The position numbers and the translations under genes are program-made. This document shows, in pieces, positions 1-64,000 of a DNA stretch of 64,000 nt (positions within the stretch are counted from its first letter, which is position 1; every line of letters starts with the position of its first letter). This DNA comes from Candidatus Omnitrophota bacterium. Lineage in GTDB: Bacteria; Omnitrophota; Gorgyraeia; Aquiviventales; Aquiviventaceae. Below the pieces are notes generated by a model. That model made no database searches, was not told the DNA's origin, and was given only the letters and a program-made list of their open reading frames with translations. The stretch is taken from assembly GCA_016180575.1 (NCBI GenBank), contig JACPAY010000007.1, positions 1,457-65,456 of the forward strand. The letters are read 5' to 3'.

Positions 1-204
1 GTGGCGCCGGACGCGAACAAGGTGGAGATCCGCGAGGCGGTGGAGGGGCTGTTCAAGGTCAAGGTGCTGAAGGTCAACACGATGGTCACCCACGGCAAAT
101 GGCGGCGGCTGCAGGCCCGGTGGGGCCGCCGGACGGACCGCAAGAAGGCCATCGTCACGCTGGCCAAGGGCCAGAAGATCGACGTCAAGACGGAGAAGGC
201 CTGA
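1..204 (+). CDS. rplW: 50S ribosomal protein L23 (5' end outside window)
   Basis: Track ORF 1..204; L23-like C-terminal sequence (…[14 protein letters not shown]); sits immediately before rplB in S10-operon order. Confidence 0.9.
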
Positions 205-1049
205 TGGGGATCAAGACGCACAAGCCCTACACCCCGACGATGCGCTACCAGGTGACCGCGGATTTCGCCGAGGTCACCACCGCAACACCGCACAAGCCGC
301 TCCTCTCGCCCATGAAGAAGACGGGGGGGCGCAACGCCCACGGCCACATCACGAGCCGCTTCATGGGCGGCGGGCACAAGCAGATGTACCGCCACATCGA
401 CTTCTACCGCCGGGACAAGGCGGGCCTCTCCGCCACCGTGCGGTCGGTCGAGTACGACCCCAACCGCAGCGCGCGCATCTCGCTCGTCGAGTACCCGGAC
501 GGGGAGAAGCGCTACATCCTCTGGCCGGAGGGGCTCGCGGTCGGCGACACGGTGGTCGCCGGCGACGAGGCGGAGGTCAAGGTCGGCAACGCGATGCCGC
601 TGCGGCGCGTGCCGCCCGGCCAGATGATCCACAACCTCGAGATCCAGCAGCGCCACGGCGGACAGCTCGTCCGCTCGGCGGGGTCCTGGGCGATCATCCA
701 GGCCAAGGAGGGCGACGTCGCGCATGTGAAGTTCCCGTCCGGTGAGGTCCGGCTCGTGGGCCTCGACTGCTGGGCGACCATCGGGCAGGTGGGATTTTCG
801 GAGCACAAGTCGCTCATCCTCGGCAAGGCGGGCCGATCCCGCTGGCTGGGGCGCAAGCCGCACGTGCGGGGCGTCGCCATGAACCCGGTCAACCACCCGC
901 ACGGCGGAGGCGAGGGGAAGTCCGGCCAGGGCAATCCGCACCCGGTGTCCCCCTGGGGCTGGCACACGAAGGGGCGCAAGACGCGCAACCGGAACAAGTA
1001 TTCCGCCCGCCTCATCGTCAAGCGCAGGCCGTATGGAGTCCGCCACTAG
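204..1049 (+). CDS. rplB: 50S ribosomal protein L2
   Basis: In-frame ATG at 204 inside track ORF 99..1049, overlapping the rplW stop; [15 protein letters not shown]-terminus and HPHGGGEGK motif. Confidence 0.97.
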
Positions 1050-1064
1050 AGAGGACGGGAGCAG

Positions 1065-1415
1065 ATGGGACGTTCGGCCAAGAAGGGCGCATTCGTTGAT
1101 GAACCGCTGCTGCGCAAGGTGCAGACGGCCCAGCAGGCGAGAGACCGCAAGCCGATCAAGACGTGGTCGCGGCGCTCCACCGTGACGCCGGACTTCCTCG
1201 GGCTCAATTTCCTCGTGCACAACGGCAGGGCGTTCATGCCCGTCTTTGTCACCGAGAACATGGTCGGGCACAAGCTGGGGGAGTTCGCGCCCACGCGGGT
1301 GTTCCGCAAGCACGGCGGCGTGAGGAAAGAAACGGCCGGCCCGATGGGCGCGAAGCCAACCGCCGCCCCGGCCCCGGCGGCGCCCGCGGCCGAGCAGGGC
1401 AAGGAGAAGAAATAG
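1065..1415 (+). CDS. rpsS: 30S ribosomal protein S19 with A/P/K-rich C-terminal tail
   Basis: Track ORF; S19 core [46 protein letters not shown]; extra tail [26 protein letters not shown]. Confidence 0.96.
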
Positions 1416-1419
1416 GCCG

Positions 1420-1755
1420 ATGTTGTCGAAGGCGATCGCGCGCCACGTCCGCATGACCCCGAGGAAGGTGGGCTACGTCGCCACCCCGCTGCGCCGGCGC
1501 ACGGTCGCGGAGGCGCTGGCCCTCCTCTCGGCGACCAACCGGCGGGCAGCTCGTCCGGTGGCCAAGCTGATCGCCTCGGCGTTCGCCAACGCCCGCCAGC
1601 GCCACCCGGAACTGCGCGAGGAAGAGGTCGTCATCAGCCGGCTGGTGGCGGATGAGGGGCCGCGGTGGAAGCGGTTCCGCGCGGCGGCCTTCGGGCGCGC
1701 GGCGCGGATCCTGAAGCGCACCACCCACATCACCGTTGAATTGGAGAGGAAATGA
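1420..1755 (+). CDS. rplV: 50S ribosomal protein L22
   Basis: Track ORF; L22-like sequence (ARHVRMTPRKV…HITVELE) and operon position. Confidence 0.95.
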   Translation: MLSKAIARHVRMTPRKVGYVATPLRRRTVAEALALLSATNRRAARPVAKLIASAFANARQRHPELREEEVVISRLVADEGPRWKRFRAAAFGRAARILKRTTHITVELERK

Positions 1756-1773
1756 GCCACGAAAGGTGCGCCC

Positions 1774-2484
1774 ATGGGCCATAAGGTCAACCCGGAGTGC
1801 CTGCGGCTGCCGATCTCGCGCGATTGGCGCTCGCGCTGGTTCGCGCCGAACAAGAAGCTGTTCCTCCAGTACCTCCAGGAGGACCGGAAGGTCCGCGAGC
1901 TGCTGCAGCGGGAGCTGGCCTCGGCGGCGGTCGCGCGCGTGGTCATCGAGCGCTCGACGGACAAGGTGCGGATCGTCATCTCCACGGCGCGGCCCGGCAT
2001 CCTGATCGGCCGGCGGGGCGAGAACATCCAGCGGCTCCAGGACGCGGTCCAGAAGATCCTCGGGCCCCAGCAGCAGCTCAAGATGGACTACCTGGAGATC
2101 ACCAACCCGGCCATCGAGGCGCAGCTCATTGCGGATTCGCTCGCCTTCCAGCTCCAGAAACGGATTGCGTTCCGCCGGGCCATGAAACGGGCCCTCCAGC
2201 AGGCGATGGAGTCCAAAGACTGCAAGGGGATCAAGGTGGTCTGCGATGGTCGGCTCGCCGGTTCCGAGATGACCCGGCGCGAGGTCTATCGGACGGGGAA
2301 GGTGCCGCTGAGCACCCTGCGCTCCAACATCCAGTTCGGCTCGGCCACCGCGCACACGACGGCAGGCTGCATCGGGACGAAGGTCTGGGTCTGCCGCGGG
2401 GACCTCGTGTCGATGGAGCGCGAGAAGAAGCCGCCCCGCCCGCGCCTCGCCCGCCAGGCGCCGGCGGCCGCGGACTCGGCGTGA
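1774..2484 (+). CDS. rpsC: 30S ribosomal protein S3
   Basis: Track ORF; MGHKVNP start, KH-domain region and GRLAGSEMTRRE block typical of S3. Confidence 0.97.
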   Translation: MGHKVNPECLRLPISRDWRSRWFAPNKKLFLQYLQEDRKVRELLQRELASAAVARVVIERSTDKVRIVISTARPGILIGRRGENIQRLQDAVQKILGPQQQLKMDYLEITNPAIEAQLIADSLAFQLQKRIAFRRAMKRALQQAMESKDCKGIKVVCDGRLAGSEMTRREVYRTGKVPLSTLRSNIQFGSATAHTTAGCIGTKVWVCRGDLVSMEREKKPPRPRLARQAPAAADSA

Positions 2485-2496
2485 CGAGGCCAGCCG

Positions 2497-2919
2497 ATGG
2501 CGCTCCTGCTGCCCAAACGCGTGAAATATCGGAAGGCCTTCCGCGGCAAGCGCCGCGGGGCCGCGAAGGGGGGCGTGCGCCTCGCCTTCGGGGAGTTCGG
2601 GTTGAAGGCGCTGGGGAACGGGTGGGTGACCGCGGCCCAAATCGAGGCCTGCCGGGTCACCATCAGCCGGTCCCTGACCCGCGGCGGCAAGGTGTGGCTG
2701 CGCGTGTTCCCGGACAAGCCGGTCACCACCCACGGGCAGGAGAAGCCGATGGGCGCCGGGAAGGGGCTGGTGGACCACTGGGTGGCCGTCGTGAAGCGGG
2801 GGCGCATCCTCTTCGAGGTGAGCGGCATCCCCGAGCTGGTGGCGCGAGAGACGTTCCGCATGACCGCCTGCAAGCTGCCGCTCCCGAGCCGGATGGTCAC
2901 TCGGAAGGATGAGGGCTGA
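2497..2919 (+). CDS. rplP: 50S ribosomal protein L16
   Basis: Track ORF; [19 protein letters not shown]-terminus typical of L16. Confidence 0.97.
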
Positions 2920-2924
2920 GCGAG

Positions 2925-3131
2925 ATGGCAGGGAAGCAATCGACAGCGAAGGCGCTGCGGGAGCTGCCGCGCGCGGATCTCCTCGCGGAGCTCTCGCGGC
3001 TCCGGCAGGAGCTGTGGCAGCACCGGATCAAAATCAGGGAAGGCGCGCAGCAGCAAATGCATCAGATCCCCGTGCTCCGGCGGCAGATCGCCCGGATCCA
3101 CACCGTGCTCAAGGAGAGCCGCACGCCATGA
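2925..3131 (+). CDS. rpmC: 50S ribosomal protein L29
   Basis: Track ORF, 68 aa, helical L29-like sequence between rplP and rpsQ. Confidence 0.9.
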
Positions 3132-3478
3132 CCCGAGCTCGTCGCAAGATCCGCATTGGCCTGGTGACGAGCAACAAGATGACCAAGACCATCGTGGTCC
3201 GGGTCGTCCGCCTGGTCCGGCACCCGCAGTATAACCGCGTCATCAAGCAGGTGAACTCCTTCAAGGCGCACGATGAGACGAACAGCGCCTCGATCGGCGA
3301 CTGGGTCAAAATCATGGAGACCCGTCCCATCTCCAAGGACAAGCGGTGGCGGCTGGTTGAGATCCTCAAGCGCGCCTCGACCGCGCCGCCGGTCCCCGGC
3401 GAGGAACCCGCCGAAGCGGCGCCGCCGGCGCCGAAGCAGGCGAAGCAGACGGCGGAACCGAGCCAGGTCGCGGGATGA
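3128..3478 (+). CDS. rpsQ: 30S ribosomal protein S17 with A/P-rich C-terminal tail
   Basis: In-frame ATG 3128 overlapping the rpmC stop (ATGA); S17 core [16 protein letters not shown]…HPQYNRVIK…KAHDE; tail [26 protein letters not shown]. Confidence 0.95.
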
Positions 3479-3843
3479 TCGGCCTACGGACGCAGCTTGA
3501 GGTCGCCGACAACACCGGGGCGAAGAAGGTGTGGGCCATCGGCGTCATCGGGCGGGCCAACAAGCGCATGGCCGACGTCGGCGACGTGCTCACCGGCCAC
3601 GTCCGCGAGGCGGACCCCGACGCGCTGGCGAAAAAAGGGGAGATCGTCCGCTGCGTGGTCGTGCGCACGAGCGCCCCGATCAGGCGGCAGGACGGCACGA
3701 CGCTGAAGTTCGACTCAAACGCGGTCGTGCTGATCGACACCCAGAACAACCCGAAGGGCACCCGGGTCTTCGGCCCCGTGGCCCGCGAGCTGCGCGAGAA
3801 GCGGTTCATGAAGATCATCTCGCTGGCGCCCGAGGTCGTGTAA
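3475..3843 (+). CDS. rplN: 50S ribosomal protein L14
   Basis: Track ORF; [18 protein letters not shown]… typical L14. Confidence 0.97.
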
Positions 3844-3860
3844 TGGGGCAGGCGCGTCGC

Positions 3861-3917
3861 ATGAGACAGGGGACAAGGGACAGGGGACATGTCTCCCGTC
3901 TCCTGTCTCATGTCTCC
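3861..3917 (+). repeat. R1 palindromic element, intergenic copy (rplN-rplX spacer)
   Basis: ATGAGACAGGGGACAAGGGACAGGGGAC / ATGTCTCCCGTCTCCTGTCTCATGTCTCC; arms built from 7-nt units GGGGACA and TGTCTCC. Confidence 0.85.
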
Positions 3918-3927
3918 AGAGGGGCGG

Positions 3928-4239
3928 ATGGCTCGCATTAAGAAGGGAGATACGGTCACGGTCTTGAGCGGCAAGGACCGCGGCAAATCAGGCAAGGTGC
4001 TGCAGGTGTGGCCGGCGCGCGGCCGGGCCCTGGTGGAGCACGTCAACCTCGTGACCCACTTTGAGCGGCGCAGCCAGCAGCACCAAGCCGGCGGCGTGGT
4101 CCAGCGGGAGGGCGCCGTGGCGCTCTCGAAGCTCTCGCTGACCTGCCCGAAGTGCCGGCGGCCGTCCCGGCCGGGCTGGACGGCCTCGGTTCAGGGAGCG
4201 AAGCAGCGGGTGTGCCGCCGCTGCCAGGAACCGATCTGA
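3928..4239 (+). CDS. rplX: 50S ribosomal protein L24
   Basis: ATG 3928 gives MARIKKGDTVTVLSGKDRGKSGKV (KOW motif). The track ORF starts 39 nt earlier at an ATG inside repeat R1. C-terminal CPKC…CRRC. Confidence 0.93.
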   Translation: MARIKKGDTVTVLSGKDRGKSGKVLQVWPARGRALVEHVNLVTHFERRSQQHQAGGVVQREGAVALSKLSLTCPKCRRPSRPGWTASVQGAKQRVCRRCQEPI

Positions 4240-4835
4240 TGCCCGCGCCCGCGCCGACGACGAAAGCCCGGCCCGCCCCGCGCCTGCTGGAGCGCTACCG
4301 CAAGGAGCTGGCGCCGGCGCTGGCCAAGCAGTTCCATCACCGCAACCCCATGGCGGCGGCGCGCCTGGAGAAGATCGTGCTCAACATGGGCTGCGGCGAG
4401 GCCGCCCACGACGCGAAGATCCTCGAGGCGGCGCAGCGGGACCTGGGCCTGATCGCCGGCCAGCGGCCGGTGGTGACGCGGGCGAAGAAGGCGATCTCCA
4501 ACTTCAAGATCAAGGAACAGGATCCGGTCGGCTGCAAGGTGACGCTGCGCCGGGCGCGGATGTACGAGTTCCTGGATCGCCTCGTCCACATCGCGCTGCC
4601 GCGGATCCGGGACTTCCGGGGGCTGAACCCGAACAGCCTGGATCAAGGCGGCAGCTACAGCTTCGGGATCAAGGAGCACATGATTTTCCCCGAGATCCCG
4701 CCGGACCAGGTGCCGTACACGCTGGGGATGGACATTGTGTTGGTCACACGCGCCGCGACGCGCGAGGAGGCGTTCGCCCTGCTGAAGGGGTTCGGCCTGC
4801 CGTTCGCGGTGAAAGCCTCGAAGGAAGCGGAGTGA
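4239..4835 (+). CDS. rplE: 50S ribosomal protein L5
   Basis: In-frame ATG 4239 overlapping the rplX stop; L5 blocks [14 protein letters not shown] and [22 protein letters not shown]. Confidence 0.96.
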
Positions 4836-4836
4836 G

Positions 4837-5022
4837 ATGGCGAGAACCTCCTGGATTGAACGGGCCAAGCGGAAACCGAAGTTCAAGGTGCGGGCGGTGA
4901 ACCGGTGCCAGCGCTGCGCCCGCCGGCGCGGCTTCTACCGGCGGTTCGGCCTGTGCCGGATGTGCTTCCGCGAGATGGCCTGGCGCGGAGAGATCCCCGG
5001 CCTGACCAAGGCGAGCTGGTGA
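4837..5022 (+). CDS. rpsN: 30S ribosomal protein S14, zinc-binding short type
   Basis: Track ORF, 61 aa, CQRC…CRMC zinc ribbon, ends KASW. Confidence 0.96.
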
Positions 5023-5023
5023 A

Positions 5024-5452
5024 ATGGCGATCAGCGACCCCATCGGAGACGGGCTGACGAAAATCCGGAATGCCTCGCGGGCCCACCACCCCGCCGTGGA
5101 CATCCGCTTCTCGCGCGTCTTCTTCGCGCACGTCCTGGACGTCCTCAAACAAGAGGGCTTCATCCGGACGTACAAGGTCCTGGGCGATCGGCCGAGCCAG
5201 CGCACGCTGCGCGTGTACCTGAAGTACGCCCCGGCCCCGTCGGAGGGCGGGCGGGCGCGGATCACGCCGGCGATCACGTCGCTCATCCGGGCCTCCAAGC
5301 CCGGGGTCCGGATGTATCGGAAGGCGCGCGCGCTGCCCCGGGTGCTGGGCGGCCTCGGCGCGGCCATCGTCACGACCTCGAAGGGCATCATGACGGAGCG
5401 CGACGCCTACCACCAGCGCATCGGCGGCGAGGTCATCTGCTATGTATGGTAG
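5024..5452 (+). CDS. rpsH: 30S ribosomal protein S8
   Basis: Track ORF; MAISDPIGDGLTKIRNA… typical S8. Confidence 0.96.
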   Translation: MAISDPIGDGLTKIRNASRAHHPAVDIRFSRVFFAHVLDVLKQEGFIRTYKVLGDRPSQRTLRVYLKYAPAPSEGGRARITPAITSLIRASKPGVRMYRKARALPRVLGGLGAAIVTTSKGIMTERDAYHQRIGGEVICYVW

Positions 5453-5459
5453 CCAGTCT

Positions 5460-5553
5460 TGTGTAATGCGTAACGCGGAATGCGTAATGGGAAGATGCCA
5501 GACAGAGATTTCGGCGTTTCCATTACGCATTACGCATTCCACATTACGCAAAC
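5460..5553 (+). repeat. R5 imperfect palindrome built from TAATGCG/CGCATTA units (rpsH-rplF spacer)
   Basis: TGTAATGCGTAACGCGGAATGCGTAATGGGAA … TTTCCATTACGCATTACGCATTCCACATTACGCA; loop of about 23 nt. Confidence 0.75.
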
Positions 5554-5572
5554 GATGGGTGGTTGACGCGTG

Positions 5573-6136
5573 ATGTCCCGCATCGGACGCGCCCCCATCC
5601 CGATGCCGACCGGCGTCAAGGTGACGCAGGAGGGTCCGCGGCTGCTCGTCGAGGGGCCGAAGGGGAAGCTGTCGCTCGCCATCCCCGCGGCGATCTCGGT
5701 CAGCGTGGACGGCCAGACGGTCCGGGTGCAGCGCGCCGGCGACGAGGCGCGCCAGCGGGCGCTGCACGGGCTGACCCGCGCCCTGGTCGCCAACATGGTC
5801 CACGGCGTCTCCGCCGGGTTTTCGAAAGAGCTGGAGATCGCGGGCGTCGGCTACCGGGCGCAGCTGCAGGGCAAACAGCTCTCGCTCCAGGTCGGGTTCT
5901 CGCATCCGGTCGTGGTCCCCATCCCCGAGGGGCTGACCGTGGAGGTGCCCAAGCCCACCTCGGTGGTGGTCAAGGGGTCCGACAAGCACCTCGTCGGGCA
6001 GTTCGCGGCCAACATCCGCCGCATCGCCCCGCCGGAGCCGTATAAGGGCAAGGGGATCAAGTACGCGGGAGAGATCATCCGCCGGAAAGCGGGGAAGGCC
6101 GCGACCGGCGCGGGCGCCAAGGCGCAAGCGGGATGA
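5573..6136 (+). CDS. rplF: 50S ribosomal protein L6
   Basis: Track ORF 5570..6136; ATG at 5573 gives [12 protein letters not shown]… typical L6. Confidence 0.95.
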
Positions 6137-6207
6137 TCCTTCGACTCGCTTCGCTCGCTCAGGATCATGGTGAGCAAGGCTCCGGCAGGAGCCGCGTCGA
6201 ACCATGA
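6132..6207 (+). repeat. R2 gene-junction element (rplF stop to rplR start)
   Basis: GATGATCCTTCGACTCGCTTCGCTCGCTCAGGATCATGGTGAGCAAG-GGCTCCGGCAGGAGCC-GCGTCGAACCATGA. Confidence 0.9.
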
Positions 6208-6569
6208 ACCCGGCCATCGATCGGGCGGTGGGGCGGCGGATCCGGCACCGACGACTCCGCAAGAAGGTCGCGGGGCTGCCGGACCGCCCCCGGCTGTGCG
6301 TCTTCCGCAGCCACAAGCACCTGTACGCCCAGCTCATCGATGATCTGGCCGGCAAGACGCTCCTGGGGTGGTCCACGAAGGACGAGCGGCTCAAGCGGCT
6401 GCGGAGCGGCGGCACGGTGGCGGCCGCCAAGGAGCTGGGCGCCCTCGTCGCCACCGACATCGCCCAGAAGGGCCTCAAACGAATCGTGTTCGATCGCGGA
6501 GGGTATCGCTACCACGGGCGGGTCCAGGCGCTCGCCGAGTCGCTCCGAGCGGGGGGCGTGGAGGTCTGA
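6204..6569 (+). CDS. rplR: 50S ribosomal protein L18
   Basis: Track ORF; [12 protein letters not shown]…[20 protein letters not shown]… typical L18; the start ATG lies inside repeat R2. Confidence 0.95.
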
Positions 6570-7108
6570 TGGCGCGAGAGGGACAGCGGTTTCGGCCGCG
6601 GGACCAGGCGGCCAGGGGCGACGGGCCGCAGCTGACCGAAAAGCTCATCGGCATCAACCGGGTCGCCAAGGTGCACAAGGGCGGCAAGCGCCTGGCGTTC
6701 AGCGCGCTCGCGGTGGTCGGCGACGGCAAGGGACGGGTGGGGATGGCCCTCGGCAAGTCGAACGAGGCGGCGGACGCCATCCGCAAAGGGTTCCAGCAGG
6801 CGCAGCGGGACATGGTCGCCATCATCCTGAAGGGCGCGACGATCCCCCATGAGGTGATCGGCAGCTTCGATGCGTGCCGCGTGCTGCTCAAACCGGCCAG
6901 CCCCGGCACCGGGATCATCGCCGGCGGGCCGGTCCGCGCCGTGTGCGAAGCGGCCGGGATCCGGGACATCCTGACCAAGCGCCTCGGCTCCAGCAACGCG
7001 ATCAACCTCGTCAAGGCCACCCTGATCGGGCTGCGGTCGCTCGAGAGCCCCGAGGCCATCCGCGACCGGCGCCGGCTGGTCGTGGATGTGCCCCCGGACG
7101 GGACCTGA
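6569..7108 (+). CDS. rpsE: 30S ribosomal protein S5
   Basis: In-frame ATG 6569 overlapping the rplR stop; [30 protein letters not shown] block typical of S5. Confidence 0.96.
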
Positions 7109-7575
7109 TGGACGTCTCCACGATCCCCGCCATGCCGGGCGCCCGCCACCGGCGCAAACGCGTGGGGCGGGGCATCGGATCGGGCCACGGGAAGACCTCG
7201 ACGCGCGGCCAGAAGGGTCAGCGGGCCCGGACCGGCGAGGGCAAGCGGCCCGGGTTCGAGGGGGGGCGCACCCCGCTCATCCGCCGCCTGCCCAAGCGGG
7301 GGATGCGCTACAAGGCGACGGGGCATACGTCCGCCGTTGAAATCGTCAACGTGAGCCAGCTCAACCGCTGCGAAGGGGGAGAGCGGGTCACCCCGGAGCG
7401 CCTGAAGGCGCTCGGCCTCATCAACGATCCGGCCCGGCGGGTCAAGCTGCTGGGCGACGGGACGCTGACCAAGCCGCTGACGATCGTCGTGCACGAGATC
7501 AGCGCCTCCGCGAAGGACAAGGTGCTCAAGGCGGGCGGCGCGGTCGAGCTCATTGACAAGCCACCCACGCGGTGA
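7108..7575 (+). CDS. rplO: 50S ribosomal protein L15
   Basis: In-frame ATG 7108 overlapping the rpsE stop; RKRVGRGIGSGHGKTSTRGQKGQ block typical of L15. Confidence 0.95.
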   Translation: MDVSTIPAMPGARHRRKRVGRGIGSGHGKTSTRGQKGQRARTGEGKRPGFEGGRTPLIRRLPKRGMRYKATGHTSAVEIVNVSQLNRCEGGERVTPERLKALGLINDPARRVKLLGDGTLTKPLTIVVHEISASAKDKVLKAGGAVELIDKPPTR

Positions 7576-8933
7576 TGTTCCGGCTCCTGAGCGCGCTCGT
7601 CAACGCCTGGAGCATCCCCGAGCTGCGGCGGAAGCTCTCCTTCACGCTGGGGATGCTGGCCATCTACGAGGTCGGCATCTTCATCCCGGTCCCCGGGATC
7701 AACGGGAAGGAGCTGGGGCGCATCTTCGACCAGCTGGCGGCGACGAGCGGCGGCGGGCTGCTCAACCTGCTGGACATGTTCACCGGCGGGGCGCTCTCCC
7801 GGGCGACCGTCTTCGCGCTGGGGATCATGCCGTACATCAGCGCGACGATCATCGTGGAGACGCTGCTGGCCACGGCGATCCCGGCGCTGGAGAAGCTGCG
7901 CAAGGAGGGCATGACCGGGTACCGCAAGCTCCACCAGTACTCGCGCTACGCGACGGTGCTGCTGGCGGTGGTCAACTCGTTCATGTACGCGATCCTGCTC
8001 GAGAAGGCGATCCCGGCGCAGTTTCACACCCAGATCGTGCTCTCGCCGGGCCTGGGCTTTCGCCTCCTGACCGTGCTCACGATGACCGGCGGGATGGCGC
8101 TCATCATGTGGCTCGCCGAGCAGATCACCGAGCGCGGGATCGGCAACGGGATGAGCCTCCTGATGACCGCCTCGATCGTCGGCCGGATCCCGCTGGCGGT
8201 CCGGGATATCGCGGTCCAGCTGGGGCCCGGGGGCATGAACCAGTCGCCGATCGCCCCGCTGGCGTTCGCCTTCATGGGGGCGTTCCTCGTCGTCATCGTC
8301 ATGGCGGTCATCTTCGTCGAGCAGGGCCAGCGGCGCATCCCGGTCCAGTATGCCCGGCGTGTGGTCGGCCGGAAGATCTACGGCGGGCAGAGCACCTACC
8401 TGCCGCTGCGGGTGAACAGCGGGGGGGTGCTGCCGATCATCTTCGCGGTGTCGCTGCTGTACTTCCCGATCCAGGTGGCCGGGTTCGTGCCGCAGCTCTC
8501 CGGGCTGATGGAGTGGTTCTCGCGGACGTCGCTCGCGTTCAACCTGCTGTATGCGGTGCTCATCGTCTTCTTCACGTACTTCAGCACCGCGCTGACGGCG
8601 CACCAGTTCCTGGACGCGGCCGACCAGATGAAGAAGGTGGGGGCGTTCATCCCCGGCATCCGGCCCGGGCAGCCGACCGTCGAGTACCTCGACCAGACGC
8701 TGACCCGGGTGACGTTCGTGGCGGCGATCTACCTCGTGGCGATCGCGATCCTGCCGGACGTCATCATGGCGTGGATGAAGATCCCGGCGCGCGTGGCGGG
8801 GTTCTTCGGCGGCACGAGCCTGTTGATCGTCGTCGGCGTCACCCTGGACACCATGAAGCAGATCGAGTCGCACCTGCTCATGCGCCACTATGAGGGGTTC
8901 TTCAAAACCGGCCGGATGAAGGGCCGGCGGTAG
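7575..8933 (+). CDS. secY: protein translocase subunit SecY
   Basis: Track ORF 7572..8933 (GTG 7572, ATG 7575); multi-pass membrane protein with IPELRRKLSFTLGMLAIYEVG… and spc-operon position. Confidence 0.96.
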   Translation: MFRLLSALVNAWSIPELRRKLSFTLGMLAIYEVGIFIPVPGINGKELGRIFDQLAATSGGGLLNLLDMFTGGALSRATVFALGIMPYISATIIVETLLATAIPALEKLRKEGMTGYRKLHQYSRYATVLLAVVNSFMYAILLEKAIPAQFHTQIVLSPGLGFRLLTVLTMTGGMALIMWLAEQITERGIGNGMSLLMTASIVGRIPLAVRDIAVQLGPGGMNQSPIAPLAFAFMGAFLVVIVMAVIFVEQGQRRIPVQYARRVVGRKIYGGQSTYLPLRVNSGGVLPIIFAVSLLYFPIQVAGFVPQLSGLMEWFSRTSLAFNLLYAVLIVFFTYFSTALTAHQFLDAADQMKKVGAFIPGIRPGQPTVEYLDQTLTRVTFVAAIYLVAIAILPDVIMAWMKIPARVAGFFGGTSLLIVVGVTLDTMKQIESHLLMRHYEGFFKTGRMKGRR

Positions 8934-8935
8934 CC

Positions 8936-9595
8936 GTGCGCATCGTCCTCCTCGGCCCCCCGGGGGCGGGCAAGGGGTCGTTGGCGTCGCTCTATGACAT
9001 CCGTCTGGGGATCGCGCACCTCTCGACCGGGGAGATCTTCCGGCAGGAGATCGCGCGCCGCAGCGCCCTCGGACGCCGGGTGCGGCGCTACGTCCTGAGC
9101 GGCCGCCTGGTGCCTGATGCCCTGGTGGTCGAGGTGATGGCGGCCAGGCTTCGGCGCGCGCGGGCTGCGGGGTTCGTCCTGGACGGCTTCCCCCGGACCG
9201 CGGGACAGGCGCAGGGGCTGGACCGGGTCCTCGCGCGGCAGTGGCGGCGGCTCGACGCGGCCGTCTATCTGATCTCGCCGCAGCCGCTGCTGGTCAAGCG
9301 GCTCTCCGGGCGCCGGGTGTGCAGCCGGTGCGGAGCCAACTACCACCTGCGCACCATGCGGCCCAAGCGGGCGGGCCGCTGCGACCGCTGCGGCGGGCGG
9401 CTGACGGTCCGGAAGGACGACCAGCCCCGCATGATCCGCAAGCGGCTGGCGGTGGACCGGAAGGCGGCCGCGCCGCTTGTGGCCTATTACCGGCGCCGCG
9501 GGCTGCTCCATCGGGTCAACGGGGTCGGCAACGTGGAGACGGTGTATCGCCGGACGCTGGCGCTCTTTCGCCGTCATCGCTGGCTGCCATCATGA
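8936..9595 (+). CDS. adk: adenylate kinase (Cys4 lid)
   Basis: Track ORF; GPPGAGKG P-loop; lid CSRCG…CDRCGG. Confidence 0.94.
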   Translation: MRIVLLGPPGAGKGSLASLYDIRLGIAHLSTGEIFRQEIARRSALGRRVRRYVLSGRLVPDALVVEVMAARLRRARAAGFVLDGFPRTAGQAQGLDRVLARQWRRLDAAVYLISPQPLLVKRLSGRRVCSRCGANYHLRTMRPKRAGRCDRCGGRLTVRKDDQPRMIRKRLAVDRKAAAPLVAYYRRRGLLHRVNGVGNVETVYRRTLALFRRHRWLPS

Positions 9596-9598
9596 GGC

Positions 9599-10372
9599 AT
9601 GATCGAGCTCAAAACCCCGAACGAACTTGACGCCATGCGGCGGATCGGACGGATCGTGGCGGGATTGCTTGCGCACCTGGCCGGCTTGGTGCGCCCGGGC
9701 CTGAAGACGAAGGCGCTGGACGAGGCGGCGGCGGCGTACCTCGCGCGCGCCGGGGCCCGCCCGGCCTTCCTGGGCTACCGCGGATTCCCGGCGACCATCT
9801 GCGTCTCGGTGAATGAAGAAGTGGTCCACGGGATCCCGGGGCCGCGGACGATCCGCGACGGCGACCTGGTGAGCCTCGATGTCGGCGGGATCCTCGACGG
9901 CTGGTACGGGGATGCCGCCACCACGGTGCCGGTGGGCTCGCCGTCGCCGCAGGCGCTGCGTCTGACCCGGACCGCCCGGCGGGCGCTCGAGGCGGGCATC
10001 GCTCGCGCCGTCGTCGGCAACCGGGTGTCGGACATCTCGCATGCCGTGCAGAAGGTCGTGGAGGGGGAGGGGTTCCACGTCGTCCGGGAGTTCGTGGGGC
10101 ACGGGATCGGACACGCCCTGCATGAGGATCCGCCGATCCCCAACTTCGGACCGCCGCACATCGGGCCGCGCCTGGCGGCGGGGATGTGCCTTGCGATCGA
10201 ACCGATGGTGACGGTCGGCCGCTCCGAGGTCGAGATTCTGCGCGACGGCTGGACCGCCGTGACCCGGGACCGCTCGCTCGCCGCCCATTTCGAGCACACG
10301 GTCGCGGTGACCGAGCGGGGCCCGGAGGTGCTCACCGCGACGGGGCACGATGCCGAAGGAAGACCTGATTGA
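9599..10372 (+). CDS. map: type I methionine aminopeptidase
   Basis: Track ORF; MetAP-like sequence (…[23 protein letters not shown]…[12 protein letters not shown]…FVGHGIG…HFEHTVAVT). Confidence 0.95.
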
Positions 10373-10565
10373 AGTCGAAGGCACGGTCGTGGAGGCCTTG
10401 CCGAATACCTTGTTCAAGGTGGAGATCCAGGAGGGCCACCAGGTCTTGGCCCACCTGGGCGGCAAGCTGCGCAAGCACTACATCCGGATCCTCCCCGGGG
10501 ACAAGGTGAAGCTGGAGCTGTCGCCCTACGACCTCACGCGTGGGCGGATCACGTTTCGCTTTTAG
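10350..10565 (+). CDS. infA: translation initiation factor IF-1
   Basis: Track ORF, 71 aa, [23 protein letters not shown]… typical IF-1. Confidence 0.96.
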
Positions 10566-10572
10566 GGGGCAG

Positions 10573-10686
10573 ATGAAAGTCCGAGCGTCGGTCAAGCGGG
10601 TGTGCAGCAAGTGCAAGATCGTGCGGCGGCAGCGGGTCGTGCGCGTCATCTGCTCGAACCCGAAGCATAAACAACGCCAGGGATAA
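10573..10686 (+). CDS. rpmJ: 50S ribosomal protein L36
   Basis: Not in the track (37 aa). Hand translation [37 protein letters not shown] between infA and rpsM. Confidence 0.95.
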
Positions 10687-10688
10687 CG

Positions 10689-11090
10689 ATGCCGAGAATC
10701 GTCGGGGTGGATGTGCCGAAAGAGAAACGGATCGAAGTCGCGCTGACCTACCTCTTCGGGGTGGGGCGGCCCCTGTCCCGCAAGGTCCTGGCGGCCGCCC
10801 AGGTCGACCCGAACAAGCGGGCCAAGGACCTGACCGACGAGGAGGTCGGCAAGCTGACGCAGACGATCCAGGCCACGACCAAGGTGGAGGGGGACCTGCG
10901 CCGGGAAGTGTCCGGCAACATCAAGCGGCTGATCGACATCGGCTCATACCGGGGGCTGCGCCACAAGAAGGGGCTGCCGGTCCGCGGCCAACAGACCCGC
11001 ACCAACGCCCGCACCCGGAAGGGGCCGCGGCCGCGTGTGGGCGTCCGCAAGCGGACCCGGGCCGCCCCCCCGCCGGGCCGTACATCATAA
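10689..11090 (+). CDS. rpsM: 30S ribosomal protein S13
   Basis: Track ORF; [26 protein letters not shown]… typical S13. Confidence 0.96.
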
Positions 11091-11091
11091 C

Positions 11092-11122
11092 GGTATCAGA
11101 TACCAGGCTGGTATCTGATACC
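11092..11122 (+). promoter_or_regulatory. 13-bp perfect hairpin / tandem palindromes between rpsM and rpsK
   Basis: GGTATCAGATACC-AGGCT-GGTATCTGATACC; each arm is itself palindromic; followed by AAGGAGG and the rpsK ATG. Confidence 0.45.
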
Positions 11123-11138
11123 GAAAAGGAGGAGAGGG

Positions 11139-11651
11139 ATGCCGGAAGCACCACGCGAACCGCACGAGCAGAAGGAGCCGCCGAAACCGCCCGCGCAGGC
11201 CGGCGCAGCGGCGCCCAAGGGCGATGCCGCCCCGGCGGCTGGCAGCGGCCAGGCGCCCCCGGCCGCCAAGCCGGCCCCGAAGCCCCGCGCGAGAAAGAAG
11301 CTCCAAACCACGCAGGGCATCGCGCATATCCTGGCGACGTTCAACAACACGATCGTCACGATCACCGACCGGGCAGGGAGCACCATCTGCTGGAGCACCG
11401 CCGGCTCCAGCGGCTACCACGGCTCCCGCAAGTCCACGCCGTACGCCGCGCAGATCGCGGCCATGAACGCCGCCAAGAAGGCGCTGGAGGCCGGACTGAA
11501 GGAAGTCGAGGTGTTCGTCAAGGGGCCCGGCCAGGGGCGGGAATCGGCCATCCGCTCGCTCTCGCAGGCGGGCCTCACGATCACCGCGATCAAGGACGTC
11601 ACCCCGATCCCCCACAACGGGTGCCGGCCGCCGAAACGGAGACGCGTATGA
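11139..11651 (+). CDS. rpsK: 30S ribosomal protein S11 with ~50-aa A/P/K-rich N-terminal extension
   Basis: Track ORF; S11 core [30 protein letters not shown]…CRPPKRRRV preceded by a low-complexity extension. Confidence 0.95.
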
Positions 11652-11664
11652 TGAGGCAACGGTG

Positions 11665-12294
11665 ATGGCGCGGTACACGGGTCCGGCCGCCCGGCTCTGC
11701 CGGCGGGAGGGGACGCACCTCTTTCTCAAGGGCACCAAGTGCGACCGGGGCAAGTGCTCGAGCGACAAGCGCTCCTACCCGCCCGGCCAGCACGGGCAGC
11801 TGCGCGTGAAGCTCTCCGATTACGGCATCCAGCTGCGCGAGAAGCAGAAGGTCAAGCGGATGTACGGCATGCTGGAGCGCCAGTTCCGCCGCTACTTCAG
11901 CATCGCGCAGAAAGCCAAAGGCGTGACCGGCCAGCAGCTGCTCGAAATGCTGGAGCGCCGCCTGGATAACGTCTGCTACCGGCTGGGATTCGCCACCTCG
12001 CGGCGCGAAGGCCGGCAGCTGGTGGCGCACGGGGCGCTGACGGTGAACGGGCGGGCGGTCAACATCCCCTCCTACCAGGTCAAGCCTGGGGACGTCATCC
12101 AGCTCCTCCCGCAGCGGAAGGGCCAGGCCGCGCGGGTCAAGGAGAACCTGGAGCGCACCAAGACCCGGCCGGTCCCCGCCTGGCTGCAGGTGGACACGGA
12201 CGCCTTGAAAGGCGTGGTCGCTCGGACCCCGGCGCGGGATGACATCGGCGCCGCGATCCAGGAACAGCTGATCGTCGAACTCTACTCCAAATAA
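11665..12294 (+). CDS. rpsD: 30S ribosomal protein S4
   Basis: Track ORF 11662..12294; ATG 11665 gives [16 protein letters not shown]… typical S4. Confidence 0.96.
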
Positions 12295-12306
12295 CCGGGA
12301 GGCCTC

Positions 12307-13296
12307 ATGGGAACACTGTGGCGTGATTTTGCGATTCCCAAGCGCTTGACGTGCGATGAGGAGTCGCTCACCGACACCTACGGGAAGTTCGTCGCGGAGC
12401 CGTTTGAGCGCGGCTACGGCATGACGATCGGCAACGGCCTGCGGCGCGTGCTGCTCTCCTCGATCGAGGGCGCCGCGGTGACCTCCCTGCGGATCGACGG
12501 GGTCCTCCACGAGTTCAGCACCATCCCCGGGGTGCTGGAGGACATCACGCAGGTCGTCCTGAACGTGAAGCAGCTCGTCCTGCGCGCCCACTCCCGCCAG
12601 CCCAAGGTCCTGGTCATCGAGAAGGAGAAGAAGGGGCCGGTCACGGCCGGCGACATCAAGGGCGACGACACCATCGAGGTCGTCAACAGCGACCTGCACC
12701 TCTGCACGCTCACCAAGGCGGGGAAGTTCCGCATGGAGCTTGAGGCGAGCCGTGGGCGGGGCTACGTGCCGGCGGAGCGCCACAAGAAGGAGGGCCAGCC
12801 GATCGGCGTGATCCCGGTGGACGCGCTCTTCTCGCCGGTCACGCGCGTGAACTTCGCCGTCGAGGACACCCGCGTCGGGCAGGTGACAGACTACGACCGG
12901 CTGCTCCTGGAGATCTGGACGAACGGGGCGATGGGCCCGAAGGACGCGCTCCTGTACGCCTCCAACATCTTCCAGCGGCACCTCGACCTCTTCGTGAACT
13001 ACGGGACGCTGCCCGAGGAGCCGGAGGACGAGGAACCGCCCGCCGTCAGCGAGGAGCTCCAGGAGAAGCTCAAGACGCCGATCTCGGAGCTGGAGCTGTC
13101 GGTCCGGTCGGCCAACTGCCTGCGGGAAGCCAAGATCCACACGATCGGCGAGCTGGTGGAGAAGACGCCGCAGGAGCTGCTCAAGTACCGCAACTTCGGC
13201 AAGAAGTCGCTGGCGGAGATCGATGAGCTCCTGCATGGGATGGGGCTCCAGCTCGGAGGCCCGACGGGGCAGCCGGCCGAACCGAAAAGCGCCTGA
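12307..13296 (+). CDS. rpoA: DNA-directed RNA polymerase subunit alpha
   Basis: Track ORF; N-terminal domain ([23 protein letters not shown]) and C-terminal domain ([23 protein letters not shown]). Confidence 0.97.
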
Positions 13297-13826
13297 TGCG
13301 CCACGCCACACGGACCCAACGGCTCTCGCTGCCGAGCGAGCACCGCGCTGCGGTGCTGCATGGGCTCGTGCGGGAACTCGTCATCCACGGCCAGATCCGG
13401 ACGACGTACGCGCGGGCCAAGGAAGCGCAGCGGCTCGCCGACCGGCTGGTCACGCTGGGCAAGGCAGGGGATGTCCCCGCGAGGCGCCGGGCCTTCCGCG
13501 TCCTGCAGGACCGCGCGCTCGTGAAGCAGCTCTTCGGCGAGATTGCGCCGCGCTACGTGGACCTCTCCGGCGGCTACACCCGCGTGCTGCGGCTGTCGAT
13601 CCGCCGCGGGGACGGCGCCCAGCGGGCGCTGCTGGCCTTCAGCCGGCTTCCGGCCGGCGTCCCCGCAGCCCCGCCGGGAGCCAAGCCCGCGCAGCCGCCC
13701 CAGGCCCCCGCGGCGCCCACGCGCCAGCCGGCGCAGCCCGCAGGAGAGGCGAAGAAATCCAAAGGCCTGTTTGAGGGGCTGCGGCACATCTGGACCCGGA
13801 AGAAGAAGGGAGCCGCCGCATCGTGA
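13296..13826 (+). CDS. rplQ: 50S ribosomal protein L17 with ~60-aa A/P/Q-rich C-terminal tail
   Basis: Track ORF; [17 protein letters not shown]… L17 core, then PAGVPAAPPGAKPAQPPQAPAAPTRQPAQPAGEAKK…. Confidence 0.94.
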   Translation: MRHATRTQRLSLPSEHRAAVLHGLVRELVIHGQIRTTYARAKEAQRLADRLVTLGKAGDVPARRRAFRVLQDRALVKQLFGEIAPRYVDLSGGYTRVLRLSIRRGDGAQRALLAFSRLPAGVPAAPPGAKPAQPPQAPAAPTRQPAQPAGEAKKSKGLFEGLRHIWTRKKKGAAAS

Positions 13827-13886
13827 CCCATCAGCCTGCGCCGGTCTGCGATCCCGCCGACCGGCCTCCCCAGGTCCGCCACGACC

Positions 13887-15077
13887 ATGCCCCAGACCGC
13901 TGACCGCACCGAGGGCATCACGGGCTCACCGACCCTGGCGCTCGCCGCCAAGGCCAAGGCGCTCGCGAAGGCGGGCAAGCCGGTCCTCGATTTCACCGCC
14001 GGCGAACCGGATTTTCCCACCCCGCAGGCCGTCAAGGCCGCCGCCGTCAAGGCGATTGAGCAGAACTGTACGAAATACACGCCGGTGGCCGGCATCCCCG
14101 AGCTCCGCCAGGCGATCGCCAACGATCTCCACCGGCGATTAGGCGATCCTATCAAGTACGCTGCCGCCGAGGTGATGGTCTCCTGCGGCGCCAAGCACGC
14201 GCTCTACAACGCGCTGCAAGTCCTCTGCGATCCCGGCGATGAGGTCATCGTCCTGGCCCCGTACTGGGTCAGCTACGAACCGCTCGTGCGGCTGGCCGGT
14301 GCCGCGCCGGTGTTCGTCGAGACACGCGAGGCGGACGGGTTTCAGCCTGACCCGGCCGCGGTGAAGCGGACGATCACCTCGAAGACGAGGGCGATCATCC
14401 TCAACAGCCCGTCCAATCCGACCGGGGCGGTCATCGAGGAGTCCAGACTGAAAGCGCTGGCGGCCGCGCTGAAGGGGGCGCGCGCCGACGACAGTCTCTG
14501 CATCATCAGCGATGAGATCTACGACCAGATCGTCTTCCCGCCGGCCCGGGCTCGCTCGATCGTTCAGGTCGACCCAACCCTGATCGACCGGACCATTCTG
14601 GTCAATGGGGTCTCCAAGAGCTACAGCATGACCGGCTGGCGCATCGGCTACGCGGCCGGCCCCAAGAACGTGATTGACGCCATGATCAACCTGCAGAGCC
14701 ATTCGACGTCGAACCCGGCGTCCATCAGCCAGTACGCCGCGCTCGAGGCGATCACCGGCGACCAGCGGGAGGTCCAGCGCATGGCTGGGGAGTTTCAGCG
14801 CCGGCGGGATGCGCTGGTCGGCGGCCTCAATGAGATCCCGGGCCTCTCCTGTTTCAATCCGCAAGGCGCCTTCTATGCGTGGTGCAACATCAGCGGGCTG
14901 AAGCAGCCGGCTGACGCGATCGCCGCGCGATGGCTGGAAGACGCGTTGATCGCGACCGTGCCTGGCGAGGGGTTCGGCTCGCGCGAGCATGTCCGGTTCA
15001 GCTTTGCAACCTCGCTTCCCACCATCGAGGAAGCGCTCCAGCGGCTGGCGAAATGGGCGGGGGAGCGCCGCCGATGA
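13887..15077 (+). CDS. class I pyridoxal-phosphate aminotransferase (aspartate aminotransferase-like)
   Basis: Track ORF; SKSYSMTGWRIGY PLP-lysine motif and overall AspC/AspB-like sequence. Confidence 0.85.
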   Translation: MPQTADRTEGITGSPTLALAAKAKALAKAGKPVLDFTAGEPDFPTPQAVKAAAVKAIEQNCTKYTPVAGIPELRQAIANDLHRRLGDPIKYAAAEVMVSCGAKHALYNALQVLCDPGDEVIVLAPYWVSYEPLVRLAGAAPVFVETREADGFQPDPAAVKRTITSKTRAIILNSPSNPTGAVIEESRLKALAAALKGARADDSLCIISDEIYDQIVFPPARARSIVQVDPTLIDRTILVNGVSKSYSMTGWRIGYAAGPKNVIDAMINLQSHSTSNPASISQYAALEAITGDQREVQRMAGEFQRRRDALVGGLNEIPGLSCFNPQGAFYAWCNISGLKQPADAIAARWLEDALIATVPGEGFGSREHVRFSFATSLPTIEEALQRLAKWAGERRR

Positions 15078-16177
15078 GCCGCCGCGTGACGTTCATTCCG
15101 GGGGACGGGATCGGGCCGGAGGTGGCCTGGGCGGCCCGGCGCTGCCTCGAGGCAACCGGGGTGGCGTTCCAGTGGGACGAGCGGATCGCCGGCGAGGCGG
15201 CCATCGCGCGGTTTCAGACGCCGCTGCCGGAGGAGACGCTCCAGTCCATCCGCGATAACCGCGTGGCGATCAAGGGCCCCATCACGACCCCCATCGGCAA
15301 GGGATTCCGGTCCGTGAACGTCGCGCTGCGCAAGCAGCTGAACCTGTTCGCCTGCGTGCGGCCCTGCCGGACGTACGCGGGCGTGCGCGCGCCGGTCCCC
15401 CAGGTCGATCTCATCATCGTCCGCGAGAACACCGAAGACCTCTACGCGGGCATCGAGTTCGCCGCGGGCGAGCCCCGCACCCGCCAGCTGATCGCCCAGC
15501 TGCGGGACTGGTCCCAGCAGGCCATCCAGGAGGACGCGGCGATCAGCATCAAGCCCATCTCCGCGGCCGCGACGGAGCGCATCGTGCGGTTCGCCTGCGA
15601 GTACGCGCTCGCGCGCGGCCGGAAAAAGGTGACGGCGGTCCACAAAGCGAATATCATGAAATGCACGGACGGCCTCTTCATGGAGACCGCCCGCCGCGTG
15701 GCGGGGGCCTACGCCGGGCGCCTCGCCTTCGAGGACCGGCTGGTGGACGCCACATGCATGCAGCTCCTCCTCCGGCCCGGGGACTTCGACGTGCTCGTGC
15801 TGCCGAACCTCTACGGCGACATCCTCTCGGACCTGTGCGCCGGCCTCATCGGGGGGCTCGGCATCGCGCCGGGGGCCAACATCGGGGAGGAGGCGGCGGT
15901 GTTCGAGGCGGTCCACGGCAGCGCCCCGAAGTACGCCGGGCAGAACAAGGTGAACCCGACCGCGATGATCCTCTCCGGCGTCATGCTGCTGCGCCACATC
16001 GGGGAGCCCGAGGCGGCGGACCGGCTGGACGGGGCGGTCGCGGCGGTGCTGCGGGAGGGCCGCGACGTGACGTACGACCTGAAGCCGGACCGCAACGACC
16101 CGACCGCGGTCGGCACGAAGGAGATGGCCGCCGCGATCATCGAGCGGATGAAAACGGTCAAGGTGAGAGTCCCATGA
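15074..16177 (+). CDS. icd: isocitrate/isopropylmalate dehydrogenase family, NAD-IDH-like
   Basis: In-frame ATG 15074 overlapping the previous stop; VTFIPGDGIGPEV…, VALRKQLNLFACVRPC…, IVRENTEDLYAG blocks. Confidence 0.85.
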   Translation: MSRRVTFIPGDGIGPEVAWAARRCLEATGVAFQWDERIAGEAAIARFQTPLPEETLQSIRDNRVAIKGPITTPIGKGFRSVNVALRKQLNLFACVRPCRTYAGVRAPVPQVDLIIVRENTEDLYAGIEFAAGEPRTRQLIAQLRDWSQQAIQEDAAISIKPISAAATERIVRFACEYALARGRKKVTAVHKANIMKCTDGLFMETARRVAGAYAGRLAFEDRLVDATCMQLLLRPGDFDVLVLPNLYGDILSDLCAGLIGGLGIAPGANIGEEAAVFEAVHGSAPKYAGQNKVNPTAMILSGVMLLRHIGEPEAADRLDGAVAAVLREGRDVTYDLKPDRNDPTAVGTKEMAAAIIERMKTVKVRVP

Positions 16178-16187
16178 TAGAGCGTTT

Positions 16188-16286
16188 GGCCGCGGGTCCT
16201 GCCGCGCCGCCACCCCGCCGGCTGTCCTCGGCCTCGTCGGCCTGCGGGCAGGCGGCGGGGGCCCCGGCTCCGCGTCACCCGCGGCC
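16188..16286 (+). repeat. R3 99-nt GC-rich element (icd-lipA junction)
   Basis: Termini GGCCGCGGGT…ACCCGCGGCC; near-identical to the copies at 25220 and 56515 (reverse complement). Confidence 0.9.
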
Positions 16287-17111
16287 GTCTGCGAGAGCGC
16301 GCGCTGTCCCAACTTGCACGAGTGCTGGTCCAAGCGGCAGCTCACGTTCATGATCCTGGGCGAGCGCTGCACCCGCAGCTGCCGCTTCTGCGCGGTGGCG
16401 CACGGCCGGCCCGAGCCGGTCGAGGCGGATGAGCCCTGGCGCGTGGCGGAGGCGGTGCGGCGGCTCGGCCTCGTGCACGTCGTCATCACGTCGGTGGCGC
16501 GGGACGACCTCCGGGATGAGGGCGCCGGCCACTTCATCGAGGTCATCCGGACGGTTCGCCGCGAGAACCCAGGCGTGACGGTGGAGATTCTTATCCCGGA
16601 CTTCCACGGCCGGGAGGAGCTGGTGCAGGCGGTCGTCGGGGACGGGCGGCCCGACGTCTTCGCCCACAACGTGGAAACGGTCGAGCGGCTCTCCGGCCTC
16701 CTGCGGCCGCAGGCGGCCTACCGACGGTCGCTGCGCGTGCTCGGCCTCGCCGCCTCGCAGGGCGGGGAGTGCCTGATCAAGTCCGGCCTGATGCTGGGCC
16801 TGGGCGAAACCGCTGAGGAGATGGAACGGACCTTCGAAGACCTGCGCGCGGCCGGCGCCACCCACCTGACCATCGGGCAGTACCTCCGGCCGGACGCCGA
16901 CCACCTGCCGGTGCAGGAGTACGTCAGCCCGGAGCGGTTCGCGGAGTACGAGGCGCTCGCCTACCGCGCGGGGTTTGCGTGGGTGCGGTCCGGCCCATTC
17001 GTCCGCAGCTCCTACCACGCCGCCGAAGGCGTACACATGAGGAGTCCGGTTCCCGCTTTCCTATCGGAGAACTCTGGGAAACCGGGAACCGGACCCGGGA
17101 CTATCGCATGA
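16287..17111 (+). CDS. lipA: lipoyl synthase; initiation codon unresolved, C-terminus runs into repeat R4
   Basis: Track ORF starts at TTG 16314, but the in-frame conserved CESARCPNLHEC (CX4CX5C) begins at 16290. Radical-SAM CTRSCRFC motif present. Frame is open back to 16167 with no ATG/GTG/TTG. Confidence 0.8.
   Translation, partial: VCESARCPNLHECWSKRQLTFMILGERCTRSCRFCAVAHGRPEPVEADEPWRVAEAVRRLGLVHVVITSVARDDLRDEGAGHFIEVIRTVRRENPGVTVEILIPDFHGREELVQAVVGDGRPDVFAHNVETVERLSGLLRPQAAYRRSLRVLGLAASQGGECLIKSGLMLGLGETAEEMERTFEDLRAAGATHLTIGQYLRPDADHLPVQEYVSPERFAEYEALAYRAGFAWVRSGPFVRSSYHAAEGVHMRSPVPAFLSENSGKPGTGPGTIA
17037..17106 (+). repeat. R4 70-nt hairpin element (lipA 3' end / aminotransferase start)
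   Basis: ATGAGGAGTCCGGTTCCCGCTTTCCTATCGGAGAACTCTGGGAAACCGGGAACCGGACCCGGGACTATCG; 12-bp perfect stem GTCCGGTTCCCG/CGGGAACCGGAC. Confidence 0.9.
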
Positions 17112-18385
17112 CACGCCGCATGCCGCTCTCCATCCGCCGCATCCAGCGGCAGCTGCGCGAGCGGACCCGGAGGGAACTGGCGCGGAGCAACCGCCGGCTG
17201 TTCCACGAGGCGAACCGGCTCAAGCGGCTGCCTCTCTACCTCTTCACCATCCTGGATGAGCTCAAGGCCCAAGCGGCGGCGCGCGGGACCGATGTGATCG
17301 ACTTGGGGATGGGCAACCCGGACCTGCCGCCGCCGGCGCACGTCGTCGCCGAGCTGGTCAAGCAGGCGAGGAAGCCGGCGAACCACCGCTACTCCCGGAA
17401 GGGCGGGGATGTCGAGCAGAAGCTGCTGGAGACCATCGCGGCCTGGTACCACCGCAAGTTCCGCGTCTCGCTGGACCCGGGCGCCGAGGTGCTGCCGCTC
17501 ATCGGGTCGAAGGAGGGCATCTCGCACCTCTCGCTGGCATTCCTCAACCACGACGATATCGCGCTCGTGCCGAACCCGACCTACCCGGTGCACTTCAACG
17601 GGGTGGTCATGGCGGGCGGCATCCTGTACAACCTGCCGATCCACGCCGAGACGCACTGGCTGCCGGACCTGCGCGCCATCCCCAAGAGCGTCCTGCGCCA
17701 GTCCAAGCTGCTCTTCCTGAGCTACCCCCATAACCCGACGACGGCGGTGGCGGACCTGCGCTTCTTCAGGGAGGCGGTGGCGTGGGCCCGGGCGCACCGG
17801 ATCATGATCATCCATGACTTCGCGTACTCCGACATCACCTTCGATGGGCTCCGGGCGCCGAGCATCCTCGAGGTCCCGGGGGCGAAAGAGGTGTGCGTGG
17901 AGTTCCACACGCTCTCGAAGTCCTACAGCCTGCCGGGGCTGCGCCTCGGCTTCGGGGTGGGGAACCGGGACGTCCTGGCCTCCCTCGCGAAGACGAAGAG
18001 CTACATCGACTTCGGCATCTTCCGGGCCGTGCAGTGGGCCGCCATCGCCGCCCTGGCCGGCCCCCAGCAGTACGTCCACCGCGCGGTCGCCACGTATGCG
18101 CGGCGGCGCGACCTGGTCGTGGACGGGCTCGCGGGGATCGGCTGGCACGTCCCGAAGCCGAAAGGCACCTTCTACATCTGGACGAAGATCCCGCTCAAGT
18201 TCAACGCCCTGACCTCGCTTGAGTTCGCCACGCTCCTCATGCAGGAAGCCGGCGTGGTCGTCTCCCCCGGCAGCGGGTTCGGGGAGTACGGGGAAGGGTT
18301 TGTCCGCTTCGCGCTCGTCGAGCCCGAGCCCAGATTGCGGGAGGCGATCAAGCGCATCGCGAGGGTCCTGCAGATGGAAGATTGA
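17108..18385 (+). CDS. class I/II aminotransferase (DapL/alanine aminotransferase-like)
   Basis: In-frame ATG 17108 in track ORF 16979..18385; DLGMGNPD…, SYPHNPT…, LSKSYSLPGLRLGF motifs. Confidence 0.8.
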   Translation: MTRRMPLSIRRIQRQLRERTRRELARSNRRLFHEANRLKRLPLYLFTILDELKAQAAARGTDVIDLGMGNPDLPPPAHVVAELVKQARKPANHRYSRKGGDVEQKLLETIAAWYHRKFRVSLDPGAEVLPLIGSKEGISHLSLAFLNHDDIALVPNPTYPVHFNGVVMAGGILYNLPIHAETHWLPDLRAIPKSVLRQSKLLFLSYPHNPTTAVADLRFFREAVAWARAHRIMIIHDFAYSDITFDGLRAPSILEVPGAKEVCVEFHTLSKSYSLPGLRLGFGVGNRDVLASLAKTKSYIDFGIFRAVQWAAIAALAGPQQYVHRAVATYARRRDLVVDGLAGIGWHVPKPKGTFYIWTKIPLKFNALTSLEFATLLMQEAGVVVSPGSGFGEYGEGFVRFALVEPEPRLREAIKRIARVLQMED

Positions 18386-18412
18386 GCGCGGCCTGCGAGA
18401 GGCTGCTGAGCC

Positions 18413-19591
18413 ATGAACGGACGACGGATCCTCTTGATGCACATCACCACCAGCTCCGGCCACCATCGCGCCAGCTGCGCCATCGAGCGGACCGTCAGGG
18501 CGCTCGACCCCTCCGCGACGATCGTCAACCTCGACGCCTTCCAGTTCACCAGCCGCTTCGTCCGCTGGGCGATCACCCGCACCTACACCTCGCTGATCCA
18601 CCACCAACCGGACGTCTGGGAGTACCTCTACGACAACCCCTCGGTCCACCGCCGGCTGCAGTATTTCCGGGCGCTGCTCCACCGCTACCACGCCGCCAAG
18701 CTCCAGCAGGTCATGGAGACGGTGCGGCCCGACGCCATCGCCTGCACCCAGGCCTACCCTTGCGGGGTGGTCGCGGATTTCAAAAAGCAGCACCGCCTGC
18801 GCGTGCCGCTCATCGGCGTGCTGACGGACTACGCGCCGCACCTCTATTGGTTCCATGACACCGTCGACGTGTACGTCGTCCCCTCCGAGCAGGTGAAGCG
18901 GCGCTTCGCCACCCGGGGGGTCGACCCGGCCCGGGTGCGGGCGCTCGGCATCCCCATCGACCCCCGCTTCCATGACCCCGTCGACCGGCAGGCGGCCGCC
19001 AGGCGATTCGGCCTGAACCCCGAGCAGCCGGTGCTCCTCATCATGGGCGGCGGCAGCGGGTTCGGCCAGATGCGGGAGATCGTCCTCAGCCTCGATACGC
19101 TGCCGCATCCCTGCCAGCTCGTCGTCCTCGCCGGGACCAACCGTCCGCTCCTCGCCTGGCTGCAGGGCCAGCGGTTCCGGCACCGAGTGCTGGCCGTCGG
19201 CTACACCGAGGAGGTGCCCGAGCTCATGTCCGTCGCCACGCTGCTCGTCAGCAAGCCGGGCGGCCTGACGACCTCCGAAGCGCTGGCCAAGCACCTGCCG
19301 CTCGTCATCGTCAATCCCATCCCGGGCCAGGAAGCATACAATGCCCGCTTCCTGCTGTCCCAGGGGGCGGCGGTCCAGGCCGCGTCGGCCGCGGCGGTCC
19401 GGCAGCCCGTGCGCGATCTCCTCGACGACCCGGAACAGCTCGAGACGCTGAAGCGGCGGAACGCGGAGCTCGCCCACCCCCGCGCGGCGCCCGCCATCGC
19501 GCGCCTGCTGTGCGAGCTCGCCGACCAGTACCGGGACCGCCCGCGGCCCGAAGCGGACCGCCCGCGGCCCACCGCGGAGGTGCTCTCCTGA
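18413..19591 (+). CDS. GT28-family glycosyltransferase (monogalactosyl/glucosyl-diacylglycerol synthase-like)
   Basis: Track ORF; N-terminal ILLMHITTSSGHHRAS… and C-terminal LVSKPGGLTTSEALAKHLPLVIVNPIPGQE resemble MGDG-synthase/UgtP family. Confidence 0.7.
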   Translation: MNGRRILLMHITTSSGHHRASCAIERTVRALDPSATIVNLDAFQFTSRFVRWAITRTYTSLIHHQPDVWEYLYDNPSVHRRLQYFRALLHRYHAAKLQQVMETVRPDAIACTQAYPCGVVADFKKQHRLRVPLIGVLTDYAPHLYWFHDTVDVYVVPSEQVKRRFATRGVDPARVRALGIPIDPRFHDPVDRQAAARRFGLNPEQPVLLIMGGGSGFGQMREIVLSLDTLPHPCQLVVLAGTNRPLLAWLQGQRFRHRVLAVGYTEEVPELMSVATLLVSKPGGLTTSEALAKHLPLVIVNPIPGQEAYNARFLLSQGAAVQAASAAAVRQPVRDLLDDPEQLETLKRRNAELAHPRAAPAIARLLCELADQYRDRPRPEADRPRPTAEVLS

Positions 19592-20427
19592 GCGCGAAGT
19601 ACGCCGCCTATCGAACGGCGCAATGGCTCAGCCAGCGCCTGCCGTCGCCGGCGGCATTCGGCTGCGCCGAGCGCGTGGCCGACCTGTGGATCCGGGGCGC
19701 CCGCCGCGAGCGCGCCGCGATCCGCGCCAACCTCGCCCTGGCGCTGGAGGCTGCCGCGCCGGAGGCCACACTCGTCCGGGAGGTGTTCCGCAACTTCGGC
19801 CGCTACCTGGTGGAGTTCTTCACCATCCATCAGACCCCGAAGCCCGCGGTGTCGGTCGAGGGCTACGACCATCTCCTGAACGCCAGGCGCCGGGGAAGCG
19901 GCGCCGTGCTCCTGACCGGCCACCTCGGCAACTGGGAGGTCGGGGCGGTCCTCCTGCGCCGCATGGGCCTGCCCGTCGCGGTGATCGCCCTGCCGCATGA
20001 CGATGCCGGGACGAACCGGCTCTTCAACCGCCAACGGCACCGCTGCGGCCTCGAGGTGATCCCGGTGGGCGAGGACGCGGCGCAGCGCAGCCTGCAGCGG
20101 CTCCGGGAAGGGTGCCTCCTCGGCGTCCTCGGCGACCGGGAGTTCGGCGGGCACGGCGTGCCGGTCCGCATCTTCCGCCGCGAGCTCCTCCTGCCGAGCG
20201 GCCCGGCCATCCTGAGCCTCCGGGCCCGCGTGCCGGTCATCCCCACGTTCCTCATCCGGGAAGGCCCCTGGCGCTTCCGCCTGTGCCTGGAGCCGGCCAT
20301 CCAGCCCGACGGGCAGGAGGGGGCCGCGTTGGTCCCTCGATTGACCCAGCGCTACGCGCAGGTCCTCGAGCGATACGTGCGGCGGACGCCGACGCAGTGG
20401 CTGCTCTTCGAGCCGGCCATGGGATGA
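19510..20427 (+). CDS. lysophospholipid/lipid A acyltransferase family protein (start uncertain)
   Basis: Track ORF; LLTGHLGNWEV (HX4D/E acyltransferase motif). GTG 19510 overlaps the upstream gene by 82 nt; CTG 19588 is an alternative start. Confidence 0.7.
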   Translation: MRARRPVPGPPAARSGPPAAHRGGALLSAKYAAYRTAQWLSQRLPSPAAFGCAERVADLWIRGARRERAAIRANLALALEAAAPEATLVREVFRNFGRYLVEFFTIHQTPKPAVSVEGYDHLLNARRRGSGAVLLTGHLGNWEVGAVLLRRMGLPVAVIALPHDDAGTNRLFNRQRHRCGLEVIPVGEDAAQRSLQRLREGCLLGVLGDREFGGHGVPVRIFRRELLLPSGPAILSLRARVPVIPTFLIREGPWRFRLCLEPAIQPDGQEGAALVPRLTQRYAQVLERYVRRTPTQWLLFEPAMG

Positions 20428-20948
20428 GGGCGCTCGTCATCAGCCACCTGCGCAACCAGGGGAAGGGCTGCGCCCTGCGGACCGGCTTCATGCATGCGCT
20501 GCGGGAGCACTTCGAGGGCATCGTCACCCTGGACAGCGACGGGCAGCACGACCCGGCCGACATCCCGCAGCTCATCGCCGAAGGCGAGCGGCAGCACGCG
20601 AGCCTGGTGCTCGGCAACCGGATGGCGAACGGCGCGCGGATGCCCACGGCGAGGCGGTGGACCAACGCCGCCATGTCGCGCCTCGTCTCGACGCGCATCC
20701 GGCAGCCCATCCCGGATTCCCAGTGCGGCTTCCGGTTCATCCACAAGGAACTGTTGGACACCCTCCCCCTGCGGGCGAAGCGGTTCGAAGGCGAGACCGA
20801 GCTGGTCATCTGGGCGGCTGTGCGGCGCTGGAAGATCATCTCCGTGCCGGTGCGCAGCACCGACCAGCGCCATCCCAGCCACATCCGCCCCGTGCGGGAC
20901 GCGGTCCGGTTCCTGGGCGTGCTGATCCGGTCGCTGGCCTGGCGATGA
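20424..20948 (+). CDS. glycosyltransferase family 2, N-terminally truncated (possible remnant)
   Basis: ATG 20424 overlapping the previous stop. NQGKGCALRTGF and LDSDGQHDP motifs present, but the usual N-terminal ~80 aa are absent in every frame upstream. Confidence 0.55.
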   Translation: MRALVISHLRNQGKGCALRTGFMHALREHFEGIVTLDSDGQHDPADIPQLIAEGERQHASLVLGNRMANGARMPTARRWTNAAMSRLVSTRIRQPIPDSQCGFRFIHKELLDTLPLRAKRFEGETELVIWAAVRRWKIISVPVRSTDQRHPSHIRPVRDAVRFLGVLIRSLAWR

Positions 20949-20984
20949 TCCAATGGTGAGCGAGTGAAACGAGTCGAACCATGA
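20944..20984 (+). repeat. R2 gene-junction element, short variant (GT2 stop to pcm start)
   Basis: GATGATCC-AATGGTGAGCGAG-TGAAA-CGAGTCGAACCATGA. Confidence 0.7.
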
Positions 20985-21619
20985 GCTTCGAGGAGCAGCG
21001 TGAGCAGATGGTCCTGGAGCAGCTCCTGGCTCGGGGGCTGACGGACGAACGGCTGCTGGCTGCCTTCCGCAAGGTCCCGCGCCACCGCTTCGTCCCGCCG
21101 GAGCTCGAGGCGCAAGCGTATACGGACCATCCGCTGCCGATCGGCGCCGGCCAGACGATCAGCCAGCCCTACATGGTGGCCCTGATGACCAGCCGCCTCG
21201 TCCTGCAGGGCCATGAGCGCGTCCTGGAAATCGGCGCGGGCTCCGGCTACCAGGCGGCCATCCTCGCGGAGCTGGCGCTGGAGGTCTTCTCCGTGGAGCG
21301 GATCCCGGAGCTGTTGCGCGCCGCGGCCGAGCGTCTGGGCGCCCTCGGGTACCTCAACGTCCACTTCACGGCCGGCAACGGATCGCTCGGATGGGCTGCG
21401 CATGCGCCCTACGACGCCATCGTGGTCACCGCAGCCGCCCCGGAGATCCCGGAACCGCTCCTCGCGCAACTGGCGGACGGCGGCACGATGGTCCTGCCCA
21501 TTGGCCCCCCCGAGGGCCAGATGCTCGTGGAGGCGCGCAAGCGGCATGGGACCGTCACGCAGCGCGAGATCGCCAGCTGCGTCTTCGTGCCGCTCCTCGG
21601 CCGATACGGCTGGACATGA
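20981..21619 (+). CDS. pcm: protein-L-isoaspartate O-methyltransferase
   Basis: Track ORF; ISQPYMVALMT…, VLEIGAGSGYQAAILAEL SAM motif; start ATG lies inside the short R2 repeat. Confidence 0.92.
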   Translation: MSFEEQREQMVLEQLLARGLTDERLLAAFRKVPRHRFVPPELEAQAYTDHPLPIGAGQTISQPYMVALMTSRLVLQGHERVLEIGAGSGYQAAILAELALEVFSVERIPELLRAAAERLGALGYLNVHFTAGNGSLGWAAHAPYDAIVVTAAAPEIPEPLLAQLADGGTMVLPIGPPEGQMLVEARKRHGTVTQREIASCVFVPLLGRYGWT

Positions 21620-22275
21620 GCGACCGGATGTTCCTCATCTCGTTCAGCGCCTCGGTGGGGCTCCACCTGCTGCTCGTCATCGGGCAGTTCCTCTCCTGGA
21701 GGTGGTTCGACCTGCCGAGGCAGCGCCTCGCCCTGGAGGTCATCTACGAGACGCTGGACGATCCGGCTGACGAGCTGCAGCTCCTCAAGGAGCAGCTCAC
21801 CCGCGCCACGCGCGAGACATCCGCCTCGCCGGCGCCGAGCGTCTCCGGCGCGCACACGCAGATCCGCATCCCGGACCGGCCCCTGCTGGCCGCCGAGCAG
21901 CCGCTGGCCGCGCTCATGCCGGACCGCGGGCCCATCGTGGACCTGACCAACCTCGTGGACGCCGCGCGCGGCGATCCGGTGCTGCTGAGCTACTTCGGCG
22001 CGATCCGCGAGCAGATCCAGCGGAAGGCCAACGAGCAGGCCTGGCTGGCGGGGGAGACCCACCAGGGGCTCGTGTACGTCTCCTTCCTCCTCACCGCAAG
22101 CGGCCGGCTCCAGGAAGTGGGGGTCGTGACGGAGCGGTCTGCCGGCGCCCGCCCGCTGTGGGAGGCGGCGCTGCGGATCATCAGGAGCTCGGCGCCGTTC
22201 CCGCCGTTCCCCCCCTCCATGGCCGACCCCAGCAAGACCATCATCGTGCCCCTCGAGTTCCTCGTCGATTCGTAG
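21616..22275 (+). CDS. TonB C-terminal-domain protein
   Basis: In-frame ATG 21616 overlapping the pcm stop; N-terminal TM helix; C-terminal GLVYVSFLLTASGRLQEV…APFPPFPP…IIVPLEF resembles the TonB_C fold. Confidence 0.65.
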   Translation: MSDRMFLISFSASVGLHLLLVIGQFLSWRWFDLPRQRLALEVIYETLDDPADELQLLKEQLTRATRETSASPAPSVSGAHTQIRIPDRPLLAAEQPLAALMPDRGPIVDLTNLVDAARGDPVLLSYFGAIREQIQRKANEQAWLAGETHQGLVYVSFLLTASGRLQEVGVVTERSAGARPLWEAALRIIRSSAPFPPFPPSMADPSKTIIVPLEFLVDS

Positions 22276-22279
22276 CGAA

Positions 22280-22308
22280 TTGACACCGTGAGGGCGGTAT
22301 CGTATAAT
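22280..22308 (+). promoter_or_regulatory. sigma70-type promoter upstream of rpsU (TTGACA-17 nt-TATAAT)
   Basis: Exact consensus hexamers at 22280-22285 and 22303-22308 with a 17-nt spacer; GAGGAG Shine-Dalgarno at 22321-22326 and ATG at 22332. Confidence 0.65.
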
Positions 22309-22331
22309 GCGCTCTGACGCGAGGAGATGCG

Positions 22332-22514
22332 ATGCCCCGGGTTGAAGTTCGAGACGATGAATCGCTGGAAAAGGCGCTGAGGCGATTCAAGCGCATGCTT
22401 GAGCGCGAAGGGACCCTCAAAGCGCTCAAGGCCAAGAAGCACTACGAGAAGCCGAGCGAGCGCAAGCGTCGGGAGCTCCGGCAGGCGATCAGCCGGCGCG
22501 CCCGCTCGGCGTAG
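22332..22514 (+). CDS. rpsU: 30S ribosomal protein S21
   Basis: Track ORF, 60 aa, MPRVEVRDDESLEKALRRFKRMLEREG… typical S21. Confidence 0.95.
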   Translation: MPRVEVRDDESLEKALRRFKRMLEREGTLKALKAKKHYEKPSERKRRELRQAISRRARSA

Positions 22515-25204
22515 TGTCCGTTCGCGTGCCCATCCCCCCTGCCGGCCAAACAACTCGGCTTCGCCGCCTCGATGAGAGGCCGTCCCCCCGGCACCGCGCC
22601 GGGGTCGTCGTGGCCGCCACAACCGCGCTCAGCATGCTGATGATGTCTCACAGTGCAAAGGCCGCCGTCCCGTCCCGCGCATCGGTGCATCACCTGGTGC
22701 TGGACAACGGCCTCCAGGCGGTCTGGGAAGAGGACCGCCGCCAGCCGCTGGTGGCCGTCGAGGTCCGCATCCAAGGCGGCCTGCGGGGCGAGGGCCGGTG
22801 GCTCGGCACCGGCATCACCCACTTCATCGAGCACATGCTCTTCAAAGGGACCCCCTCGCGCCCGCCCGGCACGATCGAGCAAGAGGTGCGCCGCTACGGC
22901 GGGACGATCAACGCCTTCACCTCGTTCGACGCCACCGGGGTCTCGCTGTTCGTGGAATCCCCCCACCTGCGCGACGCCCTCGTCATGCTGGCGGATATCC
23001 TGCAGCATGCCGTGTTCGACCAGGTCGAGTTCGAGAAGGAGCGGGCCGTCATCGTCTCCGAGATTCAGATGAACCGGGACGACCCCAACCGGCGCCTCCA
23101 CGAGTTGTTTTGGTCCCGCCATATGCTGGTACACCCCTACCGGCACCCCACCATCGGCTACCAGCCGCTCCTCGAGCGGCTGACGGTCCAGGACTTGACC
23201 GCCTTCTATGCCTCGCAGTACCAACCGCAGCACATCACCATCGCCTGCGTCGGCGACCTCGATGGCGCCGCCTTTCCGGCGCTGGTGCGGGAGCTCTTCG
23301 GGCCCTGGGCCCGGGGGACGACGGATCCCCTGCAGGAACTCGTCCCGGCGGAGCCGCCGAGCGCCAGCACGAAGCGCATCGAGATCGAGCTCCCCGTCCA
23401 GACCGCCTATGCGATGCTCGGGTTCTCCTCGGTGCGCCTCTCCGACCCGGACCTCTACCCGCTCGACGTGCTGGCCACCATCGTCGGGCAGGGGCGCAGC
23501 TCGCGGCTCTATGAAACCGTCGTCCGGACGCGGCGCCTGGCGCATGCCATCACCGCCTGGAACTACACCCCCTATGACCCGGGCGTCTTCGCCGTCCAGT
23601 GGCAGACCGACCCCGAGCAGCTCGACGCTTCGGCGGAGGCCATCCTCGACGTGCTGGACGATATCAAGCAGCGCGGGGCGAGCGAGGCCGAGCTCGAGAA
23701 GGCGAAGAAGGCGGTCACCGCCGCGTACCTCTTCGGCCTCCAGACGGTGGAGGCGAAGGCGGGCGACCTGGCTTCCTCCTTTGCCGAAACCGGGGACCCC
23801 CTGTTTTCGAGGCGCTACGTCGAGGGGATCGACCAGGTGACGGGTCCGCAGGTCAAGGCCGCCGCCCGGCGCTACTGCGACCGGTCCGCGATGACCCTGG
23901 CCGTCATCCGCCCCGCCGCGGCAGCCGCCGCACCGGCGGCTCCCGAGGCGCAGGCGGCGCCGGTCCCGGTCACGAAGACCGTCCTCGGCAACGGCGCCAC
24001 CGCGCTCATCGGCGTCGACCCCGGCCTGCCGATCGCGGCGATCGTCGTGGCGTTCCGCGGCGGGGTCCGCGTCGAGACGGACGACACCCAAGGCCTGTCC
24101 AACCTGGTCGCCCAGCTGCTCATCAAGGGGACGAAGCAGAAGAGCGCCCTCGAGATCGCCCAGGCGGTCGAATCACTGGGCGGGTCCATCGAACCGTTCA
24201 GCGGGCGGGACGGCTTCGGGGTCGTGCTGCAGCTCCTGGCCGCTGATGCGGCAACCGGCGTTGCGCTCCTGCATGAGCTGGTCACGCAGTCCACATTCCC
24301 TGAGGAGGAGCTGGCCATCCAGCGGAGGCTCATCACCAAGCAGCTGGCGGCCGAGGAGGACGAGCTGTTCGACGTCGGCGGGCGGCTGCTCCGGCAGACG
24401 CTCTTCGAGCGCCACCCCTACCGCTTCCATCCGCTCGGGGATGAGGACACCCTCAAGGTCCTGACGCGCGAGCAGTGCCTGGCGTTCGCCAGGCGCTGGC
24501 TCGTGCCGTCGAACGCCGTCGTCGCGGTCTTCGGCGACGTCGATGCGGCCGCCGTGGGCCGCCAGCTTGAGCGGTCATTCGGCGCCATCAAGCCGGGCGC
24601 GTCCGAGTGGCCGGACCGGCTGGCCGCCGAGCCGCTGGAGGACGTGCGCGAGGCCGCCCGCGCCATGGAGAAGGAGCAGGCGCTCATCATGCTCGGGTTC
24701 CGCGGCAGCACCTACGCGGCCGACGATCGCTATGCGCTCGATCTCCTGACGGCGGTGCTCTCCGGGATGTCCGGCCGGCTCTTCCAGGCGGTCCGCGAGC
24801 AGCACGGCCTCTCCTACACGCTGGGCGCCGTGCACGTCCCGGGCTGGGACCCCGGCTACCTGCTGGTGTACGCCGCGACGCGCCCCGAGGAAACGGCGCG
24901 GGTGCAGGCGGCGCTGCGGGACCAGCTCGCACTCGCCGCCGCCAAGGGGGTCGACGCGGAGGAACTCGAGCAGGCCAAGCGCTATCTCATCGGCCAGCAC
25001 CGGATGGAGCTCCAGCACCTGATCGGCCTGGCCAAGCGCTCCGCGCTGGATGAGCTCTACGGCATCGGCTACGATGCGTGGCGGAGCTATGAGGACAAGA
25101 TCAATGCCCTCACCGTGCCCGTGGTGAATGAGGCGGCGGCGCGCTACCTCACGATGCCACAGCATGCGGAAGTGGTGATTGCGCCCAATGGAAAAGCACC
25201 ATAG
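22514..25204 (+). CDS. fused double M16 (pitrilysin/insulinase) zinc peptidase
   Basis: Track ORF, 896 aa; HFIEH inverted zinc motif near the N-terminus; two M16/M16_C-like halves; hydrophobic signal-like segment. Start (GTG 22514) uncertain. Confidence 0.8.
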   Translation: MSVRVPIPPAGQTTRLRRLDERPSPRHRAGVVVAATTALSMLMMSHSAKAAVPSRASVHHLVLDNGLQAVWEEDRRQPLVAVEVRIQGGLRGEGRWLGTGITHFIEHMLFKGTPSRPPGTIEQEVRRYGGTINAFTSFDATGVSLFVESPHLRDALVMLADILQHAVFDQVEFEKERAVIVSEIQMNRDDPNRRLHELFWSRHMLVHPYRHPTIGYQPLLERLTVQDLTAFYASQYQPQHITIACVGDLDGAAFPALVRELFGPWARGTTDPLQELVPAEPPSASTKRIEIELPVQTAYAMLGFSSVRLSDPDLYPLDVLATIVGQGRSSRLYETVVRTRRLAHAITAWNYTPYDPGVFAVQWQTDPEQLDASAEAILDVLDDIKQRGASEAELEKAKKAVTAAYLFGLQTVEAKAGDLASSFAETGDPLFSRRYVEGIDQVTGPQVKAAARRYCDRSAMTLAVIRPAAAAAAPAAPEAQAAPVPVTKTVLGNGATALIGVDPGLPIAAIVVAFRGGVRVETDDTQGLSNLVAQLLIKGTKQKSALEIAQAVESLGGSIEPFSGRDGFGVVLQLLAADAATGVALLHELVTQSTFPEEELAIQRRLITKQLAAEEDELFDVGGRLLRQTLFERHPYRFHPLGDEDTLKVLTREQCLAFARRWLVPSNAVVAVFGDVDAAAVGRQLERSFGAIKPGASEWPDRLAAEPLEDVREAARAMEKEQALIMLGFRGSTYAADDRYALDLLTAVLSGMSGRLFQAVREQHGLSYTLGAVHVPGWDPGYLLVYAATRPEETARVQAALRDQLALAAAKGVDAEELEQAKRYLIGQHRMELQHLIGLAKRSALDELYGIGYDAWRSYEDKINALTVPVVNEAAARYLTMPQHAEVVIAPNGKAP

Positions 25205-25219
25205 TCCCTGGACCTGCGT

Positions 25220-25348
25220 GGCCGCGGGTCCTGCCGCGCCGCCACCCCGCCGGCTGTCCTCGGCCTGGTCGGCCTGCGGGCAGGCGGCGGGGGCCCCGGC
25301 TCCCCCGGCCCGCTCCGGCGTGCCGGGGCGGGCGCGTCACCCGCGGCC
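25220..25348 (+). repeat. R3 element, 129-nt variant with nested 30-nt insert
   Basis: Same termini; extra CCCCGGCCCGCTCCGGCGTGCCGGGGCGGG segment (itself a CCCCGGC/GCCGGGG hairpin). Confidence 0.9.
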
Positions 25349-25415
25349 CAGCGAGGTATTCGACACAGCACCTGGGATCGCTTCTGCGCCTGAGCCGAGG
25401 GTCCACCGACCGGCT

Positions 25416-26204
25416 GTGGCCGGCTATTACTACCCGGCGGAGCCGGACGCGCTGCGGGATGCGGTCGATGCCTGGAGCCGGCGGGAGGCGCCGCCCCTGC
25501 CGGCGCGCGCCGTGATCGTGCCGCATAGCAGTTTCGCCCGCTCCGGCGCCATCGCGGGGGCGATGTGCGCGCGAGTGGCGATCCCGCGCCGGTGCCTCCT
25601 CATCGGCCCCTCGCACACCGGCAGCCGGATGCGCTGGAGCCTGATGGCCGCCGGCGCCTATCAGACGCCGCTCGGCGAGGTGCCGGTCGATGAGGCCAGC
25701 GCGGAGGCGCTGCGCCTCCGATGCCCGTTCCTCGAGGTCGATGGCTCGGCGCAGCGCGGGGAGCATGCGCTCGAGGTCGTGCTCCCGTTCTTCCAGCGCC
25801 TCGGCCCGGCGGACCTGACGGCTCTCCCCATCGTGATGGGGGCGGAAGACGGGGGAGAGATCAGCCGGCTCGCCGACGCGATCGCCCAGACAGTCCGGAT
25901 GTCCGAGGAGCCCTGGCTGCTCATCGCCAGCGCCGACCTCTCGCAGCATGAGCCGCGCGACCGTGCCGTTCGGCTCGACCGCGCGGTCATCGAACGGATC
26001 GCCGCCCTGGACGGGGCGGGCCTGCTGCGCCTGGCGCGGGAGCGTCCCGCCCGGATGTGCGGCGCGGGCGCGGCCGCCTGCGTGCTCCAGGCCGCTGCGG
26101 CGCTGGGGGCGTCCCGCGGGACGCTCGTGCGATACGGCACCAGCGCCGACGCCGAGGGCGACCCGCACGCCGTCACCGGCTACGCCGGCTTCCTCATCGA
26201 GTGA
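25416..26204 (+). CDS. MEMO1/AmmeMemoRadiSam-system protein B family (start uncertain)
   Basis: Track ORF 25179..26204. Conserved domain begins AGYYYPAEPDALRDAV. GTG 25416 is the nearest start; ATG 25179 would read through repeat R3. Confidence 0.7.
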   Translation: MAGYYYPAEPDALRDAVDAWSRREAPPLPARAVIVPHSSFARSGAIAGAMCARVAIPRRCLLIGPSHTGSRMRWSLMAAGAYQTPLGEVPVDEASAEALRLRCPFLEVDGSAQRGEHALEVVLPFFQRLGPADLTALPIVMGAEDGGEISRLADAIAQTVRMSEEPWLLIASADLSQHEPRDRAVRLDRAVIERIAALDGAGLLRLARERPARMCGAGAAACVLQAAAALGASRGTLVRYGTSADAEGDPHAVTGYAGFLIE

Positions 26205-26207
26205 CGC

Positions 26208-26627
26208 ATGGACGAGCCGATCAAGAAGCGGGTGGATGAATCCTGGAAAGAGCAGGCCGAGCGGGAGAAGCATGCCGCGGCCGGAGCCGCCGCCTCGCCC
26301 GCCGGCCAGTCACCCGCTGCCAGACCGGCTGCCGCGGCGGGACCCGCCCCGGAGGAGCGCGGAAGCGCCGAGGAGCTGCCGGAGGCGCGCTTTGACCTCT
26401 TCCTCTCGGGCCTGGCGATGGAAGCGCTCATCGCCCTCGGCGACATGCCCCATCCAGCCACGCGGAAGCAGGCGGTGAACCTGCCCCACGCCAAGTACCT
26501 CGTTGACCTCCTCGGCGTGCTGGAAGAGAAGACGAAAGGCAACCTCACGGCGGACGAAGACAAGCTGTTCAAGGACACGCTCTACCAGCTCCGGATGCGG
26601 TACCTCGCGAAGGCGGGCGGGCCATGA
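26208..26627 (+). CDS. DUF1844-like protein
   Basis: Track ORF; C-terminal FDLFLSGLAMEALIALGDMPHP…AKYLVDLLGVLEEKTKGNL resembles DUF1844. Confidence 0.6.
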   Translation: MDEPIKKRVDESWKEQAEREKHAAAGAAASPAGQSPAARPAAAAGPAPEERGSAEELPEARFDLFLSGLAMEALIALGDMPHPATRKQAVNLPHAKYLVDLLGVLEEKTKGNLTADEDKLFKDTLYQLRMRYLAKAGGP

Positions 26628-27622
26628 CGCTGCTGACCGCGCTGCTCGCCGGGGGTGTCGTGCTCGCGCTGGCGGTGTACATCCTGCGGCAGGCGGCGCA
26701 GATGATCCGGCACCGGCTCGAGGCGCTCGAGCAGGCCGCCCGGAGGCAGGTGGAGGAGCGCGAGGCGCTGATCCGGCAGCGGAGCGAGGAGCTGCTCCAG
26801 CAGCGCCGGGAGACCATCGAGCAGATCGCCGCGATCCACGAACGGTTCGGGCAGGTCCAGACCCAGATCCAGGGGCTGCACGAGCTGCAGGGCAAGGTCG
26901 GAGAGCTCAACGACCTGCTCAAACCGCAGCAGCTGCGGGGCGAGCTGGGGGAGGTCATCGTGCGGAACCTCCTGGCCGACAAGCTGCCCAAGCAGTACGA
27001 AGAGGAGCACACGTTTTCGGATGGCAAGAAGGTCGAGTTCGCGATCCGGCTGAACGACAAGCTGATCCCGGTCGATTCCAAGCTCCAGCTCGAAGACTAC
27101 AAGCGGCTGCGGGACGCCGATGAGCGGCAGCGTCCGGCGCTGCGGACCGAGTTCAAACGGAAGGTGCGGCAGAAGATCGACGAGGTGAAGCAGTACATCC
27201 GCCCGCAGGAGGGGACGACGAACTTCGCCTTGATGGTGATCCCCTCCGAGGCGGTGTTCTACGAGCTGGTGGCGAGCAAGGATTTCACGGAGGACGGCGG
27301 CCTCTACGACTACGCGCAGATGCAGCGCGTGTTCCTGACCTCGCCGCTGACGTTCTGGGCGTACCTCACGACCATCGCCCAGGGGCTGAAGGGCCTCGAG
27401 ATCGAGCACCGGGCCGAAGAGGTGCTCGCCTCGCTGCAGCACCTCGCCGCCCAGGTGCGCAGCTTCGTGCAGGAGGAGTTCCGGAAGCTCGGCGGCCACC
27501 TGCGCAACGCCACCAGCCAGTACGATCAGGCCGAGAAGGCGCTGAAAGACGTGGAGCAGGCCCTGACGGACCTGGAGCGGATCGGCGCCCCCCACCAGCC
27601 GCACGAGGGCGCGATTCCATGA
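26624..27622 (+). CDS. rmuC: DNA recombination protein RmuC
   Basis: Track ORF; N-terminal TM helix, long coiled coil, then LRGELGEVIVRNLLADKLP…FAIRLNDKLIPVDSK RmuC-like nuclease region. Confidence 0.8.
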   Translation: MTLLTALLAGGVVLALAVYILRQAAQMIRHRLEALEQAARRQVEEREALIRQRSEELLQQRRETIEQIAAIHERFGQVQTQIQGLHELQGKVGELNDLLKPQQLRGELGEVIVRNLLADKLPKQYEEEHTFSDGKKVEFAIRLNDKLIPVDSKLQLEDYKRLRDADERQRPALRTEFKRKVRQKIDEVKQYIRPQEGTTNFALMVIPSEAVFYELVASKDFTEDGGLYDYAQMQRVFLTSPLTFWAYLTTIAQGLKGLEIEHRAEEVLASLQHLAAQVRSFVQEEFRKLGGHLRNATSQYDQAEKALKDVEQALTDLERIGAPHQPHEGAIP

Positions 27623-27789
27623 TCGACCCGAAGCTGCTGGAGATCCTGATCTGCCCGGCCTGCAAGGCCGAGGTGAAGCTGGAGCAGGACCGCCTCGTCT
27701 GCACTCGATGCGGGCGGCGCTATCCCATCCGCGACGGGATCCCCGTCATGCTGATCGGCGAGGCCGAGCCGGGCCCGGCGGGCAGATGA
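27619..27789 (+). CDS. Trm112/UPF0434 (YcaR)-family small zinc-ribbon protein
   Basis: Not in the track (56 aa). Hand translation MIDPKLLEILICPACKAEVKLEQDRLVCTRCGRRYPIRDGIPVMLIGEAEPGPAGR; ATGA overlaps at both ends. Confidence 0.85.
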   Translation: MIDPKLLEILICPACKAEVKLEQDRLVCTRCGRRYPIRDGIPVMLIGEAEPGPAGR

Positions 27790-28220
27790 AGATCCTGGTG
27801 ATCCACGGGCCGAACCTCCAGCTCCTGGGCAAGCGCCAACCCTCCATCTACGGGCACGCGGACCTGGCGTCGATCAACCGGGACCTCAAGCGGCGGGCGG
27901 CGGCGCGGCGGGCGGCGCTGACCATCGTGCAGTCCAACCATGAGGGCGAGATCGTGGAGCGGATCGGCGCGGCCAAGGACCGCTATGACGCGATCCTCAT
28001 CAACCCGGCCGCCTACACGCACACCAGCGTCGCCATCCGCGACGCGATCGAGGCCGCCGGCGTGCCCGCGGTGGAGGTCCACCTCTCCAACATCTACGCG
28101 CGCGAGCCGTTCCGGCACCAGTCGCTGATCGCCCCGGTCTGCCGGGGCCAGGTCTGCGGGTTCGGCGCCGCCAGCTACCGCTTGGGGCTCGAAGCGGCCC
28201 TCGCGCTGGGGAAGCATTGA
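27786..28220 (+). CDS. aroQ: type II 3-dehydroquinate dehydratase
   Basis: In-frame ATG 27786 in track ORF 27708..28220; MKILVIHGPNLQLLGKRQPSIYG… and HLSNIYAREPFRH motifs. Confidence 0.95.
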   Translation: MKILVIHGPNLQLLGKRQPSIYGHADLASINRDLKRRAAARRAALTIVQSNHEGEIVERIGAAKDRYDAILINPAAYTHTSVAIRDAIEAAGVPAVEVHLSNIYAREPFRHQSLIAPVCRGQVCGFGAASYRLGLEAALALGKH

Positions 28221-28777
28221 TGATCTCGACGACCGAGTTCCGCAGCGGCGTCGCGGTCGTCCTCGACGGCCAGCTCTGGACCATCGTGGAGTTCCAGCAC
28301 GTCAAGCCCGGCAAGGGGGGCGCCTTCGTCCGCACGAAGCTGCGGCGAATGCGGGATGGGTCCGTCATCGAGCGCACCTTCCGGGCCGGCGAGAAGTTCC
28401 AGGAGGCCTATGTCGAGAAGCGGACGTTCCAATACCTCTATCGGACCGCCGACGCCTTCCACCTGATGGACACCGCGTCGTACGAGCAGCTCCAGGTCCC
28501 GGCGTCCGCGCTGGGGCAGGCGGCGGGCTTCCTCAAGGAGAACATGGAGCTGGAAGGCCAGTTCCACGAGGGGCAGCTCATCGGCATCCAGCCGCCCATG
28601 TTCGTCGACGTCCACGTGCAGTCCACCGAGCCCGGCGTGCGGGGCGACACCTCCAAGGGCGGCATGAAGCCAGCGACCTTGGAAACCGGCGCCACCATCC
28701 AGGTGCCGCTCTTCATTGAACCGGGCGACCTGATCCGGGTCGACACGAGGACCAGCTCCTACGTCTCCCGCGTGTAA
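28220..28777 (+). CDS. efp: elongation factor P
   Basis: Track ORF 28217..28777 (ATG 28220); FQHVKPGKGGAFVRTKLR loop with conserved Lys. Confidence 0.95.
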   Translation: MISTTEFRSGVAVVLDGQLWTIVEFQHVKPGKGGAFVRTKLRRMRDGSVIERTFRAGEKFQEAYVEKRTFQYLYRTADAFHLMDTASYEQLQVPASALGQAAGFLKENMELEGQFHEGQLIGIQPPMFVDVHVQSTEPGVRGDTSKGGMKPATLETGATIQVPLFIEPGDLIRVDTRTSSYVSRV

Positions 28778-28804
28778 GGGCCGCGGCAACCGAGCGAGGG
28801 CAAC

Positions 28805-29284
28805 GTGGAAAAGCGACTGAAGGCGTCCGAACGGGAAGCGTTCCGGCTCATTGAGGAGATGCTCCAGCTCATGGAAAGCCGCGGCCTCGTGGAGCTGGAG
28901 ATGGAGCATCAGGGCCTGCGGATCCGCCTCAAGAAGGCCGCCACGGGCCAGGCCCCGCAGGTGGTCGAGTATGTCACGGGCGTGCCCCATCCGGTCGCCC
29001 CGGGGCCCGGCCAGCCGCCGGCGACCGCTGAAGAGGGGCATCGCATCGTCATCAAGTCGCCGATGGTCGGCACGTTCTACCGCGCCCCGGCGCCCGACGC
29101 GCCCCCGTTTGCGGAGGTCGGACAGGACATCGAGGTCGGCCAGGTCGTCTGCATCCTGGAGGCGATGAAGCTGATGAACGAGATCAAATCCGAGGTCGCC
29201 GGCCGCATCAGCGAGATCCTGGTTGAGAGCGGTTCGCCGGTGGAGTTCGGCCAGCCCCTCTTCGTGGTCGAGCCGCGCGAGTAG
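28805..29284 (+). CDS. accB: acetyl-CoA carboxylase biotin carboxyl carrier protein
   Basis: Track ORF; biotinyl-lysine motif EAMKLMNEI. Confidence 0.95.
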   Translation: MEKRLKASEREAFRLIEEMLQLMESRGLVELEMEHQGLRIRLKKAATGQAPQVVEYVTGVPHPVAPGPGQPPATAEEGHRIVIKSPMVGTFYRAPAPDAPPFAEVGQDIEVGQVVCILEAMKLMNEIKSEVAGRISEILVESGSPVEFGQPLFVVEPRE

Positions 29285-29305
29285 CCCCGCGGGCGCCCCC
29301 GGCCG

Positions 29306-30661
29306 ATGTTTTCGAAGATCCTGATCGCCAACCGGGGAGAGATCGCCGTCCGCGTCATCCGGGCCTGCAAGGAGATGGGCATCCGGACGGTCGCGGTCTA
29401 CTCCGAGGCGGACCGGAGCAGCCTCCACGTCCGCCTGGCCGACGAGGCGATCTGCATCGGGGGCCCGAAGCCTGAGCAGAGCTACCTCAATATCCCGGCG
29501 ATCATCAGCGCCGCCGAGATCACGGATGTCGAGGGGATCCACCCGGGCTACGGCTTCCTCTCCCAGAACGCCCACTTCGCGGAGATCTGCGAATCCTGCA
29601 ACATCACCTTCATCGGGCCGCCCCCGCAGGCGATGCAGCTCATGGGCGACAAGCTCGCGGCGAAGGACCTCATGCGGAAGGCCGGCATCCCGATCATCCC
29701 CGGGAGCATGGCCGCGGTCCGCAACAAGGAGGACGCCCTGAAGACCGCCCGGCGCATCCAGTACCCGGTCATCGTCAAGGCGGCGGCGGGCGGGGGCGGG
29801 CGGGGGATGCGGGTGTGCCACAATGACGTCCGGCTCATCAGCGCCCTCATGACCTGCCAGGCGGAGGCCGAGGCCAGCTTCGGCAACCGGGACGTCTTCG
29901 TCGAGAAGTACCTCCCGGAGCCCCGGCACATCGAGTTCCAGATCCTCGCGGACAGGTTCGGCCACACGATCCACCTGGGGGAGCGGGATTGCACGATCCA
30001 GCGGCGCCACCAGAAGCTCGTGGAGGAATCGCCCTCCCCGGCGGTCGACGCGAAGCTCCGGCGGAAGATGGGCGAGCTGTCGGTCCGGGCGGCCAAGGCG
30101 GCCGGGTACGTCTCCGCGGGGACGGTGGAGTTCCTCCTCAGCCGGGACGGGACGTTCTACTTCATCGAGATGAACACCCGCATCCAGGTCGAGCACCCGG
30201 TCACGGAGATGGTGACGGGGCTCGACCTCGTCAAGGAGCAGATCCGGATCGCGGCGGGCGAATCGCTCGGCTATAAACAGGACGACATCGCCCTGGAGGG
30301 GTGGGCGATCGAATGCCGGGTCAACGCGGAAGACCCCTCGAACGGGTTCTCGCCCTGTCCGGGCCGCATCACGGAGTACCAGCCCCCGGGCGGGCGCGGC
30401 ATCCGCGTGGACACGCATGTCTTCGCCGGCTACGACGTGCCCCCGTTCTACGACTCCCTGCTCGCCAAGGTCATCAGCGTCGGGACCTCGCGCGAGGACG
30501 CCATCCGGATCATGCAGCGCGCGCTGGACGAGTTTCTCATCGAGCCGATCCGGACCACGATCCCCCTCCACCGGCAGATCTTCAGCGACCCGACATTCTG
30601 GCGCGGGCAGCTGGCCACCAACTACCTCGATCGGCAACTGCAACTTGGGGAGGCTGAATGA
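29306..30661 (+). CDS. accC: acetyl-CoA carboxylase biotin carboxylase
   Basis: Track ORF; [21 protein letters not shown]… and ATP-grasp blocks. Confidence 0.97.
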
Positions 30662-30735
30662 TCCTTCGACTCGCTTCGCTCGCTCAGGATCATGGTGAGC
30701 AAGTCCCGCCATTGGCGGGACGCGTCGAACCATGA
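30657..30735 (+). repeat. R2 gene-junction element (accC stop to pfk start)
   Basis: AATGATCCTTCGACTCGCTTCGCTCGCTCAGGATCATGGTGAGCAA-GTCCCGCCATTGGCGGGAC-GCGTCGAACCATGA. Confidence 0.9.
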
Positions 30736-31772
30736 GCGCTTCTGCGCGGCACCTGGGCGTGCTGACCGGCGGCGGCGACTGCCCCGGGCTCAACCCGGTC
30801 ATCCGGGCCGTCACGCGGCGGGCGATCCAGGGGGGGTTCGCGGTCATCGGCATCCGCAACGGCTGGAAGGGCCTCATCGAGGGCGACACGATGGCCCTGG
30901 ACCTCCAATCAGTCTCCGGCATCCTGCCGAAGGGCGGGACGATCCTGGGGACCTCCCGGACAAACCCCTACAAGCGGCCGGAGCAGCTCGCCCAGCTCCA
31001 TGAGACGGTCAAGCGCCTCAAGCTGGACGCCCTCATCGCGATCGGAGGTGAGGACACGCTCGGCGTCGCCACGAAGCTCGTGAAAGACGGTCTCAGGATC
31101 GTGGGGGTGCCCAAGACCATCGACAACGACCTGGCGATGACCGACTACACCTTCGGGTTCGACACGGCGGTCAACATCGCCATGGAGGCGATCGACCGGC
31201 TCCATACGACCGCCGAGAGCCACCACCGCATCATGGTGGCCGAGGTGATGGGGCGCCACGCCGGCTGGATCGCGACGTGCGCCGGCATCGCCGGCGGAGC
31301 GGACATCATCCTCATCCCGGAGGAGCCGATCGATCTGGACGCCGTCTGCGCCCTCATCAAGAAGCGCCACGCCCGCGGCAAGGACTTCAGCATCGTCGTG
31401 GTCGCGGAAGGCGCTCGGTTCAAGCAGGACGCCAACGTCACCGTCGAAGAAAAGCTGGACGAGTTCGGCCATGTCCGCCTGGGCGGAATCGGGCATGTCC
31501 TCGGGAGCCACATCGAGCAGCGAACCGGCTACGAGACGCGGGTGACGGTCCTGGGCCACCTCCAGCGCGGCGGCAGCCCGACCGCCTTCGACCGCATCCT
31601 GGGCACCCGGTTCGGCATCAAGGCGGTGGAGCTCGTCCTGGCGGGGCAGTTCGGCTCCATGGTGAGCCTCCAGGGCAACAAGATCGTCGCCGTCCCCATC
31701 GAGCAGGCCACCGGGTCGCTCAAGACGGTTGACCCGGAGCTCTACGAGATCGCAAAGATCTTCTTCGGATGA
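30732..31772 (+). CDS. 6-phosphofructokinase, residue pattern suggests pyrophosphate dependence
   Basis: Track ORF; GGGDCPGLN, IGGEDT (Asp where E. coli PfkA has Gly104) and PKTIDND (Lys where PfkA has Gly124); start ATG lies inside repeat R2. Confidence 0.85.
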   Translation: MSASARHLGVLTGGGDCPGLNPVIRAVTRRAIQGGFAVIGIRNGWKGLIEGDTMALDLQSVSGILPKGGTILGTSRTNPYKRPEQLAQLHETVKRLKLDALIAIGGEDTLGVATKLVKDGLRIVGVPKTIDNDLAMTDYTFGFDTAVNIAMEAIDRLHTTAESHHRIMVAEVMGRHAGWIATCAGIAGGADIILIPEEPIDLDAVCALIKKRHARGKDFSIVVVAEGARFKQDANVTVEEKLDEFGHVRLGGIGHVLGSHIEQRTGYETRVTVLGHLQRGGSPTAFDRILGTRFGIKAVELVLAGQFGSMVSLQGNKIVAVPIEQATGSLKTVDPELYEIAKIFFG

Positions 31773-32341
31773 GCGCCGAGGACACGATCCGGGCGAGCCT
31801 CCGGGAGACCGCCCGGCTCCTGGCGGAGTTCCCGGATGCCCAGACCGCCCGGGTCGCCAAGGCCGCCTCACTCATGGCGGAAGCGGTCCGCTCCGGCCGG
31901 AAGGTCATCTGGTTCGGCAACGGCGGCTCGGCGACGCAGGGCCAGCACATGGCGGCGGAGTTCGTGGGGCGGTTCCGGAAGGAGCGCCGCGCCCTGCCAT
32001 CGATCTCGCTGACCGAGAACATGGCCAGCGTCACCGCGATCGGCAACGACTACGCCTTCGAGCGGATCTTCGCGCGGCAGCTCGAAGGCCTGGGGCAGGC
32101 CGGGGACGCGGCGGTGGGGCTCTCAACCTCAGGGAACTCGCCCAACGTCCTCGAGGGGCTCCGCCAGGCCAAGGCGCTGGGCCTCTCCGCCATCGGCCTC
32201 ACCGGCGGCGACGGTGGGCGCATGGAAGCGCTGTGCGACGTCTGCATCTGCGTGCCCTCGACGGTCACGGCGCACGTCCAGGAAGCCCACCTCGCCATCG
32301 GGCACATCCTCTGCGGGCTGGTGGAAGATGCCATCAAATGA
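31769..32341 (+). CDS. gmhA: phosphoheptose isomerase (SIS domain)
   Basis: Track ORF; [17 protein letters not shown]…, [11 protein letters not shown]…, [12 protein letters not shown] blocks. Confidence 0.9.
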
Positions 32342-32407
32342 GGAGTCCGGTTCCCGCTTTCCCATCGGAGAACTCTGGGAAACCGGGAACCGGACCCGGG
32401 ACTATCG
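32338..32407 (+). repeat. R4 70-nt hairpin element (gmhA stop / hldC start)
   Basis: One substitution relative to the 17037 copy by eye; the gmhA TGA is nt 2-4 of the element. Confidence 0.9.
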
Positions 32408-32411
32408 GAGA

Positions 32412-32900
32412 CTGAAGGGACTTTCGCGCAAGATCAAATCAGCGGCCGCGCTCGCGCGCCTCGTGCGCGCGGCGCAGGCCCGCGGGCGGACCGTCGTCTT
32501 CACGAACGGCTGCTTCGACCTCCTCCACGCCGGCCATGTCACGCTCCTTGAGCGGGCCAGGCGGTGCGGTGACCTCCTCATCATCGGCCTCAACAGCGAC
32601 CGCTCGGTCCGGGCGCTCAAGGGGCCGCACCGCCCCCTCGTGGGCCAGCGGGACCGCGCGCGGTGCCTCGCGGCGCTGGAGAGCGTGGACTACGTCACCG
32701 TCTTCCACGACCGCACGCCCCGCCGGCTGATCGAGCGGCTGCGCCCGGACGTGCTGATCAAGGGCGCCGATTGGGGGCGCGCCGCGATCGTCGGCCGCGA
32801 CGCGGTCGAATCGCGCGGCGGCCGGGTCATCCGGCTGCCGCTCCTCAAGGGCTACTCCACCTCGCAGCTCATCGCCCGCATCCGACGGCATGGCAGCTAG
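32412..32900 (+). CDS. hldC: D-glycero-beta-D-manno-heptose-1-phosphate adenylyltransferase (RfaE domain II type); start codon unresolved
   Basis: Frame of track ORF 32214..32900; [19 protein letters not shown] cytidylyltransferase motif. No ATG after gmhA; candidate starts are CTG 32412 or GTG 32463. Confidence 0.75.
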
Positions 32901-33318
32901 AACCTCGCTGCTTCGCCTCATCGACGCCAACGCCAACCGCGCGCTCGAGGGGCTGCGCGTCTGCGAGGACATCGCCCGCTTCCATCTGAGATCCCCCAAC
33001 GTCTTCCGGCGCTCCCGCGCCCTGCGGCATGCCGTGGCGCAGGCCATCCGGCGGCTGCCCGCGACCCCCGCGGACTTTGCGCGGGCGCGCGAGAGCCGAC
33101 GCGACGTCGGCCGGCGGGCGCCGGCCGCGCGCATCGCCTCCCTGGAGCAGCTGCTCCTCATCAACTTCCAGCGCGCCAAAGAAGCGCTCCGGGCGCTGGA
33201 AGAGAGCGCGCGCCTCTTAGCGCCGCGCGAGGCGGCGACCTTTCAGCGGCTGCGGTTCCGCGCCTACGAGGTGGAACGTGCGCTCCTGCTCGCGCTGGAC
33301 GCTCTACGTCATCGTTGA
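32890..33318 (+). CDS. ThiE-associated N-terminal domain protein (ThiD2-like)
   Basis: Track ORF; [25 protein letters not shown] resembles the domain fused to the N-terminus of ThiE in some lineages. Overlaps thiE by 41 nt in another frame. Confidence 0.55.
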
Positions 33319-33919
33319 CCGCGCGGCCGCCGGATCCCGGCCGCTCGATGAGCTCGCCGCCGGCGCGATCCGCGGCGGAGCCGACGCCCTCCAGCTGCGG
33401 GATAAGGCCGCCTCCGCCCGCCAGCTCCTGGAAGAGGCGCGGCGTCTCTTGGCGATCACCCGACGCGCCCGCATCCCCCTGATCATCAATGACCGGGCCG
33501 ATGTGGCGGCGGCGGCCGGGGCCGACGGGGTCCACCTCGGCCAGGATGACCTGCCGCTCCCCGAGGCGCGGCGGCTGCTGGGCCCCCGTAGGCTGATCGG
33601 CCAGTCCACGCACAGCCTCGAGCAGGCGGCGGCGGCCGAGGCGGCCGGGGCGGACTACATCGGGTTCGGTCCCATCTTTCCCACGCCGACGAAGCCCGAC
33701 TACGAGCCCATCGGCACCGGCCTCATCGGCCCGGTGGCCTCGCGCGTGCGGCGGCCCGTCGTGTGCATCGGCGGCATCGACCGGGGGAACCTCGAGCAGG
33801 TCATCGACGCGGGGGCCACGCGGGTCGCGGTGGTGCGGGCGGTGTGCGCCGCGGCGGACCCGGAAGCGGCCGCCCGCGACCTCAAGGCGCTCCTGACGCG
33901 GCACGCGGCGCGCCGATGA
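33278..33919 (+). CDS. thiE: thiamine-phosphate synthase
   Basis: Track ORF; LYVIVD…, ALQLRDK…, LIINDRADVAAAAGADGVHLGQDD…, IGGI… blocks. Confidence 0.9.
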   Translation: MRSCSRWTLYVIVDRAAAGSRPLDELAAGAIRGGADALQLRDKAASARQLLEEARRLLAITRRARIPLIINDRADVAAAAGADGVHLGQDDLPLPEARRLLGPRRLIGQSTHSLEQAAAAEAAGADYIGFGPIFPTPTKPDYEPIGTGLIGPVASRVRRPVVCIGGIDRGNLEQVIDAGATRVAVVRAVCAAADPEAAARDLKALLTRHAARR

Positions 33920-34073
33920 AACCAGCAGCCGCCCGATCAGGAAATTTCTTCCCCCACCTTTCACTCACCAACTATAATGCGTGGGGAGGGGGACCAGGGA
34001 GCCCCAAGTGTTCCGCGCAGGAAAGGGGAGACCAGCGACCCCGCGAGTGGATGTGCATGGCGGGGGAGCGATA

Positions 34074-34100
34074 GGAGGGGAAAACCACGTTTTCCCCTCC
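34074..34100 (+). other. perfect 12-bp stem / 3-nt loop hairpin in the untranslated tract upstream of tRNA-Gly
   Basis: GGAGGGGAAAAC-CAC-GTTTTCCCCTCC read directly; no U-tract follows. Confidence 0.5.
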
Positions 34101-34134
34101 TATGGAGGACCCCTCGGATTTCTATGGGTCCGAC

Positions 34135-34205
34135 GCGGGTATAGCACAGTGGTAGTGCGCTAGCTTCCCAAGCTAGTAACGCGGGTTCGATTCCCGCTAC
34201 CCGCT
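34135..34205 (+). tRNA. tRNA-Gly (anticodon CCC)
   Basis: Hand-folded cloverleaf: acceptor GCGGGTA/TACCCGC, D-arm GCAC/GTGC, anticodon arm CTAGC-TTCCCAA-GCTAG, T-arm GCGGG-TTCGATT-CCCGC; CCA not encoded. Confidence 0.9.
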
Positions 34206-34229
34206 TTTCCGTGCACCTCATCATCCATT

Positions 34230-34835
34230 ATGCGAGCAGCCCTACTCAGTGCGGTGTTATTGACCGGTCTTGCCGGCTGCGAGACCATCCCGGAGGCCAG
34301 CAGCGCGCCGCGCTCATCGCGGCCGGCCGCGCCCGCCTTCCAGGGGTCCTACCACTACGTCCAGCGGGGAGAGACGCTCTGGCGCATCGCCCGCTCCTAC
34401 GGCCTCGAGGTCAATGCCCTGGCTCGGGCCAATCGGCTGCGCGATGCGAGTGCGCTCCGTGTCGGCCAGAAGCTCTTTATCCCGGTCCCGGCGGAATCGC
34501 AGGCGTTCTTCTGGCCGGCGAGGGGACGGGTGGGGCGGTCGGGCTCAAGCGGCGTCTCCATCTCGGCCCCGCCCGGCAGCCTGGTGCGCGCCTCCCGCAG
34601 CGGGAGGGTGGCGGTCGCCACCCACCGGCTGTCCGGCTGGGGCAAGGCGGTCGTGCTCGACCACCTGGACGGCTATCTCACCGTGTACGCGGGGCTGGAC
34701 CAGCTCCTCGCGGCGCCGGGCGCCAACCTCCGGCAGGGCGTTCCGCTGGGCAGCCTCGGCAACCGAGCCCTGCATTTTGAAATTCGCTACGGCACCACCT
34801 CGAGAGACACCTTAGCCCTGCTGCCAGGCGAATGA
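34230..34835 (+). CDS. NlpD-like lipoprotein: LysM domain plus degenerate LytM (M23) domain
   Basis: Track ORF; lipobox LLTGLAGC; LysM YHYVQRGETLWRIARSYGLEVNALARAN. In the M23-like part the HxxxD and HxH zinc-ligand positions read SGVSIS, YAGL and ALHFE. Confidence 0.75.
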   Translation: MRAALLSAVLLTGLAGCETIPEASSAPRSSRPAAPAFQGSYHYVQRGETLWRIARSYGLEVNALARANRLRDASALRVGQKLFIPVPAESQAFFWPARGRVGRSGSSGVSISAPPGSLVRASRSGRVAVATHRLSGWGKAVVLDHLDGYLTVYAGLDQLLAAPGANLRQGVPLGSLGNRALHFEIRYGTTSRDTLALLPGE

Positions 34836-36436
34836 CCGTCACCAACCTGCGCCCTGATCTGACGCGCCACCTGAGCCAGCGGCTCGCCGCGTTCGGCGAG
34901 GGGTTCCGTCACAACCTGGCGCTCATCGGCCCGCCGGGGAGCGGCAAGACGTTCCAGCTGCACCAGCTCCTGGCGCGCTCGCCCGGCCTGACCCTCATCT
35001 ACTGCCCCCTCTACCGCGAGTCCTGCCGCAGCTTCCTCCAGCGCTTCCTCTCAGCCATCCTCCAGGCCGGCCTCCCCTCTCTCTTCCAGGCGGCCGACGG
35101 CCAGGCGAGCCACCCTCTGGACGCGCTCCTTGCGCGCGCCGAGCCCATCCTGCCGAAGACCGCGGCGGCGGTCCGCCAGGTGGAGAGCCTCCTGAGCCGC
35201 CGGCTCCACGGGGAAGCCTTCGCCCGCGCGCTGGACACGATCCCGGTGCTCCTGGAGGAGCGGCGGCAGCCGTGCCTGCTCATCCTGGATGAGTTCCTCT
35301 TCCTCGATGAGCTGGGGCTCGGACACGCCTTCCACGAGCTGGGCAAGCGCGTGATGACGTGGCCGACGACCCTCTTCATCCTGTCCAGCTCCTCGGTGCA
35401 CCGGGCGCGCATCATCCTCCGGGAGCGGCTCCAGCTCCTCTTCGGCCAGTTCGAGCTGATGCGGCTCGAGGCGCTCGACCCGAAGCAGGCCGCCGCGTGG
35501 GCGCAGCAGGAGCTGCGCGGGATCCGGGGGGCCAAGGCGATGGCCCCGTTCCTCCTCCAGTGGCTGGACGGGTATCCCTGGTACCTCACCGTGTTCCTCA
35601 AGCGCCTGAAGGAGCTGGCCGCGCTGGGCAAGACCGCGGAGCTCACCGAACCGCTGTTCCTCCAGACCGCCTGGGACCTCCTGGGCAGCGCCGAGGGGAC
35701 GCTCCACCACTGGTGCGCTTCGCGCATGGAGGCGCTGGCCGCCGGCCGATTCGGGGCGCGGGCCGCCGATGCGCTGATTCAAATCGCCGAGGGCGCCCGC
35801 ACGACCACGGAGCTCGGCAAGCGGGTGGGGCGCGGGGGGCTGTCCGAGGCGCTCGAGCTGCTGCTGGAGCATGACGCGGCCCAGCGCAACGGCACCTGCT
35901 GGATCGTCCCGGATCCCATCCTCCGCTGCTGGCTGTCCACGATCCTCTCCCCGCAGCGCGCCGACGCCCGGCCGGACGGGGCGGACATCCGCCAGCGGTT
36001 CGAGCACCACCTGCGCGCGCTCTGGACCCGCTGGATGCAGGCGCACCAGCTCTCGTTCCCGGAGCGGATCGTGGAGCTGTTCGGCAGGTTTGCCGACGAC
36101 ACGGTCTCGCTCGACTCAAAGACGGGCCGGCTGCCGAAGTTCGACGCCATCCAGACCGTGCGCCCCGACGATGCGGGATCGGATGTGTACCTCATCGCGG
36201 ACGGGCAGGGCAAGCGGTGGTGCGCCGCCGTGCGGAGCGAGCCGGCGGACGAGCGCGCCATCGCCAGTTTCGAAACGTTCTGCCACGCGCAGACCCCGAA
36301 GCCGTCCCGCAAGGTCGTCGTCATGAAGGCGGGCATGGACCAGCACATCCGGCTGCTCGCGAAGGCGGCCAACATGTGGGTCTGGGAGCCCGCCGAGCTG
36401 CACCTCCTCATGGAGCTCTATGGCCAGCACGCCTGA
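34832..36436 (+). CDS. AAA-type ATPase of unknown function (Arch_ATPase/DUF234-like)
   Basis: Track ORF, 534 aa; Walker A GPPGSGKT, Walker B LLILDEF, WIVPDPILRCWL motif and a C-terminal nuclease-fold-like region; ATGA overlap with the upstream gene. Confidence 0.5.
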   Translation: MTVTNLRPDLTRHLSQRLAAFGEGFRHNLALIGPPGSGKTFQLHQLLARSPGLTLIYCPLYRESCRSFLQRFLSAILQAGLPSLFQAADGQASHPLDALLARAEPILPKTAAAVRQVESLLSRRLHGEAFARALDTIPVLLEERRQPCLLILDEFLFLDELGLGHAFHELGKRVMTWPTTLFILSSSSVHRARIILRERLQLLFGQFELMRLEALDPKQAAAWAQQELRGIRGAKAMAPFLLQWLDGYPWYLTVFLKRLKELAALGKTAELTEPLFLQTAWDLLGSAEGTLHHWCASRMEALAAGRFGARAADALIQIAEGARTTTELGKRVGRGGLSEALELLLEHDAAQRNGTCWIVPDPILRCWLSTILSPQRADARPDGADIRQRFEHHLRALWTRWMQAHQLSFPERIVELFGRFADDTVSLDSKTGRLPKFDAIQTVRPDDAGSDVYLIADGQGKRWCAAVRSEPADERAIASFETFCHAQTPKPSRKVVVMKAGMDQHIRLLAKAANMWVWEPAELHLLMELYGQHA

Positions 36437-36914
36437 CCTCGAGCGGCTCTGGGCGCCGTGGCGCCATCAGTACCTCGTCCAGCGGGGGCCGCGCCGGTGC
36501 TTCTTCTGCGCCGCCAGGCGCTCGGCGGCCGACCGCCGGCACCGCGTGATCGCCCGCAGCCGCACGGCGTTCGCGCTGCTGAACCTGTACCCCTACAACA
36601 ACGGCCACGTCCTGATCGCGCCCTCCCGGCACGTCGCGCGCCTCGAGGGGCTGACCGTCCAGGAATGGACCGACATCCTGCGCCTGAGCCAGCGGCTCGT
36701 GCGGCGCCTGCGCGATGCCCTCGGCGCCCAGGGCTTCAACCTCGGCGCCAACCTCGGCCGGACCGCGGGCGCCGGCGTCCCCGGCCACTTCCACCTGCAC
36801 CTCGTCCCCCGGTGGCGCGGCGACACGAACTTCATGCCCGTCGTCGGAAAGACCAAGATCGTCTCCCAGTCGCTCGATGAACTCTACCGTCTCCTCACGA
36901 CTCGTCCAGCGTGA
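36420..36914 (+). CDS. HIT-family nucleotide hydrolase/transferase (Ap4A phosphorylase-like)
   Basis: Track ORF; histidine triad HFHLHLVPRW, LLNLYPYNNGHVLI. Confidence 0.8.
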   Translation: MASTPDLERLWAPWRHQYLVQRGPRRCFFCAARRSAADRRHRVIARSRTAFALLNLYPYNNGHVLIAPSRHVARLEGLTVQEWTDILRLSQRLVRRLRDALGAQGFNLGANLGRTAGAGVPGHFHLHLVPRWRGDTNFMPVVGKTKIVSQSLDELYRLLTTRPA

Positions 36915-38058
36915 CGCGCTCGAGGCCAGGGAAGAGCAGTGGCTCGCGCCCTGGGCCATGAAGAGCCGCCGCACCCGGGGGCGGCAGCACCCGGAGCCGG
37001 AGGACCCCTACCGGACGGTGTACCGACGGGACCGGGACCGCATCATCCACACGACGGCGTTCAGGCGCCTGGAGTACAAGACCCAGGTCTTCGTCAACCA
37101 CGAAGGCGACCACTACCGGACCCGGCTCACCCACACGCTGGAGGTGGCGCAGATCGCGGCCTCGATCGCCCGGATCCTCCGGCTCAACGAAGACCTCGTG
37201 GAGGCGGTCGCGCTGGCCCATGACATCGGCCACCCGCCGTTCGGCCACGCCGGCGAGGACGCCCTGCACGAGCTGATGAGCTCTCACGGCGGGTTCGACC
37301 ACAACCTCCAGGGGCTGCGCGTGGTGGACCTGCTCGAGGCGAGGTACGCCGGGTTTCCCGGCCTGAACCTGACGTGGGAGGTGCGGGAGAGCATCAACAA
37401 GCACCGCACCCCCTACGACCAGCCCGGCGTGCAGGCGGCCCTCGATCCGTCCGCATCCCCGCTCCTGGAGAGCCAGATCGCCGACGTGGCCGATGAGATC
37501 GCGTACGACAACCACGACCTTGACGACGGCCTGGCATCGGGTATCCTTAAAGAAGACGACCTGGCCGGCATCGAGCTGTGGCGGCGCGCCTGCGAGGCGG
37601 TGGACTCGCAGGGCGCGCGGCTGGACCCTGAGGTCCGGCGCTACCAGGTCATCCGGCGGCTGATCAACGAGGAGATCACGGACCTGATCCAGGCGACCGC
37701 CGAGCAGTTGAGCCGGCACGGCATCGCGTCCGTGGAGGATGTCCGGGCCTGCCCGGACCGGCTGGTCGTGTTCAGCGAGGCGATGCGGCGGCTGCGCACG
37801 CCGCTCAAGCGGCTGCTCTGGACGCAGCTCTACCACCACTACCGGGTCGCGCGGATGGCGGACAAGGCGAAGCGGTTCATCACCGAGCTCTTCCACCTCT
37901 ACCTCAAGAAGCCGGAGCAGCTCCCGAACACGACCCGTTTGCGCATCGCCCATGGCGAGGAACCGTCCCGGGTGGTCTGCGACTACATCGCGGGGATGAC
38001 CGACCGCTACTGCCTCGAGGAATACAAGAAGCTGTTCGATCCCTTTGAGCGGGTCTAA
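36877..38058 (+). CDS. dgt: dGTP triphosphohydrolase-like HD-domain protein
   Basis: In-frame ATG 36877 in track ORF 36715..38058; RRDRDRIIHTTAFRRLEYKTQVF, HYRTRLTHTLEV, HDIGHPPFGH. Confidence 0.88.
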   Translation: MNSTVSSRLVQRDALEAREEQWLAPWAMKSRRTRGRQHPEPEDPYRTVYRRDRDRIIHTTAFRRLEYKTQVFVNHEGDHYRTRLTHTLEVAQIAASIARILRLNEDLVEAVALAHDIGHPPFGHAGEDALHELMSSHGGFDHNLQGLRVVDLLEARYAGFPGLNLTWEVRESINKHRTPYDQPGVQAALDPSASPLLESQIADVADEIAYDNHDLDDGLASGILKEDDLAGIELWRRACEAVDSQGARLDPEVRRYQVIRRLINEEITDLIQATAEQLSRHGIASVEDVRACPDRLVVFSEAMRRLRTPLKRLLWTQLYHHYRVARMADKAKRFITELFHLYLKKPEQLPNTTRLRIAHGEEPSRVVCDYIAGMTDRYCLEEYKKLFDPFERV

Positions 38059-38079
38059 AAACCACTGGAGAGGCGCAGA

Positions 38080-38850
38080 ATGACCACAGAAGCACAGGGG
38101 ACCGCCAGGTTGATGCCGTGGGCGGCGCTTGCGGCGGCCGGGCTGCTGGCCATGGCGGGCTGCGCGCGCAAAAGCTCGCTCCTGCTGGAGCGCCAGGCGG
38201 TCGGCCCGATCGCCGAGGAGCCGCTGGTGGCCATGCGGGCGGCGTGGCGCCTCGAGCCCGTCATGCAGACCGAGGAGGAGCAGGGCGTCGAGGTCAACGT
38301 CAACCACGCCTCGCAGGAATACCTGACCAACTTCTTCGGCAACCGCAGCCTCTTCGGCAGCTTCGCCGGTCCAAGCCCCTACTACCCGGAGCACCTCGTG
38401 TTCTACGTGCAGATCGCCAACCGGAGCAACAAGAAGATCTATATCAACCCCGGCGAGTTCACCGTCGTCGATGACCGGGGCAACCAGTACGCCACCATCG
38501 GCGTGGACTACGTGACCGCCTTCGCGGAATCCCGCAAACCGGTCTCGAGCGCCACCCGGGGGGTCATCGAGGAGGCCCGGCCCGGCTACTTCGGCTTCAG
38601 CCTCCCGGTCGGCAGGATGTTCGCGCCCAAGTCCCAGGCCGAGTTCGCCCGCCTGAAGCAGGCGTCGCTGCAGAGCGGCTACCTCTACCCGGGTGTCATC
38701 CACGACGGCCTCATCGCGTTCTGGAACCCGGCGGAGCCGGCCACGCGCGTGCGCCTCCTGATCACCAACGTCAAGACAGACTTTGACGCCAAGGACGAGC
38801 CGCGGACAGCGCTGGAGTTCGCGTTCGACTTCACGGCGGCGCGCCAGTAG
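38080..38850 (+). CDS. hypothetical lipoprotein
   Basis: Track ORF; lipobox LLAMAGC; no family recognised (possibly a beta-sandwich domain). Confidence 0.5.
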   Translation: MTTEAQGTARLMPWAALAAAGLLAMAGCARKSSLLLERQAVGPIAEEPLVAMRAAWRLEPVMQTEEEQGVEVNVNHASQEYLTNFFGNRSLFGSFAGPSPYYPEHLVFYVQIANRSNKKIYINPGEFTVVDDRGNQYATIGVDYVTAFAESRKPVSSATRGVIEEARPGYFGFSLPVGRMFAPKSQAEFARLKQASLQSGYLYPGVIHDGLIAFWNPAEPATRVRLLITNVKTDFDAKDEPRTALEFAFDFTAARQ

Positions 38851-38885
38851 GCGCGGGCCCCGCGACACCGGTCTCCATCCTCATC

Positions 38886-41813
38886 ATGCCGCATACCGCC
38901 ACGTCCGAAGCGCTGCTCCTCGACGACCTCACCCAGGCGCAGCGCGATGCGGTCGTCCATGAGGGGGGCCCCCTCCTCATCGTGGCGGGCGCCGGGTCCG
39001 GCAAGACCACCGTCATCGCCAGGCGGATCGCCTGGCTCATCGCGGCCAAGCGGGTTCGCCCCGACGAGCTCCTCGGCCTGACCTTCACCGACAAGGCCGC
39101 CGAGGAGATGGAGGAGCGGGTCGACCTGCTGGTGCCGTACGGCTACGTCGATATCGCCCTCCACACCTTCCACGCCTTCGGCGATCAGCTCCTGCGCGAC
39201 CACGCGCTCAAGCTGGGCCTGAGCCCCCACTTCCGCGTCCTCTCGCGCGCCGAGCAGCTCGTGTTCCTGCGGCAGCACGTCTTCGAGCTGCCCCTGCGCC
39301 TCTTCCGCCCGCTCAACGACCCCGCGCGGTTCCTGGAGGCGCTCGCCGCTGTCTTCGCCAGGGCCAAGGACGAGGCGGCCGGCCCCGAGGAGTTCCTGGC
39401 CTGCGCCGAGGAGCTCACCCGCCTGGCCGGGGACTCGCCCGCGGACGACCCGCGGCGCGCGGAGGCCACCCGCGTTCGCGAGCTGGCCGAGGCCTACGCC
39501 GCCTACCAGCGGCTCCTCCGGCAGGCCGATGCGGTGGATTTCGGCGACCAGGTCTTGCTCGCCGTGCAGCTCCTCGAGCGGCACCCCGACGTCCTGGCCG
39601 CGACGCAGCGGCGCTTCCGGCACCTGCTGGTCGATGAGTTCCAGGACACGAACTACGCGCAGTTCCGCCTGCTGCAGCTGCTCGCGCCGCCGGATGCCCA
39701 TATCACCGTCGTCGCCGACGATGACCAGAGCATCTACAAGTGGCGCGGAGCCGCCATCAGCAACGTCCTGAAGTTCCTGGACCACTACGCCGGCGTGCGG
39801 ACCGTCGTGCTCACCGAGAACTTCCGCTCGAGCCAGCGCATCCTCGACTGCGCCTACCGGCTCATCCGGTTCAACGATCCCGACCGGCTCGAGGTCCGGC
39901 AGGGCATCGACAAGCGGCTCATTGCCCGCGCCGGCCGCGCGGAGGAGGAGCCCCACCTGCACGTCTTCGACACCGTCTCCGGCGAGGCGGACTGGGTGGC
40001 GCAGACGATCCGCCAGGCCATCGAAGCGGGCGCGCGGCGAGCGGCGGACTTCGCCATCCTCGTGCGCTCCAACCGGGAAGCGGACCTCTTTCTCCGCGCG
40101 CTGAACGTCGCCGGCGTGCCGTGGCAGTTCAGCGGCGCGAGCGGGCTCTTCGCGCGGGAAGAGAGCAAGCTGCTCGTCTCCTGCCTGAAGACGCTCGCCG
40201 ACCCTGACGATAGCCTGAGCTGGTACCACGTCGCCAGCTCGCCGCTCTACCGCTGCCCCATGCCCGACCTCGCGCGGGTCCTGGCCCTGGCGAGCCGGAC
40301 CAACCAGAGCTTCCGCGCCGTCCTCCGCCAGGCAGAGCAGGAGGCGGCGCCAGGCGAGGCGCTCTCCGAGGCAGGGAAGCGTCGCCTCGGCGAGCTCGCC
40401 GGCGACGTCGAACGGCTCCTGGAGCGTTCCCGCACGCTCTCCGGCGGCCAGCTGCTCTACCAATGGCTGACGGACCGAGGCTTCCTCGCCGCCTTGAGCC
40501 GCGGCGAGCGCGCCGAAGAGGCCGCCCAGCTCCAGACCGTCGCGAGGTTCTTCGACCGGCTGCGCCGGGTGGAGGAGCTGGCCGGCGGCCGCCTGCCGGA
40601 GCTCATGGCGCACCTGGAGCTCTTCCAGGCGATGGGGAACGAGCCGATCGACGAGGATGACGCGTGGGCCGACCGCGTCAACGTCCTGACGCTCCACAAG
40701 GCGAAGGGGCTGGAGTTTCCCGTCATCTTCCTCGTCGGTCTCGTCCAGGGCCGGTTCCCCACGCCGCAGCGGCACGACCCGATCGAGCTGCCGGAGGCGC
40801 TGATCAAGGACATCCTGCCGTCGGGGAACTACCACCTCCAGGAGGAGCGGCGGCTGTTCTACGTCGGGATGACGCGGGCCAAGGAGCAGCTGTACCTGAC
40901 CTGCTCGTACGATTATGGCGGCAAGACCGCCCGGAAGGTGAGCCAGTTCGTCCTGGAGGCGCTGGACCTGTCGAGCCAGAGCCCGCCCGCCAAGAAGGCG
41001 AGCGCCCGGGAACTCATCGACCGCTCAGAGACCCGCCCGCCCCTGCCGCTGGCCCCGGCGGCGCCGGGGCGTGGGCCCCTGCGCCTTGACCCGCATGGCG
41101 TGGACGATTACCTCACCTGCCCGCTCAAGTACCGCTACAGCCACATCCTGAAGATCCCGGTCCTGCGGCATCACCTGGTCGTCTACGGGGCCGCGCTGCA
41201 CAAGGCGGTGGAGACGTTCTTCAAGCGCCAGCTCCAGGGGTCCCCCATGGACGAGGCCGAGCTGCTGCGCGCGTTCGAGGCCCACTGGCGCTCCGAGGGG
41301 TTCCTGACCCGGGAGCACGAAGAGTTGCGCCTCGCCCAGGGGCGCGAGACGCTGCGGCGGTTTTTCGCCCAGCAGCGGGAAACGCCCGAGCGGCCGACGC
41401 TGATTGAGGAGCGGTTCCGGTTCCAGTTCGAGGACCTGCTGGTCGTCGGCCGCTGGGACCGGGTGGACCGGCGCGGCGATGAGGTCGTCATCATCGATTA
41501 CAAGTCGTCGGAGGTCAACGACCAGGGGGCGGCGGACCGGCGCACGCGCGAGTCGCTGCAGCTTGCCCTCTACGCCCTCGCCTGGCGCGCCCTCCACGGC
41601 CAGCCGCCGACCCGGGTCGAGCTGCGGTTCCTGGAAACCGGCGTCGTCGGACGGGCCCAGTTCTCCGACGCGGACCTGGAGCGGGCCGCCTCGCGCCTCC
41701 GGGACGCGGCCCGGGGCATCCGGGCCCAGGACTTCCATGCCCAGCCCCAGGAGTTCGCCTGCCGCTGGTGCGCCTTCCAACCGATCTGCCCGTTCGCCTT
41801 CCAGTCCCCCTGA
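38886..41813 (+). CDS. UvrD/PcrA-type superfamily 1 helicase fused to a C-terminal PD-(D/E)xK nuclease with Fe-S cysteines
   Basis: Track ORF, 975 aa; Walker A AGAGSGKT, DEFQDTN, C-terminal CPLKY…GRWDRVD…IIDYKS…QLALYA…CRWCAFQPIC. Confidence 0.85.
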   Translation: MPHTATSEALLLDDLTQAQRDAVVHEGGPLLIVAGAGSGKTTVIARRIAWLIAAKRVRPDELLGLTFTDKAAEEMEERVDLLVPYGYVDIALHTFHAFGDQLLRDHALKLGLSPHFRVLSRAEQLVFLRQHVFELPLRLFRPLNDPARFLEALAAVFARAKDEAAGPEEFLACAEELTRLAGDSPADDPRRAEATRVRELAEAYAAYQRLLRQADAVDFGDQVLLAVQLLERHPDVLAATQRRFRHLLVDEFQDTNYAQFRLLQLLAPPDAHITVVADDDQSIYKWRGAAISNVLKFLDHYAGVRTVVLTENFRSSQRILDCAYRLIRFNDPDRLEVRQGIDKRLIARAGRAEEEPHLHVFDTVSGEADWVAQTIRQAIEAGARRAADFAILVRSNREADLFLRALNVAGVPWQFSGASGLFAREESKLLVSCLKTLADPDDSLSWYHVASSPLYRCPMPDLARVLALASRTNQSFRAVLRQAEQEAAPGEALSEAGKRRLGELAGDVERLLERSRTLSGGQLLYQWLTDRGFLAALSRGERAEEAAQLQTVARFFDRLRRVEELAGGRLPELMAHLELFQAMGNEPIDEDDAWADRVNVLTLHKAKGLEFPVIFLVGLVQGRFPTPQRHDPIELPEALIKDILPSGNYHLQEERRLFYVGMTRAKEQLYLTCSYDYGGKTARKVSQFVLEALDLSSQSPPAKKASARELIDRSETRPPLPLAPAAPGRGPLRLDPHGVDDYLTCPLKYRYSHILKIPVLRHHLVVYGAALHKAVETFFKRQLQGSPMDEAELLRAFEAHWRSEGFLTREHEELRLAQGRETLRRFFAQQRETPERPTLIEERFRFQFEDLLVVGRWDRVDRRGDEVVIIDYKSSEVNDQGAADRRTRESLQLALYALAWRALHGQPPTRVELRFLETGVVGRAQFSDADLERAASRLRDAARGIRAQDFHAQPQEFACRWCAFQPICPFAFQSP

Positions 41814-41839
41814 CCGCCTAAAAATCTTTCCACGGGCTC

Positions 41840-41869
41840 TTGACGGACAGAGAAGAGGTCGGGTAATTT
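41840..41869 (+). promoter_or_regulatory. possible promoter in AT-rich island (TTGACG-17/18 nt-GTAATT/TAATTT)
   Basis: TTGACG at 41840-41845 and a weak -10 around 41863-41869, upstream of the two orphan genes. Confidence 0.3.
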
Positions 41870-41986
41870 TAAGTTGTAAGTTAAAGGTTATATGAAGTAA
41901 GTAAGAAGTTAACACGGGTCCCTCAGCCCGGATGGCCAGCCGAGCTGCCAAGGATTTGGTGGTTCGGCTATTTGTTGGAGGAAACG

Positions 41987-42268
41987 GTGGAGAGCGCATC
42001 AATGTTCCAGCGGCCGTTTTCGCATCTGAAGGGATCGCCGACTTCGCTTGAGGTCTCCGAGGCGAGGTTCAAACGGTTCCTGAAGGACCTGGAAACCTAC
42101 GAGCGGCGGTTCGTCTATGAGCGGACCCTGGATGCGTTCCTCGACCTCTACTCCTCTTGGAAAAAGCGCCATGACCCTGAGGTGAAGCTGCGCCTGGTCA
42201 TGCTCGCCTTCGAGCTGCACCGGCTGGACGGGGCCTTCCTGTGCGACCTGTCGTTCGACGACCGCTGA
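41987..42268 (+). CDS. hypothetical protein (start uncertain: TTG 41972, GTG 41987 or ATG 42002)
   Basis: Track ORF 41972..42268; GGAGG at 41977-41981 precedes GTG 41987; predicted helical; no family recognised. Confidence 0.5.
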   Translation: MESASMFQRPFSHLKGSPTSLEVSEARFKRFLKDLETYERRFVYERTLDAFLDLYSSWKKRHDPEVKLRLVMLAFELHRLDGAFLCDLSFDDR

Positions 42269-42275
42269 GCCCCTG

Positions 42276-42647
42276 ATGCGGGAAATCCTCGTGCGCAACC
42301 TCACCTCGGCCGACTGGCTCAAGCGCGATTGCGTCGTGAGCGAGCTCATGCGGCAGGGAGACTACGCCACGCGGGTGATCCGCCGCTGCACCTACCGCGT
42401 CGAGTCCCAGACCGAGCTGCCCTCGACGCACGATTCCATCCCCTGGGCGCGGAACCTGGACCCGCTCCCGCCCCGCCAGGTGTTCGTGACGAAGGACATG
42501 GATCCCGAGACGGGAGGGGAACGGGTCGTCTACAAGGTCCTCGGCCACTTCTACGTGGTCTGGGGGCGCTCGGTCTTCTGCGTCGGCTACCGCCACATCC
42601 TCGCGATGGACATCGACGCCACCGAGGAGTCAGCCTCCCTCGAGTAG
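42276..42647 (+). CDS. hypothetical protein
   Basis: Track ORF, 123 aa; no family recognised. Confidence 0.5.
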   Translation: MREILVRNLTSADWLKRDCVVSELMRQGDYATRVIRRCTYRVESQTELPSTHDSIPWARNLDPLPPRQVFVTKDMDPETGGERVVYKVLGHFYVVWGRSVFCVGYRHILAMDIDATEESASLE

Positions 42648-42664
42648 TGGTCGTGTCTCAATTT

Positions 42665-42746
42665 GGCGGGTCCTGCCGCGCCGCCACCCCGTCGGCTGTC
42701 CTCGGCCTTCGCCTGCGGGCAGGCGACGGGGTCCCCGGCTCTGCGT
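42665..42746 (+). repeat. R3 element, degenerate copy lacking intact termini
   Basis: GGCGGGTCCTGCCGCGCCGCCACCCCGTCGGCTGTCCTCGGCCTTCGCCTGCGGGCAGGCGACGGGGTCCCCGGCTCTGCGT. Confidence 0.8.
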
Positions 42747-42763
42747 TCTGTTAGATTCTCGCC

Positions 42764-43774
42764 ATGGCTCATGACCGCCTATCCGTCGCCGTCCTGGGGG
42801 ACGGCGGGTGGGGCACCACGCTCGCCATTCACCTCCACCGCCTCGGCCACCGCGTGCAGCTCTGGGGCGCGTTTCCGGACTACGTCCGGACGCTCGCGCG
42901 GCGGCGCGAGAATGTGAAGTTTCTCCCCGGCATCCCCATCCCGCGCTCCCTGCCGATCACGGCCGACCTCCCGGACGCCGTCGCGGAGGCCCGGCTCGTC
43001 ATCCTCGCCGTCCCTTCCCAATACCTCCGGCGGGTCGCCAGGCGCCTCCGGCCGTCCCTCCGGCCTGCGGCGGCCCTCCTCAGCGTGGCCAAAGGCCTGG
43101 AGCGGGGCAGCCTGAAGCGGATGTCGCAGGTCATCCATGAGGAGCTCGGCCCTGTTCGGCTCGCCGCCTTGTCCGGGCCGAACATCGCCTCGGAGATCGC
43201 CACCGGACACCCGGCCAGCTCCGTCGTCGCGTCCCACGACCCCGCGCTCGCGGCCGCCGTGCAGCGCATGCTGATGAACGAGCGGTTCCGCATCTACACC
43301 GCCGCCGATGTCGCCGGCGTGGAGCTCGGAGGGGCGCTGAAGAACCCGATTGCGATCGCCGCCGGGATTGGAGACGGACTGGGGTTCGGCGCCAACGCCA
43401 AGGCGGCCCTCATCACGCGAGGGGTGGTGGAGATGGCGCGGCTCGGCCAGGCGCTCGGCGCCAGGGAAGCGACGTTCTGGGGCTTGAGCGGTCTCGGCGA
43501 CCTCGTAACCACGTGCCTGGCCGGCCGGAACCGCTGGCTGGGCGAGCAGCTGGGACGGGGACGCCCGCTGCGTGTGGTCCTGCGTTCCACCCCGATGGTT
43601 ATCGAGGGGGTGGAGACCGCCAGGGCCGCCGCGACCCTGGGCCGCCGCCACGGCATCGAGCTGCCCATCATCGAGCAGGTGAACGCCATCCTCTTCCGCC
43701 GCCGGGCCCCCCGGCAGGCGCTCCAAGCGCTGATGCGCCGCAGCGGCAAGGCCGAGTCCGCCACCCCGCGTTGA
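42764..43774 (+). CDS. gpsA: NAD(P)H-dependent glycerol-3-phosphate dehydrogenase
   Basis: Track ORF; VAVLGDGGWGTTLA Rossmann start, LSGPNIASEIA, GALKNPIAIAAGI blocks. Confidence 0.94.
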   Translation: MAHDRLSVAVLGDGGWGTTLAIHLHRLGHRVQLWGAFPDYVRTLARRRENVKFLPGIPIPRSLPITADLPDAVAEARLVILAVPSQYLRRVARRLRPSLRPAAALLSVAKGLERGSLKRMSQVIHEELGPVRLAALSGPNIASEIATGHPASSVVASHDPALAAAVQRMLMNERFRIYTAADVAGVELGGALKNPIAIAAGIGDGLGFGANAKAALITRGVVEMARLGQALGAREATFWGLSGLGDLVTTCLAGRNRWLGEQLGRGRPLRVVLRSTPMVIEGVETARAAATLGRRHGIELPIIEQVNAILFRRRAPRQALQALMRRSGKAESATPR

Positions 43775-43800
43775 CCCTCCCGGCATCGCCCTGCTACAAT
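43771..43800 (+). promoter_or_regulatory. sigma70-type promoter for tRNA-Pro (TTGACC-18 nt-TACAAT)
   Basis: Hexamers at 43771-43776 and 43795-43800; the tRNA starts about 11 nt downstream. Confidence 0.5.
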
Positions 43801-43810
43801 GATACGCTCT

Positions 43811-43887
43811 CGGGGCGTAGCGTAGCTTGGTAGCGCGCCTGAATGGGGTTCAGGAGGTCGGGAGTTCAAATCTCCCCGCCCCGACCA
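43811..43887 (+). tRNA. tRNA-Pro (anticodon GGG), CCA encoded
   Basis: Hand-folded cloverleaf: acceptor CGGGGCG/CGCCCCG, anticodon arm CCTGA-ATGGGGT-TCAGG, T-arm GGGAG-TTCAAAT-CTCCC, discriminator A plus CCA. Confidence 0.9.
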
Positions 43888-43895
43888 ACAACTCA

Positions 43896-45212
43896 ATGCC
43901 ACAGACCACCACCATCAACGTCGGGCTCATCGGCGTCGGCACGGTCGGCGCCGGCGTGGCGCGCGCGCTCCTCGAGAAGAGACGGATGCTCGAGCAGCGC
44001 ATCGGCGCCCGCCTGGTGCTGCGCCGGGCCTGCGACAAGGAGTTCCGCCGCCGGCGGGGCGTCCGCCTGCCCCCCTCGGTGACCACCACCGACGCGTCCA
44101 AGGTCCTGCGCGACCCGGACATCCACGTCGTCGTGGAGCTCATCGGCGGGATCGAGCCGGCGCGGACGCTCATCCTGGAGGCGCTGCGCCGCGGCAAGCA
44201 CGTGGTGACCGCGAACAAGGCGCTCCTGGCGCACGCGGGCCGGGAGCTGTTCGCGGCCGCGCGGCGGGCGAACGTGGACCTCTACTTCGAAGCGGCGGTG
44301 GGCGGCGGCATCCCCATCATCAAGGCGCTCCGGGAAGGGCTCATCGCCAACGAGCTGGACGCCATCCTGGGCATCGTCAACGGCACGTCGAACTACGTGC
44401 TCACCCAGATGCGCGAGAAGCGGCTGAGCTTCCACGAGGCGCTGCTGGAGGCCAAGCACCACGGCTACGCGGAACGCAACCCGGCGCTCGATATCAGCGG
44501 AGGCGACGCAGCGCACAAGCTCGCGATCCTCACGCTGCTCGGCTTCGGCGTGCAGGTGCGCCTCTCTGACATCCACGTGGAGGGCATCAGCAGCATCTCC
44601 CAGGCGGACATCCAGTACGCGGACGAGCTGGGCTACTGCATCAAGCCGCTCGCCATCGCCAAGCAGGTGGACCACGAGCTGGAGCTCCGGGTCCACCCCA
44701 CGCTGCTGGCCAAGACCCACCTCCTCGCCAATGTCAACGGGGTCTACAATGCCGTCTACGTGCACGGCGATATGGTCGGGGCGGAGCTGTTCTACGGCCG
44801 CGGGGCGGGGCAGGGCCCGGCCGCGAGCTCCGTGGTCTCCGACATCGCCGATATCGCCCGGAACATCGTCACCGGGATAGCCCCGCGCATGCCGCTCCTG
44901 CCCCACCGGCACCGCGGCATCCGCCGGTTGCGGCGGATGGGCGCGGTGGAAACCCGCTACTACATGCGCTTCATGGCGACGGACAAGCCCGGCGTGCTGG
45001 CCCGCATCGCCGGGGTGCTCGGCCGTCACCACATCTCCATCGCGAGCGTCCACCAGAAGGAGCGCCGGGCGGCGCGGATCGTGCCGGTCGTCATGATGAC
45101 CCACGAGGCCCGGGAGGCCGACATGCGCCGCGCGCTCCAGGCCATCGACCGCCTGGGGTTCGTGAAGCACCCCACCGTCGCGATCCGGACCGAAGCCCCG
45201 CGCTACAAATGA
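43896..45212 (+). CDS. hom: homoserine dehydrogenase
   Basis: In-frame ATG 43896 (the track ORF extension 43827 overlaps the tRNA); GLIGVGTVGAGV…, ANKALLA…, C-terminal ACT-like domain. Confidence 0.94.
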   Translation: MPQTTTINVGLIGVGTVGAGVARALLEKRRMLEQRIGARLVLRRACDKEFRRRRGVRLPPSVTTTDASKVLRDPDIHVVVELIGGIEPARTLILEALRRGKHVVTANKALLAHAGRELFAAARRANVDLYFEAAVGGGIPIIKALREGLIANELDAILGIVNGTSNYVLTQMREKRLSFHEALLEAKHHGYAERNPALDISGGDAAHKLAILTLLGFGVQVRLSDIHVEGISSISQADIQYADELGYCIKPLAIAKQVDHELELRVHPTLLAKTHLLANVNGVYNAVYVHGDMVGAELFYGRGAGQGPAASSVVSDIADIARNIVTGIAPRMPLLPHRHRGIRRLRRMGAVETRYYMRFMATDKPGVLARIAGVLGRHHISIASVHQKERRAARIVPVVMMTHEAREADMRRALQAIDRLGFVKHPTVAIRTEAPRYK

Positions 45213-45249
45213 GGAGCAGGAAACAGGGAACCGGACCCGGGACTATTGG
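45209..45249 (+). repeat. R4 element, truncated copy (hom stop / thrC start)
   Basis: ATGAGGAGCAGGAAACAGGGAACCGGACCCGGGACTATTGG; left stem arm missing. Confidence 0.75.
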
Positions 45250-46312
45250 AAACCGGCAATGGCCCGGGGTGATTGAACGCTATCGCGCCTACCTTCCGGT
45301 CTCCCCCGCGACCCCCATCATCACGCTGCTGGAGGGGAACACCCCGCTCATCCACAGCCGCGCGCTGAGCCGCCGGTTGGGGCGGGGGATGTCGGTGTAC
45401 CTCAAGTACGAGGGGATGAACCCCACCGGCTCGTTCAAGGACCGCGGGATGACCGTGGCGATCTCGAAGGCGGTCGAGGCGAAGTCGGTCGCGGTCCTGT
45501 GCGCCTCCACCGGCAACACCTCCGCCTCGGCCAGCGCCTATGCGGCGCGGGCGGGGCTGCGCTCCATCGTCCTCATCCCGAGCGGCGCCGTGGCGCTGGG
45601 CAAGCTCTCGCAGGCGCTCATCCACGGGGCGCGCGTGGTGGTCGTGGACGCGAACTTCGACGCGTGCCTGGCGCTCGTGAAGTCGCTGGCCCAGGGGCAC
45701 CCCGTCACGCTGGTCAACTCCATCAACCCGCACCGCATCGAGGGCCAGAAGACGTGCGCCTTCGAGATCTGCGACGCGCTCGGCCGGGCGCCGGACTACC
45801 ACGTGACGCCCGTGGGCAACGCGGGCAACATCACGGCGCAGTGGAAGGGCTACACGGAGTACCGGCGGCGCGGGCGCATCACGCAGCGGCCCGCCATGCT
45901 GGGCTTTCAGGCCGAGGGCGCCGCCCCCCTGGTGCAGGGCCGCGTCATTAAGCACCCGCGCACGATCGCCACCGCCATCCGGATCGGCAACCCGGCCAGC
46001 TGGCAGGGGGCGCTCGCCGCGGCCGAGGAATCGGGCGGCGCCATCCAGGCGGTGAGCGACCGGCAGATCCTGGAGGCCTACCGCCTCCTCGCGTCAGAGG
46101 ACGGGGTGTTCGTGGAGCCGGCGTCGGCCGCCTCGGTCGCCGGCCTGCTGCGCCTGGCGCAGGCGGGATATTTCAAGAAGCGGGCGACCATCGTCTGCAT
46201 CCTCACCGGACACGGGCTCAAGGACCCCGAGCGCGCCATCAAGAGCATCCGCCTGGCGCGTCCCCTCCCGCCGTCGCTCTCCGCCATCACCAAAGCCGCC
46301 GGCCTGAAGTAA
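45209..46312 (+). CDS. thrC: threonine synthase (start either ATG 45209 inside repeat R4 or GTG 45269)
   Basis: Track ORF; GVIERYRAYLPV…TLLEGNTPL…NPTGSFKDRGM PLP-lysine motif. Confidence 0.92.
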   Translation: MRSRKQGTGPGTIGNRQWPGVIERYRAYLPVSPATPIITLLEGNTPLIHSRALSRRLGRGMSVYLKYEGMNPTGSFKDRGMTVAISKAVEAKSVAVLCASTGNTSASASAYAARAGLRSIVLIPSGAVALGKLSQALIHGARVVVVDANFDACLALVKSLAQGHPVTLVNSINPHRIEGQKTCAFEICDALGRAPDYHVTPVGNAGNITAQWKGYTEYRRRGRITQRPAMLGFQAEGAAPLVQGRVIKHPRTIATAIRIGNPASWQGALAAAEESGGAIQAVSDRQILEAYRLLASEDGVFVEPASAASVAGLLRLAQAGYFKKRATIVCILTGHGLKDPERAIKSIRLARPLPPSLSAITKAAGLK

Positions 46313-46352
46313 CCCGCCGGCGCCCAAAAGGGTATATAATAAAACTTCTTGC

Positions 46353-47504
46353 ATGAAATACGTCATCTTGCGCTGTGAGGATGGCGCCCCCGCGAGCGAG
46401 CGAACCGCCGCGCTGCTGGAGGGCGCGAAAACCCTGCACCTGCACGAGCTCGCGCAGGCGGGCGCCGCCGGGCTCATCCGGCCGCACGACCGCGCCGCCC
46501 GCGGCTCGCCGCTTGACCGGGCGCGGGTCCATCGCGCCCTCCTCGGGCTGGATCCCCTTGACGCGGACGCGGCTCCCGGCTGCTGCTATGCGGACGCCGC
46601 GGGCCTCGCGCTCGAGCCCGACGAGACGGCCTGGTGCTGCGAGCTCATCACGCAGCGGGACGGCCGGGTCATCGACCCCACCGCAGGGCGCATCCCGACG
46701 AAAGAGAGCGCCCCGCTCCTCCAGGCGCTGGACGCCGAGCTGGGCTCTGACGCGCGGCGATGGAAGCCGGGGACCGGCTCGCACCACGTGTTCCTCGCCC
46801 GCGAGCCGGCGCTCGCCGCGGATGCGCGGCGCGCCGTCGGACCGCCTGAGCCGCTGGTGGGGCGGGCGTGGAAGCGGCACCTGCCTGCCGGCGCGACGGG
46901 CGAAGCCCTGCGGGCTCTCCTCGAACGGGCCTCCGCCGTGCTCGAGGCGCACCCGGTCAACCGGGTCCGGGTGGACCTCGGCGAGAACCCGGCGAACATG
47001 GTCTGGCTCTGGGGGGCGGGCGCCGCCGGGCCGTCGCGGCCGTTCGCCGAGCGCACCGGCCTCACCGGGACCATCGTCTCGAACAGCTTCTTGCTGCGAG
47101 GGCTCTCGCACCGTCTCGGCCTCGGGTGGGCGGAGGGCCCTGCCTCGTTCACAGAGGCGGCCCTCCAGCGGCTATGGAAAGCGGCAGCCCCCCTGCTCGA
47201 GCGCCAGGACCTGCTCTACGTGCACCTCCGGGTGGAGAGCGGCGACCCGGTCGAGCGGCTGTGCGCCATGGAGCGCATCGACCAGCTCCTGCTCAAGCCA
47301 TTGACCGACCTGCTGCCGCGCCTCGGCCCGTGGCGGCTGCTGGCGGCGGTCGATGACCGCGCGCTGCGCGCGGCGCCGTTCATCGCGATCGGCACCGGCC
47401 TGCCGCGGCAGCCGGCCGCCTCGCTCGACGCGGAGCGCCTCGCCGAGAGCCCGCTCGCGTTTCCGGAGGGCGCCGGCTCGTTCGCCTGGCTCACGCAGGC
47501 CTGA
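46353..47504 (+). CDS. divergent cofactor-independent phosphoglycerate mutase (ApgM)-like protein; candidate alternative homoserine kinase
   Basis: Track ORF; overall ApgM-like layout (MKYVIL…DG…, HPVNRVRVDLGENPANMVWLWGAG, LYVHL…) located between thrC and lysC. Confidence 0.5.
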   Translation: MKYVILRCEDGAPASERTAALLEGAKTLHLHELAQAGAAGLIRPHDRAARGSPLDRARVHRALLGLDPLDADAAPGCCYADAAGLALEPDETAWCCELITQRDGRVIDPTAGRIPTKESAPLLQALDAELGSDARRWKPGTGSHHVFLAREPALAADARRAVGPPEPLVGRAWKRHLPAGATGEALRALLERASAVLEAHPVNRVRVDLGENPANMVWLWGAGAAGPSRPFAERTGLTGTIVSNSFLLRGLSHRLGLGWAEGPASFTEAALQRLWKAAAPLLERQDLLYVHLRVESGDPVERLCAMERIDQLLLKPLTDLLPRLGPWRLLAAVDDRALRAAPFIAIGTGLPRQPAASLDAERLAESPLAFPEGAGSFAWLTQA

Positions 47505-47508
47505 CGCG

Positions 47509-48774
47509 ATGACGCGCAAGCTCGTCGTCCAGAAATACGGCGGCAGCTCCGTCGCCAACCCGGAGCGGATCACGCGGGTCGCGCAGCGGGTCGTGGACAC
47601 CAAGCGCGCCGGCGCGGACGTGGTCGTGGTGGTCTCCGCGCTGGGCGACACGACCGACGAGCTCGTCCAGCTTGCCGCCCAGGTCAGCCGCAACCCCGCC
47701 GAGCGGGAGCTCGACATGCTCATGGCGACCGGCGAGCAGGTGTCCGTCGCCCTGCTGGCGATGGCCATCCACGAGCTGGGCGAGGATGCGGTCTCGTTCA
47801 CCGGCGCCCAGGTCGGCATCCTGACGGACGGGACGCACACGCGGGCGAAGCTGGTGGACATCAACACCCAGCGCATCGTGCGGGAGCTGGCCAAAAGCCG
47901 CATCGTCATCGTCGCCGGGTTCCAGGGCGTGAACCTCAACCAGGACATCACGACGCTGGGGCGGGGCGGATCGGACCTCACTGCCGTGGCGCTCGCCAAG
48001 GCGCTGCAGGCGGACGTCTGCGAGATCTTCACGGACGTCGAGGGCATCTACACCGCGGACCCGCGCATCGTGCCGCAGGCGCGCAAGCTCCCGGCGATCA
48101 GCTACGACGAGATGCTGGAGATGGCGTCGCTCGGCGCCCAGGTGATGCAGGCGCGGTCCATCTTCGTCGCCAAGCGGTTCGACATCCCCATCCACGTCCG
48201 GTCGAGCTTCTCACTACGGGAGGGCACGATGATCCAGCGGTCGGTCAAGGCCATGGAAGACATCGTCGTCAGCGGCGTGACGCTGCAGAAGGACGAGGCC
48301 AAGGTCACGATCCGGGACGTGCCGGACCGGCCCGGCATGGCGGCGGAGATCTTCCGCGAGCTGGCGGCCAAGGGGATCAACGTGGACATGATTGTGCAGA
48401 ACGTCAGCCGCGAGGGCTCGACGGACCTCTCGTTCACCGTCGTCAAGAGCGACCTGCCGGGGACCCTGCGCGTCACCCGGAGCGTCTCGCACCGCATCGG
48501 GGCGGGCGAGGTCACCACCGACGAGGGGGTGGCCAAGCTCTCCATCGTCGGGATCGGGATGCGCAGCCACTCCGGGGTGGCGGCGAAGATGTTCGAGGCG
48601 ATGGCCCGCGAGCGCATCAACATCGAGATGATCTCCACCTCCGAGATCAAGATCTCCTGCGTCATCCGCAAGGCCCATGCCGAGCGGGCGGTCCGGGCGG
48701 TCCACCGCGCCTTCGGCCTCGGCCATGCCCCCGCCGCGGCCGCCAGGGCGCGCCGGGTCTCCGCCCGGGCCTGA
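47509..48774 (+). CDS. lysC: aspartate kinase
   Basis: In-frame ATG 47509 in track ORF 47353..48774; VVQKYGGSSV, VVVVSALGDTTDEL, two C-terminal ACT domains. Confidence 0.95.
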   Translation: MTRKLVVQKYGGSSVANPERITRVAQRVVDTKRAGADVVVVVSALGDTTDELVQLAAQVSRNPAERELDMLMATGEQVSVALLAMAIHELGEDAVSFTGAQVGILTDGTHTRAKLVDINTQRIVRELAKSRIVIVAGFQGVNLNQDITTLGRGGSDLTAVALAKALQADVCEIFTDVEGIYTADPRIVPQARKLPAISYDEMLEMASLGAQVMQARSIFVAKRFDIPIHVRSSFSLREGTMIQRSVKAMEDIVVSGVTLQKDEAKVTIRDVPDRPGMAAEIFRELAAKGINVDMIVQNVSREGSTDLSFTVVKSDLPGTLRVTRSVSHRIGAGEVTTDEGVAKLSIVGIGMRSHSGVAAKMFEAMARERINIEMISTSEIKISCVIRKAHAERAVRAVHRAFGLGHAPAAAARARRVSARA

Positions 48775-48813
48775 CGCGGGCACTGCACCCACGGCGCATC
48801 ACGGACAATTCCC

Positions 48814-50382
48814 ATGCCCCAGATTGAACTCTACGACACGACGCTCCGCGACGGGGCGCAGACCGAGGGGATCTCCTACTCGGTGCAGGACAAGCTGCGC
48901 ATCACGGAGCAGCTGGACGCCCTCGGCGTGCACACCATCGAGGGCGGCTGGCCGGGCTCCAACCCCAAGGACGCGGAGTTCTTCCGGAAGGCCAGGCGGC
49001 TCTCGCTGCGCTCGGCGAAGCTGGCCGCCTTCGGCTCAACCCGGCGCGCCTCCGCCGGCGCGGCGAAGGACCCCAATTTGCGCGCGCTGCTCGCCGCCGA
49101 GACGCCGGTCGTGACCATCTTCGGCAAGAGCTGGGACCTGCACGTGCGCGACGTGCTCCGGGTCAGCCTGGAGGAGAACCTCCGCCTCATCGAGGACTCG
49201 GTCGCCTGGCTTGCGCGGCACGGCCGCCGCGTCGTGTACGACGCCGAGCACTTCTTCGACGGCTACCGGGACAACCCGGAGTACGCGCTGCGCACCCTCC
49301 AGGCGGCGGTGGCCGGCGGCGCGGAGACGCTCGCCCTGTGCGACACCAACGGGGGCAGCCTCCCCAGCCAGATCACCGAGGGCATCAACGCGGTCCAGCG
49401 GCGGTTCTCGGCGCCGCTCGGCATCCACGCGCACAACGACAGCGACCTCGCAGCGGCCAACTCGGTGGCCGCGGTGCAGGCGGGCTGCCGCCAGGTGCAG
49501 GGGACGGTCAACGGCTATGGCGAGCGGTGCGGCAACGCCAACCTCGTCTCGCTCATCGCCATCCTCAAGCTGAAGCTGGGGATCGACTGCCTGCCGGACG
49601 CCAAGCTGCGCGAGCTGACCGAGGTCGCGCACTTCGTGGCCGAGGTCAGCAACATGGCGCACGACGCCCACCAGCCGTTCGTGGGCGAGACCGCCTTCGC
49701 GCACAAGGGCGGGGTGCACGTCAACGCCGTGATGAAGAACCCCCGCACCTACGAGCACATCGAGCCGGCGACGGTCGGCAACCAGCGCCGGATCCTCGTC
49801 TCGGAGCTCTCCGGGCGCTCCTCGCTCGTCTTCAAGGCGAAAGACCTGGCGCTGGACCTGACCCGCGACACCCCCCAGGCCAAGCGGATGCTCAGGCTGC
49901 TCCAGCAGCTCGAGCACCGGGGCTACCACTTCGAGGCGGCGGAGGGGTCGCTTGAGCTCCTGCTCAAGCGCCAGCTCAAACGGTTCAAGCCGTTCTTCAC
50001 CCTCGGCGGGTTCCGCATCATCATCGAGAAGCGGGACCACAAGCTGATGTCCGAGGCGACCATCAAGGTCCACGTCGGCAAGGTCACCGAGCAGACCGCG
50101 GCGGAGGGGGACGGGCCGGTGAACGCGCTCGACAACGCCATCCGCAAGGCGCTGCTGAAGTTCTACCCGTCGCTTGCGCGGATGCACCTGACCGACTTCA
50201 AGGTCCGCGTGCTCGACGAGAAGGCCGCCACCGCGGCCCGCGTGCGCGTGCTCATCCAATCGCAGGATGAGCACGAGTCCTGGGGCACGGTCGGCGTCTC
50301 CGAGAACATCATCGAGGCGAGCTGGCAGGCGCTCGTGGACTCGATCGAGTACAAGCTGCTCAAAGACCGGGCCCGTCGCTGA
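48814..50382 (+). CDS. cimA: (R)-citramalate synthase / 2-isopropylmalate synthase family
   Basis: Track ORF, 522 aa; [20 protein letters not shown]…, [13 protein letters not shown]…, C-terminal LeuA-dimer-like regulatory domain. Confidence 0.8.
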
Positions 50383-50399
50383 CGGGGCCTTCCACGCCC

Positions 50400-53219
50400 A
50401 TGTCTGCGCTCCCCCCCCAGTACAACCCCAAGGACGTCGAGGAAGCCCGCTACGCGTGGTGGGAATCCCAGGGCTTCTTCCGCGCCGACCCGGACCCCAA
50501 GCGGAAGCCCTACACCATCGTGATCCCGCCGCCCAACGTGACGGGCATCCTCCACATGGGCCACGCGCTCAACAACACCATCCAGGACATCCTCATCCGG
50601 TTTGCGCGCATGCAGGGGTTCAACGCCCTCTGGGTCCCGGGCACCGACCATGCCGGGATCGCCACCCAAAACGTCGTGGAGAAGGCGCTGGCCAAGGAAG
50701 GGAAGCGCCGGCAGGACCTGGGGCGCGAGGCGTTCCTCAAGCGCGTCTGGGAGTGGAAGGAGCAGTACGGCAACACGATCCTGTACCAGCTCAAGCGCCT
50801 CGGCGCCTCCTGCGACTGGCGGCGGACCCGGTTCACGATGGACGAGGGGCTCTCCGAAGCGGTCCTCGAGGTGTTCGTCCGGCTCTATGAGAAGGGGCTG
50901 ATCTACCGCGGGAACTACATCATCAACTGGTGCCCCCGGTGCCAGACCGCGCTCGCCGACGAGGAGGCGCCGCGCACCGAGACCCAGGGCAAGCTCTACC
51001 ACATCAAATACCCCATTTTGAGACAGGGGACAGGGGACAGGGGACAGGGGAAGACCACACCTGTCTCCCGTCCCATGTCTCCTGTCTCAGCTTTCATCGA
51101 GGTGGCCACGACCCGGCCGGAGACGATGCTGGGCGACACCGCCGTCGCCGTCCACCCGAAGGACAAGCGGTACAAAACGCTCATCGGAAAGCACGCCATC
51201 CTCCCGCTCGTGAACCGGAAGCTCGTCATCATCGCGGACGAGGCGGTGGACCGGGAGTTCGGCACCGGGGCGGTCAAGGTGACGCCGGCCCACGACCCGG
51301 TGGACTTCCAGCTCGGGAAGAAGCACAAGCTCGAGTTCATCAACGTGATGACCGACGACGCGAAGATGACCAATGTGCCGAAGCCCTACGAGGGGCTCGA
51401 CCGGCTCGACTGCCGCAGCAAGCTCATCGTGGACCTCGAGCAGCAGGGGTTCCTCGGCCGGATCGACGAGCACGTGCACAACGTCGGCCACTGCTACCGC
51501 TGCCACACGGCGGTGGAGCCGCGCCTCTCCCCGCAGTGGTTCGTGAAGATGAAGCCGCTCGCCGAGCCGGCGATCAAGGCGGTCAAGCAAGGGACGATTA
51601 AGTTCGTCCCGGCGCGGTGGACCAAGGTGTACCTCAACTGGATGGAGAACATCCAGGACTGGTGCATCAGCCGCCAGATCTGGTGGGGCCACCGGCTGCC
51701 CGTCTACTACTGCGAAAGCTGCCGGCGGAGACAGGAGACAGGAGACAGGAGACAAGCAAAGGCCCAACGTGTCTCCCGTCCCATGTCCCATGTCTCAGAA
51801 CCCGGTGTCATTGTTTCAAAGACGCGGCCGGAGCGGTGCCCAACCTGCGGCGGGACCGAGCTGGCGCAGGACGAGGACGTGCTGGACACGTGGTTCTCCT
51901 CCTGGCTGTGGCCGTTCTCGACGCTCGGCTGGCCGAAGAAGACTAAAGACCTCGCCTACTTCTATCCGACCGACACGCTCGTCACCGCGCAGGAGATCAT
52001 CTTCTTCTGGGTCGCCCGGATGGTCATGGCCGGCTACTTCTGCATGAAGCGGCCGCCGTTCACCACGGTCTCCATCCACGGCACGGTGCGCGACATCACC
52101 GGCAAGAAGATGTCGAAATCGCTCGGCAACATCATCGACCCGCTCGAGATGATCGGCCGCTACGGCACCGACGCGCTGCGCTACACGCTGGTGACCGCCA
52201 CCGCCATCGGCCAGGACATCTTCCTCTCGGAGGAGCGGTTCGCCGCCGGCCGCAACTTCGCCAACAAGCTCTGGAACGCCACCCGCTTCGTGCTCGCGCA
52301 GGACGGAATCGAAAAGTACCGGGTACTTCCCAAAGCGGGAAAAGTACCCGGTACTTTTTCAGTAGCGGACCGGTGGATCCTCTCGCGGCTCCAGCAGACC
52401 ACCGCCCGCGTCACGAAGTCGCTCGAGGCGTCCCTGTTCAATGACGCGGCCAGCGCGCTCTACGGCTTCCTCTGGCACGACTTCTGCGACTGGTACGTGG
52501 AGATCGCCAAGCACGTGCCGGCCGAGCAGCAGCCCGCCACCCGCGCGATCCTGCGGCACGTCCTTGAGCAGGCGCTGCGGCTGCTCCACCCGGTCATGCC
52601 CTTCGTGACCGAGGAGCTGTGGCAGCATCTGAGACAGGGAACCACCAAGCCACCTGTCTCTCGTCTCATGTCTCATGTCCCAATTTCGATTATGAAGGCG
52701 GAGTGGCCGAAGGTGGAGAAGCGTCTCATCGACCGCGAGGCGGAGCGGCTCTTCGAGCGGCTCCAGGCGGTCATCACCGCCATCCGGACCACGCGGTCTG
52801 AGCTCAACGTCCCGGTGGAGAGCCGGCCGCCGGTGCATCTGGCATCGCCGCAGGCCGAGGTCCGGATGTTTTTCGAGATCCACCGCCCGCTCCTCCAGCA
52901 GCTGGCCGCGCTGGGCGACATCAGCGTCGAGGCCAAGCGGCAGGCGGTGCGGCACGCGGCGGCCATGGTGGTGGACGGGGTCGAAGTCCTGATGCCGCTG
53001 GAAGGGCTCATCGACCCGGCGAAGGAGCGCGCGCGGCTCCAGCAGCGGCTCGACGACCTCACGCGGCAGAGGGCCCAGGCGGAGGCCAGGCTCAAGGACC
53101 GGCAGTTCACGACCAAAGCGCCCGCCGAGGTCGTGGAGCAGACCAAGACCCGGCGCGCCGAGCTCCAGGACACCGCCAAGAAGGTGTCCGAGCACCTGGC
53201 CGTGCTCCAGGGGATGTGA
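50400..53219 (+). CDS. valS: valine--tRNA ligase carrying four in-frame repeat insertions
   Basis: Track ORF, 939 aa; HIGH-type PPNVTGILHMGH, KMSKS, TTRPETMLGD, C-terminal coiled coil. Confidence 0.96.
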   Translation: MSALPPQYNPKDVEEARYAWWESQGFFRADPDPKRKPYTIVIPPPNVTGILHMGHALNNTIQDILIRFARMQGFNALWVPGTDHAGIATQNVVEKALAKEGKRRQDLGREAFLKRVWEWKEQYGNTILYQLKRLGASCDWRRTRFTMDEGLSEAVLEVFVRLYEKGLIYRGNYIINWCPRCQTALADEEAPRTETQGKLYHIKYPILRQGTGDRGQGKTTPVSRPMSPVSAFIEVATTRPETMLGDTAVAVHPKDKRYKTLIGKHAILPLVNRKLVIIADEAVDREFGTGAVKVTPAHDPVDFQLGKKHKLEFINVMTDDAKMTNVPKPYEGLDRLDCRSKLIVDLEQQGFLGRIDEHVHNVGHCYRCHTAVEPRLSPQWFVKMKPLAEPAIKAVKQGTIKFVPARWTKVYLNWMENIQDWCISRQIWWGHRLPVYYCESCRRRQETGDRRQAKAQRVSRPMSHVSEPGVIVSKTRPERCPTCGGTELAQDEDVLDTWFSSWLWPFSTLGWPKKTKDLAYFYPTDTLVTAQEIIFFWVARMVMAGYFCMKRPPFTTVSIHGTVRDITGKKMSKSLGNIIDPLEMIGRYGTDALRYTLVTATAIGQDIFLSEERFAAGRNFANKLWNATRFVLAQDGIEKYRVLPKAGKVPGTFSVADRWILSRLQQTTARVTKSLEASLFNDAASALYGFLWHDFCDWYVEIAKHVPAEQQPATRAILRHVLEQALRLLHPVMPFVTEELWQHLRQGTTKPPVSRLMSHVPISIMKAEWPKVEKRLIDREAERLFERLQAVITAIRTTRSELNVPVESRPPVHLASPQAEVRMFFEIHRPLLQQLAALGDISVEAKRQAVRHAAAMVVDGVEVLMPLEGLIDPAKERARLQQRLDDLTRQRAQAEARLKDRQFTTKAPAEVVEQTKTRRAELQDTAKKVSEHLAVLQGM
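51019..51089 (+). repeat. R1 palindromic element, in frame in valS (copy a)
   Basis: TGAGACAGGGGACAGGGGACAGGGGACAGGGGA-AGACCACAC-CTGTCTCCCGTCCCATGTCTCCTGTCTCA; translated LRQGTGDRGQGKTTPVSRPMSPVS. Confidence 0.9.
51727..51796 (+). repeat. R1 palindromic element, in frame in valS (copy b)
   Basis: GAGACAGGAGACAGGAGACAGGAGACA-AGCAAAGGCCCAAC-GTGTCTCCCGTCCCATGTCCCATGTCTCA; translated RQETGDRRQAKAQRVSRPMSHVS. Confidence 0.9.
52311..52360 (+). repeat. R6 palindrome in frame in valS
   Basis: GAAAAGTACCGGGTACTT-13 nt-AAGTACCCGGTACTTTTTC, about an 18-bp stem; translated EKYRVLPKAGKVPGTF. Confidence 0.75.
52630..52680 (+). repeat. R1 palindromic element, short copy in frame in valS (copy c)
   Basis: TGAGACAGGGA-ACCACCAAGCCAC-CTGTCTCTCGTCTCATGTCTCATGTCC; translated LRQGTTKPPVSRLMSHVP. 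Confidence 0.8.
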
Positions 53220-54100
53220 TGTCCGGCCTCAGCCGGGAGGCGGTCCTATCCCTCATCCGTCTCGCGCTGCGCGAGGATCAGGCCGGCCGCGACATCACCT
53301 CAACGGCCGTGCTGCCGGCAACCGCCCGCGCCCGGGCGCGGCTTATCGCGCGGGCGCCGGGCATCCTGGCCGGCGGCCAGGCGGCCGGGTGGGTGTTCCG
53401 CGCGGTGGACCGTCGGGTGCGATACCGCGTCAGACTGCATGACGGGACGGCGACGCGGCCAGGACAGGTGGTCGCGAACCTGGACGGGCCGGCTCGCTCC
53501 ATCTTCGCGGCGGAGCGGACCGCGCTGAACCTGCTGGGCCATCTCTCCGGCATCGCGACGCTCACCCACGCTTATGCCCGACGGGTCCGCGGCACCCGGG
53601 CCAAGGTCTACGACACCCGCAAGACGCTGCCGGGGCTGCGGGCCCTTGAAAAGCACGCGGTCCGCGCAGGCGGGGGGCGCAGCCACCGCGGCAGCCTGGC
53701 CGAGGCGGTCCTCATCAAGACGAACCATCTGAAGGCGCTGGGACAGGGGACAGGGGACAGGGGACAGGGGATCCAAAACGCCATTAAGCGGGCGAAACGC
53801 CGGTTCCCTGGCAAGTTCGTTGAAGTCGAAGTGAGAACGGTGCGCCAATTTCAATCGGCACTGACTGCGCAACCTGACGCCATTTTACTCGACAACATGT
53901 CTCTCCATGACGTCCGACGCGCCGTTCACCTGTCCCATGTCTCGCGTCCCTTGTCTCAAAAGCGGCCTCTGTTGGAGGTTTCAGGAGGCATTACCCTCAA
54001 AAATGTCCGGGCCTACGCCCGCGCGGGCGCGGACCGCATCTCCATCGGCCGGCTGACCCACTCGGCGCCTGCGCTGGACGTCTCGCTGGAAATCGTATGA
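53216..54100 (+). CDS. nadC: nicotinate-nucleotide diphosphorylase (carboxylating) carrying both R1 repeat arms in frame
   Basis: Track ORF; AERTALNLLGHLSGIAT, YDTRKTLPGLR, LIKTNH, EVEV, LLDNM, EVSGGI blocks. Confidence 0.92.
   Translation: MMSGLSREAVLSLIRLALREDQAGRDITSTAVLPATARARARLIARAPGILAGGQAAGWVFRAVDRRVRYRVRLHDGTATRPGQVVANLDGPARSIFAAERTALNLLGHLSGIATLTHAYARRVRGTRAKVYDTRKTLPGLRALEKHAVRAGGGRSHRGSLAEAVLIKTNHLKALGQGTGDRGQGIQNAIKRAKRRFPGKFVEVEVRTVRQFQSALTAQPDAILLDNMSLHDVRRAVHLSHVSRPLSQKRPLLEVSGGITLKNVRAYARAGADRISIGRLTHSAPALDVSLEIV
53741..53770 (+). repeat. R1 left arm alone, in frame in nadC
   Basis: GGACAGGGGACAGGGGACAGGGGACAGGGG; translated GQGTGDRGQG. Confidence 0.85.
53927..53958 (+). 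repeat. R1 right arm alone, in frame in nadC
   Basis: CACCTGTCCCATGTCTCGCGTCCCTTGTCTCA; translated HLSHVSRPLSQ. Confidence 0.8.
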
Positions 54101-56112
54101 TGGACCGTTTCGAGCTCGTCACCGACCTCACGCCGAAGGGCGACCAGCCGGAGGCGATCGAGACACTCACCCAGGGGCTCCGGGAAGGGAAGAAGTTCCA
54201 GACGCTCCTCGGCGTGACCGGCTCGGGCAAGACGTACACGGTCGCGCACGCCATCGCCAACCTCAACAAGCCCACGCTCGTCATCTCGCACAACAAGACG
54301 CTCGCCGCCCAGCTCTACAGCGAGTTCAAGAGCCTCTTCCCGCACAACGCCGTGGAGTACTTCGTGAGCTACTACGACTACTACCAGCCGGAGGCGTACG
54401 TGCCGCAGACCGACACGTACATCGAGAAGGACGCCTCCATCAACGACGACCTGGACCGGCTGCGGCTCTCCGCGACCAGCTCGCTCCTCACCCGTCGCGA
54501 CGTCCTCATCGTGGCGACCGTCTCCTGCATCTACAGCCTCGGCGACCCGGAGGAGTACAAGGAGCAGATGGTGTGGCTCGCGGCGGGCAAGCCCGCCCGG
54601 CGCGACGAGGTGCTCTCGTGGCTCGTGGGCATCCACTACAGCCGCAACGACGTGGACTTCCGGCGCGGCACCTTCCGCGCGCGGGGCGACGTCCTCGACA
54701 TCTTCCCGGCCTACCGGCAGACCGCCTACCGGGTCGAGCTGGCGGACGGGCGCATCGGCCGCATCCGGGAGATCGACCCGCTGACCGGCGACGCGCTGGC
54801 GGAACTCGAGCAGATCGCCATCTACCCGGCCAAGCACTTCGTGACCAACAAGGAGCGCATCGAGGCCGCCCACCAGGGCATCCTCCAGGAGATGGTGGAG
54901 TGCGTGCGCAACTTCCAGGCGCAGGGCCGGATCCTGGAGGCGCAGCGCCTGGAGTCGCGCACCAAGTACGACCTCGAGATGCTGAAGGAGCTGGGCTACT
55001 GCCACGGCGTCGAGAACTACGCGCGCCACCTCTCCGGCCGCGCCCCCGGCTCGCGGCCCAACTGCCTCATCGACTACTTCCCCAAGGACTACCTCGTGGT
55101 CATCGACGAGTCGCACGCCACCGTGCCCCAGATCCGCGGGATGTACGAGGGCGATCGCGCCAGGAAGGAGACGCTGGTCGAGTACGGCTTCCGCCTCCCC
55201 TCGGCGCTCGACAACCGCCCGCAGACGTTCGAGGAGTTCGAGACGCTGCTCAACCAGGTGGTCTTCATCTCGGCCACACCCGGCCCCTATGAATGGAAGC
55301 GCTGCGGCGGCCGGGTGGTCGAGCAGGTCATCCGCCCGACCGGCCTCGTGGACCCCGCCATCACCGTCAAGCCGACCGAAGGGCAGATCGATGACCTCAT
55401 CGCGCAGGTCAGGGGCCGCGCCGGGCGCAAGGAGCGGGTCCTCGTGACGACGCTGACGAAGCGGCTCGCGGAGGACCTGAGCCGGTATCTTGGCGAGGCG
55501 GGGCTGCGGGTCAAGTACCTCCACTCGGAGATCGACGCCATCGAGCGGGTCGAGATCCTGCGCGACCTGCGCAAGGGGGCGTTCGACTGCCTCGTCGGGA
55601 TCAACCTGCTGCGGGAGGGGCTCGACCTGCCCGAGGTGTCGCTCGTCGCCGTCCTCGATGCCGACAAGGAGGGGTTCCTGCGCTCGGCCACGTCGCTCAT
55701 CCAGGTCGCTGGGCGGGCCGCCCGCAACGTGAACGGCGAGGTCATCCTGTACGCGGACCACCAGACCGGCGCGATGCGCCAGATGCTCGAGGAGACCACC
55801 CGCCGCCGGGCGAGGCAGCTTGAGTACAACACGCGCCACCGCATCACCCCCACCACCATCGTCAAGGCGATCCGGGAGGGCATCGAGGTCATGCGGCAGG
55901 CGGAGGCGTTCGCCATCCAGCAGTCCGGCCAGTCGCCGGATGAGCACAACATCCGGCAGGTCCTCTCGGACCTTGAGGACGAGATGCTCGTCTGCGCCAA
56001 GGGGCTGCAGTTTGAGCGCGCCGCCGAGCTGCGCGATGAGATCGTGGCGCTCCGGGACAAATACCACTTGAGCGATGAGCCGAGCAAGCGTCCAGCGCGA
56101 TCCCGAGCTTGA
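54097..56112 (+). CDS. uvrB: excinuclease ABC subunit B
   Basis: Track ORF; GVTGSGKTYT, YFVSYYDYYQPEAY, C-terminal UVR motif (FERAAELRDEI). Confidence 0.97.
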   Translation: MMDRFELVTDLTPKGDQPEAIETLTQGLREGKKFQTLLGVTGSGKTYTVAHAIANLNKPTLVISHNKTLAAQLYSEFKSLFPHNAVEYFVSYYDYYQPEAYVPQTDTYIEKDASINDDLDRLRLSATSSLLTRRDVLIVATVSCIYSLGDPEEYKEQMVWLAAGKPARRDEVLSWLVGIHYSRNDVDFRRGTFRARGDVLDIFPAYRQTAYRVELADGRIGRIREIDPLTGDALAELEQIAIYPAKHFVTNKERIEAAHQGILQEMVECVRNFQAQGRILEAQRLESRTKYDLEMLKELGYCHGVENYARHLSGRAPGSRPNCLIDYFPKDYLVVIDESHATVPQIRGMYEGDRARKETLVEYGFRLPSALDNRPQTFEEFETLLNQVVFISATPGPYEWKRCGGRVVEQVIRPTGLVDPAITVKPTEGQIDDLIAQVRGRAGRKERVLVTTLTKRLAEDLSRYLGEAGLRVKYLHSEIDAIERVEILRDLRKGAFDCLVGINLLREGLDLPEVSLVAVLDADKEGFLRSATSLIQVAGRAARNVNGEVILYADHQTGAMRQMLEETTRRRARQLEYNTRHRITPTTIVKAIREGIEVMRQAEAFAIQQSGQSPDEHNIRQVLSDLEDEMLVCAKGLQFERAAELRDEIVALRDKYHLSDEPSKRPARSRA

Positions 56113-56974
56113 GGCTAGGCTCTCCCGGCACATCGGCGGACGGCCGGTTCACGCGTTCCAACAGGTCGGCTCGACGATGGAGGTGGCGCACCAGCTGGCG
56201 GCTGAGGGCGCGGCGGAGGGCACGCTGGTCGTCGCCGCGCGCCAGGAGCAGGGGAGAGGCCGTCAGGGGCGGACGTGGGCGTCCCCGGAGGGCGGGGCCT
56301 ACTGCTCGCTCATCCTCCGGCCCGCGCGGCCTCCGTCCGAAACCCCGCAGCTCTCGCTGGTCGCCGGACTGGCCGCGGCTGAAGCCATCCGGGACATGGC
56401 CTGCCTCTACCCCGCGATCCGCTGGCCCAACGACCTCCTGCTGAGGGAGAAGAAGGTGGCCGGCATCCTCACTGAACAAAAAGTGCCAGGCTGCTCCGTC
56501 GAACATCCCCGTATGGCCGCGGGTGACGCGGAGCCGGGGCCCCCGCCGCCTGCCCGCAGGCCGAGGAGGCCGAGGACAGCCGACGGGGTGGCGGCGCGGC
56601 AGGACCCGCGGCCCGGCGTGGTCATCATCGGCATCGGGATCAACGTGGCCACCAATCCGGCGCAGCTGCCGGAGGGCTCGACCTCGCTGGCGGCCGAGGG
56701 GGCCCCGCACGTGAGCCGCGAGGAGCTGCTCGCCGGCTGGTGCCGCCGCTTCAGCGCCTGGTACGAGGTGTGGACGCGCCAGGGCTTCGGCCCCATCCGC
56801 GAGGCGCTGCGCCCCTGGATCGGCCTCTTCGGCCACCCGGTGCAGCTCACCGCGGGCTCCGAGCAGCTCCAAGGCACCGCCCAGGATCTCGACGAGTCCG
56901 GCCGCCTCCTTGTGCGCCTCGACTCCGGTGTTCAGCGCGCGTTCGAGATGGGGGAGGTCGCGCTGCTCAGATGA
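56075..56974 (+). CDS. birA: biotin--[acetyl-CoA-carboxylase] ligase (no HTH domain) with in-frame R3 insertion
   Basis: Track ORF; QEQGRGRQGRTWASP motif, IRWPNDLLL…KKVAGIL, IGIGINV. Start ATG 56075 overlaps uvrB by 38 nt. Confidence 0.88.
   Translation: MSRASVQRDPELEARLSRHIGGRPVHAFQQVGSTMEVAHQLAAEGAAEGTLVVAARQEQGRGRQGRTWASPEGGAYCSLILRPARPPSETPQLSLVAGLAAAEAIRDMACLYPAIRWPNDLLLREKKVAGILTEQKVPGCSVEHPRMAAGDAEPGPPPPARRPRRPRTADGVAARQDPRPGVVIIGIGINVATNPAQLPEGSTSLAAEGAPHVSREELLAGWCRRFSAWYEVWTRQGFGPIREALRPWIGLFGHPVQLTAGSEQLQGTAQDLDESGRLLVRLDSGVQRAFEMGEVALLR
56515..56613 (-). repeat. R3 99-nt element, inverted orientation, in frame inside birA
   Basis: Reverse complement matches the 16188 copy; exactly 99 nt between GGCCGCGGGT and ACCCGCGGCC. 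Confidence 0.9.
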
Positions 56975-57732
56975 TCCTGGCCATCGACATCGGGAACACC
57001 ACCACGACCTTCGGCGTCTTCGAGGGCGGCAAGTTGAAGCCGCCGTTTGCCATCGCGACCCAGCCGTGGCGGACGGCGGACGAGATCACGCTGCAGCTCA
57101 AGGCGCTGGCCAAGACCCGCAAGCTGCACCTGGCGCGCGCCAAGCAGATCATCCTGTGCAGCGTCGTGCCCCGGATGTCCTTGGTGCTGGTCCAGGCGCT
57201 CAAGTCGCTTGAGGCGGTGCCGCTGCGGATCGTCGGGCAGGACGTCAAGGTCCCCCTCACGAACCGCTACGCCTACCCGGAGCAGGTCGGCCAGGATCGG
57301 CTCGTGGGCGCCTTTGCCGCCTGGCGCGCCTTCAAGCGGGACTGCATCGTGGCTGACTTCGGCACCGCCATCACGATTGACGTCGTCACCGCCAAGGGGG
57401 AGTACCTGGGCGGGGTGATCGCCCCGGGCCTGGACATCTCCCTGGAGGCGCTGGCCTCCCGGACCGCCCTCTTGCCCAAGGTGGAGCTGAAGGAGCCGCC
57501 CGAGCTCCTGGGCCGGGACACCGCCAACAGCATCCGCTCAGGGGTCCTCTACGGCTGCGCCGCCCTGTGCGACGGCCTGGTCGGCCAGCTCAAGCGGCAG
57601 TACGTCCCCAAGGCCACCGTGGTGGCCACAGGGGGGGCCAGCAGCCTCGTCGCCAAGCATGCCCGCTCCATTGACCACCTGAGACCCCACCTGGTCCTGG
57701 AAGGCCTCCATAAGCTTACTGCTGCGTCCTAG
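56971..57732 (+). CDS. coaX: type III pantothenate kinase
   Basis: In-frame ATG 56971 overlapping the birA stop; MILAIDIGNTTTTFGVF…, DFGTAITIDVV…, TGG…. Confidence 0.93.
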   Translation: MILAIDIGNTTTTFGVFEGGKLKPPFAIATQPWRTADEITLQLKALAKTRKLHLARAKQIILCSVVPRMSLVLVQALKSLEAVPLRIVGQDVKVPLTNRYAYPEQVGQDRLVGAFAAWRAFKRDCIVADFGTAITIDVVTAKGEYLGGVIAPGLDISLEALASRTALLPKVELKEPPELLGRDTANSIRSGVLYGCAALCDGLVGQLKRQYVPKATVVATGGASSLVAKHARSIDHLRPHLVLEGLHKLTAAS

Positions 57733-57797
57733 CCTGTTTTAGTTCGATATAACACGAAAAATAGGCTATAGTTCAATAAAATGAGCTATAATAGGGC

Positions 57798-57825
57798 TTG
57801 AAATCGGCTATCCACCAGCTATAAT
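57798..57825 (+). promoter_or_regulatory. sigma70-type promoter of the groES-groEL-groES operon (TTGAAA-16 nt-TATAAT)
   Basis: Hexamers at about 57798-57803 and 57820-57825 in an AT-rich spacer. Confidence 0.55.
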
Positions 57826-57835
57826 TGCCACTCAC

Positions 57836-57862
57836 TTAGCACTCTAAATACAGGATTGCTAA
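57836..57862 (+). promoter_or_regulatory. CIRCE operator (HrcA binding site)
   Basis: TTAGCACTC-N9-GATTGCTAA, one mismatch to the consensus TTAGCACTC-N9-GAGTGCTAA, between the promoter and groES. Confidence 0.8.
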
Positions 57863-57876
57863 CAGGAGGGAACGGG

Positions 57877-59825
<1,949 letters not shown>

Positions 59826-59843
59826 TCGGGGAGGAGACCCACA

Positions 59844-60161
59844 ATGGCCACCGCAACCGCAAGCGCAAGCAGCCTGAAGCTGAAGCCGATCGGCGACCGC
59901 GTGATTGTCCAGCGCCTGGGCTCGGCCGAGAAAACCAAGAGCGGCCTCTACCTGCCGGACTCGGCGCAGGAGAAGCCCCAGGAAGGGAAGGTCATCGCGG
60001 TCGGCTCCGGCAAGACGCTGAAGAACGGGAAGGTCATCCCGCTCTCGGTCAAGCCGGGCGACAAGATCATCTTCGGCAAGTACTCAGGCTCGGAGATCAA
60101 AGTTGACGACAAGGAGTACGTCTTCCTCAACGAGGACGACATCCTCGCCATCGTCACCTAG
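59844..60161 (+). CDS. co-chaperonin GroES (copy 2, downstream of groEL)
   Basis: Track ORF, 105 aa; LKPIGDRVIVQ…EKTKSGLYLPDSAQEKPQEGKVIAVG; about 55-60 % identical to copy 1 by eye; extra MATATASASS N-terminus. Confidence 0.9.
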   Translation: MATATASASSLKLKPIGDRVIVQRLGSAEKTKSGLYLPDSAQEKPQEGKVIAVGSGKTLKNGKVIPLSVKPGDKIIFGKYSGSEIKVDDKEYVFLNEDDILAIVT

Positions 60162-60189
60162 GTTTGCGACCGTTCGGTCGCGCTCGCAG

Positions 60190-60231
60190 ACCCCGCATGG
60201 CCCCTCGGCCGTGCGGGGTTTGTGGTTTTTT
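60190..60231 (+). terminator. rho-independent terminator after the second groES
   Basis: CCCCGCA…TGCGGGG stem followed by TTTGTGGTTTTTT. Confidence 0.7.
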
Positions 60232-60341
60232 AGCAGGGAAAAATCGGGGACAGCCACTAATTAAATAAGAGGGGAACGTAGTCCGCAGGGTGGAAACACC
60301 TGCCGCTTTCAGTTCCGCGCGCGCACCGCCGTAGAGTTGAA

Positions 60342-60370
60342 TTGACACTTGTATATACAAGTGTTACACT
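60342..60370 (+). promoter_or_regulatory. promoter (TTGACA-17 nt-TACACT) with embedded perfect 20-bp palindrome (putative antitoxin operator)
   Basis: TTGACA 60342-60347; palindrome ACACTTGTATATACAAGTGT 60345-60364; TACACT 60365-60370; AGGAGG 60371-60376. Confidence 0.6.
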
Positions 60371-60384
60371 AGGAGGTGCGCGGG

Positions 60385-60648
60385 ATGGAGGGACTCCGGT
60401 GGAATCCCTTAAAGAACGAGTGGCTGCGGATAGCGCGCGGGGCGTCGTTCAGCGATCTGACAGATAATGGCACGTTTCTCGGGACGAGGCATCATCCGAC
60501 GCGTCCGAACCAGCAGATTATGCTGTTTGAATATCAGGGACGGGTCTGGGCCGTGCCGTTTGTCAGAAGCCGGGAGGGGAACTTCCTCAAGACGCTCTAT
60601 CCGAGCAGAAAGTACACCAGGCTGCACAGGCGGGGGGAGCTGATATGA
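60385..60648 (+). CDS. BrnT-like (DUF497) type II toxin
   Basis: Track ORF 60376..60648. ATG 60385 sits 8 nt after AGGAGG. WNPLKNEWLRIARGASFSDL and C-terminal LKTLYPSRKYTRL resemble the BrnT pattern. Confidence 0.6.
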   Translation: MEGLRWNPLKNEWLRIARGASFSDLTDNGTFLGTRHHPTRPNQQIMLFEYQGRVWAVPFVRSREGNFLKTLYPSRKYTRLHRRGELI

Positions 60649-60902
60649 AACTTCGACGGGTGAAGCTGACGAAATATGAGCAAGAGATCGAGCGGTCTCT
60701 CAACAGTATTGAGTGGGTTCCGGGGAGCAAGGCGGAATTTGATGAGATCGCTCGGGCTATCGCCGAGCGCAAGAAAGACGCGGTGCTCAACATCAGGATC
60801 AACCAGGGCGACCTTGAAGAACTGAAAGCCCGGGCGAAGCGCCACGGTGTCAAGTACCAGACGTTCATTGCCGAGGTTCTGCACCGCGTGGCCCACAGTT
60901 GA
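60645..60902 (+). CDS. BrnA-like (CopG/RHH) antitoxin
   Basis: Track ORF; ATGA overlap with the toxin; LNIRINQGDLEELKARAKRHGVKYQTFIAEVLHRVA matches the BrnA-type C-terminal pattern. Confidence 0.65.
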   Translation: MKLRRVKLTKYEQEIERSLNSIEWVPGSKAEFDEIARAIAERKKDAVLNIRINQGDLEELKARAKRHGVKYQTFIAEVLHRVAHS

Positions 60903-60973
60903 CAGGGCGAGGGGCGACCGATAGAATATCGTATGGCTGTTGGACAAGCGCACAGAATAGGGCTTTTCTGCAG

Positions 60974-61005
60974 AGACCACGCGGGGGCGTGGTCTGTGTG
61001 TTTCT
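60974..61005 (+). terminator. possible terminator after the toxin-antitoxin pair
   Basis: AGACCACGC-GGGG-GCGTGGTCT stem-loop followed by GTGTGTTTCT (weak U-tract). Confidence 0.4.
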
Positions 61006-61024
61006 GGGGCTGATGAGGTGACCC

Positions 61025-62205
61025 ATGGCTGAGTGGATCGGTATCGGCAGGCGGGCGAGGCGGTGCTACGGGTTCGATGAGATCGCGCTCGTCCCGGGGA
61101 CGACGACCGTCAATCCGGCCGAGGTGGACGCGAGCTGGGAGATTGACGGCCTGAAGTTCCGCGTCCCCATCATCGCTTCGGCCATGGACGGGGTCGTGGA
61201 CGTGACCTTCGCCATCGCCATGGGCAAGCTGGGGGGACTGGCGGTGCTCAACCTCGACGGGGTGCAGACGTCGAGCAGACGACGGAGATCGTCCAGAAGC
61301 TCTACAAGGTGCCGATCCAGGAGAAGCTCATCGCCAAGCGGGTCGAGCAGATCAAGGCGGCCAAGGTCACGTGTGCGGTGAGCACCATCCCGCAGAACGC
61401 CGAGCGCTTCGGGGCCATCGCCCAGGCGGCCGGCGCAGACCTCTTCGTCGTCCAGTCCACGGTGACGACCGCCAAGCACGTTTCGAAAGCCTACAAGCCG
61501 CTCGATTTCCCCGCCTTCGTCAAGTCCATGAAGATCCCCGTCATCGCGGGCAACGTCGTCACCTATGAGCAGGGCGTCGAGCTGATGGAGACCGGGGTGC
61601 ACGCGCTGCTCGTCGGCGTGGGCCCGGGGGCGGCCTGCACAACCCGCGGGGTCCTGGGCGTGGGGGTGCCGCAGGTGACCGCCACGGTGGACTGCGCCTC
61701 GGCGCGGGACTTCTACTACAAGAAGAGCGGCCGCTACGTCCCCATCATCACGGACGGCGGGATGCGCAACGGCGGCGATGTCTGCAAGGCGTTTGCGTGC
61801 GGCTCGGACGCGGTGATGGTCGGCTCGGCCTTCGCCAAGGCCAAGGAGGCGCCTGGCCGCGGCTACCACTGGGGCATGGCCTACCCGCACTCCTCGCTGC
61901 CGCGCGGCACGCGCATCTTCGTCGGCACCACCGGGACGCTCGAGCAGATCCTCTTCGGCCCGGCCCAGACGGATGACGGCTCGCAGAACCTGATGGGCGC
62001 CATCACGACGTGCATGGGCACGATGGGTGCTGCGGACATCAAGGCGTTCCAGCTTGCCGAGATCATCATCGCCCCCTCCATCCAGACGGAAGGGAAGATC
62101 TTCCAGCAGGTCCAGCGCGTCGGCATGGCGCGCAAGGGCGCCGTGGAGCAGCCGTCGCGCAACCAAGCGGCCAGGCCGAAACCGGCGCGCTCCGCCGCCC
62201 GGTAG
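61025..62205 (+). pseudogene. IMP dehydrogenase-family protein without CBS pair (GuaB3-like), reading frame interrupted near 61262-61300
   Basis: Track ORFs 61025..61381 and 61309..62205 are two halves of one IMPDH-like protein: N-half …IIASAMDGVVDVTFAIAMGKLGGLAVLNLDG, C-half …VGVGPGAACTTR…ITDGGMRNGGD…. The downstream half is shifted by one nt. Confidence 0.7.
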
Positions 62206-62242
62206 CGGGCTCGCTCGTCGCACCTCGCACCTCGGTGACACC

Positions 62243-63793
62243 ATGGACGGCCAGCACGAACTCATCCTCATTGTCGATTATGGGTCGCAGTACACCCAGC
62301 TCATCGCCCGCCGCATCCGCGAAAGCCGCGTCTTCTGCCGCATCGTCCCCCCGCAGGAGCTGACCTCGGCGTTACTCCGCGAAATCCGCCCCAAGGGGCT
62401 CGTGCTGTCCGGCGGCCCGGCCAGCGTCTACCAGCAGGGCGCGCCGCTTCCGCCAGTGGACATCTTCGAGGCGGGCGTGCCGGTGCTTGGCATCTGCTAC
62501 GGGATGCAGGCGATGGCCCACCGGCTCGGCGGCACGGTGAGCCGCGCGGCGAAGCGCGAGTACGGCAAGGCGCCGGTCCGGGTGCGCGAGGCGGACGGCC
62601 TCTTCAAGGACGTCAAGACCGACTCGGTCTCCTGGATGAGCCACGGCGACTCGGTCGTCACGCCCCCGGCGGGGTTCGTCGTGAGCGCAAAGACCACCAA
62701 CACCGTCTCCGCGGCCATCGCCGACCCCAAGCGCCGGCTCTACGGCCTCCAGTTCCACCCCGAGGTCGCCCACACGGAAGAGGGCGGCAAGATCCTCAAG
62801 AACTTCCTCTTCGGCATCTGCGGCTGCGCCGGCGAGTGGACGATGACGTCGTTCATCGACGAAACCATCGAGGCCATCCGCCGGCGGGTCGGCCAGGCGC
62901 ACGTCGTGCTGGGCTTGAGCGGCGGCGTGGACTCCTCGGTCGCCGCGGCCCTGCTGCACCGGGCGATCGCCAAGCAGCTCACCTGCATCTTCGTGGACAA
63001 CGGCCTCCTGCGCCAGGGCGAGCGCTCCCAGGTGGAGGAGACCTTCGGCCGGCACTTCCAGATGGACCTGCGCGTCGTCGATGCGGCCGAGCGGTTCCTG
63101 GCGCGCCTGGCCGGCGTCACCGACCCGGAAGAGAAGCGCAAGCGCATCGGCGAGCAGTTCATCCGGGAGTTCGAGGCCGAAGCCAAGCGGATCCCCCGCG
63201 TGAAGTTCCTGGCCCAGGGCACGCTGTATCCGGACGTCATCGAGAGCGTCTCGGCCTGGGGCGGGCCCTCCGCGACCATCAAGACCCACCACAACGTCGG
63301 CGGCCTGCCCAAGGAGATGCGCCTGTCGCTCGTGGAGCCGCTGCGCGACCTGTTCAAGGACGAGGTCAGGGAAGTCGGCCGGCTCCTCGGCATCCCGGAG
63401 GAGGTGCTCCACCGGCACCCGTTCCCCGGGCCGGGCCTGGCCGTCCGCATCCTGGGCGAGGTCACCGAGGAGCGGCTGCGCATGGTGCGCGAGGCCGACG
63501 CCCGGGTCGAGGAGGAGATCCGCCGCGCCGGGCTCTACCGCAAGCTCTGGCAGGCGTTCGCCGTGCTGCTGCCGGTCAAGACGGTCGGCGTCATGGGGGA
63601 TGAGCGCACCTACGAGCACGTCATCGCGGTGCGGGCGGTGACGAGCCTGGATGCGATGACCGCGGACTGGGCCAAGCTGCCGCCCGAGGCGCTGGAGCGC
63701 ATTGCCAACCGGATCATCAACGAGGTCAAGGGGGTCAACCGGGTGGTCTACGACATCTCGTCGAAGCCGCCCGCGACCATTGAATGGGAGTGA
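62243..63793 (+). CDS. guaA: GMP synthase (glutamine-hydrolysing)
   Basis: In-frame ATG 62243 in track ORF 62027..63793; GATase part ([20 protein letters not shown]…GICYGMQ) and ATP-PPase SGGVDSSV motif. Confidence 0.96.
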
Positions 63794-63796
63794 GCC

Positions 63797-64000
63797 ATGA
63801 CTGATTGGACGGCCGTGCAGGAGCTGCTCGCCAAGGACTACTTCGGCAACACGGTGCAGAGCTACGTGATTGCCGCGGCGACGTTCTGCGCCCTGTTCAT
63901 CGGGCTGCCGATTCTGAAGGCGATTGCCCTGAAGCAGCTCGAAGGGCTCGCCAAGCGCACGCGCGGCGACCTCGATGACCTCGTCGTCGAGCTGACCCGG
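63797..64000 (+). CDS. membrane protein, possibly MscS-family channel (3' end outside window)
   Basis: ATG 63797, open to the window end; N-terminal pattern …DYFGNTVQSYVIAAATFCALFIGLPILK resembles MscS-family N-termini. Confidence 0.35.
   Translation, partial: MTDWTAVQELLAKDYFGNTVQSYVIAAATFCALFIGLPILKAIALKQLEGLAKRTRGDLDDLVVELTR

Follow-up and report, generated by a model that had tools for sequence, protein, structure and literature searches.

The 64,000-nt window, by which is meant the whole stretch of a groundwater Omnitrophota metagenome-assembled genome (MAG) that was analysed, encodes at positions 56075–56974 of the + strand a predicted 299-aa biotin protein ligase (BirA/BPL) of group I. 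NCBI holds an identical protein, annotated as biotin--[acetyl-CoA-carboxylase] ligase on a 126-kb contig from a Candidatus Omnitrophica MAG, and neighbouring proteins were matched exactly to MBI2104614.1, MBI2104633.1, and MBI2104634.1 (locus tags HYT90_). The gene order uvrB-birA-coaX-groES/EL is kept in a relative, with extra genes there between birA and coaX. The protein matches the Pfam families BPL_LplA_LipB (PF03099; E = 1.4e-19), BPL_LplA_LipB_2 (PF16917), and BPL_C (PF02237), and amongst solved structures it is closest to the 235-aa P. horikoshii BPL, the M. tuberculosis BPL, and 233-aa ligases of the A. aeolicus type. E. coli BirA can be aligned only from chain residue 102, which corresponds to residue 47 of the query, and the protein is a group I ligase, without the N-terminal winged-helix DNA-binding domain. 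As had been stated in the initial annotation, the open reading frame (ORF) remains open for 299 aa, and the motifs of the family are intact, including the GRGRQGRTW biotin-binding loop, the catalytic lysine in KKVAGILTE, and GIGINV, the first two of which occupy invariant columns amongst 20 aligned sequences.

Between KKVAGILTE and GVVIIGIGINV, the birA gene carries in frame a copy of an element here termed R3 (56515–56613, + strand), which is exactly 99 nt long, is bounded by GGCCGCGGGT...ACCCGCGGCC (with longer ends, GGCCGCGGGTGACGCGGAGCC...GGCAGGACCCGCGGCC), and has a GC content of 86% compared with 69% for the window. The copy runs from the third base of the Met147 codon to the second base of the Pro180 codon and accounts for residues 148–180, reading AAGDAEPGPPPPARRPRRPRTADGVAARQDPRP in the birA frame, a 33-residue peptide with nine prolines, seven alanines, and seven arginines. 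Peptides predicted to cross the insert junction include QDPRPGVVIIGIGINV... (tryptic) and QDPRPGVVIIGIGINVATNPAQLPEGSTSLAAEGAPHVSR. Five of the six reading frames through R3 are open, so that an open frame in birA is weak evidence for selection.

Four copies of R3 lie within the window, and the coordinates and the ORF agree with the original description of a 99-nt repeated element that sits in frame in birA. A pattern search allowing ≤3 mismatches recovered a copy at 16188–16286 (− strand) that is inverted relative to the birA copy and matches its reverse complement with two mismatches (97/99 positions identical; ~97–98% identity), which bears out the relationship first reported for the two; none of 100 dinucleotide-preserving shuffles matched the same pattern. 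The remaining two copies, recovered by repeat finding, blastn, and nhmmer, share the orientation of the 16188 copy. One (25220–25348, − strand) is 129 nt long due to a 30-nt internal extra segment, and the other (42661–42746, − strand) is diverged, with eroded or degenerate ends and a 3-nt deletion.

The element ends in perfect terminal inverted repeats of 10 bp (GGCCGCGGGT / ACCCGCGGCC), inside which the two ends are asymmetric, with GGGTGACGC at one and GCAGGACCC at the other. Only one of the two terminal repeats is followed by GACG (complementary to CGTC), AGGAC is present at the opposite end, and there is no GTAG motif; the same asymmetry is kept in a homologue from a second MAG (L012, described below). 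No direct repeat that could represent a target-site duplication flanks any of the four window copies or the L012 copy, and a cryptic duplication may be hidden within the palindromic GGCC ends of R3. No transposase or longer element bounded by R3 ends was found in the window, and the terminal 16-mer has no further occurrence there, so that the signs of R3 mobility are confined to its copy number and the similarity of its copies. In the genome, metagenome, and viral contig collections, which do not hold the source MAG, a 26-mer from the core of R3 had no exact match, and the birA-specific left flank likewise had none amongst metagenome contigs. A likeness between the left flanks of the birA copy and the copy near a Memo-like gene (CCAGG-TGCT..GTCGAA) was considered as a possible extension of the element and rejected, as it was equalled in five of 500 shuffles and was one of 12 comparisons.

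R3 folds as a long imperfect hairpin in which most of the element is paired. Aligned without gaps, it is 54.5% identical to its own reverse complement, compared with 37 ± 6% for shuffled sequences, while in predicted fold energy it does not stand out from dinucleotide shuffles of matching composition (z = −0.59), and the evidence for the hairpin is therefore its self-complementarity together with covariation. The latter comes from an RNAalifold consensus of five R3 copies, including the L012 homologue, in which six of the 35 predicted pairs have compensatory changes. A search of R3 against Rfam matched no family, intron, or ribozyme, and the candidate identities of an intron, a ribozyme, or a known sRNA were rejected on this basis.

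The three other window copies lie at or between the ends of genes. The 16188 copy fills the gap between the stop of an icd-like gene (16177) and the CX4CX5C motif of lipA (16290). In the lipA frame, there is no ATG, GTG, or TTG from the upstream stop to 16314, a position past the first two cysteines, and an ATG at 16174 is in a different frame from lipA. Solved LipA structures align from AVCES onward (residue 35 in T. elongatus and residue 73 in M. tuberculosis), and two candidate LipA products were absent from the protein collection in an exact look-up. The 5' end of lipA appears to have been damaged by R3. The 25220 copy lies between the stop of an M16 peptidase gene (25204) and the NCBI-annotated GTG start (25416) of a Memo-like gene. 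The residues RPAV just before this GTG still fit the Pfam Memo model, for which the match starts at model position 2, and the only in-frame starts upstream of it (25179, 25188, and 25218) all precede R3; the copy could conceivably be translated. The last copy (42661) lies between genes, at 18 nt upstream of gpsA.

It had been proposed initially that R3 is tolerated within genes in both orientations, and the positions of these copies do not support this. The 16188 copy is upstream of the first conserved residue of LipA, the 25220 copy is upstream of the annotated start, the 42661 copy is outside of any gene, and the sole clear second intragenic copy, the L012 homologue in valS, is oriented as in birA.

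The unique genes that flank the 42661 copy are also present in independent Logan assemblies of five sequencing runs (SRR12113383, SRR12113390, SRR12113401, SRR12113431, and SRR12113432; assembly k = 31), in which contigs stop 17–18 nt into R3 or begin within it. Such breaks are expected where a true multi-copy repeat is present in the reads. The Logan contigs carry a complete right terminus and 57 nt that are absent from the window, and either R3 family members vary in structure or the MAG is collapsed at this position.

Comparison with orthologues and with solved structures, which had been suggested at the outset, places the birA copy as an insertion that relatives do not share. The next-best BirA homologues are 71% identical, are 256–268 aa long, and are without the 33 codons; in an alignment of 20 sequences the 33 residues encoded by R3 align with nothing, and the insert is missing from all 119 of the other listed homologues. 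In the alignment to P. horikoshii BPL, query residues 18–136 correspond to chain residues 6–120 and query residues 182–297 to chain residues 123–232, and BirA residues 137–181 thus stand in for two residues of that chain. E134 of the query pairs with E190 of the E. coli enzyme, so that the insert site corresponds to the E. coli 191–199 loop. An AlphaFold2 model of BirA (mean pLDDT, 83.9; pTM, 0.81) has strands at residues 126–136 and 182–190 and leaves residues 137–181 as coil without secondary structure; the means of ten-residue blocks are 42–63 across this stretch and >90 in the flanking blocks. Foldseek superimposed the model on P. horikoshii BPL with a TM-score of 0.88 (target-normalised) and an rmsd of 2.2 Å. 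In the model, the insert is located at the tip of a β-hairpin, after the strand with the catalytic lysine and outside of the predicted folded core. When R3 was translated in six frames and the peptides were compared with a set of 5.8 billion proteins, BirA itself was the only match, and the 33-aa peptide had zero matches amongst 1.84 billion cluster representatives, as expected of a query that is short and of low complexity.

R3 does not account for the whole of the expanded loop. Directly upstream lies an older expansion, QKVPGCSVEHPRM (56477–56514, + strand), which comprises residues 135–147, or 12–13 residues. Its first 15 nt (56477–56491, CAAAAAGTGCCAGGC) match exactly those that open the birA insert of the nearest relative (L001; JGI 3300022563), and in the window 23 unique nucleotides separate them from R3. 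The insert in L001 birA is a 48-nt double hairpin, CAAAAAGTGCCAGGCACTTTGGAAAAAGGGAGCTGCTCCCTTTTTTCC, the second hairpin of which has two more occurrences within 1.7 kb. Of the insertion, first put at 33 codons or more, R3 contributes 33, and the total excess of the loop is about 43–45 residues, a composite of an older remnant and the recent R3 insertion.

The same turn has been expanded in many other members of the family. Amongst 112 homologues in which the spacing from GILxE to GxGxN was measured, 80 have 7–9 residues (e.g., ARNGAVVV), which, along with the two residues in P. horikoshii BPL, agrees with the statement in the initial annotation that BirA sequences are short here. The other 32 (29%) have mutually unrelated inserts of 5–46 extra residues, with spacings of up to 54, amongst which the window BirA, at 51 residues, has the second longest of the 112. 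Many of these inserts resemble translated palindromes (e.g., SGLRAQGS...LSPQPS and STQPPAPSTQS), and the BirA-loop inserts from L012 and from another locus (L010) recur elsewhere in their own loci. The turn is a recurrent insertion hot spot rather than the site of a one-off event. No conserved DNA palindrome was found at the unexpanded turn in eight relatives, nor any sign of sequence-directed targeting, and the hot spot is therefore attributed to tolerance, that is, it probably reflects the survivorship of insertions and not their targeting.

A second example of R3 within a gene was recovered when the four window copies were built into an nhmmer profile and 0.94 Mb of fetched loci were searched with it. 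There was one near-full-length match (L012:6095–6205; 111 nt), for which the E-value was 0.014, and 1e-12 after its own copy had joined the profile. The locus belongs to a different Omnitrophota MAG with a BirA 54% identical to that of the window, and the element is ~70% identical to the window element. Its termini, GCAGCGGGT / ACCCGCTGC, keep 9 bp of pairing, with a compensatory change from C-G to A-T. It lies in frame within an intact valS of 959 aa, its orientation and reading frame matching those of the birA copy, and is read in the valyl-tRNA synthetase (ValRS) as AAGDAGGEAPAARPESRRDSRRARTDGGVSQAAGPAA. The peptides encoded by R3 in birA and in L012 valS are similar (AAGDA...AAGPAA), and the two, as a sample of two, represent in-frame insertions into housekeeping genes that are read in a consistent frame. 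At the same position in ValRS, the window and another locus (L002) have different extra residues. Other hairpin repeats lie in frame in the window valS and nadC genes.

Taken together, these observations favour, with a probability of roughly 80%, the reading that R3 is a non-autonomous palindromic (MITE/REPIN-like) repeat that is tolerated as a translated surface loop of BirA. One R3 copy would have been inserted into the β-hairpin turn after the catalytic-lysine strand, and the event is likely to be recent since the birA copy shares 97–98% identity with another copy, compared with just 71% between the gene and that of its nearest known relative. Its retention would be due to a net length that is a multiple of three, a frame that is free of stops, and a turn that is solvent-exposed and permissive; with a net length of 3 × 33 nt and an open frame, the ribosome would read through R3. 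BirA would in this way have gained a disordered Pro/Arg/Ala-rich stretch of 33 residues atop the older expansion of 12–13 residues, at a site that may be dispensable to a group I ligase that is monomeric or dimerises in another way, and the core of the enzyme would be unchanged and presumably active.

An alternative is that the insert has been co-opted and gives BirA a new property, such as altered oligomerisation or the binding of a partner. In the class II BirA of E. coli, the 193–199 loop is in the dimerisation interface and residues 189–195 form an intermolecular sheet (PMC5640590), and both the repeated expansion of the loop across the clade and the similar peptide read in the same frame from the L012 valS homologue would fit with such a role. 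However, the inserts at the turn are unrelated amongst relatives and 71% of homologues are without any, the loop is modelled as disordered, and the near identity of the birA copy to copies outside of clear ORFs gives no sign of adaptation at the level of the protein, all of which makes co-option unlikely.

It is likewise quite improbable that R3 contributes nothing to the protein, either because it is excised at the RNA or DNA level in the manner of an intron or intervening sequence, or because it blocks expression, leaving birA as a pseudogene backed by another ligase. The long hairpin formed by R3 would be in keeping with removal, and a second ligase could be encoded outside of the 64 kb that represent the visible genome. 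The apparent damage to lipA, which has no canonical start upstream of its CX4CX5C motif, suggests that R3 insertions are not always harmless. Against this, R3 matched no Rfam family, intron, or ribozyme, the insert keeps the frame and is free of stops, and the BPL motifs are all intact within a core that is modelled with high confidence. Further, the turn inserts of 5–46 residues in the conserved proteins of relatives are most easily explained as translated and tolerated.

That a metagenome assembler spliced R3 into birA is very improbable: although the source is a MAG, R3 is multi-copy, the 57 extra nucleotides in the Logan assemblies at the 42661 copy indicate that repeat-associated assembly or strain differences do occur, and look-ups with BirA, CoaX, and UvrB yielded no independent contig across birA, the BirA sequence resumes on both sides of an insert placed exactly at the turn that is expanded in 29% of homologues, its length is a multiple of three and its frame is open, it differs from the 16188 copy by two substitutions of its own and so cannot simply be that copy pasted in again, and 99 nt is shorter than a typical Illumina read, such that single reads can bridge it.

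The preferred reading, a tolerated and translated palindromic repeat, has precedents in several known systems. The RPEs of Rickettsia are found in frame in many housekeeping genes, at positions where the fold of the protein is predicted to accommodate them (Ogata et al. 2000, 2002; summarised in PMC10969869 and PMC3733652). R3 resembles them as a short (about 100–150 bp) palindromic dispersed repeat, with in-frame copies in unrelated housekeeping genes that are read in a consistent frame, sited where the protein fold permits insertion, and with other copies that are intergenic or at the 5' ends of genes. RPEs are AT-rich, whereas R3 is 86% GC, and homology is implausible as judged from GC content and the Omnitrophota host. 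By analogy, R3 seems to work like an RPE, and no membership of that group is claimed. The systems differ in their hosts, a groundwater Omnitrophota MAG as opposed to an obligate intracellular alphaproteobacterium, and in the number of intragenic examples, which for R3 consist of one copy in the fragment and one homologue in another MAG. They also differ in the insertion site, which for R3 is a clade-wide hot spot struck by several unrelated repeat families.

Intragenic REPs have been described in Opitutus terrae, Thauera, and others, including in tRNA-synthetase genes, with some copies at the 5' end of ORFs having an uncertain coding status (PMC3733652). Like the GTAG- and CGTC-tagged REPs and REPINs (Di Nocera et al. 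2013, PMC3733652), R3 forms a hairpin and has no visible target-site duplication, and as with R3 the REPs occur within ORFs, amongst them replication, repair, and tRNA-synthetase genes of several phyla, including the PVC bacterium O. terrae, and have copies at the 5' ends of ORFs that are ambiguous in coding status. Unlike a REPIN, R3 is a single 99-nt unit and not a pair of 20–40-nt REPs, and it carries CGTC/GACG at one end only and no GTAG. The MITEs (e.g., Correia/NEMIS, ERIC, Nezha, and QMITE; PMC10969869) are similar to R3 as small multi-copy elements that have terminal inverted repeats and no transposase and that can form in-frame fusions when intragenic. The size (<~500 bp), the absence of a transposase ORF, the inverted repeats, and the copy number of R3 are all those of a MITE, while it has no visible target-site duplication or identified parent insertion sequence, is extremely GC-rich, and is paired along most of its length, not just in the terminal repeats. 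R3 is probably a new family of a known kind, which by sequence appears to belong to neither the RPEs nor the REPs. A full-text literature search for Omnitrophica and palindromic repeats returned only papers that were CRISPR-related or unrelated.

The colonisation of essential genes by in-frame palindromes, best documented in Rickettsia, is extended here to a free-living candidate phylum and to an unrelated GC-rich element. Across the clade, different repeats have struck again and again at one biotin ligase β-turn and at three or more ValRS sites; together these chart naturally where two essential enzymes have insertion-tolerant loops and offer a tractable case for distinguishing targeting from survivorship. 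More speculatively, and with odds that fall well below even, the Omnitrophota may carry phylum-wide hairpin repeats of multiple families (R3-type and heptamer-stem) that colonise a few permissive loops in frame (birA, valS, and nadC), with the hairpins kept by compensatory change and the repeats homogenised or replaced in each genome. If so, orthologous sites would hold genome-specific repeat sequences, the phylum would represent a second ‘coding palindrome’ system, independent of that in Rickettsia and more dynamic, and targeted insertion, gene conversion, or a function at the level of DNA or RNA might be involved. For the annotation of MAGs, the starts and ends of genes near R3-type repeats are unreliable, as is apparent from lipA and the Memo-like gene.

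An R3 homologue of 111 nt, ~70% identical to the window's element, was located in another Omnitrophota MAG (L012:6095-6205, JACQHR010000011.1), where it lies in frame within valS, the gene for valyl-tRNA synthetase, and shares both orientation and reading frame with the copy in birA (AAGDAGG...AAGPAA). The homologue has the same hairpin as R3, and its terminal repeats carry compensatory changes. Compared with the ValS of comparison locus L002, the window ValS has two small insertions at residues ~638 and ~751 (about 52310, KYRVLPKAGKVPGTF, and about 52650, TTKPPVSRLMSHVP), the first of which occupies the site held by the R3 homologue in L012 and shares a KVPGT peptide with the older loop insert of BirA just upstream of the birA R3 copy.

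The window valS (50400-53219) additionally contains, in frame, two copies of a palindromic repeat other than R3 (51020-51090 and 51728-51798), with four GGGGACA heptamers on one arm and TGTCTCC-like heptamers on the other. Both sites are also occupied by inserts in the ValS of L002 and L012, and the insert sequences are specific to each genome (peptides QGSGLRAQG...AHSPEPPA and GQGAGDGGQG...HAPRLTPHAP). The sharing of sites combined with genome-specific sequence suggests that the insertions are ancient and that each genome has since homogenised or replaced its own. This GGGGACA heptamer tract recurs at 53740-53770, in frame in the ORF at 53216-54100, where it is read as GQGTGDRGQG; this ORF is syntenic with an L002 gene bearing QRPTase (nadC-type) Pfam domains, and at that position the L002 product carries another repeat-like peptide, THDSRLTTHD.

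Repeats also lie at or near the ends of genes. For the Memo-like protein (5' end of the gene, window 25179-25420), the start assigned by NCBI is the GTG at 25416 (MAGYYYP...). Because the residues encoded in frame directly upstream of this GTG (RPAV) still fit the Pfam Memo model and the sole upstream in-frame start codons precede the 129-nt R3 copy at 25220-25348, that copy may be a translated N-terminal extension. In lipA, the 33 in-frame codons preceding the CX4CX5C motif are derived from R3, and no in-frame ATG, GTG or TTG occurs from the upstream stop codon to the motif (window 16164-16320). The window lipA lacks the ~35 N-terminal residues seen in solved LipA structures, and neither of two candidate products was found in the protein collection. 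Either lipA is damaged or translation begins at a non-canonical codon, both being possibilities. At the other end of lipA, after the conserved SSYHAAEG, a 73-nt repeat (17034-17106 and 32335-32407, 97% identical; partial copy at 45219-45253) provides the final ~25 codons together with the stop; this repeat extends over the 3' end of the ORF at 31729-32415 as well.

The diverged intergenic R3 copy (42661-42746), 18 nt upstream of gpsA, was compared over window positions 42735-42765 with four Logan contigs (L004-L007; SRR12113431, SRR12113390, SRR12113401 and SRR12113383). All four have a gpsA identical to that of the window, preceded by 57 extra nt consisting of the complete right element end (TCACCCGCC), then AAATTGAGACA, which repeats the left flank TGTCTCAATTT in inverted form, and then 37 nt. 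The difference reflects a deletion polymorphism or else a locally collapsed stretch of the MAG.

Further repeats in the window include a 35-nt inverted repeat made of GCGTAAT-like heptamers (5459-5551) and a 51-nt direct repeat (6128-6178 and 30653-30703, 96% identical) that contains a palindrome, GATGATCC...GGATCATG.
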